32,000 nt of DNA, taken from Micrococcus luteus NCTC 2665 (GTDB lineage: Bacteria > Actinomycetota > Actinomycetes > Actinomycetales > Micrococcaceae). The notes beneath the pieces are model-generated. The model worked only from the letters and a program-made list of their open reading frames with translations. It did no database searches and was not told the DNA's origin. The DNA lies in contig NC_012803.1 in the NCBI RefSeq assembly GCF_000023205.1, positions 2,430,001 through 2,462,000 on the forward strand. The letters are read 5' to 3'. Position 1 is the stretch's first letter. Every line of letters starts with the position of its first letter. Shown here in pieces: positions 1 through 32,000 of the stretch. The position numbers were made by a program, and so were the translations under genes.

Positions 1-24
1 CCCCAAAGTGCAGGGGCCCGCCCC

Positions 25-879
25 TCACTCATCGAGCTTCCGCACCGTGACGGCGATATCCACGTGGCCGGCCGCCGGGTCGACGAGGACCTGGCGCAGC
101 TCCCCTTCAGCGCCGCCGTCGAACGCGTCGAGGAGGTCCAGCATGGCGGGGTGCGGGAGCGGACCGCCGGGGGCGTCCTCGAGCAGGTCGGGCTGGTCCG
201 CGTCCGCGAGGACCTCGACGTACCGCTCGACGCGGCGCGGCAGGAGGCCCGTGACGGTGCGGTGGCCGGGCACCTGGAACGACGATGGCAGTGCTCCTTC
301 CACGGGTAGGGCCAGGACCAGCTCCACGGCGTTCCCCCCGCCCCGACCGGGGCGCATGGCGGTCCACGGCGGGCCGGACGGCCGCATTCCCGCCTCACCG
401 ACGGCGCGGCCGAGCGCCGCGAACTGCTCGTCCGCCTCGCCGTTCGCCGTGTCCGCGTCCAGGTTCGGTCCGACCTCGATCTCGGTGGCCACGCCGACCC
501 AGGCGGTTGCCGGCGCCTCGCGCTCTCGGCCGGCCGGGACGGCGTCGGGATCGGCGGCGAGCTGCGCGTCCGCGAGCGCGAGCGCGCGGTCCTCTAGGTC
601 GCGACGACGGCGCAGCGTCTCGACGCTCTCGGCGAGAAGGGCCGGGAGCCGATCGGGTGCGTCGAGGGCTGCGCGGACGTCCTCGACGGTGAGCCCGGCG
701 GTGCGCAGCACGCGGATCTGTGCGGCGGGGCGGACCTGGGCGGGCGCGTAGCGGCGGTAGCCGGAGTGCGGGTCGACGTCGACGGGGGCCAGCAGGCCGC
801 GGTCGTCGTAGAAGCGCAGCGCCTTCACGGACAGGCCTGTGGCGAGCGCGAACTCGCCGATGCTCATCAGGGTGGTCAT
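25..879 (-). CDS. MerR-family transcriptional regulator with C-terminal GyrI-like effector-binding region
   Basis: ORF 25..942(-). The N-terminal HTH MTTLMSIGEFALATGLSVKALRFYDDRGLL...GYRRYAPAQV is typical of MerR regulators. I moved the start to the ATG at 879 (MTTLMS), which is preceded by a GAGAGGA-type Shine-Dalgarno. It is divergent from the yeeE-like gene. Confidence 0.85.
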   Translation of the reverse strand: MTTLMSIGEFALATGLSVKALRFYDDRGLLAPVDVDPHSGYRRYAPAQVRPAAQIRVLRTAGLTVEDVRAALDAPDRLPALLAESVETLRRRRDLEDRALALADAQLAADPDAVPAGREREAPATAWVGVATEIEVGPNLDADTANGEADEQFAALGRAVGEAGMRPSGPPWTAMRPGRGGGNAVELVLALPVEGALPSSFQVPGHRTVTGLLPRRVERYVEVLADADQPDLLEDAPGGPLPHPAMLDLLDAFDGGAEGELRQVLVDPAAGHVDIAVTVRKLDE

Positions 880-1166
880 GGGGTGATCCTCTCGTGCGGG
901 CGCCGGGCGCCGGGGCCGACCCGCGGCGTGCTCCGGGGCCATGACCCCAGCGTGGGCGCTCCTCTAGGGGGAGACTCAAGCCCGTCCGCATGAGCCGCCA
1001 CCCTCACCCCCGGGCCGCGGCATGCTCGGCACCGCACTCCCCCGCCTCACCCCCGGCCCACAAACCGCAGCCCCCCGCCTCGCCCCCGCCTCGTCCGGCT
1101 CACGTGTGTGACCTCGCGTGTCCTGCCGGGCGCGCGGCACCCCGCTCACCCTGTGTGATAGCCCGC

Positions 1167-2294
1167 ATGATCATCACCGGACTCCTCCTCGGCCTCGTGC
1201 TGGGCTTCGTGTTCCAGCGCGGGCGCTTCTGCGTCACGGGCGCCTTCCGCGACCTGTTCACCATCCGGTCCACCCGATGGCTCACCGCGTTCATGGTGAT
1301 CGTGGCCGTCCAGTCGGTGGGCGTGTTCGCCCTCGACGCCCTGGGCGTGATCACCCTGGAGGCGGAGACGTTCCCGTGGCTGGGCACGATCATCGGCGGC
1401 CTGATCTTCGGCTTCTCGATCGTGCTCGCGGGCGGCTGCGCCACCGGCACGTACTACCGCGCGGGCGAGGGCCTCGTGGGCTCGTGGTTCGCGCTGATCT
1501 TCTACATCGTGGGCGCCACCGCATTCCGCAAGGGCCCGCTGGCCGGCACCACCGAGGCCGTCCGCTCCGTCGAGACGCAGACCGGCTCGTTCCAGCAGCT
1601 GACGGGATTGTCCCCGTGGGTGTTCGTGGCGTTGCTGGTGGCGGGCGTGGCTCTGGCGGTGCGTCATCACCTGCGCCGTGAGGCCGCCATGACCCGCTTC
1701 CGCCTGCCGGCGGCCAAGACCGGTCTGGCGCACGTGCTCACGGAGAAGGCGTGGCATCCGTTCGTCACCGCGGCGGTCATCGGCGTGCTGGCCGTGATCG
1801 CGTGGCCGCTGTCCTGGGCCACGGGACGTGAGTCCGGGCTGGGCATCACCGGCCCGTCGGCGAACATCGGCGCGTTCCTGGGCACCGGGGACATGGAGCT
1901 CGTGGACTGGGGCGTGCTGATGGTGACGGGCCTGCTGATCGGCTCGTTCGTGGCGGCGAAGGCCTCGGGCGAGTTCCGCGTCCGCGTTCCCGACGCGCGG
2001 ACCACGCTCCGCTCGATCGTCGGCGGCGTGGGGATGGGCTGGGGCGCGGCGTGGGCCGGCGGCTGCACCATCGGCAACGCCATGGTCAACACCGCGACCT
2101 TCAGCTTCCAGGGCTGGACCGCGCTCGTGTTCATGGTGCTCGGCACCGGCCTGGCCGCGAAGGTCTTCATCCTCAACCACCGCGGCAAGGGCACGACGCC
2201 GGTCCCCGCCTCCGCCTCCGGCCTCACCTCGGCCGAGGGCGCGGCGGCGGACGCCGGGGCGGCCCGCCCCGTGAAGCTCACGCCGATCGGCTGA
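1167..2294 (+). CDS. YeeE/YedE-family (TsuA-like) sulfur-compound / thiosulfate transporter
   Basis: ORF 990..2294(+). A polytopic membrane protein starts at MIITGLLLGLVLGFVFQRGRFCVTG (ATG 1167). Conserved Cys motifs GRFCVTG, AGGCATG and AGGCTIG are characteristic of YeeE/YedE. The Pro/Ala-rich N-terminal extension of the raw ORF looks non-coding. Confidence 0.85.
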   Translation: MIITGLLLGLVLGFVFQRGRFCVTGAFRDLFTIRSTRWLTAFMVIVAVQSVGVFALDALGVITLEAETFPWLGTIIGGLIFGFSIVLAGGCATGTYYRAGEGLVGSWFALIFYIVGATAFRKGPLAGTTEAVRSVETQTGSFQQLTGLSPWVFVALLVAGVALAVRHHLRREAAMTRFRLPAAKTGLAHVLTEKAWHPFVTAAVIGVLAVIAWPLSWATGRESGLGITGPSANIGAFLGTGDMELVDWGVLMVTGLLIGSFVAAKASGEFRVRVPDARTTLRSIVGGVGMGWGAAWAGGCTIGNAMVNTATFSFQGWTALVFMVLGTGLAAKVFILNHRGKGTTPVPASASGLTSAEGAAADAGAARPVKLTPIG

Positions 2295-2346
2295 GCCGAC
2301 CCGCCCACGAACGACCTCTGACCACCGACACCAAGGAGAGAACATC

Positions 2347-2574
2347 ATGGCGAAGCACCTGCTCGAGACCGACGGCCAGGTCTGCCCCTTCCCGCTCGTG
2401 GAGGCCAACCAGGCGATGGAGCAGATCCCCACGGGGGATGAGCTCGTGATCGACTTCGACTGCACCCAGGCCACCGACTCCCTGCCCCGCTGGGCCGCTG
2501 AGAACGGCCACGAGGTCACCGACTTCGTGAAGCGCGGCGCCGCGGAGTGGACGATCACCGTGAAGAAGGGCTGA
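2347..2574 (+). CDS. TusA/SirA-like sulfurtransferase (YeeD/TsuB-like partner of YeeE)
   Basis: 75-aa ORF carrying the CPxP active-site motif (QVCPFPLVEA). An AAGGAGAG Shine-Dalgarno lies upstream, and the gene sits directly downstream of the YeeE-like gene. Confidence 0.85.
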   Translation: MAKHLLETDGQVCPFPLVEANQAMEQIPTGDELVIDFDCTQATDSLPRWAAENGHEVTDFVKRGAAEWTITVKKG

Positions 2575-2618
2575 GGGGCGGAGGAGCCTCTCAGCACTTC
2601 CGCCCGCCGCGGAGGGCC

Positions 2619-3680
2619 TCAGACCTCCAGCAGCACCTTGATCTCGCGGCGCTCGTCCATGGCCCGGTACGCCTCGGCGGCGTCGTCGAGCGGCATGCGC
2701 GCGGTGAACACGCGGCCGGGCTGGATCTCCCCGGACTGGATGCGCTCGATCAGCTCGGGCAGGAAGCGGCGGACGGGCGCGGGCCCGCCCTCGAGGTGGA
2801 TCTCACGGCCGAAGAGATCGGAGCCGTCGAGGGTCTGGTCGTGGGAGACGCCCACGAACCCGACATACCCGCCGGGGCGCACCGAGGCCAGGGCCTGGTC
2901 CATGGAGCCCTGCGTGCCGACGGCCTCGCACACCCCGTGCGCTCCGTAGCCGCCGGTGAGCTCACGCACCTGGGCGGCACCCTCCTCGCCACGCTCGGCG
3001 ATCACGACGTCCGCGCCGAACTCCCGGGCGAGCGCGGCCCGATCCTCATGGCGGGAGAACACGATGACCTTCTCCGCGCCGAGGGTCTTGGCGGCCAGGA
3101 CGGCGCACAGGCCGACGGCGCCGTCGCCGACCACGGCGATGGTCTTGCCGGGGCCGGCCTGCGCGGCGACGGCGGCGTACCAGCCGGTGCCGAGCACATC
3201 CGAGGCGGCGAGGTAGTCGGCCAGGCGGTCCGGGTCCGAGGGCTCACCCCCGGGCACCTTCACGAGGGAGCCGTCCGCGAGCTCGACACGCATGTACTGC
3301 GCCTGGCTGCCCGTGTACTCGCCGGCGTTGACGCAGCGGGACTGGTAGCCGGCCTGGCAGATCTCGCACGTGTTGTCCGAGAGCATGAACGAGCCGATCA
3401 CGAAGTCGCCGACCTCGAGGGTGGCGACGTCCTCGCCCTTCTCCACGATCGTGCCGACGTACTCGTGGCCCATGCGCCGGTGGTCGACGTCGTTGTGGCC
3501 GCGGTAGGGCCACAGGTCCGAGCCGCACACGCACGCGGCGGCCAGCTTCAGGACCACGTCCGTGGGCTGGGCGACGCGCGGAGTGTCCACCTCCTCCACG
3601 ACGACGTCGCCCGGCGCGCGCATGACGACCGCCTTCATCGTCTTGGGGATGGCAGGGGTGGCGGGGGTCTGTGCGGTCAT
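2619..3680 (-). CDS. Zinc-dependent alcohol/formaldehyde dehydrogenase family (MDR superfamily)
   Basis: 353-aa ORF with CGSDLW and GHEYVG zinc-ligand motifs and a VVGDGAVGL Rossmann motif. A GGAGGA Shine-Dalgarno precedes the ATG at 3680. Confidence 0.9.
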   Translation of the reverse strand: MTAQTPATPAIPKTMKAVVMRAPGDVVVEEVDTPRVAQPTDVVLKLAAACVCGSDLWPYRGHNDVDHRRMGHEYVGTIVEKGEDVATLEVGDFVIGSFMLSDNTCEICQAGYQSRCVNAGEYTGSQAQYMRVELADGSLVKVPGGEPSDPDRLADYLAASDVLGTGWYAAVAAQAGPGKTIAVVGDGAVGLCAVLAAKTLGAEKVIVFSRHEDRAALAREFGADVVIAERGEEGAAQVRELTGGYGAHGVCEAVGTQGSMDQALASVRPGGYVGFVGVSHDQTLDGSDLFGREIHLEGGPAPVRRFLPELIERIQSGEIQPGRVFTARMPLDDAAEAYRAMDERREIKVLLEV

Positions 3681-3795
3681 GGTCTGTCCTCCGGTCTGGC
3701 CCGGCGGTCCGGGCGGTGTGCGGGGACCAGTCTTGCGCCCCTGAGCCGTGGAGACGACACATCGGCGACGCGGGCGGGGCCGGTGGATGACCGCG

Positions 3796-3842
3796 CGCCA
3801 GCGACATCACCGCCGGGCAGAACCGCGGTGATGTCGCTGGCG
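3796..3842. repeat. Perfect 18-bp inverted repeat (arms 3796-3813 and 3825-3842, 11-nt spacer) in a divergent intergenic region
   Basis: Read directly from the sequence: cgccagcgacatcaccgc-cgggcagaacc-gcggtgatgtcgctggcg. It lies between the divergent dehydrogenase and acyl-CoA ligase genes. It could be an operator or a stable stem-loop. Confidence 0.6.
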
Positions 3843-3942
3843 TGAGGTCGGCCGACACACCCCACTCGGCTCACAGCGAACGAGCACCGCCGGGCGTTAC
3901 GCTGTGGTTCCCATCACATCCGACTCCCCCCGGAGGCCCGTC

Positions 3943-5445
3943 GTGACCCTCACCCTGCCCGCCCGCCTCGAGCGCACCGCCGCCGAGCATCCGCACTCCA
4001 CCGCCCTGATCCTCGGCGAGAACCGCATGACGTACGCGGAGCTGCAGGACCAGTCCCAGCGCCTGGCCGGGCTCATGCGGCAGGAGGGCATCGGCCCCGG
4101 GGACCGCGTGGCGCTCATGGTGCCGAACATCCCGGCGTTCCCGGTGGTGTTCTTCGCGGCCCTGCAGCTGGGCGCCGTCGTCGTCCCGATGAACCCGCTG
4201 TTCAAGCGCCGCGAGATCGAGTACTACCTGGAGGACTCGGGCGCGTCGATGCTGTGGTCCGTGCCGTCCGAGGAAGCCGTGGAGGGCGCCCGCGAGCGCG
4301 GTGTGCCGCTGCGCACCCTCGGCGAGGACGGCCTCGCCCCGCACCTCGCGGAGAGCCCCGGCCCGGTGACCGAGACCGTCGAGCGGGACCTCGAGGACGA
4401 CGCCGTCATCCTCTACACCTCCGGCACCACCGGCCGCCCCAAGGGCGCCCAGCTGACCCACCGGAACATGGGCACCAACGCGGACACCGCGGCGGAGACG
4501 CTGATCCAGCTCCAGCACGGGGAGACCGTGCTCGGCTGCCTGCCGCTGTTCCACGTCTTCGGCCTGACGTGCGCGCTCATGGCGCCCGTGACGATGGGCG
4601 CCAGCCTGGCGTTGATCCCCCGCTTCGATCCCGCCGTGGCCGCGCAGACCGTCCGGGAGCGCGCGGTGGACGTGTTCATCGGCGTGCCCACCATGTACGG
4701 GGCCGTGCTGGCCGCGGCCAAGGACCATCCGGAGGACCTGGCCAGCCTGCGCCTGGGCGTCTCCGGTGGATCCGCCCTGCCCGTGGAGTTGCTGCGCCGC
4801 TTCGAGGCCACCTTCGACTGCGAGATCCTCGAGGGCTACGGCCTGTCCGAGACCTCCCCGGTCGCGTGCTTCAACCATCCGGGTGAGGCGCATCAGCCGG
4901 GCTCGATCGGACGCGCCGTCCGCGGGTGCGAACTGCAGCTGGTGACGCCGGACGGGGCCGTCGTGTCCGAGGGCGACGAGGAGACCCTGGGCGAGGTGTG
5001 GATCCGCGGCGAGAACGTGATGAAGGGCTACTGGGGCAAGCCGGAAGCCACCGCCCAGGCCATCACCGAGGACGGCTGGTTCCGCTCCGGCGACCTCGCC
5101 CGGCGCGACGCCGCGGGCAACTACTACATCGTGGACCGCACGAAGGACATGATCCTGCGCGGCGGGCTCAACGTGTACCCGCGCGAGATCGAGGAGGTGC
5201 TCTACGAGCACCCGGCCGTCGCGGAGGCCGCCGTCGTGGGGGTGCCCCACCCGGAGCTCGGCCAGGAGGTCGCCGCGCACGCGGTGCTCGCCCCCGGCGC
5301 GCACGCCACGGAGGAGGAGCTGATCCAGCACGTGAAGGCGCGGGTGGCCCCCTACAAGTACCCGCGCACCGTGACCGTGCGGGACGGGCTGCCCAAGACC
5401 GCCACCGGCAAGATCCTCAAGCGGGAGCTGACGCCGGCGGGGTGA
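3943..5445 (+). CDS. AMP-dependent acyl-CoA synthetase / long-chain fatty-acid--CoA ligase
   Basis: ORF 3904..5445(+) with AMP-binding motifs YTSGTTGRPKGA, GYGLSET and TGKILKREL. I prefer the GTG start at 3943 because GGAGG (3932-3936) lies 6 nt upstream. GTG 3904 is the alternative. Confidence 0.9.
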   Translation: MTLTLPARLERTAAEHPHSTALILGENRMTYAELQDQSQRLAGLMRQEGIGPGDRVALMVPNIPAFPVVFFAALQLGAVVVPMNPLFKRREIEYYLEDSGASMLWSVPSEEAVEGARERGVPLRTLGEDGLAPHLAESPGPVTETVERDLEDDAVILYTSGTTGRPKGAQLTHRNMGTNADTAAETLIQLQHGETVLGCLPLFHVFGLTCALMAPVTMGASLALIPRFDPAVAAQTVRERAVDVFIGVPTMYGAVLAAAKDHPEDLASLRLGVSGGSALPVELLRRFEATFDCEILEGYGLSETSPVACFNHPGEAHQPGSIGRAVRGCELQLVTPDGAVVSEGDEETLGEVWIRGENVMKGYWGKPEATAQAITEDGWFRSGDLARRDAAGNYYIVDRTKDMILRGGLNVYPREIEEVLYEHPAVAEAAVVGVPHPELGQEVAAHAVLAPGAHATEEELIQHVKARVAPYKYPRTVTVRDGLPKTATGKILKRELTPAG

Positions 5446-5467
5446 GGGGGCGGTGGGCCCGCTCGCC

Positions 5468-5755
5468 TCAGCCGCTCTCCCGCAGCACCCGCGCCAGGAC
5501 CTCACGCGGGGAGGCCTCGCCCCGCCACTCCCCCGACGCGGCGCCCTCGAGGCTCACCAGCAGCGGTTCGACGTCGACGTGGGACTCCCCTCGCCCGGAG
5601 CGGCGGGTCAGGGTCCAGCCGTCCCCGTCCAGGCTGAGCCGGCACCCGGGGGCGAGGCCGGCGCGGAGTCGGGCCAGGGCGCGCCGCTTGAGCCCGGACG
5701 CGTTCAGCCGCGCCGTCGTCGGGGAGGCGACGGCGCGGCCGCAGGCTCCGCACAC
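5468..5755 (-). CDS. Hypothetical small protein (uncertain)
   Basis: 95-aa ORF with a GTG start 7 nt downstream of the deacetylase stop on the same strand. It has high GC3 and no recognisable motif. It could be a GC-driven artefact. Confidence 0.3.
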   Translation of the reverse strand: MCGACGRAVASPTTARLNASGLKRRALARLRAGLAPGCRLSLDGDGWTLTRRSGRGESHVDVEPLLVSLEGAASGEWRGEASPREVLARVLRESG

Positions 5756-5762
5756 CGCCGCG

Positions 5763-6650
5763 TCAGCCCTGGGTGCGCGGACGGCGCCGGGCGAAGTCCG
5801 TGGCGACGTCCTTCATGTAGGCGAATTCGACGCCGTCGTGGTCCTGGATGTGGTCGAGGAGCCGTTCCAGCATGAGCAGGTTCTGCGGGCGCCCGGACAC
5901 GTCCGGATGGATGGTGATGGGGAAGACGGCGTAGTCCATCTCCCGGTGCACCCAGTCGAACTGGTCCTTCCACAGCTGCTCGATGTCCCGCGGGGAGACG
6001 AAGCCGTGGCTGTTGGGGCTGGACTTGATGAACATCATGGGCGGCAGGTCGTCCAGGTACCAGGACGCGGGGATCTCGATGAGGTCGGTCTCCTCGCCGC
6101 GCTCGAGCGGCTTCATCCACGCGTGGGCGGAGTCGGCGTCGTAGTCGATCTTGGTCCAGGTGTCGCCCTTGCGCACGTAGTACGGGGTGTGGTCGTCGTG
6201 CATGAGCGAGTGGTCGTAGAGGAAGCCGCGGTCCAGCAGGATCTCGTTGGTCACCTTGGAGAACTCCCACCAGGGCGCCACGTAGCCCACCGGCTTGGTG
6301 CCGGAGCGCTTCTCGATGAGCTCGGTGCAGTAGTCGAGGATCTCGGTCTCCTGCTGGCGGGTCATGGCGATGGGGTTCTCGTGGGAGTAGCCGTGGACGC
6401 CGATCTCGTGTCCGGCCTCGACCACGGCGTCGAACTGCTCGGGGAACGTCTCGATCGAGTGCCCGGGCCAGAACCAGGAGACGGGCAGGTCGCGGCGCTG
6501 GAACAGCTGCAGCAGGCGGGGCACGCCCACTTCTCCGGCGAACATGCCGCGGGAGATGTCCCCGGGGGAGTCCTCGCCGCCGTAGGAGCCGAGCCAGCCG
6601 CCGACCGCGTCGACGTCGATGCCCACACTCACGTAGATCTTCTTGGTCAT
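5763..6650 (-). CDS. Polysaccharide deacetylase (carbohydrate esterase 4) family protein
   Basis: 295-aa ORF with a NodB-like core (GIDVDAV..., [20 protein letters not shown]). A GAGAGGAAGG Shine-Dalgarno precedes the ATG at 6650. It sits 20 nt downstream of the asparaginase gene, so the two are probably an operon. Confidence 0.85.
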
Positions 6651-6670
6651 GGTCCTGCCTTCCTCTCGGG

Positions 6671-7645
6671 TCAGCGCAGCCGTTCGAACTGCGCCCTGAA
6701 CTCTGGGGGGTCGGGGTGGGAGGCGGCGACGGTGGCCGCCAGGATCCGGGCCTGGAAGGGGGTCAGCTCCCCGGCGGGCACGGCGCCGGCCGCGAGGATG
6801 TCCGCTCCGCCGCCGTCGCCGTAGACGCCCAGGACCGGCCCGGCGAGCGTGCGGGTGGCGAGCACCACCGGCACGCCGCGGTCCGCCAGCTCCGCCACCG
6901 CCTCGGCGTGCCCGGGGCCCGCGTTGCCCAGGCCGGTGCCGGCCAGCACCACGACGTCGGCGCCCCGGTCCGCCGCCCAGGTCAGCGCGGCGGGGTCGGC
7001 GCCGGGGTGGGCGGTCACGAGGTCCACGCGCGTGCCGTCCAGTCCGGAGTCCGGGAGGTCGAGGGTGCCGGGGCGATGCGGGCGGGCGTGCAGGTGGAAC
7101 CCGTCCCCGTGCGTCGTGCCCACGAGCGTGCCGCCGGTGAACGGCTGGCTGGCCATCGTGTGCCCCTTGCGGGTGCCGCGTGCGGACAGCAGCGCGCCGT
7201 CGAAGGCGATGAGGACGCCGAGCCCGCGGGCGTCCGGTTGGGCGGCGGCGAGGACGGCCTGGCGCAGGTTGCGGGGGCCGTCGGTGTCCGGGTGGTCGGC
7301 GGCGCGCTGCGCGCCCGTGAACACCACGGGGGTGTCCGTGCCGTTCAGCAGGTCCGCGAGGAACGCGGTCTCCTCCATGGTGTCTGTGCCGTGCGTGACC
7401 ACGACGCCGTCGATGCCGGGGTCCGCCGCGCGCTCACGTGCGGTGCGGGCGATCGTGGCCAGCTCCGGCAGCCCGAGCCGGTAGCTGCCGACCGTCATCA
7501 CGTCCTCGCCGGTGATCTCGACGTCGGCGGTCGCGTCCATGCCCGCGAGAATTGCCTCCGCGGCGTCTCCGGCCGTGGCGCCGGAGCCCTCGCCGGAGCG
7601 CGAGGCGATCGTGCCGCCGGTGGCGAGGACGTGGACGCGGGTCAT
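6671..7645 (-). CDS. L-asparaginase
   Basis: ORF 6671..7756(-) with the catalytic motifs LATGGTIAS and [14 protein letters not shown]. The start is set at ATG 7645 ([11 protein letters not shown]) with GGAG upstream. Confidence 0.85.
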
Positions 7646-7769
7646 CGGGAGGCTCCTGGGCTCATGCGTGCCAGCGTGACAAGGGCGGGAGAGGTGGGTC
7701 AACGGATGGGGGTCTCCACCCTGCGCAACGACGCTGGACAAGTCAGACACCGACACCTACCCTGCGGTC

Positions 7770-8330
7770 ATGGGCATGTCAGAGAGCTTCGAGACATCCG
7801 TTCACGACTTCGCAAACACCTTCCTCGATTATCAAATCTACCTGGGGCATCTGGGTCAGACCCCGGAAGACGAGATCCTGATCTGCACCCCGGGGGAGGG
7901 CTGGTCGCTCGGGGCCCTGGAGGAACTCACTGAACACCTGCGGGATGACCAGCAGTGGTACACCGGCATAGAAGAGCAATACCGCAAGGGAGCAGGCGGC
8001 ATCGGTGCGGACGGGCCGGTCACTCTCTCCGTAGCTCTCGGCGTCACAAAAATGGTCCCGAGTGTTGCCTGGTTATTAAAGCAACTGCGGAGAGAAAACC
8101 CACCCCTGGACGACCGCCTTTCGGCGCGGAGACGAGCTGAAGCTGCCGTTCTCCGCCGATATGCCACAGATCGTCGGAAAGACCTGAAGTTGCGGTCAGA
8201 GGCTGAGAGACTTGACCATTGGGAGTTCTCATTCAGAGCTATTGACGGCGACTCATACACGGTTGAAGTGTACGGGATTGAGGGCAAGACCTCAGCCGAG
8301 CGGATCAGGTGGGAGTCCAGCGCGCCGTAG
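7770..8330 (+). CDS. Orphan hypothetical protein in a visibly lower-GC segment
   Basis: 186-aa ORF, the only long ORF on either strand here. Its A/T-ending codons (aaa, tta, gaa, aga) are atypical for this window. No recognisable domain and no obvious Shine-Dalgarno. Confidence 0.5.
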   Translation: MGMSESFETSVHDFANTFLDYQIYLGHLGQTPEDEILICTPGEGWSLGALEELTEHLRDDQQWYTGIEEQYRKGAGGIGADGPVTLSVALGVTKMVPSVAWLLKQLRRENPPLDDRLSARRRAEAAVLRRYATDRRKDLKLRSEAERLDHWEFSFRAIDGDSYTVEVYGIEGKTSAERIRWESSAP

Positions 8331-8423
8331 GCCGTGACCTGACGCGCCCCACCCCATTTTTACCGGCTCATGTAAAGGGCCAGCTCGTCAGAGACTGCGA
8401 GCCCTCGCAGGTTGCAAATCGAC

Positions 8424-8450
8424 GGGCCGCGGGGTCTCCCCCCGCGGCCC
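8424..8450. terminator. GC-rich hairpin between convergent genes (11-bp perfect stem, 5-nt loop)
   Basis: gggccgcgggg-tctcc-ccccgcggccc. It lies 22 nt past the stop of the MerR gene (minus strand) and 94 nt past the stop of the orphan gene (plus strand). The T-tract is weak, as is common in high-GC actinobacteria. Confidence 0.55.
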
Positions 8451-8471
8451 TTGGTGCATGTCACCAGGGCC

Positions 8472-9146
8472 TCACGCCAGCGGCCTGCACACCTCCGTCA
8501 CGAGATCCTCAGGCGCGGCCTGGTCCGGCGTCACGAGATAGCGGTTGAATACCTTGGAGGCCAGGGTCCCGTCCTGCCGGGCAGCCAGCCCCTCGGCCTC
8601 CATGCGCTGGACGATCAGGTCGTGTGCCTGCGAGATCTGCGTGTACGGGCCGACGGGCCTGATGCCTTGCTGCTGCAGGGCGGGCATGAGCCTCTCCCAC
8701 AGGCGGCCCTCGTCGGAGTAAGACGGGACGGTGCCGCGCAGGGCGACGACGGTCATGGCAGGGACGGCGGTGCGGTTCAGCTGGATGGTCATGGGGATCT
8801 CTCCTGGGGTGAGCATGCGGTCGATGAGGGAAAGCCGTTCCCGGGCCGCGTGCAGCTCCTCGACCAGGGTGCACCGCTGCAGGGCGAGCGCATCGGTCCA
8901 GGTCGAGGTGCCGCGGGCGGCGAGGAGGGCGGTGATGGCCGAGACGCCGAGGCCGACGTCGCGCAGGTTCCGGATGTCCGCGGCGTCCCGCAGCTGGGCG
9001 GGGGCGTAGCGGCGGTACCCGCTGTGCGCGTCGACGTGCTCCGGCACCAGGACGCCGTGGGCGTCGTAGTGGCGGAGCATCCGCACGGAGAGGCGGGAGA
9101 GCGAGCTGAACTCGCCGATCGTCATGAGGTCCGTGTGCGTGACCAT
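8472..9146 (-). CDS. MerR-family transcriptional regulator (second paralogue) with effector-binding C-terminal domain
   Basis: 224-aa ORF. MTIGEFSSLSRLSVRMLRHYDAHGVLVPEHVDAHSGYRRYAPAQL closely parallels the HTH of the regulator at 25..879. Confidence 0.85.
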   Translation of the reverse strand: MVTHTDLMTIGEFSSLSRLSVRMLRHYDAHGVLVPEHVDAHSGYRRYAPAQLRDAADIRNLRDVGLGVSAITALLAARGTSTWTDALALQRCTLVEELHAARERLSLIDRMLTPGEIPMTIQLNRTAVPAMTVVALRGTVPSYSDEGRLWERLMPALQQQGIRPVGPYTQISQAHDLIVQRMEAEGLAARQDGTLASKVFNRYLVTPDQAAPEDLVTEVCRPLA

Positions 9147-9152
9147 GGCAAC

Positions 9153-9183
9153 AGCGTGTGGGGTGACACGGTGGAAGGGTCAA
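9153..9183 (-). promoter_or_regulatory. Candidate MerR-type promoter: TTGACC -35, 19-nt spacer containing a cgtgt-N6-acacg palindrome, weak -10 (CACGCT) 6 nt from the ATG
   Basis: On the minus strand: TTGACC (9183-9178), a 19-nt spacer holding the palindrome at 9155-9170, then CACGCT. The ATG at 9146 follows almost immediately, which suggests a leaderless transcript. This is pattern recognition only. Confidence 0.25.
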
Positions 9184-9312
9184 GGCCGGGTCTAGATGTT
9201 GTGGGTCATGAGGTTCTTGGCATGACCAGCGGCCTGAGATGAGACGAGCGGGCCCCGTCCCGCGGGATGGAAGTTCCTCAACTACCACATCCACGGAGAA
9301 CAGAGCCCGCTC

Positions 9313-9610
9313 GTGACCCACGCTCACGCACCCCTGACCCCCACCGGGGAAGACCTGCGCCAGCCACCGCAGAAGATCACCGCCCGGGCCCCGGGACACA
9401 TGGTGCACCTGGACGTGAAGAAGATCGGCAAGATCCCCGACGGGGGCGGCCCGCGCGCCCACGGGCGGGGCACCGAGGCCGCACGGGCCGTACGGGCCGC
9501 CAAGCATGGACCCGGCGCGAAGGTGGGGTACACCTCCCTGCACTCGGCGATCGATGGGCACACCCGGCTGGCCTACACCGAAGCGTTGGAGGACGAGCGC
9601 CCCGCCGCCG
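9313..9610 (+). mobile_element. IS481-family transposase remnant (pseudogene, internally deleted and 3'-truncated)
   Basis: The translation THAHAPLTPTG ... GHMVHLDVKKIGKIPDGGG.RAHGRG ... VGYTSLHSAIDGHTRLAYTEALEDE matches the N-terminus and the start of the DDE core of IS481-type transposases. Most of the protein is missing, and I saw no terminal inverted repeats. Confidence 0.7.
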
Positions 9611-9791
9611 TGAACGCGGCGATCCCGATCAACGAGTGCGTCCCCTGCCGGCGTCCGCCGGCGAGAACCCGCCCGTGAGGGCCAACCAGGCTGCGGCACC
9701 GGTGGCGGCGTGCGATGCGCCCCTCCCCCAGCACGTCCCCCGGCACCCTCGCCTGGCCCCCGTCCCGGGTGCTCTCCTCTACGATGCAGTG

Positions 9792-10328
9792 ATGACCACC
9801 ACCCTCACCCTGCTGGACCCCGCCGGCCCGGACCGCGAGGCGCTCATCGCCCTCCTCACCGGGAACGCGTGGCCGTTCCACATGCGCCCGCACCCCAGCC
9901 GGGAGCAGGTCGACGCGGCCATCGACGACGGCGGCTGGGGCGACGAGGACAACCGCACCTTCTGGATCGAGCACGACGTGCACGGTCGCGTCGGCGTCGT
10001 GCGCCTCGAGGACCTCACCGACCCCACTCCCCTCTTCGACCTGCGCGTGGCCGAGCGGTTCCGCGGCCGAGGCCTCGGCGTCGAGATCCTCACCGCGCTG
10101 ACCCGTCACGTGTTCGAGACGATGCCGGACGTCGACCGGTTCGAGGGCCAGACCCGCGAGGACAACTCGCCGATGCTCCGCACCTTCCAGCGGGCCGGCT
10201 GGGTCAAGGAGGCCCACTACCGGCGGGGCTGGCCCGTGGAGGGTGGGGAGCCGGTGGCCTCCGTGGCCTATGCGATGCTCCGCCAGGACTGGGAGAACGG
10301 CACGACGACGCCCGTGCCGTGGGAGTGA
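9792..10328 (+). CDS. GNAT N-acetyltransferase, single domain. Corresponds to the N-terminal half of the tandem-GNAT gene at 22020..23162
   Basis: Part of ORF 9267..10328, with ATG at 9792 (MTTTLTLLDPAGPDREALIALLTGNAWPFH...). It has the acetyl-CoA motif RGRGLG. It is colinear with residues 1 to about 176 of the downstream paralogue up to TTTPVP, then ends in WE-stop at the junction. Confidence 0.8.
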   Translation: MTTTLTLLDPAGPDREALIALLTGNAWPFHMRPHPSREQVDAAIDDGGWGDEDNRTFWIEHDVHGRVGVVRLEDLTDPTPLFDLRVAERFRGRGLGVEILTALTRHVFETMPDVDRFEGQTREDNSPMLRTFQRAGWVKEAHYRRGWPVEGGEPVASVAYAMLRQDWENGTTTPVPWE

Positions 10329-10377
10329 GGCTGCCGGCGAACGACCTGGACTGACACCCACCTGGAACACTGGTCCC

Positions 10378-11841
10378 ATGTCCTCTCTCGCCCAGGCGCT
10401 CCGGGTCCACCGCCTCGTGCAGGACGACGTCGCCCTGCGCATGCTGCGCATGGACTCCCTGCCCCTCGTGGCCGGCGTCCTCGCCACCCATCTGGGCGCC
10501 CCGAACGCGAGCCTGCCCACGCACGAGCTGCATGACGCCCTCGACGCCGAGCTCGACACCCTGCGGGACCACCTGGACCTCTCGGGGCGGACAGCCAAGG
10601 CGTACTGCGAGGACTGGCGGCAGGCGGGACTGCTCGAGCGGCGCATCGCGGACGAGGCCCGCGAGGAGGTCTACGAGCTGACGCCGGCCGCGCGGCAGGG
10701 GCTCCGCGTCGTCGAGCAGCTCCTCGCACCGCGCGCGAGCGTCACCGAGTCCCGCCTCGTCTCCCTCCTCACCGCGCTCCATCAGCTGGCCCTCGAGACC
10801 GACCCGGACACCTCCCGCCGGCTGGCCGCCCTGCGGGCTGAGCAGCAGGCCCTGGCGGAGCGCATCGAGCGCATCGCCTCCGGTGAGGACACCGTGCTGG
10901 ATGAGCGACGCGCGGTGGAGCGGCTCGACGACGTGCTCACCCAGGCGGCCGACCTCCCCGTGGACTTCGCCCGGGTCCGGGCACGGTTCGGGGAGCTCAA
11001 TCAGGAGCTGCGGCGTCGCATCCTCACGGACGAGGGGCTTCCCGGCGACGTCCTGGAGAACGTGTTCCGCGGCGTGGACCTCATCGAGTCCTCGGACGAG
11101 GGCCAGACCTTCGCCGCGTTCTCCCGCATGGTGCGGGACCCCGCGATGTCCGCGGCGTTCCAGGCCGACATCCGGGCCGTCCTCGAGCGCGACTTCGCCG
11201 CGGATCTGCCGCCCGCCACGCGGCGTGCGGTGCGTGGCCTCGCACGCACCCTGCAGGACGGCTCGTCCGCCGTGCAGGACACGCTCACGGAGTTCGCCCG
11301 CGGCCTGCGCCGCTACGTCCTCTCCCAGGAGTACCACCGGGACCGCCGTCTGCACGTGGCCCTCCGGGAGGCGCTCAGCGCCGCCGCCGACGCCGCCCCG
11401 GCCACGCGTCCCTACCGGCAGACGGGGCGGGACCTGGACCTCACCGGCATGTCCCTGCGCTCCGTCGGGGAGATCTCCCTGCACGATCCCCGCGAGTTCG
11501 ACGTCGGTCCTGCCCTCGCGGACGCCGCCGTGGCCACGGTGGACATGGCCGCCCTGCGTGCGCTCGCCCGTGAGACGGAGATCGACTTCACGGAACTGCG
11601 CGAGAACGTGAACCGCACCCTCGAGGGGAAGGACGGCGCGCCGGCCTCGGCCACGGTCGCCGACGTCCTCGAGCTGCACCCCGCCACGCAGGGGGTGGCG
11701 AGCGTCGTCGGACTCCTCTCCCTCGCCGCGCAGCACGGCCAAGTGGACCCCGACGCCGTCGACCTCCTCCGCTGGCCCGCCGCCGCCGGGATGCACTCCG
11801 CGCACGTGATCCGCCACCGCTTCACCGAAAGGCTCCCCTGA
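10378..11841 (+). CDS. jetA: Wadjet JetA-like subunit (DUF3375-type, kleisin / MukF-like)
   Basis: 487 aa from ATG 10378. The N-terminal pattern LRVHRLVQDDVALRMLRMDSLPLVAGVL..., then ...YELTPAARQGLRVVEQLLAPRASVTESRLVSLL, matches my recollection of DUF3375. Its stop TGA shares one base with the ATG of the next gene (TGATG at 11839-11843). Confidence 0.85.
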   Translation: MSSLAQALRVHRLVQDDVALRMLRMDSLPLVAGVLATHLGAPNASLPTHELHDALDAELDTLRDHLDLSGRTAKAYCEDWRQAGLLERRIADEAREEVYELTPAARQGLRVVEQLLAPRASVTESRLVSLLTALHQLALETDPDTSRRLAALRAEQQALAERIERIASGEDTVLDERRAVERLDDVLTQAADLPVDFARVRARFGELNQELRRRILTDEGLPGDVLENVFRGVDLIESSDEGQTFAAFSRMVRDPAMSAAFQADIRAVLERDFAADLPPATRRAVRGLARTLQDGSSAVQDTLTEFARGLRRYVLSQEYHRDRRLHVALREALSAAADAAPATRPYRQTGRDLDLTGMSLRSVGEISLHDPREFDVGPALADAAVATVDMAALRALARETEIDFTELRENVNRTLEGKDGAPASATVADVLELHPATQGVASVVGLLSLAAQHGQVDPDAVDLLRWPAAAGMHSAHVIRHRFTERLP

Positions 11842-12521
11842 TGACCCCGGATTCCGACGACGCGGCGACTCCGCCCGCCACGGACGCTGCGCATACCGCC
11901 GGCGCCGCGCCCACGCTGTGGGAGGGCGATCTCGGCACGCTCGGAGAGCAGTCACGACGCGCACTGCTCGAACTCCTCCAGGGTCCGTACCTCTCCGGCC
12001 GCCGTCGCCCCCAGCTGTGGCAGGCCCTGATCGCCGACGAGGCCGCCATCCGCTCGCGGCTGCACGACCTGTTCCTCGACGTGGTGATCGACCAGCATGA
12101 CGAGTTCGCGTTCACACGCAGGGTCGCGACGGACGAGATCGCGGTGCCGGCCGCCCTGCGCTCCAAGTCCATGACGTTCCTGGACACCGCGATGCTCCTG
12201 GTCCTGCGCCAGCACCTGCTGACGGCGGCCGGCGAACGCCGCGTGATCGTGGGCCGGGACGAGGTCTTCGAGCAGCTGGCCGTGTACCAGCAGGGTGACG
12301 ACTCCGGGTGGGCGCGCCGACTGAACAGCTCGTGGACCAAGATGCTCAACAGCTTCTCCGTCCTCCAGCAGCTGGAGGACGACCGCGCCGAGGTCTCGCC
12401 GGTGCTCAAGGTGATGATCGGCCCGGAGGAGGCCCGGGCGTTCACCGAGCTGTACCGCGAGATCGCGGCGGGGCAGAACGACGACGACGCGGATGTCACG
12501 ACCCAGGAGGACGACCGATGA
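11841..12521 (+). CDS. jetB: Wadjet JetB-like subunit (DUF4194-type, KITE / MukE-like)
   Basis: 226 aa. RRALLELLQGPYLSGRRRPQLWQALIADEAAIRSRLHDLFLDVVIDQHDEFAFTRRV is the typical DUF4194 core, and the tail is acidic. It has an ATGA overlap with the next gene (12518-12521). Confidence 0.85.
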   Translation: MTPDSDDAATPPATDAAHTAGAAPTLWEGDLGTLGEQSRRALLELLQGPYLSGRRRPQLWQALIADEAAIRSRLHDLFLDVVIDQHDEFAFTRRVATDEIAVPAALRSKSMTFLDTAMLLVLRQHLLTAAGERRVIVGRDEVFEQLAVYQQGDDSGWARRLNSSWTKMLNSFSVLQQLEDDRAEVSPVLKVMIGPEEARAFTELYREIAAGQNDDDADVTTQEDDR

Positions 12522-15500
12522 CCGCACCTCATCCCGCGCAGGAGCAGGACACGTTCGACCTCGGCATCGAGTTCCCCGGCCGCGACACAGCGGACATCCG
12601 CCAGTGGCGCCTCGAGGAGGTCCAGATCGCCAACTGGGGCACCATGGACGGTCGCATCCACCGCTTCCCCGTCTCGCGCCGCGGGCACCTGATCACGGGG
12701 CCCTCGGGCTCGGGCAAGTCCTCGATCCTGGACGCGATCGCCGCCGTCCTCACCCCGGACAAGTGGCTGCGCTTCAACCAGGCCGCGCAGGGCGGGGCGG
12801 AGCGGACGGCCACGCGCGGCCTGGTCTCCTACGTGCGCGGCGCGTGGACCCGCCGGCAGGACGAGGACGAGGACCGCGTGGTCTCCGCGTACCTGCGCCC
12901 CGGGGCCACGTGGGCCGGCGTCGTCCTCACGTATCGCGACGGCGCGGGCGGCGTCGTCTCGCTGTGCCGACAGTTCTTCCTGCGCGGCACCGCGATGTCC
13001 CGGGCCGACATGAAGGACCTGTGCCTGCTCGAGCGCTCTGCCGTGGACCTGGCCGAACTGCAGACGCTGATCGACGACGGCATCAGGACCCGCCGTGTGC
13101 AGGCACGCTGGCCGCAGGCCGTCGTCACCACGAACGGCGGTCACGGCCCGTTCTACGCGCGCCTGCGCTCGGTGTTCGGCATCCGCGACGACGCCGCGCT
13201 GCACCTGCTGCACCGGACCCAGTCCGCCAAGGGGCTGGACTCGCTGGACCAGCTGTTCCGCAACCACATGCTGGAGCGGCCGCCGACGTTCGCCATGGCG
13301 GACCGCGCGGTCGAGGAGTTCGGCGCGCTGCGCACCGCGTACGAGCGCGTCGTGGACCTGCGCCGGCAGCGGGACCACCTGCTCGAGGTGCGCACGGCCG
13401 CACAGGAGTACGAGGCCGCCGTCGCCGAGGAGTCCAGGCTGCGCCGCCTCGAGGCCGCCATCCACCCCTACCACCAGGCCAGGTTCCTGGCGGAGATCCG
13501 GCGGGCGCTCGAGGAGGTGCAGGCCTCGCTCGCGGGCCTTCACGCGGCGCGCACCGAGGCCGACGCCGAGCAGGAGCGCGCGGAGCAGCGGCGCCAGCAC
13601 GCCCTGATCGCGCTCGCCAGCGTGGGCGGGGACCGCGTCGCGGAGCTCGGACGGCAGATCGACGCGGCACGGGAGCAGCACCGGGAGCGTCTGGCTCGGC
13701 GCGCCGTCCTGGCGAACCGCCTCCGCGCGGCGGACGTGGACGCGGAGCCGAGTACCGCCGTCGAGTTCGGCGAGCTCCAGGCGGCCATCGCCGCGGACCT
13801 GGAGGCGCCGCCCGAGCACCCGGGGCCGAGCCACGCCCAGCTGACCGAGCTCAGCCGCCTGCGGGAGGCGGTGCGCGAGCTCGAGGCGGACATCACGGCC
13901 CTGCGCCGCCGCGGCAGCACCGTGCCCCGGCACCTGGCGTCGGTCCGGGAGGACCTGGCGGAGCACCTGGGCGTGCGGACGGACGCGGTGCCCTTCGTGG
14001 CCGAGCTGCTCGACGTCGACGCGCGCCATCAGGAGTGGACCGGCGCGATCGAGCGCGTGCTCGCCCCGCTCTCGCTGACCCTGCTGATCCCCACGCGGCT
14101 GCTCTCGGCGGCCCGGACCTGGATCGACCGGCGCCACCTGGGCGTGCGACTGCGGTTCGAGGAAGTCAGGCCGACGCGGGCCGCCATCCGGCCCGCGAGC
14201 AGTCAGGACTCCCTCGTGCACAAGGTGACGGTGAAGCAGGGCGTGTTCCACGACTGGCTCCAGGCCCGCCTCTCCGAGCGGTTCGACCTGGCGTGTGTCA
14301 GTACGGCCGCCGAGCTCGCGCGGCACGAGCGGGCCGTGACGGCGGCCGGCCAGGTGAAGCTCTCCGCCACGCGGTACGAGAAGGACGACCGGTTCCGCGT
14401 GGATGACCGCTCCCGTTGGGTCCTCGGCGATCCGGCGGCGAAGCTGGAGGTGCTGGTCGAGGAGCGCGCCGCGCGCCAGGCGGCGTTCGCCGTCGTCGAG
14501 GGCGAGGTCCAGCGGGCCCAGGAGCGGGCCGATGCGGAGCGCCGGCGCCGCGCCACTCTGCGCAGCGTGCTCGAGACCCCGTGGACGGACGTGGACCACG
14601 CGGCACTGGAGCGCCGGATCGCGGACCTCCGGGCGCAGGCGGATGAGCTCAGCGCCGCCAGCGGCGATCTGCAGGCCGCCCGTCGCAGGGACGAGGCCGC
14701 CCAGCAGGACCTCCGGACCGCCCGCCAGGCCGCTGACGAGGCCCGACTGGCCGCCGCCCAGGCCGAGCGCCGCCGAGCCGAGCTCACCCAGGAGGCGCGA
14801 GAGCTCGAGGCGGAGAGCACCGGCCGCGAGCCGCTCCCAGCGGAGCTCACCGCCGAGCTCGACGCCCGCTTCCGGGCCGTGCGCCGCTCCGCCACGCGTT
14901 CCGCCCTGACGGAGAGCGCCGACCTCGTGCGCCGGGACGTGAGCGCGCTGGCCGAACGCGCGCGTTCCGCGGGTGCGCAGGCGGGGGAGCGCTGCACCGT
15001 GCTCACCACGCAGTTCTCCCGCCAGTGGGCGGTGGCGGCCGCGGACGCCTCGCCCGGCGTCGAGGACCGCGGCACGTACCTGGCGATCCTCGAGCGCATC
15101 GTGGGGCAGGGGCTGCCCGAGCACGAGGACCGGTTCCACCAGATCCTGCACGAGCGCTCCTCCGTGCTCTTCGGCGAGCTCCACCGGGCCATCAGCACCG
15201 CGCCCGGGGAGATCGAGGACCGCGTGGACCCCATCAACTCGGCGCTGCGGCGCTCCCCCTTCGACGAGGGGCGGTTCCTGCACCTGCGTGTGCGCGTGCG
15301 TCGTCCCGAGGCGGCGCAGCAGTTCCTCCGCGACCTCTCCGCCGTGGCGGAGAACGCGTGGGCCGACGACTCCCTCGACGATGCCGAGCGGCGCTACACC
15401 GCGCTGGCCGGGATCATGGACCGCCTCGCCTCCTCGGACCACGTGGACCGGGTGTGGCGGCAGCAGTGCCTGGACACGCGCGAGCACGTCACCTTCCTCG

Positions 15501-15874
15501 CGCAGGAGGTCGACGACGCCGGCGCCGTCCACGCCACGTACGACTCGGGCGCCGCGATGTCCGGCGGGCAGCAGCAGAAGCTCGTGGTCTTCTGCCTCGC
15601 CGCGGCTCTGCGCTACCAGCTGGCCGCCCCCGAGGACCCGCGCCCGCGGTACGGGACGGTGATCCTGGATGAGGCGTTCGACAAGGCCGACGCCCGCTAC
15701 ACGCGCATGGCCATGGACGTGTTCGTGGAGTTCGGCTTCCAGATGGTGCTCGCCACCCCTCAGAAGCTCCTGCAGACCATCGCCCCCTACGTCGGCGGCA
15801 TCACCACGGTGGAGAACCCGACGCGGCGGCTCACCCAGATCGCCGAGGTGATGTGGGAGGACGAGGAGAAGTGA
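12518..15874 (+). CDS. jetC: Wadjet JetC-like SMC/ABC-type ATPase (MukB / MksB-like)
   Basis: 1118 aa from ATG 12518.
- Walker A GPSGSGKSS at 12698-12724.
- About 700 aa of A/E/R/L-rich coiled-coil-like sequence.
- ABC signature SGGQ at 15560-15571.
- Walker B VILDE at 15659-15673.
This split-head plus long-arm layout is the SMC architecture. Confidence 0.9.
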   Translation: MTAPHPAQEQDTFDLGIEFPGRDTADIRQWRLEEVQIANWGTMDGRIHRFPVSRRGHLITGPSGSGKSSILDAIAAVLTPDKWLRFNQAAQGGAERTATRGLVSYVRGAWTRRQDEDEDRVVSAYLRPGATWAGVVLTYRDGAGGVVSLCRQFFLRGTAMSRADMKDLCLLERSAVDLAELQTLIDDGIRTRRVQARWPQAVVTTNGGHGPFYARLRSVFGIRDDAALHLLHRTQSAKGLDSLDQLFRNHMLERPPTFAMADRAVEEFGALRTAYERVVDLRRQRDHLLEVRTAAQEYEAAVAEESRLRRLEAAIHPYHQARFLAEIRRALEEVQASLAGLHAARTEADAEQERAEQRRQHALIALASVGGDRVAELGRQIDAAREQHRERLARRAVLANRLRAADVDAEPSTAVEFGELQAAIAADLEAPPEHPGPSHAQLTELSRLREAVRELEADITALRRRGSTVPRHLASVREDLAEHLGVRTDAVPFVAELLDVDARHQEWTGAIERVLAPLSLTLLIPTRLLSAARTWIDRRHLGVRLRFEEVRPTRAAIRPASSQDSLVHKVTVKQGVFHDWLQARLSERFDLACVSTAAELARHERAVTAAGQVKLSATRYEKDDRFRVDDRSRWVLGDPAAKLEVLVEERAARQAAFAVVEGEVQRAQERADAERRRRATLRSVLETPWTDVDHAALERRIADLRAQADELSAASGDLQAARRRDEAAQQDLRTARQAADEARLAAAQAERRRAELTQEARELEAESTGREPLPAELTAELDARFRAVRRSATRSALTESADLVRRDVSALAERARSAGAQAGERCTVLTTQFSRQWAVAAADASPGVEDRGTYLAILERIVGQGLPEHEDRFHQILHERSSVLFGELHRAISTAPGEIEDRVDPINSALRRSPFDEGRFLHLRVRVRRPEAAQQFLRDLSAVAENAWADDSLDDAERRYTALAGIMDRLASSDHVDRVWRQQCLDTREHVTFLAQEVDDAGAVHATYDSGAAMSGGQQQKLVVFCLAAALRYQLAAPEDPRPRYGTVILDEAFDKADARYTRMAMDVFVEFGFQMVLATPQKLLQTIAPYVGGITTVENPTRRLTQIAEVMWEDEEK

Positions 15875-17199
15875 GCGGGGCGACGGGACGGGGCCGGGAT
15901 GGGACGGGGGCCTGGCCGATGGTGGCTCCGGAGGCGGCGCGCGAGCTGGCGCGTCGGGCCCTGGCCCGGTCGCATCGCGGGTGGACCCTCGGCGAGGTGC
16001 CCACCCCCGCGTGGTCGCTGCCGCTCAAGCCGCCCACGGAGCAGGTCGTCCTCGCCGACCCGCAGGCCGCGCAGTCCTGGGCACGGGGCTGGCGGGCCGC
16101 CACCCTGCCCGCGGGCATCCGGGTGGAGTGGGCCGAGCGCAGCTGGCGCAGCGTCGGGCGGCAACAGGTGCCCGTACGCGTCCACGCGGTCACCCCGGAC
16201 GCGCTCGTGGCGTGGGTCGGCGGGCGCGAGGCGCGGGAGCAGCGGGTCTTCGCGGAGCGCGTCGCAGCGATGCGGCGGCTGGCCGAGGCGTGGGGCGGGT
16301 CGGGCCCGTCGGCTGCGGGTGGGGCGGGGTCAGCCCCGCAGACACAGGACGACGACGGCGAGGCCGCCGCCGACCCCCGCGAGCTGACACTCGCCGCGGC
16401 ACTGCGGCGCCACGCGCAGCGCCTCACCGACCTGAGCGAGCCGGACTTCCTGCGCGTGGTCGCGGTGCTGGAGTGGCTGCGGACCACGCCCGTGCAGGGC
16501 CTGCGGCCGCGTCAGCTGCCGATCCGCGGGGTCGACTCGAAGTGGTTCGGGGCGCACCGCACCCTGCTGGAAGCGCTGCACGCGCCACAGGAGGGCGGTC
16601 TCGGGATCGTCGACGCCCACCCGACGGTGCGCGTCCGCATCCTCGATCCGGCCCTGCGCCCGGAGGGACTGCGTGATCTGGAGGTCCCGCTGGAGCAGGC
16701 CGCCGCGTGGCCGATCGCGCCCGCGCGCGTGCTCGTGGTGGAGAACAGCGAGACGCTGCTGTGTCTGCCGGACGCCCCGGGCGCCGTCGCCGTGTGGGGC
16801 CGGGGCTTCGACACCGCGGCAACAGTGCTGCCGTGGCTGCGGGGCGCGGAGCTGCACTACTGGGGCGACCTGGACTCCCACGGCTTCGCGATCCTCCACC
16901 GGTACCGCACCCGCCTGCCGCAGCTGCGCAGCGTGCTCATGGACGTCCGGACCCTCGAGGCGTTCCGCGACCTGTGCGTCCCGGATCCCACGCCCTTCCG
17001 TGGCGCGCTGGCCACGCTGACCTCGGACGAGGCGCGCGCGCTGGAGCGGCTGCGTGCCGAGGGCGACGTGCGGCTCGAGCAGGAGCGGGTCGGGTGGGAC
17101 CACGCGCTCTCGGCGCTGGACGCGCACTTCGTCTTCTGCGACGCGGGCGATCGTGCCGCCGGTGGCGAGGACGCGGACGGTCGGCGGATCGCGTCATGA
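15871..17199 (+). CDS. jetD: Wadjet JetD-like subunit (DUF3322 N-terminal domain plus DUF2220 Toprim nuclease domain, MksG-like)
   Basis: The C-terminal Toprim signature is VLVVENSETLL (Glu codon 16741-16743) and YWGDLDSHGFAILHRYR (DxD at 16867-16875). The start is either GTG 15871 (GTGA overlap with the jetC stop, which fits the coupling pattern of this operon) or ATG 15919. Confidence 0.85.
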   Translation: MSGATGRGRDGTGAWPMVAPEAARELARRALARSHRGWTLGEVPTPAWSLPLKPPTEQVVLADPQAAQSWARGWRAATLPAGIRVEWAERSWRSVGRQQVPVRVHAVTPDALVAWVGGREAREQRVFAERVAAMRRLAEAWGGSGPSAAGGAGSAPQTQDDDGEAAADPRELTLAAALRRHAQRLTDLSEPDFLRVVAVLEWLRTTPVQGLRPRQLPIRGVDSKWFGAHRTLLEALHAPQEGGLGIVDAHPTVRVRILDPALRPEGLRDLEVPLEQAAAWPIAPARVLVVENSETLLCLPDAPGAVAVWGRGFDTAATVLPWLRGAELHYWGDLDSHGFAILHRYRTRLPQLRSVLMDVRTLEAFRDLCVPDPTPFRGALATLTSDEARALERLRAEGDVRLEQERVGWDHALSALDAHFVFCDAGDRAAGGEDADGRRIAS

Positions 17200-17964
17200 C
17201 GGGGCCCCCGCTCCCAGCAGCCCGGCCACCCCGCGGGCCGCGGGCGGGGCCAGGTGCACGGCGCGCACGACGGTGAACGCGGTCAGCACGGAGACGAACG
17301 CCCATTCCCGCCAGGACCCGGTGGTGCCGAGCAGGGGGAGCCGGAACCGCCCGCCCGGCTGCCAGCACCAGAGGCGGCAGGGCGGGTCCGGCCGGAGGGG
17401 CCAGAGCAGGGCCACGCCGTTGTTGGTGAGGGCGTCGCCGAGGATGTGCACGGTCACCCCGATCGCCACGGACGCGGGGATCCACCACAGCCCGTCCCCC
17501 AGGACGGTGCCCAGCACCGCGGCGACGACGCCCAGCGCCCACGCGGACACCCGCCCGCCCCGCGGCAGCAGGCGCAGCGCCGTGGCGGCGACCGCCACGA
17601 GGAACGCGGCGATGACGCCCTGACCGACGCCGTAGGTGAGCCCGGCCACCGGCACCTGAATGGCCGCGGCGGCGACCGACAGCGCGGTGAACACGGCGAT
17701 CCCCGCCAGCGAGTGCGTGCCCCTCCGGTGCCCGCCGGCCACCCTGCGGATGCCGCGCGCCATCAGCTCGGTCACGGGCGGCAGGGCGTGGGCGATGGTG
17801 GCGCGCGGGTGGTCCCAGTCGCTGATCAGAGCGGCCCCGGCGGTGGTGAGCGCGCCGAGCAGCTGCAGCTCCGGGGGCAGGTGCAGGGACGCGATCGGCG
17901 ACGCCGGGCCGGTCAGCGCCAGCCAGGCCGCGGCGCCGGTCGCCGCGTGGGACGGACCCATCAT
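17194..17964 (-). CDS. YdjM-like membrane-bound metal-dependent hydrolase (DUF457 family)
   Basis: ORF 17194..18147(-). The start is set at the ATGATG at 17964, with a GAGAGGA Shine-Dalgarno. It has multiple TM segments and the HRRGTHSL motif typical of the YdjM family. Its 3' end overlaps the jetD 3' end by 6 nt, and the two genes are convergent. Confidence 0.75.
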   Translation of the reverse strand: MMGPSHAATGAAAWLALTGPASPIASLHLPPELQLLGALTTAGAALISDWDHPRATIAHALPPVTELMARGIRRVAGGHRRGTHSLAGIAVFTALSVAAAAIQVPVAGLTYGVGQGVIAAFLVAVAATALRLLPRGGRVSAWALGVVAAVLGTVLGDGLWWIPASVAIGVTVHILGDALTNNGVALLWPLRPDPPCRLWCWQPGGRFRLPLLGTTGSWREWAFVSVLTAFTVVRAVHLAPPAARGVAGLLGAGAPS

Positions 17965-18143
17965 GGGTGGGGTCCTCTCGTTCGCAGGACCGGGCCGCGT
18001 CACCGCGCCTGCGAGGGCCGGCGGGCGGCCCGCGGGGAAGGAAGAGGACCAGGGTGGCAGGCGGGGCGGACACGGTAAGGAGGCCGCCGCGGCCGGAGCG
18101 GGTCGAGGCGGCTGCCCGGCCGGGGGGGCGGCCGCCCGGCCCC

Positions 18144-18878
18144 TCACCCCGTCATCGCCAGCACCAGCGGGGCCAGCAGGGCGGTGAGCACGCCGGAGCA
18201 GGCCATGGCGAGGGCGGAGAACGCACCGGTCTTCGGCCCCTCGGCGAGGGCGCGGGCGGTGCCGATGCCGTGGGAGCTCACGCCGATGGCCAGGCCACGC
18301 ACGCGGGGGTCGCGCACGCGCAGCCGGTCGAGCACCCAGGGGGCGAGCACGGCGCCGAGCACGCCGGTGAGCACGGGGAGCACGGCGGCGAGGGAGACGA
18401 TCCCGCCGCCGGCGTCGGCCACCGCCATGGCGATCGGCGTCGTCGCGGACTTGGGGGCGAACGTGGCGGCCAGCGCGGCGTCCCCGCCCATCGCCCGCAC
18501 GATCAGCACGGCGCTCACCATGGCGGTCAGCGAGCCGACGGTGACCCCGACGGCAACCGGCAGCAGCAGCTTCCGGATGTCAGGGCCGGCCCGGTACAGG
18601 GGGACGGCGAGCGCCACGGTGGCGGGGCCCAGCAGGAAGGTGAGGTAGCTGCCGCCGATCATGTAGGTCTCGTAGTCGATGCCGGTCAGGGCCAGGAACG
18701 CGGCCACCAGCACGATCGTCACGAGCACGGGCGTGAGCAGGGCGGTCTGCCCGGCGGCGAGCCACAGGCGGCGGGAGAGCACGGCGACGGCGAGGGTCAG
18801 CGCGATGCCGAACAGCGGTGTGTGCAGGAGCGCGTCCCAGGCCTCGGCGAGGGAGTCGGTGAGTTCGGCGGCGTTCAT
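18144..18878 (-). CDS. lrgB: LrgB-family membrane protein
   Basis: 244 aa from ATG 18878 (MNAAELTDSLAEAWDALLHTPLFGIALTL...). The polytopic LrgB-like sequence includes PKSATTPIAMAV. ATGA overlap with lrgA. Confidence 0.9.
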   Translation of the reverse strand: MNAAELTDSLAEAWDALLHTPLFGIALTLAVAVLSRRLWLAAGQTALLTPVLVTIVLVAAFLALTGIDYETYMIGGSYLTFLLGPATVALAVPLYRAGPDIRKLLLPVAVGVTVGSLTAMVSAVLIVRAMGGDAALAATFAPKSATTPIAMAVADAGGGIVSLAAVLPVLTGVLGAVLAPWVLDRLRVRDPRVRGLAIGVSSHGIGTARALAEGPKTGAFSALAMACSGVLTALLAPLVLAMTG

Positions 18879-19237
18879 TGTGCGTCCTCCTTGTCCGTGA
18901 GGCGGCGGGCGAGCGGGGCCGCGACGCCGGCGGTGACCACCAGCCCCAGCAGCCAGGGCACCACGAAGCCGACCAGCATCAGCGCCCGGTGTTCCCCGAT
19001 GAGGCCCAGCACCGCGACGACGCCGACGCCCGCCGGGACGAACAGCAGCGGCAGGTGCTGGAGCAGGTGATGGCTCGCCGTCATCACCGGCGCGTCCTCG
19101 GCCGGCCGGCGCCACGCGAGCAGGCCGAGCAGCAGGAGCATGCCCAGCACGGCCCCGGGGATCGGCAGGTGCAACGTGTCGGCCACGAGCGTGCCCGCCA
19201 GCTGGCAGAGCAGCAGGATCAGCAGGCCCTCGATCAT
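18875..19237 (-). CDS. lrgA: CidA/LrgA-family membrane protein
   Basis: 120 aa with four TM segments (MIEGLLILLLCQLAGTLVADTLHLPIPGAVLGMLLL...LFVPAGVG). ATGA overlap with the upstream gntR-family gene. Confidence 0.85.
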   Translation of the reverse strand: MIEGLLILLLCQLAGTLVADTLHLPIPGAVLGMLLLLGLLAWRRPAEDAPVMTASHHLLQHLPLLFVPAGVGVVAVLGLIGEHRALMLVGFVVPWLLGLVVTAGVAAPLARRLTDKEDAQ

Positions 19238-19941
19238 CGGGGTTCACCTGCCTCGGACGGGCCCACGGGGGGCAGGCCGGGGACGACGCCGGTCCCCGCG
19301 GCGTCGAGGTGCGCCTGCAGGGCGCGCTGGGCGTCTGCGGCGCGCCCGGCGGCCAGCTGGGCGCAGATCTCGGCGTGCCCATCGAGGAGGCGGCGGGCGG
19401 CGTCGACGGATCCGCCGGTGGCGGCGTGGATGAGGCGGGCCAGGCGGGGGGCGAAGGTGCGCACGACCTCGTCGAAGGCGGCGTTGCCGCACGTGGCGAT
19501 CACGTCCCGGTGGAACCGCACGTCCAGCGCGGAGAACGCCGCGAGGTCGCCGGCGTCCAGGGCGGCGCGCTGCTGCTCCAGGTTGGCGGTGAGCGTGGCG
19601 ACGAGGGGCCCGACGGCGTCGGGCCGCGCGGCGACCGTGGCGAGGGCGGTGGACTCGAGGAGGCCGCGCAGGGCCGTGAGGTCGGCCACGCTCTGCGGCG
19701 TGAGGGCCTGCACGGCCGCGCCCTTCTTGGGGAGGAGCCGCACCAGGCCCCAGCGCTCGAGCTGGAGGAGGGCCTCCCGGGCCGGCGTCCGGGAGATGCC
19801 GGCCTCCGTGGAGAGCTGGACCTCGGTGAGCATCTCCCCCGCGGCGATCTCACCGCGGACGATGCGCCAGGCGACGTCGTGGGCCAGGCGGCCGGCAGCC
19901 GTGGCACGACTGCCCCATAAGGGGTCGGAGAGTGGAGTCAT
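19234..19941 (-). CDS. GntR-family (FadR/FCD subfamily) transcriptional regulator
   Basis: ORF 19234..20022(-), start set at ATG 19941 (MTPLSDPLWG). The wHTH is EVQLSTEAGISRTPAREALLQLERWGLV, followed by a helical FCD-like C-terminal domain. It is the first gene of the gntR-lrgA-lrgB operon. Confidence 0.85.
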   Translation of the reverse strand: MTPLSDPLWGSRATAAGRLAHDVAWRIVRGEIAAGEMLTEVQLSTEAGISRTPAREALLQLERWGLVRLLPKKGAAVQALTPQSVADLTALRGLLESTALATVAARPDAVGPLVATLTANLEQQRAALDAGDLAAFSALDVRFHRDVIATCGNAAFDEVVRTFAPRLARLIHAATGGSVDAARRLLDGHAEICAQLAAGRAADAQRALQAHLDAAGTGVVPGLPPVGPSEAGEPR

Positions 19942-19948
19942 GCGCGCC

Positions 19949-19969
19949 AGAATAATCAGATGCATGCAT
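19949..19969 (-). promoter_or_regulatory. AT-rich candidate promoter/operator of gntR-lrgAB: TATTCT -10 located 7 nt from the ATG, plus a 10-nt perfect palindrome atgcatgcat
   Basis: On the minus strand TATTCT is at 19954-19949 and the ATG at 19941, which suggests a leaderless mRNA. The palindrome is at 19960-19969. The AT-rich patch 19949-19987 is conspicuous in this GC-rich window. Confidence 0.3.
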
Positions 19970-20084
19970 GGATGTATGTATTGTGTCGGACTCGGAAGGC
20001 GCCCGGGTGGGGAGGGGCACAAGGTGCCGGCGCCTGTCGAAGCGGGCCTGCGGAGCGGCTGTCAGCCGAGTTCTGTGCCGGTCA

Positions 20085-20315
20085 GGGGTGCGCAGGGAGG
20101 GCGCGGTTGCGGGCGGCCCCGCCCCTGACTGGCCGTTGCGCACCGCGCGGCTGACGCTGCGCCCGTACCGGGAGGACGGCCTCGCCGGCCCTGCCGGATC
20201 GGTGTCCCAGCTGGACCTGGGGTTCGAGACGTACGGCCTGCACCGGGTGGTGGCGCAGATGGACGCCCGCAACCCGACGCCCGCCCGGATGGCCGGGACA
20301 CTACACGCGGCATGA
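20085..20315 (+). pseudogene. Remnant of the C-terminal half of a tandem-GNAT gene (internally deleted, 3'-divergent)
   Basis: The translation GGPAPDWPLRTARLTLRPYREDG...LDLGFETYGLHRVVAQMDARN is colinear with GGRAPDWPLPTARLTLRPHREDD...LDLGFETSGLHRVVAQMDARN of the intact gene at 22020..23162. Roughly 90 codons are missing in the middle. Confidence 0.6.
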
Positions 20316-20344
20316 GGCTGGTCAGCCCGGTAGTCCACACCCGG

Positions 20345-21565
20345 TCAACCCCGCCGGCCCGCACGCGCGGCGAACTCGTCCAGACAGGCGAGCACCTCGG
20401 TGGCCAGCCACACCCGGTTCCGACGCTGAGCGGACGCGGCCTGCAGAGCGCCGGCCTCGACAAGCTGGTCCACGGCCCGCTGGGCGGCCGGGCGCGAGAC
20501 ACCCAGCGCCTGGGCCAGATGGTCCACGGTCACGGCCGGTTGCGCGATGATCACCGCGAGCGCCCGCCAGACCGCCGCGTCCCGCCGGGCGGTGAGCCGC
20601 TCGCGCCAGCCGGTCAGGGCCTCGTCCAGGTCCGCGACGAGCTCTCGGCCGTTGCCGACGGCGGCCAGGGCGGCCTGTGCGAAGCGGCGCACGATGGGCG
20701 CGGGGTCGCCGTCGCGGTAGGCGGTGAGGGCGTCGAAGTATCCGGCCGTGTCCGTGAGGAGTCCCGCGGAGAGGGGCACCCCCATGCGGGTGATCGCGCC
20801 GGCCCGGTGCAACACGGCGTGCACGAGGACCCGCCCGGTGCGGCCGTTGCCGTCCGCGAACGGGTGGATGGTCTCGAACTGGGCGTGCGCGATGGCGGCC
20901 TGCACGAGGGCGGGCACGTCCGTGCGTCGCAGATAGGCGAAGAGATCGTCCATCCCGGCACGCAGGCGCTCCGGGTGGGGCGGGACGAACTGCGCCGTGT
21001 GCGGCGTGGGCGCCCCGCCCCCGATCCACCCCTGCACGTCGCGGTAGGCGCCCGGCCGGGCATGCTCCTGACCGTCCATGAGGGCACGATGGGCGGCCAG
21101 CAGGGCGGGCTCTTCCAGGTCGGCGGCCAGCCGGGAAGCAGCGCCCATGGCCCTCACGTTCGCCGCCACGAGCGCTGTGTTCGGGCGGGTGCGTTCGCCG
21201 AGAGTCGCCAGGGCGAGGGCTCGCGCGCCCGCCGTGATGTGCTCGATCTGTGAGGAGGACGCGGACTCAGTGCGCAGGAGCACCGCGTCGATCGGGGCGA
21301 TCTCTCCCGTGAGCCCCGGGAGGGCGTGGCTGATCTCGGCGTCGAAGCGCACGACGGCGGCCGTCGCCTCCTCGACCTCGGTCGCCAGATCAGAGGGCAG
21401 GTCGAGCCCGAGTCGGGCGATACGGGCCGGGAGCGCGGCTCGATATGGGCCTGCTGCACGCACGCGAGCGCTGCGGGAGCGCAGCCCGGCGTCATCCGGG
21501 CCCGCGGCCCAGGGGCGCTCTTCCCAGCCGACGGCCCACGGGGTCGGGCGCGGATCGTTGCTCAT
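20345..21565 (-). CDS. Fic-family protein (probable AMPylase/adenylyltransferase) with C-terminal winged-helix domain
   Basis: 406 aa.
- Canonical Fic motif HPFADGNGRTGR.
- N-terminal inhibitory-helix-like motif SSSQIEH.
- C-terminal HTH-like LAQALGVSRPAAQRAVDQLVEAGAL.
- AAGGTGG Shine-Dalgarno before the ATG at 21565. Confidence 0.9.
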   Translation of the reverse strand: MSNDPRPTPWAVGWEERPWAAGPDDAGLRSRSARVRAAGPYRAALPARIARLGLDLPSDLATEVEEATAAVVRFDAEISHALPGLTGEIAPIDAVLLRTESASSSQIEHITAGARALALATLGERTRPNTALVAANVRAMGAASRLAADLEEPALLAAHRALMDGQEHARPGAYRDVQGWIGGGAPTPHTAQFVPPHPERLRAGMDDLFAYLRRTDVPALVQAAIAHAQFETIHPFADGNGRTGRVLVHAVLHRAGAITRMGVPLSAGLLTDTAGYFDALTAYRDGDPAPIVRRFAQAALAAVGNGRELVADLDEALTGWRERLTARRDAAVWRALAVIIAQPAVTVDHLAQALGVSRPAAQRAVDQLVEAGALQAASAQRRNRVWLATEVLACLDEFAARAGRRG

Positions 21566-21575
21566 GCCGCCACCT

Positions 21576-21605
21576 TACGCAACGTTATGTCTAGAGCGTT
21601 GCGTA
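21576..21605. promoter_or_regulatory. 9-bp inverted repeat (tacgcaacg-N12-cgttgcgta) immediately 5' of the Fic gene ribosome-binding site
   Basis: Read directly from the sequence, in a relatively AT-rich stretch. In the mRNA sense the 3' arm ends 2 nt upstream of the AAGGTGG Shine-Dalgarno. Confidence 0.4.
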
Positions 21606-21633
21606 CTTCTGGGCGTCGTGAGGTGGAAAGCCG

Positions 21634-21966
21634 TCAGCCCCGGGCCCGATGCTCCGAGGCGAGCATCGCGTAAGTGACGCCGTCCACCCAGCCGCGGGTG
21701 CGGTGCAGTGACTCCTCCTTGAAGGTGCCCTCGTGGCGCAGGCCGACCTTCTCCATCACGCGCAGGATGGGCGCGTTGTCCGCGAAGGCGTGAGCCTCCA
21801 CGGGTCGGACGCCGAGGCCTGCGAAGGCGAGGTCCAGCAGGGCACAGGCCAGCTCGGTGGCGCGGCCCCGGCCGGCGTGGGCCTGGGCTATGGTCCAGCC
21901 GATCTCGGCCTGCGCGTCCCGGGCTTCCTCGCGCGGTGCGCCGCGAGGTCGAGGAGGGGCGTGGCC
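21634..21966 (-). pseudogene. 5'-truncated GNAT (RimJ/RimL-like) acetyltransferase fragment, inverted relative to the neighbouring GNAT genes
   Basis: This minus-strand frame is not listed in the ORF track because it has no start codon. It reads ...EEARDAQAEIGWTIAQAHAGRGRATELACALLDLAFAGLGVRPVEAHAFADNAPILRVMEKVGLRHEGTFKEESLHRTRGWVDGVTYAMLASEHRARG-stop. An in-frame TGA lies just upstream and there is no ATG or GTG before the conserved core. Confidence 0.55.
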
Positions 21967-22019
21967 ATGGGGTCACGGCAACGGGCGGCGGTGACGTCCC
22001 CTCCCCTACTCTCGGCCCC

Positions 22020-23162
22020 ATGGACGTCACCTTCACTCCACTCGACCCGGCAGGCGCCGACCGGGACGCGCTCGTCGCCCTGCTCACCGAGAACGCGTGG
22101 CCGTTCCACACGCGCCCGCACGTCACCCGGCCGGAGGCGGAGGAGGCCGTCGACGGCGGCGCCTGGGAGGATGAGGACCACCGCACCTTCTGGATCGAGC
22201 ATCCCGAGCACGGCCGCGTCGGCGTGGTGCGCCTGGAGGACCTTACCGACCCCACCCCCTTGTTCGACCTGCGCGTGGCGGAGCTGTTCCGCGGGCGCGG
22301 GCTCGGCGCGCAGATCCTCACCGCGCTCACCCGGCGCGTCTTCGAGACGATGCCCGCGGTGGACCGCTTCGAGGGCCAGACCCGCGAGGACAACGTCCCC
22401 ATGCTGCGCACCTTCCGCCGGGCCGGCTGGGTCAAGGAGGCGCACTACCGGCGCGGCTGGCCCGTGGACGGCGGCGAGCCGCTCGCGTCCGTGGCCTACG
22501 CAATGTTGCGCCAGGACTGGGCGTCCGGCACGACGACGCCGGTCCCCGCCGACGTCGACGCCCCGCCTCCGGCGGGGCGCAAGGAGGGCGCGGCTGCGGG
22601 CGGCCGCGCCCCTGACTGGCCGTTGCCCACCGCGCGGCTGACGCTGCGGCCGCACCGGGAGGACGACCGCGGCTGGTTGCAGGAGATGTACACGCAGCCC
22701 GAGGTGGTGCACCACCTGCTGGACGAGCCCTGGGACGAGGCGACCGCGCGGGAGAAGCTGGCCAAGCGGATCACGTGGGACGACCTCGGAGGCCCGTCCG
22801 GGGCGGTGTCCCTGGTGGTGGAGCACGCGGGCGTCCCCGTGGGTGACGTGATCCTGTGGCTGACGGACCGCGAGCGCGGTGTCGCGGAGATCGGCTGGGC
22901 TCTGGATCCGCGGCATGCTGGTCAGGGCTTCGCCCGGGAGGCCGCGGCTGCGCTGCTGGACCTGGGGTTCGAGACGTCTGGCCTGCACCGGGTGGTGGCA
23001 CAGATGGATGCCCGCAACACGGCGTCCGCCCGACTGGCCGAGACGCTCGGTATGCGTCGAGAGGCACACCACCGCCAGAACTGGTGGAGCAAGGGCGAGT
23101 GGACGGACACCCTCGTCTACGCGATGCTCGCGAGCGACCGGGGGGTGAGGGGCCATCTATGA
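22020..23162 (+). CDS. Tandem (two-domain) GNAT N-acetyltransferase, intact paralogue
   Basis: ORF 21936..23162(+). The start is set at ATG 22020 (MDVTFTPLDPAG) by colinearity with the gene at 9792. There are two GNAT cores (RGRGLG and HAGQGFA) joined by a Pro/Ala-rich linker. Confidence 0.85.
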   Translation: MDVTFTPLDPAGADRDALVALLTENAWPFHTRPHVTRPEAEEAVDGGAWEDEDHRTFWIEHPEHGRVGVVRLEDLTDPTPLFDLRVAELFRGRGLGAQILTALTRRVFETMPAVDRFEGQTREDNVPMLRTFRRAGWVKEAHYRRGWPVDGGEPLASVAYAMLRQDWASGTTTPVPADVDAPPPAGRKEGAAAGGRAPDWPLPTARLTLRPHREDDRGWLQEMYTQPEVVHHLLDEPWDEATAREKLAKRITWDDLGGPSGAVSLVVEHAGVPVGDVILWLTDRERGVAEIGWALDPRHAGQGFAREAAAALLDLGFETSGLHRVVAQMDARNTASARLAETLGMRREAHHRQNWWSKGEWTDTLVYAMLASDRGVRGHL

Positions 23163-23227
23163 CGACGAACGGACTTCTACGCTCACCCCATGTAGCTCGA
23201 GACCGTGAGGGGATGGACTCGTGAGGC

Positions 23228-23677
23228 TCACCAGGTGCGCGGACCGAGATCCTCGAGGATCTCCAGGTCGAGAAGCCACTCGTCAGGGCGGGGAGTCTCG
23301 GGGAGCACCGGCTCGTAGGCGCCGACGTAGACGACCTCCCCCAAGCCGAGGCCGGTGGCCTCCTCCGGCTCCAGGATCGTCAGGTCAGCGTGGCCGGGGA
23401 CGCGGTCGATCTCGGCGAGCCGCCCCGAGGGCCACACCTCGTGTACCGCCCTCACAACGGCCCGCACACGACGCAACGGGATCGACCCGGCGGGGCTGCC
23501 GTCGTCGTGATAGGTGACGACCCAGCCTGCAGAGGCCAGGGGCCCAGCCTGACTCACTCCCCGGGAGGGCAGCAGGATCAGCTCGTGGACTTCCCCCACG
23601 GCGATCGAGTCACCGCAGCATTCCTGCTCCCAGTCCGAGAGCGAGGCGCGGCCGACGGCGCCGACGGTGATGTCCAT
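23228..23677 (-). CDS. Hypothetical protein with a W-x3-CCG motif (tentatively DUF6578-like)
   Basis: ORF 23228..23704(-). The likely start is ATG 23677 (MDITVGAVGRASLSDWEQECCGDSI). No confident family assignment. Confidence 0.5.
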   Translation of the reverse strand: MDITVGAVGRASLSDWEQECCGDSIAVGEVHELILLPSRGVSQAGPLASAGWVVTYHDDGSPAGSIPLRRVRAVVRAVHEVWPSGRLAEIDRVPGHADLTILEPEEATGLGLGEVVYVGAYEPVLPETPRPDEWLLDLEILEDLGPRTW

Positions 23678-23812
23678 GGTCGGAGTGTAGGGGCGGGGCC
23701 TCACCCGAGGGCGCGCGGGGCGTCTTCACCGGTGATGCTGGGGATTGGACTTGAGGCCAGGCGAGTGAAGGCCCGGACAACTCACCCTCACCGCGTACAT
23801 AGGATCGACGCC

Positions 23813-24088
23813 ATGACGCGAACGGGAGCCTTCACCATCGCGGGACTGGCCGCCTTCGCTATCTCCACCGGCATCCTCGTTCTCCTGCTGATCACGGGCT
23901 CGGAGACGCCTCGGGAGACGCTGGCCTTCTTCGCCCTGATCATCGGCTGCTACGCACTGTCCGCGCTCTGCTTCACTGCGGCGAAACGCGTTCTACTGGC
24001 GCTGCTGTCCGGCGCGCTGGCTGTCGTCAGCTTCCCGCTCGCCCTGTTCATCGGGTACGTCGTGGAGATGCTCCAGAGCCAGCAGTGA
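23813..24088 (+). CDS. Small hypothetical membrane protein (about 3 TM segments)
   Basis: 91 aa from ATG 23813 inside ORF 23390..24088 (MTRTGAFTIAGLAAFAISTGILVLLLITG...). It is strongly hydrophobic and has lower GC than its surroundings. Confidence 0.5.
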   Translation: MTRTGAFTIAGLAAFAISTGILVLLLITGSETPRETLAFFALIIGCYALSALCFTAAKRVLLALLSGALAVVSFPLALFIGYVVEMLQSQQ

Positions 24089-24379
24089 CACCGCCCGGGG
24101 CGCGCGTCACCCGGGGCGCGCCGCCCTCGCTCCAGCGGAACAGGGTGAGGTGCCACAGTCCGGGGACCGTGCGAGACGGGCCACCTCCACGCGCACCGAC
24201 GTGGCCCTGTGCGAGCGGCTCGGGTTCCGCGAGACCGTACCCGGCGCGTGGGCACCCGCGACCCGGGAGTGACATCATGGACCTCGGCTCGCGCTGATAC
24301 CGGATCTCGTGATGTGACACCAGGTATCGTGAGCCACGCCACTACACTGTGCCTCCACCGATAAAGGAGCAACCCCTCC

Positions 24380-26155
24380 ATGCCGACCCTGCGAACCGTC
24401 TCCCTCTCCGCCGCCACGCGGGAGGATCACCTCGCCCGCCTCCGGGCCACCAGCCCGGAGGCCCCCCTCGACATCCTGATCGTCGGCGGCGGCTCCACCG
24501 GCGTGGGCGCCGCGTTCGACGCGGCCACCCGCGGCCTCGACGTGGGCATCGTCGAGGCCCGCGACTGGGCCTCCGGGACGTCGTCCCGCTCCTCCCGCCT
24601 CATGCACGGTGGCCTGCGCTACCTCGAGATGCTGGACGTCAAGCTGGTGTATGAGGCGCTGCGGGAGCGCGACCTGCTGCTCACCCAGACCGCGCCCCAC
24701 CTGGTGCGCCCCCTGCGCTTCGTCTTCCCGTTCTTCCACAAGGTGATCGACCGCGGCTTCATCGGCGCCGGCGTCACCATGTACGACGCCATGCAGTCGC
24801 TCGGCCGCCGCCGCGCGATGGGCGCGCACCGCCATCTCAGCCGCCGCTCCATGGCCGCGACCTTCCCCTCCCTCGATGACGAGAAGATCGTCGGCGCGGT
24901 GGAGTACGCCGACGCCCAGTTCGACGACGCCCGCCTGGCCATGATGCTCGTGCGCTCCGCCGTGGACCACGGCGCCGTGGCCGCCAACTACACCGCCGTC
25001 ACCGGCTACCTGCGCGGCGACGACGGCCGTGTGCAGGGCGTGCGTGTCCGCGAGGAGACCTCCGGCGAGGAGTTCGACGTGCACGCGCGCGCCGTCATCC
25101 TGGCCGGGGGCGTCTGGACCCAGGAGCAGCAGGAGCTGGCCGAGGCCGACGGCGGCCTCGAGGTGCTCGCGTCCAAGGGCGCCCACATCACCGTGCCCCG
25201 CGACCGCATCCGCGCCGACGCCGCCACCGGCGTGATCACCAAGACGGAGAAGTCCGTGCTGTTCCTCATCCCGTGGGACGAGTACTGGGTGATCGGTACC
25301 ACGGACACCCCGTGGGCGGAGGACGTGGCCCATCCGGCCACCACCGCGGACGACATCGACTACATCCTCGAGCACGCCAACGCGGTGCTGAAGGAGGACC
25401 TCACGCGAGACGACGTGATCGCCACGTACGCCGGCCTGCGCCCGCTCCTGCAGCCGGTCACCGGATCCGACGGCGGCTCCACCAAGATCTCCCGTGAGCA
25501 CACCGTCACCGAGGTGGCCCCCGGCCTCACCGCCGTGGCCGGCGGCAAGTGGACCACGTACCGGGCCATGGCCGAGGACGTCGTGGACTTCGTGGTGCGC
25601 GAGACCCACCCGACCCGTCCCAGCCTCACCGAGCACATCCCCGTGCTCGGCGGCCTCGGCTACTCGGAGATCGAGGCGGAGGCGGACCGCATCGCCGCCG
25701 ACTACGGCCTGGACGAGGCCCGCGTGGACCGGCTCCTGTTCCGCTACGGCACCGTGCTGCGCCATGTGCTCGACCTGATCGACGGCGACCCGTCCCTGAG
25801 CGTCCCTCTCGCCGAGGCGCCGCGCTACCTGCGCGCCGAGATCGTCTACGCGGCCCGAGCCGAGGGCGTCGTCCACCTGGACGACGTCATCGAGCGCCGC
25901 ACGCGCCTGTCCACCGAGGTCCGCGACCGCGGCGTCGCCGCGGCCGAGGAGATCGCGTCCCTCGTGGCCCCCGAGCTGGGCTGGGATGAAGAGCGCATCG
26001 CCGGTGAGATCCGGGCGTACAAGAACCTCGTCGCCGCCCGCCTCCGCGGTGAGACCGCCCACGACGACGTCACCGCCGCCGCCGCGCTCGCAGCCGCCGA
26101 CGCCGCCCCCGTCCACGGAAAGGAGCCCGTCCATGGGCACGATCTTCCTGCATGA
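24380..26155 (+). CDS. glpD: FAD-dependent glycerol-3-phosphate dehydrogenase
   Basis: 591 aa with the dinucleotide-binding motif ILIVGGGSTGVGAAFDAATRG and SSRSSRLMHGGLRYLE. AAAGGAG Shine-Dalgarno upstream. Confidence 0.92.
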   Translation: MPTLRTVSLSAATREDHLARLRATSPEAPLDILIVGGGSTGVGAAFDAATRGLDVGIVEARDWASGTSSRSSRLMHGGLRYLEMLDVKLVYEALRERDLLLTQTAPHLVRPLRFVFPFFHKVIDRGFIGAGVTMYDAMQSLGRRRAMGAHRHLSRRSMAATFPSLDDEKIVGAVEYADAQFDDARLAMMLVRSAVDHGAVAANYTAVTGYLRGDDGRVQGVRVREETSGEEFDVHARAVILAGGVWTQEQQELAEADGGLEVLASKGAHITVPRDRIRADAATGVITKTEKSVLFLIPWDEYWVIGTTDTPWAEDVAHPATTADDIDYILEHANAVLKEDLTRDDVIATYAGLRPLLQPVTGSDGGSTKISREHTVTEVAPGLTAVAGGKWTTYRAMAEDVVDFVVRETHPTRPSLTEHIPVLGGLGYSEIEAEADRIAADYGLDEARVDRLLFRYGTVLRHVLDLIDGDPSLSVPLAEAPRYLRAEIVYAARAEGVVHLDDVIERRTRLSTEVRDRGVAAAEEIASLVAPELGWDEERIAGEIRAYKNLVAARLRGETAHDDVTAAAALAAADAAPVHGKEPVHGHDLPA

Positions 26156-26855
26156 GATCGCCGGCACGGCGATCCTCCTCCTGCTCGGCGTCGGCGTCGT
26201 CGCCAACGTCGTCCTGACGAAGACCAAGGGCAACGGCGGAGGCTGGCTGCTCATCAGCTTCGGCTGGGGGCTGGGCGTCTTCGCGGGCGTCTACGTCGCT
26301 GCCGCGACCGGTGCGCACCTGAACCCCGCCGTGACCGTCGGCCTGCTCGTCAGCGGCGCCGAGGAGTACGCCCCCGGCATCGCCGTGACCCTCGGCACCA
26401 CGCTCGCGTACTTCGCGGCGCAGCTGATCGGCGCCTTCCTCGGCGCGGCCCTGGCCTGGCTGGCCTACCGCGACCACTACCAGGCGGAGACGGACCAGGG
26501 CGCGATCCTGGGCACGTTCGCCACAGGTCCCGAGATCCGCAACCCGCTGTGGAACATGGTCACCGAGGTGATCGCCACGTTCGTCCTGGTGTTCGTGATC
26601 CTGCTCTTCGGCTCCACCCCCTCCGGGCTCGGCCCGCTCGCGGTGGCCCTGCTCGTCGTCGCGATCGGCGCGAGCCTGGGCGGCCCCACGGGGTACGCCA
26701 TCAACCCGGCGCGCGACCTGGGCCCCCGCCTGTTCCACGCCGTCGCGCCGATCCGGCACAAGGGCGGCTCGGACTGGGGCTACGCCTGGGTGCCGATCGT
26801 CGGCCCGCTCGTCGGCGCCGTCCTGGCCGGCCTCGCCGCGCCTCTGTTCGTCTGA
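26133..26855 (+). CDS. glpF: Aquaglyceroporin / glycerol uptake facilitator (MIP family)
   Basis: 240 aa from ATG 26133 (MGTIFLHEIAGTAILLLLG) with two NPA boxes (HLNPAVT, AINPARD). GGAAAGGAG Shine-Dalgarno upstream. It overlaps the glpD 3' end by 23 nt. Confidence 0.9.
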   Translation: MGTIFLHEIAGTAILLLLGVGVVANVVLTKTKGNGGGWLLISFGWGLGVFAGVYVAAATGAHLNPAVTVGLLVSGAEEYAPGIAVTLGTTLAYFAAQLIGAFLGAALAWLAYRDHYQAETDQGAILGTFATGPEIRNPLWNMVTEVIATFVLVFVILLFGSTPSGLGPLAVALLVVAIGASLGGPTGYAINPARDLGPRLFHAVAPIRHKGGSDWGYAWVPIVGPLVGAVLAGLAAPLFV

Positions 26856-26908
26856 GCGGTCTGCCCGCCACCCCCACACCCCCGTGACCACCTCCGAAGG
26901 AGTAGGAC

Positions 26909-28441
26909 ATGACCACCCCCCGCTACGTGATGGCCATCGACCAGGGCACCACGTCCACGCGCGCGATCCTCTTCGACCACAGTGGGGCCATCGTGTCCAC
27001 TGGTCAGCGCGAACACGAGCAGATCTTCCCGCGCGCCGGCTGGGTGGAGCACGACCCGGTGGAGATCTGGAAGAACACCCGCGAGGTCATCGGCGAGGCC
27101 CTGGCCCGCGCCGAGGTGACCCGGCACGACGTCGCCGCCGTGGGCATCACGAACCAGCGTGAGACCACCGTGGTGTGGGACCGCAACACCGGCAAGCCGG
27201 TGTACAACGCCATCGTGTGGCAGGACACCCGCACCGACCGCCTCTGCGAGCGCCTCGCCGGCGACGTCGGCGCGGACCGCTACAAGGAGCGCGTCGGGCT
27301 GCCCCTGGCCACGTACTTCTCCGGCCCCAAGGTGGCCTGGATTCTGGAGAACGTGGACGGTGCCCGGGAGGCCGCCGAGAACGGCGACCTCATCTTCGGC
27401 ACCACGGACTCGTGGCTCGTGTGGAATCTCACCGGCGGCGGCGAGGGCGGCCGGCACGTCACCGACGTCACCAACGCCTCCCGCACCATGCTGATGAACC
27501 TGGACACCCTCGACTGGAACGAGGAGATCTGCGCGGACATGGGCATCCCGATGTCCATGCTTCCGGAGATCGTCAGCTCCTCCGCCGAGGTGGGCACCGT
27601 ATCCGGCCAGCAGCTGCTGCGCGAGACGCCGATCACCGGCATCCTGGGCGACCAGCACGCGGCGACCTTCGGCCAGGCGTGCTTCGAGGTCGGCCAGGCC
27701 AAGAACACGTACGGCACCGGCAACTTCATGCTGATCAACACCGGCGAGGAGCCGGTGCACTCGGACAACGGCCTGCTCACCACGGTGGCGTACCGCATTG
27801 GCGACCAGAAGCCGGTGTACGCGCTGGAGGGCTCGATCGCCGTCACCGGCTCGCTGATCCAGTGGCTGCGGGACAACCTCGGGATGATCGGCAGCGCCCC
27901 GGAGGTCGAGACCCTGGCCGCCGGCGTGGAGGACAACGGCGGCGTGTACTTCGTCCCCGCGTTCTCCGGCCTCTTCGCCCCGCACTGGGACGCCGCGGCC
28001 CGCGGCGTCATGGTGGGCATGACCCGTTACGTCAACAAGGGGCACATCGCCCGCGCGGCGCTCGAGGCCACCGCCTTCCAGAGCCGCGAGGTCCTGGACG
28101 CCATGAACGCGGACTCCGGCGTGGACCTCACCGAACTGAAGGTCGACGGTGGCATGGTCGCCAACGAGCTGCTCATGCAGTTCCAGGCGGACCTGCTGCG
28201 CGTGCCCGTCGTGCGCCCCAAGGTCATCGAGACCACCGCTCTCGGCGCCGCCTACGCCGCAGGCCTGGCGGTGGGGTTCTGGGCGTCCCAGGACGAGCTC
28301 GTGGCCAACTGGGAAGAGGACAAGCGCTGGGAGCCCACCACGGACGAGGAGGAGGTTGAGCGCGCCCTGCGGCTGTGGAAGAAGGCCGTGGAACGCTCCC
28401 GCGACTGGGTCGACGAGGACGTCGAGTCGGCCCAGGGCTGA
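26909..28441 (+). CDS. glpK: Glycerol kinase
   Basis: 510 aa with FGGY-family motifs [22 protein letters not shown] and GDQHAA. GAAGGAG Shine-Dalgarno upstream. Confidence 0.95.
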
Positions 28442-28460
28442 GCCGTCCGGTCCGTAGGTC

Positions 28461-28500
28461 GGTCCGGCCGGCCCCGGGCCGGTCCGGGCCGGTCCGGGCC
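28461..28500. repeat. GC-rich short tandem repeat (ggtccgggcc x2 perfect, preceded by a degenerate longer copy), possibly a glpK terminator structure
   Basis: Read directly from the sequence, starting 20 nt after the glpK stop: ggtccggccggccccgggcc ggtccgggcc ggtccgggcc. The unit is self-complementary around cccggg. Confidence 0.4.
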
Positions 28501-28632
28501 CTCCAGAAGGACCCCGAGCAGCACTACCCCCTCGTCGGCCGCCTGCGCGCGGAGCGGGGTGGATTCGGTGCCGTTGCCATCGGCGCAGTGGCCAGGCCCG
28601 AGGTGCCCGGCTGCTCCGACGTCAAGCTGTCC

Positions 28633-29130
28633 TCACCCAGGGCGGCCTCTTCCCCCGCCGCTTCCGCCCAAGGCGGCGGTGGCCAGGCAGGCGAAGTAGT
28701 CCGCATCCACGTTCCGGCTGTCCTTGATGGCGCTCCGCTGTGGAATCTCCTCGGAGAGGTTCTCCACGGCCGCGTTGTTCGCCGAGGCCACCACCATTTC
28801 GAAGCCGACCACCTCAGGCCGGAGTTCGCGCGCCCGTCGTCGCATCCTGCCCTCGCCGGTCCACTCATGGGTGCGTTCGGTGAGGGCGTCGAATGGATTC
28901 TCACACGCCGACAATCGGCGTGCTCGTTCGACGACGTTGGACGCCAGGATGTCCCGGAGCGTCGTCGTCTTGCCGGTTCCGGGGAGGCCGTTCACACCCA
29001 TCAGACCTGGCCCGCCCGCCTCGACGACGTCGGCCCGCGCGACGACATCAATGCGGGCGGCTTGCAGGTGCCCCGTATGCTCGTGGGCGGTCACATTCGA
29101 GGAACTCAGCGGTGGCTGCTGTGCCTGGAT
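28633..29130 (-). pseudogene. Remnant of an SF1 (Upf1/DNA2-like) AAA helicase, truncated at both N and C termini
   Basis: Within ORF 28633..29220(-): Walker A GLPGTGKTTT (28966-28989), followed by LRDILASNVVERARRL...FEMVVASANNAAVENLSEEIP, which is typical of large actinobacterial AAA/DNA2-like helicases of over 1000 aa. Only about 170 aa is present. The apparent TTG start runs through a poly-G tract and is not credible. Confidence 0.6.
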
Positions 29131-29200
29131 GGCGCACTTGCCCTCCTCCCCGAGGCTCGGCGCGAGCATTCCATCCCCCGTCTGACCTTTGCCCTCTCTT

Positions 29201-29214
29201 CCCCCCCCCCCCCC
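29201..29214. repeat. C14 homopolymer tract (G14 on the minus strand)
   Basis: Counted directly as 14 consecutive C. It lies between the GIY-YIG gene stop (29231) and the helicase remnant. Confidence 0.9.
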
Positions 29215-29230
29215 GGACAACGACGTCCGT

Positions 29231-30096
29231 TCAGTTCCGGTTCAGTCCGAACCGGCGCGTCATCAAAGCCTCCTTGTAGTGCTTCTCCGCGGCGTCGATC
29301 TGGGCCTGCGGGGTATTGGAGCCGAACACGCGCAACAGACTGAACGTGTACCGCTCCGGCTGGGCGGGGTCGAGCTCCAGGGCATCCCCGAGCTCCAGGG
29401 CATCCCGGAGGGCGACGTTCCCGCCATGCCCGTCACGGCCGTAGGCCTCCCACCGTCCGAGCACACCACGCTCACCGTCGGCCTTGCCCACGTAGCACTG
29501 GCCCGCGGTCTCGTCGGCGATCAGGTAGATCCCGCGTACGGCCTCCAGGGCGGTGCGCCAGCCTGCGTAGCGGGGGTCACCATTGACTGCAGGTCCCCGT
29601 AGCTGAGCAGCACGTGGTCGAAGCCGGGGAACGCCTCGGTGCTGGGGTCCGCGATCTCGAGGACGGGGAACCGCGCCGCCAGGGGGCCGCGCTTGGCCCA
29701 GTTCACGGGGTCTGCGGACCACTCCACCACCAGGCGCTCCTCGAGGGAGGCCAACAGCGGCACCGGCGCAACGTCGTAGTACCGGTGCCGCTCCGTGCGC
29801 TCAGCCACGGCCTCCCCGCGGTTCTCGTACACGGCGGTGAGGCGAGAACGACGCCCGCCCTCCCCCATGAAGATCAGCCAGTGGCGGGCGGGCTCCTTCG
29901 GGAACTTCCCCACGTGGTGCTGCTCCCGCGTGTAGGCGAGCACGCGCTCCGGAGTGGCTGCCGCCCGCGATGGCAGCCCCGACTCCTTGTAGGTGTGCCG
30001 GATGGCCAGGACGTCGTGCGGGTCGAGGCCGGCGGCGCCGAGGACCGCACCGAGGGAGAGGACGAAGGGCTCGGGGACGAGCTGGGGGGACTCCAT
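29231..30096 (-). pseudogene. GIY-YIG nuclease family gene interrupted by a frameshift (two overlapping ORFs 29521..30162 and 29231..29722)
   Basis: The upstream ORF (from ATG 30096, MESPQLVPEPF...FPGFDHVLLSYGDLQS) and the downstream ORF (...NGDPRYAGWRTALEAVRGIYLIADETAGQCYVGKA...HYKEALMTRRFGLNRN) together resemble a single GIY-YIG protein of about 290 aa. The total span is 866 nt, one short of a multiple of three, which fits a 1-nt deletion near 29580-29600. Confidence 0.7.
29371..29406. repeat. Perfect 18-bp tandem duplication inside the GIY-YIG coding sequence
   Basis: cgagctccagggcatccc is repeated twice (29371-29388 and 29389-29406). This produces the duplicated peptide DALELG-DALELD in the minus-strand frame. 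Confidence 0.9.
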
Positions 30097-30191
30097 GGAA
30101 CCCCATTCTGCCGAGGACTCCTGATCGCCCTTCCATTGCGATGAGCCCTCAGCCACAATCACCGTGACGCCTTCCAGCGGAAGAGGAACCC

Positions 30192-30851
30192 ATGACCGCT
30201 CCCCAGCTGCACCTGCCCCGCACCGTCGCCTCAGACCAGACCGAGCTTGCCGTCGACCTGCTGAAGGTCTACTTCGAATCCAGGAAGTTCATCGGCAGCC
30301 AATGGGACGGGTTCGACCCGAGCGGGACGCGCGCAGTGTCTGCGAACGTGTTCACCTCCGACGACGTCGCCTCCGCCGCCCTGCTGAACACGCCAGTGCC
30401 AGGTCGTGCCGTCGCGCATCTGCTCATCAGCCAGAGGGAGCGTTTCTCGGAGCTGCTCAGGGCCGTCGGGCCTGACCGCGACTTCATCGACGTCGACCCG
30501 GACCCGTCCGGCAAGGACATGGCACCGGTGTACGAGCTCTACGAGGCGCTGAAAACCCTGCCGAAGGTCGGGCCGACAATCGCCTCCAAGCTGGTCGCCC
30601 GCAAGCGGCCGCGACTCTTCCCGATCGTCGACGCCGAGCTGCGCCAGACCGTCTTCTATGAGGTGCGGCAGGACACCCACAGGGGGCGTCAGCTGCTGCA
30701 TGCGGAGTTCTCGGCCCAAGACAGGACCCTCTGGAAGCGACTCGCGTCCTACCATTCGGCGGCGTCACTGCCCACCGAGGTCTCGGTACTCCGGGTCTTC
30801 GATGTCCTCGCCTGGATGGAGGCCAAGGCGTACTGGGGGCCAGTCCCATGA
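30192..30851 (+). CDS. DUF6308-like hypothetical protein
   Basis: 219 aa. LPKVGPTIASKLVARKRPRLFPIVD resembles the conserved core I associate with DUF6308 (...GVG.T.ASKLLARKRPRLIPIYD). It is divergent from the GIY-YIG gene across a 95-nt spacer. Confidence 0.6.
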   Translation: MTAPQLHLPRTVASDQTELAVDLLKVYFESRKFIGSQWDGFDPSGTRAVSANVFTSDDVASAALLNTPVPGRAVAHLLISQRERFSELLRAVGPDRDFIDVDPDPSGKDMAPVYELYEALKTLPKVGPTIASKLVARKRPRLFPIVDAELRQTVFYEVRQDTHRGRQLLHAEFSAQDRTLWKRLASYHSAASLPTEVSVLRVFDVLAWMEAKAYWGPVP

Positions 30852-31185
30852 TCAGCCCTCGGAGGAGACCAGCACCGCTAGCCTGGGGCGGGACTGCCCG
30901 CCGCGCTGCCTATCCCGACCCCTCCAAATCCCCTCCACTATGCGCGCCAGCACCCCGGTCAGCAGTTCGACGTCGGCCGGCACGTCCTCGTCGCTGTTCA
31001 GCTCGCACTCTTCGTGAGGGATCCCGTCCACGGAGGGCACGAAGAGCATGGCGTAGGCACGACCTCCTTGCAGTTGGTGAAGCCATGGCCTGCCACGGCA
31101 AGCACGTCGACGCCGTTCAGGCCGAGGCCTTTGCCCACCCTGCGGACCAGGGAGGAACTCTCGGTGAAGTACGGGCTCTGCGCCT
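30852..31185 (-). pseudogene. C-terminal remnant of an M20-family amidohydrolase (allantoate amidohydrolase / carbamoylase type), frameshifted
   Basis: Two minus-strand frames read ...PYFTESSSLVRRVGKGLGLNGVDVLAVAGHGFTNCKEVV and then MLFVPSVDGIPHEECELNSDEDVPADVELLTGVLARIVE. Together these match the ...AGHDA...MIFVPS..GISHNP.E.T..EDL..G..VL C-terminus of M20 hydrolases. The rest of the gene is absent. Confidence 0.5.
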
Positions 31186-32000
31186 ACAAGTGGGTCATCT
31201 GCAGGGCGATCGCCATACGCTCTATCTTCTTCACCAAGCTAAACCCAACAGCGGCGATCCGCGGCTTCTTAGTGATCTTCGGCATGGGCTTCGCGGCCCG
31301 TCCGGTCGGCGCGTTCAGGTTAAGCATCCTCGACGACCTCTGAGGCCGACGCCCCACGTTGGTCCTCCCCGTGGTGCTGAGAGGCGCCGCGACCGGGGCC
31401 ATTGACCTGCTGCCGACCTGCGCATGCATCGGCTTGGCTGCGCCGATCATCCTGGCCGTCCTGCGCCTCCTACAGGGCCTGGCCGTGAGCGGCGGTTGAT
31501 GCGGGCCGCCGCCGTCGCGATCGAGCACGCACTACGCGCAGCGCGGCCGCTACGCCGCCATGATGCAGCTCGGCTTCCCCGCAAGGGACCCTGATCCCCT
31601 CCGGCGTCTTCGCGCTGGCGCTCATGCTCCCCACGGAGTTCGTAGACGCATGGGGCTGGCGCTTACTGTTCCTCTTCGCATGCCGATCCTGGCCATCGCC
31701 CTGTGCATTTGGGTGAAGATGTAGGGGTCGCCGGTCTGCGAGGAGCTCCAGAATCTCGGCGGCCGCCCAATCATGGCGATCATGGCCGCGCTTCTGGGCT
31801 CTGGCAGTTTCTACGCGACGAACACCTTAGCGTTCAGCTACGCCACCAACACGCTCGGTGTGTACCGCCTGGCCATGATCAACGCGACCCTGGTAGCCGC
31901 CGTCGTGCCAATTCTCGTGATCCTGCTCGTCGGCCGCGTGGATGCGTCCTGGGGCCCGGACCGAGTGACCATGGCTGGCGGCATCAACACGGCGCCAGCG
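31160..32000 (+). pseudogene. Degraded MFS (metabolite:H+ symporter-like) transporter gene with several frameshifts and stops. It runs off the window end
   Basis: Fragments in different frames read FFTKLNPTAAIRGFLVIFGMGFAARPVGA, LLPTCACIGLAAPIILAVLRLLQGLAVSGG-stop, WGWRLLFL and GSGSFYATNTLAFSYATNTLGV. These are colinear with MFS/MHS transporters but interrupted. The segment has lower GC. Confidence 0.6.

What the first reader, a model, noticed from the sequence alone, without database searches (positions are those of the whole stretch)
10378..17199. Translationally coupled four-gene SMC-kleisin-KITE-Toprim operon: a Wadjet-type (JetABCD / MksBEFG-like) plasmid-restriction system
Seen in the sequence:
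- Four same-strand genes are fused by overlapping stop/start codons: TGATG at 11839-11843, ATGA at 12518-12521 and GTGA at 15871-15874. This implies stoichiometric co-expression of a complex.
- Gene 3 (1118 aa) has a split ABC/SMC head: Walker A GPSGSGKSS at 12698-12724, signature SGGQ at 15560-15571 and Walker B VILDE at 15659-15673. About 700 residues of A/E/R/L-rich, coiled-coil-like sequence separate the two head halves.
- Genes 1 and 2 carry sequence patterns I recognise as DUF3375 (MukF-like kleisin) and DUF4194 (MukE-like KITE).
- Gene 4 ends in a Toprim fold signature: ENSET Glu at 16741-16743 and GDLDSHG at 16864-16884.

Established knowledge: this exact gene order and domain set defines type I Wadjet. 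The equivalent system is MksBEFG in Corynebacterium and EptABCD in Mycobacterium. It is an SMC complex that senses small circular DNA by loop extrusion and cleaves it through the JetD/MksG Toprim nuclease.

Inference: all four genes look intact, so the host probably restricts plasmid uptake or maintenance. This is the most notable system in the window.
Basis: partly seen in the sequence, partly recalled or inferred. Interest (0 to 1): 0.92.

Follow-up and report, generated by a model that had tools for sequence, protein, structure and literature searches.

The report
Ordinary type I Wadjet plasmid-defence operon
The region holds a complete, intact and entirely typical four-gene Wadjet (JetABCD) system, which in other bacteria cuts up small circular plasmids; it lies in the chromosome of Micrococcus luteus and public databases already label it as Wadjet, so it is real but ordinary.

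Summary
Window 10378-17199 (+) encodes JetA, JetB, JetC and JetD.

- **Family matches:** JetA matches DUF3375 (E 3e-136), JetB matches DUF4194 (3e-38), JetC matches PADLOC JetC1 (1274 bits), and JetD matches DUF3322 plus JetD_C (4e-46).
- **Subtype:** every best PADLOC model is subtype 1.
- **Solved relatives:** all four proteins match solved Wadjet structures.
- **JetD fold:** a confident JetD model (pLDDT 91.8) is closest to C. glutamicum MksG and to P. aeruginosa and E. coli JetD.

Corrections:
- The jetC/jetD "GTGA overlap" may not be the real start. The family's conserved first Met is ATG 15919, which RefSeq uses.
- The span between the JetC head halves is about 400 residues of coiled coil plus a hinge of about 155 residues, not about 700 residues of coiled coil.

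The window is 100% identical to M. luteus NCTC 2665. RefSeq already names the JetD product a Wadjet protein, and a published survey lists type I Wadjet in M. luteus.

New context:
- The operon sits in an ~11.7 kb segment that two sister species lack.
- A decayed IS481 transposase lies next to it.
- The operon is almost clonal across the M. luteus complex, although its flanks diverge.

Novelty is low. Function is inferred, not tested.

The parts
10378..11841 (+). jetA (487 aa), the kleisin-like subunit (DUF3375)
   Evidence: Pfam DUF3375 E 2.9e-136, covering profile positions 1-463 of 474. PADLOC JetA1 4.1e-174, with residues 1-485 matching model positions 1-481 of 487, which supports ATG 10378 as the start. 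PDB JetA 8dk1 3e-17. The exact sequence is ACS31753.1 / UniProt C5C7R5.
11841..12521 (+). jetB (226 aa), the KITE / MukE-like subunit (DUF4194). Its ATG overlaps the jetA stop codon (TGATG).
   Evidence: Pfam DUF4194 3.2e-38, with a weak MksE match. PADLOC JetB1 2.1e-78. PDB JetB 8as8_C 3.6e-4 over residues 26-217.
12518..15874 (+). jetC (1118 aa), the SMC/MukB-like ABC ATPase. Its ATG overlaps the jetB stop codon (ATGA).
   Evidence: PADLOC JetC1 1274 bits over residues 22-1117. Full-length match to solved JetC 8dk2 (1.2e-76) and 8as8 (4.7e-66). AAA_29 and SbcC_Walker_B domains. Arm/hinge/arm layout from composition.
12698..12724 (+). JetC Walker A motif GPSGSGKSS (Lys codon 12716-12718)
   Evidence: Read directly from the sequence. 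It lies inside the AAA_29 match.
15560..15571 (+). JetC ABC signature motif SGGQ
   Evidence: It aligns with SGGE of P. aeruginosa JetC.
15659..15673 (+). JetC Walker B motif VILDE (Glu1052 at 15671-15673)
   Evidence: The Glu aligns with the E-to-Q position of the deposited P. aeruginosa JetC (8dk1, 8dk2).
15919..17199 (+). jetD (426 aa from the conserved Met; an alternative GTG start at 15871 gives 442 aa and a GTGA overlap with jetC). It has a CAP-like N-terminal domain (DUF3322) and a Toprim nuclease domain (JetD_C).
   Evidence: Pfam JetD_C 4.3e-46 and DUF3322 2.3e-32. PADLOC JetD1 2.7e-110. PDB MksG 8b7f 1.6e-42. AlphaFold model with pLDDT 91.8. Best Foldseek matches are 8b7f_A (4.5e-28), 7til (1e-17) and 8q72_M. 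Start-codon analysis.
16741..16752 (+). JetD Toprim motif E-N-S-E. Glu at 16741-16743 corresponds to MksG E236 and E. coli JetD E248. A second invariant Glu lies at 16750-16752.
   Evidence: Both Glu residues are invariant in 119 of 119 aligned homologues. Alignment to MksG and to the JetD(E248A) chain. MksG E236A loses nuclease activity (PMC10123090).
16867..16875 (+). JetD Toprim DxD motif (D-L-D), corresponding to MksG D279/D281
   Evidence: Invariant in 119 of 119 homologues. MksG D279A is inactive (PMC10123090).
17077..17085 (+). JetD E-Q-E motif, corresponding to MksG E349/E351, the proposed alternative catalytic glutamates
   Evidence: Invariant in 119 of 119 homologues. Aligned to MksG 'IEQER'. 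Role taken from PMC10123090.
5480..17225 (.). Variable chromosomal segment of ~11.7 kb that carries the operon. It also holds a small ORF, a polysaccharide deacetylase, an asparaginase, a 186-aa ORF, a MerR regulator, an IS481 remnant and a GNAT gene. It is absent from two sister species.
   Evidence: In M. lacusdianchii (L007) and M. antarcticus (L008) the AMP-ligase gene (ends at 5445) lies 0.2-0.8 kb from ydjM (alignment resumes at 17200-17225). Gene content.
9313..9600 (+). Decayed IS481-family transposase fragment, ~780 nt upstream of jetA
   Evidence: megablast gives 77-83% identity to the IS481 transposase genes of four Micrococcus plasmid records. tblastn gives 81% amino-acid identity to residues 123-208 of the 335-aa pLMV7 transposase. 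The N-terminal 12 residues are fused to residue ~124, and the C-terminal third is missing.
9792..10328 (+). GNAT acetyltransferase gene, 49 nt upstream of jetA. It may be co-transcribed, and it is probably not part of the system.
   Evidence: Pfam Acetyltransf_3 and Acetyltransf_1. It is truncated by a ~150-nt deletion in strains L003 and L004, which keep an intact operon. It is absent upstream of jetA in Citricoccus and Brevibacterium.

Best explanation
This is a complete type I Wadjet system (jetA-jetB-jetC-jetD, also called MksBEFG or EptABCD) in the chromosome of Micrococcus luteus NCTC 2665.

The mechanism below comes from studied homologues and is inferred for this copy.
1. JetC, an SMC-type ABC ATPase, dimerises. 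The kleisin JetA closes it into a ring and the KITE protein JetB is bound.
2. Two such motors are joined through JetA.
3. The complex loads on DNA and extrudes loops using ATP.
4. On a small circular DNA (below about 50-100 kb) extrusion runs to completion and the motors stall against each other. This releases the autoinhibited JetD dimer.
5. The JetD Toprim site (Glu plus DxD holding Mg2+ or Mn2+) cuts the DNA, and the plasmid is lost.
6. Linear DNA and the large chromosome are spared.

Shown here: the identity, completeness, subtype and intact catalytic motifs of all four proteins; the JetD fold; and the genomic setting. Inferred: expression, complex formation and plasmid restriction in M. 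luteus.
For: - **Profile matches:** Pfam and PADLOC matches for all four proteins are far above threshold and full length, and every best model is subtype 1.
- **Solved relatives:** sequence matches to solved JetA, JetB, JetC, JetD and MksG.
- **JetD fold:** the model has pLDDT 91.8, and its best structural matches are MksG and JetD, followed by small Toprim proteins.
- **ATPase motifs:** Walker A, signature and Walker B are present. The Walker B Glu aligns with the E-to-Q site of P. aeruginosa JetC.
- **Nuclease residues:** the Toprim Glu, DxD and EQE residues are invariant in 119 homologues and align with MksG E236, D279 and E349/E351. Mutating E236 or D279 abolishes cleavage.
- **Intactness:** no internal stops or indels in five other assemblies.
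- **Gene order:** the same order is found in Citricoccus and Brevibacterium.
- **Mechanism and size/shape selectivity:** taken from PMC10586767 and from the abstracts of 10.1101/2022.10.04.510915, 10.1101/2023.11.03.565488 and PMC10889018.
Against: - Nothing here tests function.
- The simple scans found no promoter or terminator consensus, and jetA has no visible Shine-Dalgarno sequence, so expression is unproven.
- The jetD start is ambiguous.
- The Tyr proposed as nucleophile in MksG (Y258) is Phe here. If that Tyr were essential in actinobacterial enzymes, this would matter. However, proteobacterial JetD also lacks it, and MksG Y258A keeps residual activity.
Confidence: 0.9

Rival explanations
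1. The genes form a chromosome-organising MksBEF-type condensin, like mycobacterial MksB, which folds or positions the host chromosome rather than defending against plasmids.
For: JetABC is homologous to MukBEF/MksBEF condensins. There are weak matches to MksE and to SMC equivalog models. A chromosomal MksB condensin exists in mycobacteria (PMC11329512 abstract).
Against: - A full-length JetD/MksG Toprim nuclease with all catalytic residues is encoded directly after jetC. That gene is what separates Wadjet from plain MksBEF.
- Every best PADLOC model is a Wadjet subtype 1 model.
- Two sister species with otherwise syntenic flanks lack the operon, which is unlike a housekeeping function.
Confidence: 0.04
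2. The operon is intact in sequence but silent or non-functional in this host. It would be a recently acquired passenger that has not yet decayed.
For: - No promoter or terminator consensus was found, and jetA has no Shine-Dalgarno sequence.
- The block is almost identical between strains at synonymous sites too. The few substitutions therefore say little about purifying selection: jetA shows 1-3 non-synonymous and 0 synonymous differences.
- A decayed IS element lies next to it.
Against: - All four genes are full length, with no stops or frameshifts, in six assemblies and in members named as several Micrococcus species.
- All catalytic residues are intact.
- The sigma-70 consensus scan is not suited to Actinomycetota, so its negative result is weak.
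Confidence: 0.06

Closest known systems
MksBEFG of Corynebacterium glutamicum (MksG structure 8b7f)
   Same: - Same four components, also in an actinobacterium.
- MksG is the closest solved relative of the JetD here (phmmer 1.6e-42; Foldseek 4.5e-28, 29% identity).
- The metal-binding residues E236 and D279 and the E349/E351 pair are conserved.
   Different: - MksG Tyr258, proposed as a possible nucleophile and said to be conserved in actinobacterial homologues (PMC10123090), is Phe here. It is also Phe in 23 of 119 close homologues.
- The linker between the JetD domains carries a low-confidence Gly/Ala/Asp-rich insertion of ~25 residues (pLDDT 52-77).
[quoted passage not shown]
   Same: - Full-length collinear match of JetC (E 1e-76 and 5e-66), and matches of JetA, JetB and JetD.
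- Same ATPase and Toprim motifs.
- Same gene order.
   Different: - Distant in sequence: the JetD Foldseek alignments show 22-24% identity, and JetB matches only at E 4e-4.
- I did not see the 'IFDR' JetB N-terminal motif, which is reported to contact JetD in P. aeruginosa (PMC10586767), when reading the JetB N-terminus. I did not test this further.
EptABCD of Mycobacterium smegmatis
   Same: The reviews treat it as the same four-gene Wadjet/MksBEFG family (and abstracts).
   Different: No sequence comparison was made here.
Wadjet types II and III
   Same: The same four functional roles.
   Different: The JetC2 and JetD3 models score only marginally (E 3e-6 and 2e-5), against E=0 and 2.7e-110 for the subtype 1 models. 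This locus is not type II or III.

Membership tests
Wadjet type I (JetABCD) | A four-gene cassette jetA-jetB-jetC-jetD, adjacent and on one strand | tested here: met
   ORFs at 10378-11841, 11841-12521, 12518-15874 and 15871/15919-17199, all on the + strand. Public gene calls give the same layout.
Wadjet type I (JetABCD) | JetA is a DUF3375 kleisin-like protein | tested here: met
   Pfam 2.9e-136. PADLOC JetA1 4.1e-174. PDB JetA 3e-17.
Wadjet type I (JetABCD) | JetB is a DUF4194 (MukE-like KITE) protein | tested here: met
   Pfam 3.2e-38. PADLOC JetB1 2.1e-78. PDB JetB 3.6e-4. Its fold was not modelled.
Wadjet type I (JetABCD) | JetC is an SMC/MukB-like ABC ATPase with a split head (Walker A, signature, Walker B), coiled-coil arms and a hinge | tested here: met
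   The motifs were read directly. Full-length match to solved JetC. The C-terminal head motifs align. The arm/hinge layout rests on composition only.
Wadjet type I (JetABCD) | JetD has a DUF3322 (CAP-like) N-terminal domain and a Toprim C-terminal domain with a conserved Glu and DxD | tested here: met
   Pfam. Invariant E, DxD and EQE residues. Model with pLDDT 91.8, closest to MksG and JetD.
Wadjet type I (JetABCD) | Subtype 1 rather than subtype 2 or 3 | tested here: met
   Every best PADLOC model is JetA1, JetB1, JetC1 or JetD1. JetC2 and JetD3 score only marginally.
Wadjet type I (JetABCD) | ATP-dependent cleavage of small circular DNA, and reduced plasmid transformation or maintenance | not testable with these tools
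   This needs genetics or biochemistry in M. luteus or a heterologous host.
Wadjet type I (JetABCD) | Dimer-of-dimers assembly through the JetA N-terminus, and autoinhibited JetD dimer | not tested
   No complex was modelled.
MksBEFG (C. glutamicum subtype) | The Tyr equivalent to MksG Y258 is conserved in actinobacterial homologues | tested here: not met
   This position is Phe (nt 16807-16809). Among 119 homologues it is Tyr in 95, Phe in 23 and His in 1. The statement about Y258 is from PMC10123090. It is a proposed feature, not an established defining one.
MukBEF/MksBEF condensin (no nuclease) | A three-gene SMC-kleisin-KITE set without a Toprim partner | tested here: not met
   A full-length jetD follows jetC.

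The most novel reading that the evidence does not exclude
The Wadjet block, from about window 8650 to 17225 (with different recombination end-points in different strains), entered the Micrococcus luteus species complex recently. It then swept through the complex by homologous recombination, which would fit this naturally transformable organism. That would explain why the operon is ~99.9% identical, even at synonymous sites, in genomes whose adjacent genes differ by 2-18%.

A further speculation is that its presence favours linear or very large plasmids in Micrococcus. Large linear plasmids are known in the genus, and one (pLMA1) transfers by conjugation into an M. luteus strain (trpE16 derivatives) whose Wadjet status I did not check (PMC11707576).
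Probability: 0.35. Interest if true: 0.35.

Novelty: already known. Interest (0 to 1): 0.12.

Why it matters
Practically, an intact Wadjet in M. luteus could explain difficulty in establishing small circular replicating vectors. M. luteus is the actinobacterial model for natural transformation, and the genetics I read relies on integrating, non-replicating plasmids (PMC8467076). A jetABCD deletion strain might therefore be a better cloning host.

Scientifically, the locus adds nothing to what is known about how Wadjet works. The population pattern is a small but testable case of a defence system spreading by recombination. The operon is near-clonal, sits in a segment that sister species lack, and lies next to an IS remnant and a variably present SoFic gene.

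Tried and rejected
- **Antisense ORFs.** Long ORFs overlap the operon on the other strand (for example 11822-15532, 1236 aa). I rejected them as high-GC artefacts, because codon-position GC marks the + strand frames as coding.
- **NCBIfam.** It gave no specific model for JetA, JetB or JetD, and only sub-threshold SMC/RecF matches for JetC. This is uninformative rather than contradictory.
- **Genome-collection scan.** I spent the one scan on the flanking LrgB protein. It returned only two useful Micrococcus loci, and the rest were unrelated Proteobacteria. These two were enough to show the presence/absence polymorphism.
- **Island boundaries.** There is no tRNA gene. There is no direct or inverted repeat longer than 10 nt at the two boundaries. 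No intact integrase was found. The way the segment arrived is unknown.
- **Regulatory and RNA scans.** The promoter/terminator scan found nothing, and no Rfam family matched.
- **Plasmid-borne copy.** The plasmid collection holds no near-identical copy of the operon (megablast); only the IS481 fragment matched.
- **jetD start from strain variation.** The 48 nt between GTG 15871 and ATG 15919 are invariant in all six assemblies, so the test has no power.
- **Selection on the operon.** dN/dS is not usable, with only 0-3 substitutions per gene.
- **Structure predictions not run.** I did not model JetA, JetB, JetC or the complex, because the sequence evidence was already decisive.


Full report
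**Observation**

Four ORFs lie head to tail on the + strand at 10378-11841, 11841-12521, 12518-15874 and 15871 (or 15919)-17199. Their third-codon-position GC is 0.91-0.92 and second-position GC is 0.45-0.57. This is the signature of real genes in a 72% GC genome, so the long antisense ORFs over the same DNA are artefacts.

These are TGATG, ATGA, GTGA, GPSGSGKSS, SGGQ, VILDE, the Glu codon at 16741 and GDLDSHG.

Two details need correction.

1. **The jetD start is uncertain.**
   - In an alignment of 118 homologues, 70 start at the Met that aligns with ATG 15919. Sequence upstream of that Met is not conserved in the rest. NCBI calls the 426-aa product from 15919.
   - On the other side, GTG 15871 overlaps the jetC stop codon and follows a GGAGG/GAGGAG stretch. 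Other gene callers give 442 aa. In Citricoccus zhacaiensis and a Brevibacterium the annotated jetD overlaps jetC by 4 nt, a few codons before the conserved Met.
   - The 48 nt in question are invariant among six assemblies, so strain comparison cannot decide.
   - Either way the gap is at most 44 nt, and co-transcription is likely.
2. **The JetC arms are shorter than stated.** The region between the JetC head halves is not about 700 residues of coiled coil. There are two A/E/R/L/Q-rich arms (about 270-480 and 640-830) around a hinge of about 155 residues.

**Identity**

- **Pfam:** DUF3375 (2.9e-136) for gene 1 and DUF4194 (3.2e-38) for gene 2. Gene 3 has AAA_29 (3.1e-23) and SbcC_Walker_B (2e-24). 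Gene 4 has DUF3322 (2.3e-32) and JetD_C (4.3e-46).
- **PADLOC:** full-length best matches to JetA1 (4.1e-174), JetB1 (2.1e-78), JetC1 (1274 bits) and JetD1 (2.7e-110). Subtype 2 and 3 models reach only 3e-6 and 2e-5, so this is type I.
- **NCBIfam:** no specific model matched.
- **Solved structures:** JetC matches P. aeruginosa JetC (8dk2, 1.2e-76) and E. coli JetC (8as8, 4.7e-66) end to end. JetA matches 8dk1 (3.3e-17) and JetB matches 8as8_C (3.6e-4). JetD matches C. glutamicum MksG (8b7f, 1.6e-42), P. aeruginosa JetD (7til, 3.9e-14) and E. coli JetD (8q72, 1.1e-9).
- **JetD fold:** an AlphaFold model built on 53 sequences has mean pLDDT 91.8. Its best Foldseek matches in the PDB are MksG (4.5e-28), P. 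aeruginosa JetD (1e-17) and the E. coli JetD Toprim domain (TM 0.79 on the target, rmsd 2.6 Å), followed by small Toprim proteins.

**Catalytic residues**

- **JetC:** the Walker B Glu (15671-15673) aligns with the position that is Gln in the deposited P. aeruginosa JetC E-to-Q protein, and SGGQ aligns with SGGE.
- **JetD:** the following are invariant in 119 of 119 aligned homologues: Glu at 16741, Glu at 16750, Asp at 16867 and 16873, and the E-Q-E at 17077-17085.
- These JetD residues align with MksG E236, D279/D281 and E349/E351. E236A and D279A abolish MksG nuclease activity (PMC10123090).
- **One difference:** MksG Y258 was proposed as a possible nucleophile and described as conserved in actinobacterial homologues. 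It is Phe here (16807-16809), and also Phe in 23 of the 119 homologues. Proteobacterial JetD also lacks that Tyr, and MksG Y258A keeps residual activity. I therefore read this as evidence against an essential Tyr, not against activity.

**Source and prior knowledge**

- The window is 100% identical over 20,681 nt to LS483396.1.
- The exact proteins are ACS31753, ACS31755 and ACS31756, or UniProt C5C7R5, C5C7R7 and C5C7R8, of Micrococcus luteus NCTC 2665.
- Old annotations call JetA a 'methyl-accepting chemotaxis protein'. Current RefSeq names the JetD product 'Wadjet anti-phage system protein JetD domain-containing protein'.
- A survey of poplar endophytes lists 'wadjet type I' (and SoFic) among the defence systems of M. 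luteus s9 (PMC10740426).
- I found no experimental work on Wadjet in Micrococcus.

**Mechanism (established for homologues, inferred here)**

According to the review PMC10586767 and the abstracts seen:
- JetABC is an SMC motor that forms a dimer of dimers.
- Cleavage is independent of sequence and of supercoiling.
- Circles above about 50-100 kb and linear replicons escape.
- The favoured model is complete loop extrusion of a small circle, which stalls the motors and activates the autoinhibited JetD dimer.

All the sequence features this model needs are present in the M. luteus proteins. Nothing here shows expression. The consensus scans found no promoter or terminator, and jetA lacks a visible Shine-Dalgarno sequence and sits 49 nt after a GNAT gene.

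**Genomic setting (beyond the finding)**

- **Neighbours.** They are ordinary chromosomal genes: MerR regulators, a sulphur transporter with TusA, an alcohol dehydrogenase, an acyl-CoA ligase, an asparaginase, YdjM, LrgAB, GntR and the glycerol genes glpD, glpF and glpK.
- **Missing in sister species.** In M. lacusdianchii and M. antarcticus the flanks are 93-96% identical, but window ~5446-17200/17225 is missing (the segment itself is ~5480-17225). There the acyl-CoA ligase gene lies 0.2-0.8 kb from ydjM.
- **How it arrived is unknown.** No tRNA, flanking repeat or intact integrase marks the segment.
- **IS remnant.** A decayed IS481 transposase fragment lies at 9313-9600. It is 81% identical in protein to residues 123-208 of the pLMV7 transposase.
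- **Not on plasmids.** No near-identical copy of the operon is found in the plasmid collection (megablast).

**Population pattern**

- Five other assemblies have only 3-11 nucleotide differences across ~7.2 kb (10014-17225). Synonymous divergence there is 0-0.003. The adjacent ydjM shows 40-72 differences per 400 nt.
- The switch from low to high divergence falls at ~17225 in two strains and ~17600 in three others.
- Those loci were picked by identical JetB, so I checked independently using 90%-identity cluster members:
  - JetC is 99.7-99.9% identical in members named M. luteus, M. endophyticus and M. aloeverae.
  - JetA is 99.4-99.6% identical and JetD 99.5-100%.
  - YdjM is 93.8-96.9%, LrgB 97.5-99.2% and the acyl-CoA ligase 96.4-98.2%.
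- The next JetD cluster in the large database is only 70% identical.
- Synonymous sites are equally invariant, so protein-level constraint cannot explain this. Recent shared ancestry of the block, through transfer or recombination, is the simplest reading. It is not proven.

**Verdict**

The interpretation as type I Wadjet is supported at every test available here, and the defence function is a sound inference. The system is a standard member of a well-studied family, in a reference genome, and databases already label it. Interest is therefore low. The island and near-clonal pattern, and the Phe at the MksG Y258 position, are minor additions.

Noticed in passing
window 20345-21565 (-): A 406-aa Fic/DOC plus MarR-type HTH protein matches the PADLOC SoFic defence model over nearly its full length (E 1.6e-70). 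It lies 3.1 kb downstream of jetD. Strains L003-L005 have a GIY-YIG_2 gene (plus OGG in L003 and L005) at this position instead. A Brevibacterium Wadjet locus also has a SoFic-like gene just downstream.
   Followed up: partly
window 9313-9600 (+): This is a decayed IS481-family transposase fragment. It has an internal deletion between two LTP(T/A)G repeats and has lost the C-terminal third. Its nearest relatives are transposases on Micrococcus plasmids, including linear pLMV7.
   Followed up: yes
window 10014-17225 versus 17225-18000; loci L001, L003-L006: The Wadjet block is almost clonal between strains and named species (0.05-0.15% nucleotide divergence, with synonymous sites included). The adjacent ydjM gene differs by 10-18%. 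The break-point differs between strains, at ~17225 or ~17600.
   Followed up: partly
window 17194-17199: The convergent genes jetD (+) and ydjM (-) have abutting stop codons (TCA|TGA) with no intergenic base, so there is no room for a terminator. The last ~10 codons of ydjM differ from those in the sister species that lack the segment. The segment boundary therefore lies inside the 3' end of ydjM.
   Followed up: partly
window 16807-16809 (JetD Phe): The position equivalent to MksG Tyr258, a proposed nucleophile, is Phe in M. luteus and in 23 of 119 close actinobacterial homologues. It is Tyr in 95.
   Followed up: partly
L007 14764-17097 (M. lacusdianchii): This species carries a second, diverged copy (85-87% identity) of the acyl-CoA ligase / ydjM gene pair, next to the first. 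In both copies the two genes are adjacent, which suggests that adjacency is the ancestral state and that the Wadjet-bearing segment is an insertion.
   Followed up: no
window 5446-5480; L001, L005, L006 2803-3525; L008 11694-12416: A 240-aa DUF6226 gene follows the acyl-CoA ligase gene in three M. luteus assemblies. A 240-aa ORF at the same position in M. antarcticus is probably the same gene, but I did not scan it. The gene is missing from this window, which adds to the variability at the left edge of the segment.
   Followed up: no
window 7770-8330 (+), 5468-5764 (-), 28375-29343 (+), 29521-30162 (-), 30848-31405 (+): These ORFs have no Pfam match, and the first two, the only ones I also scanned with PADLOC, have none there either. 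The 186-aa ORF at 7770-8330 lies in a lower-GC stretch (0.66) and is absent from strains L003 and L004. The window after 28.4 kb also drops to 0.66-0.70 GC and includes a DUF6308 gene at 30192-30851.
   Followed up: no
window 10378-11841 (JetA): Older GenBank and UniProt records name this protein 'methyl-accepting chemotaxis protein' or 'chemotaxis protein'. This is a mis-annotation of a DUF3375 kleisin.
   Followed up: yes
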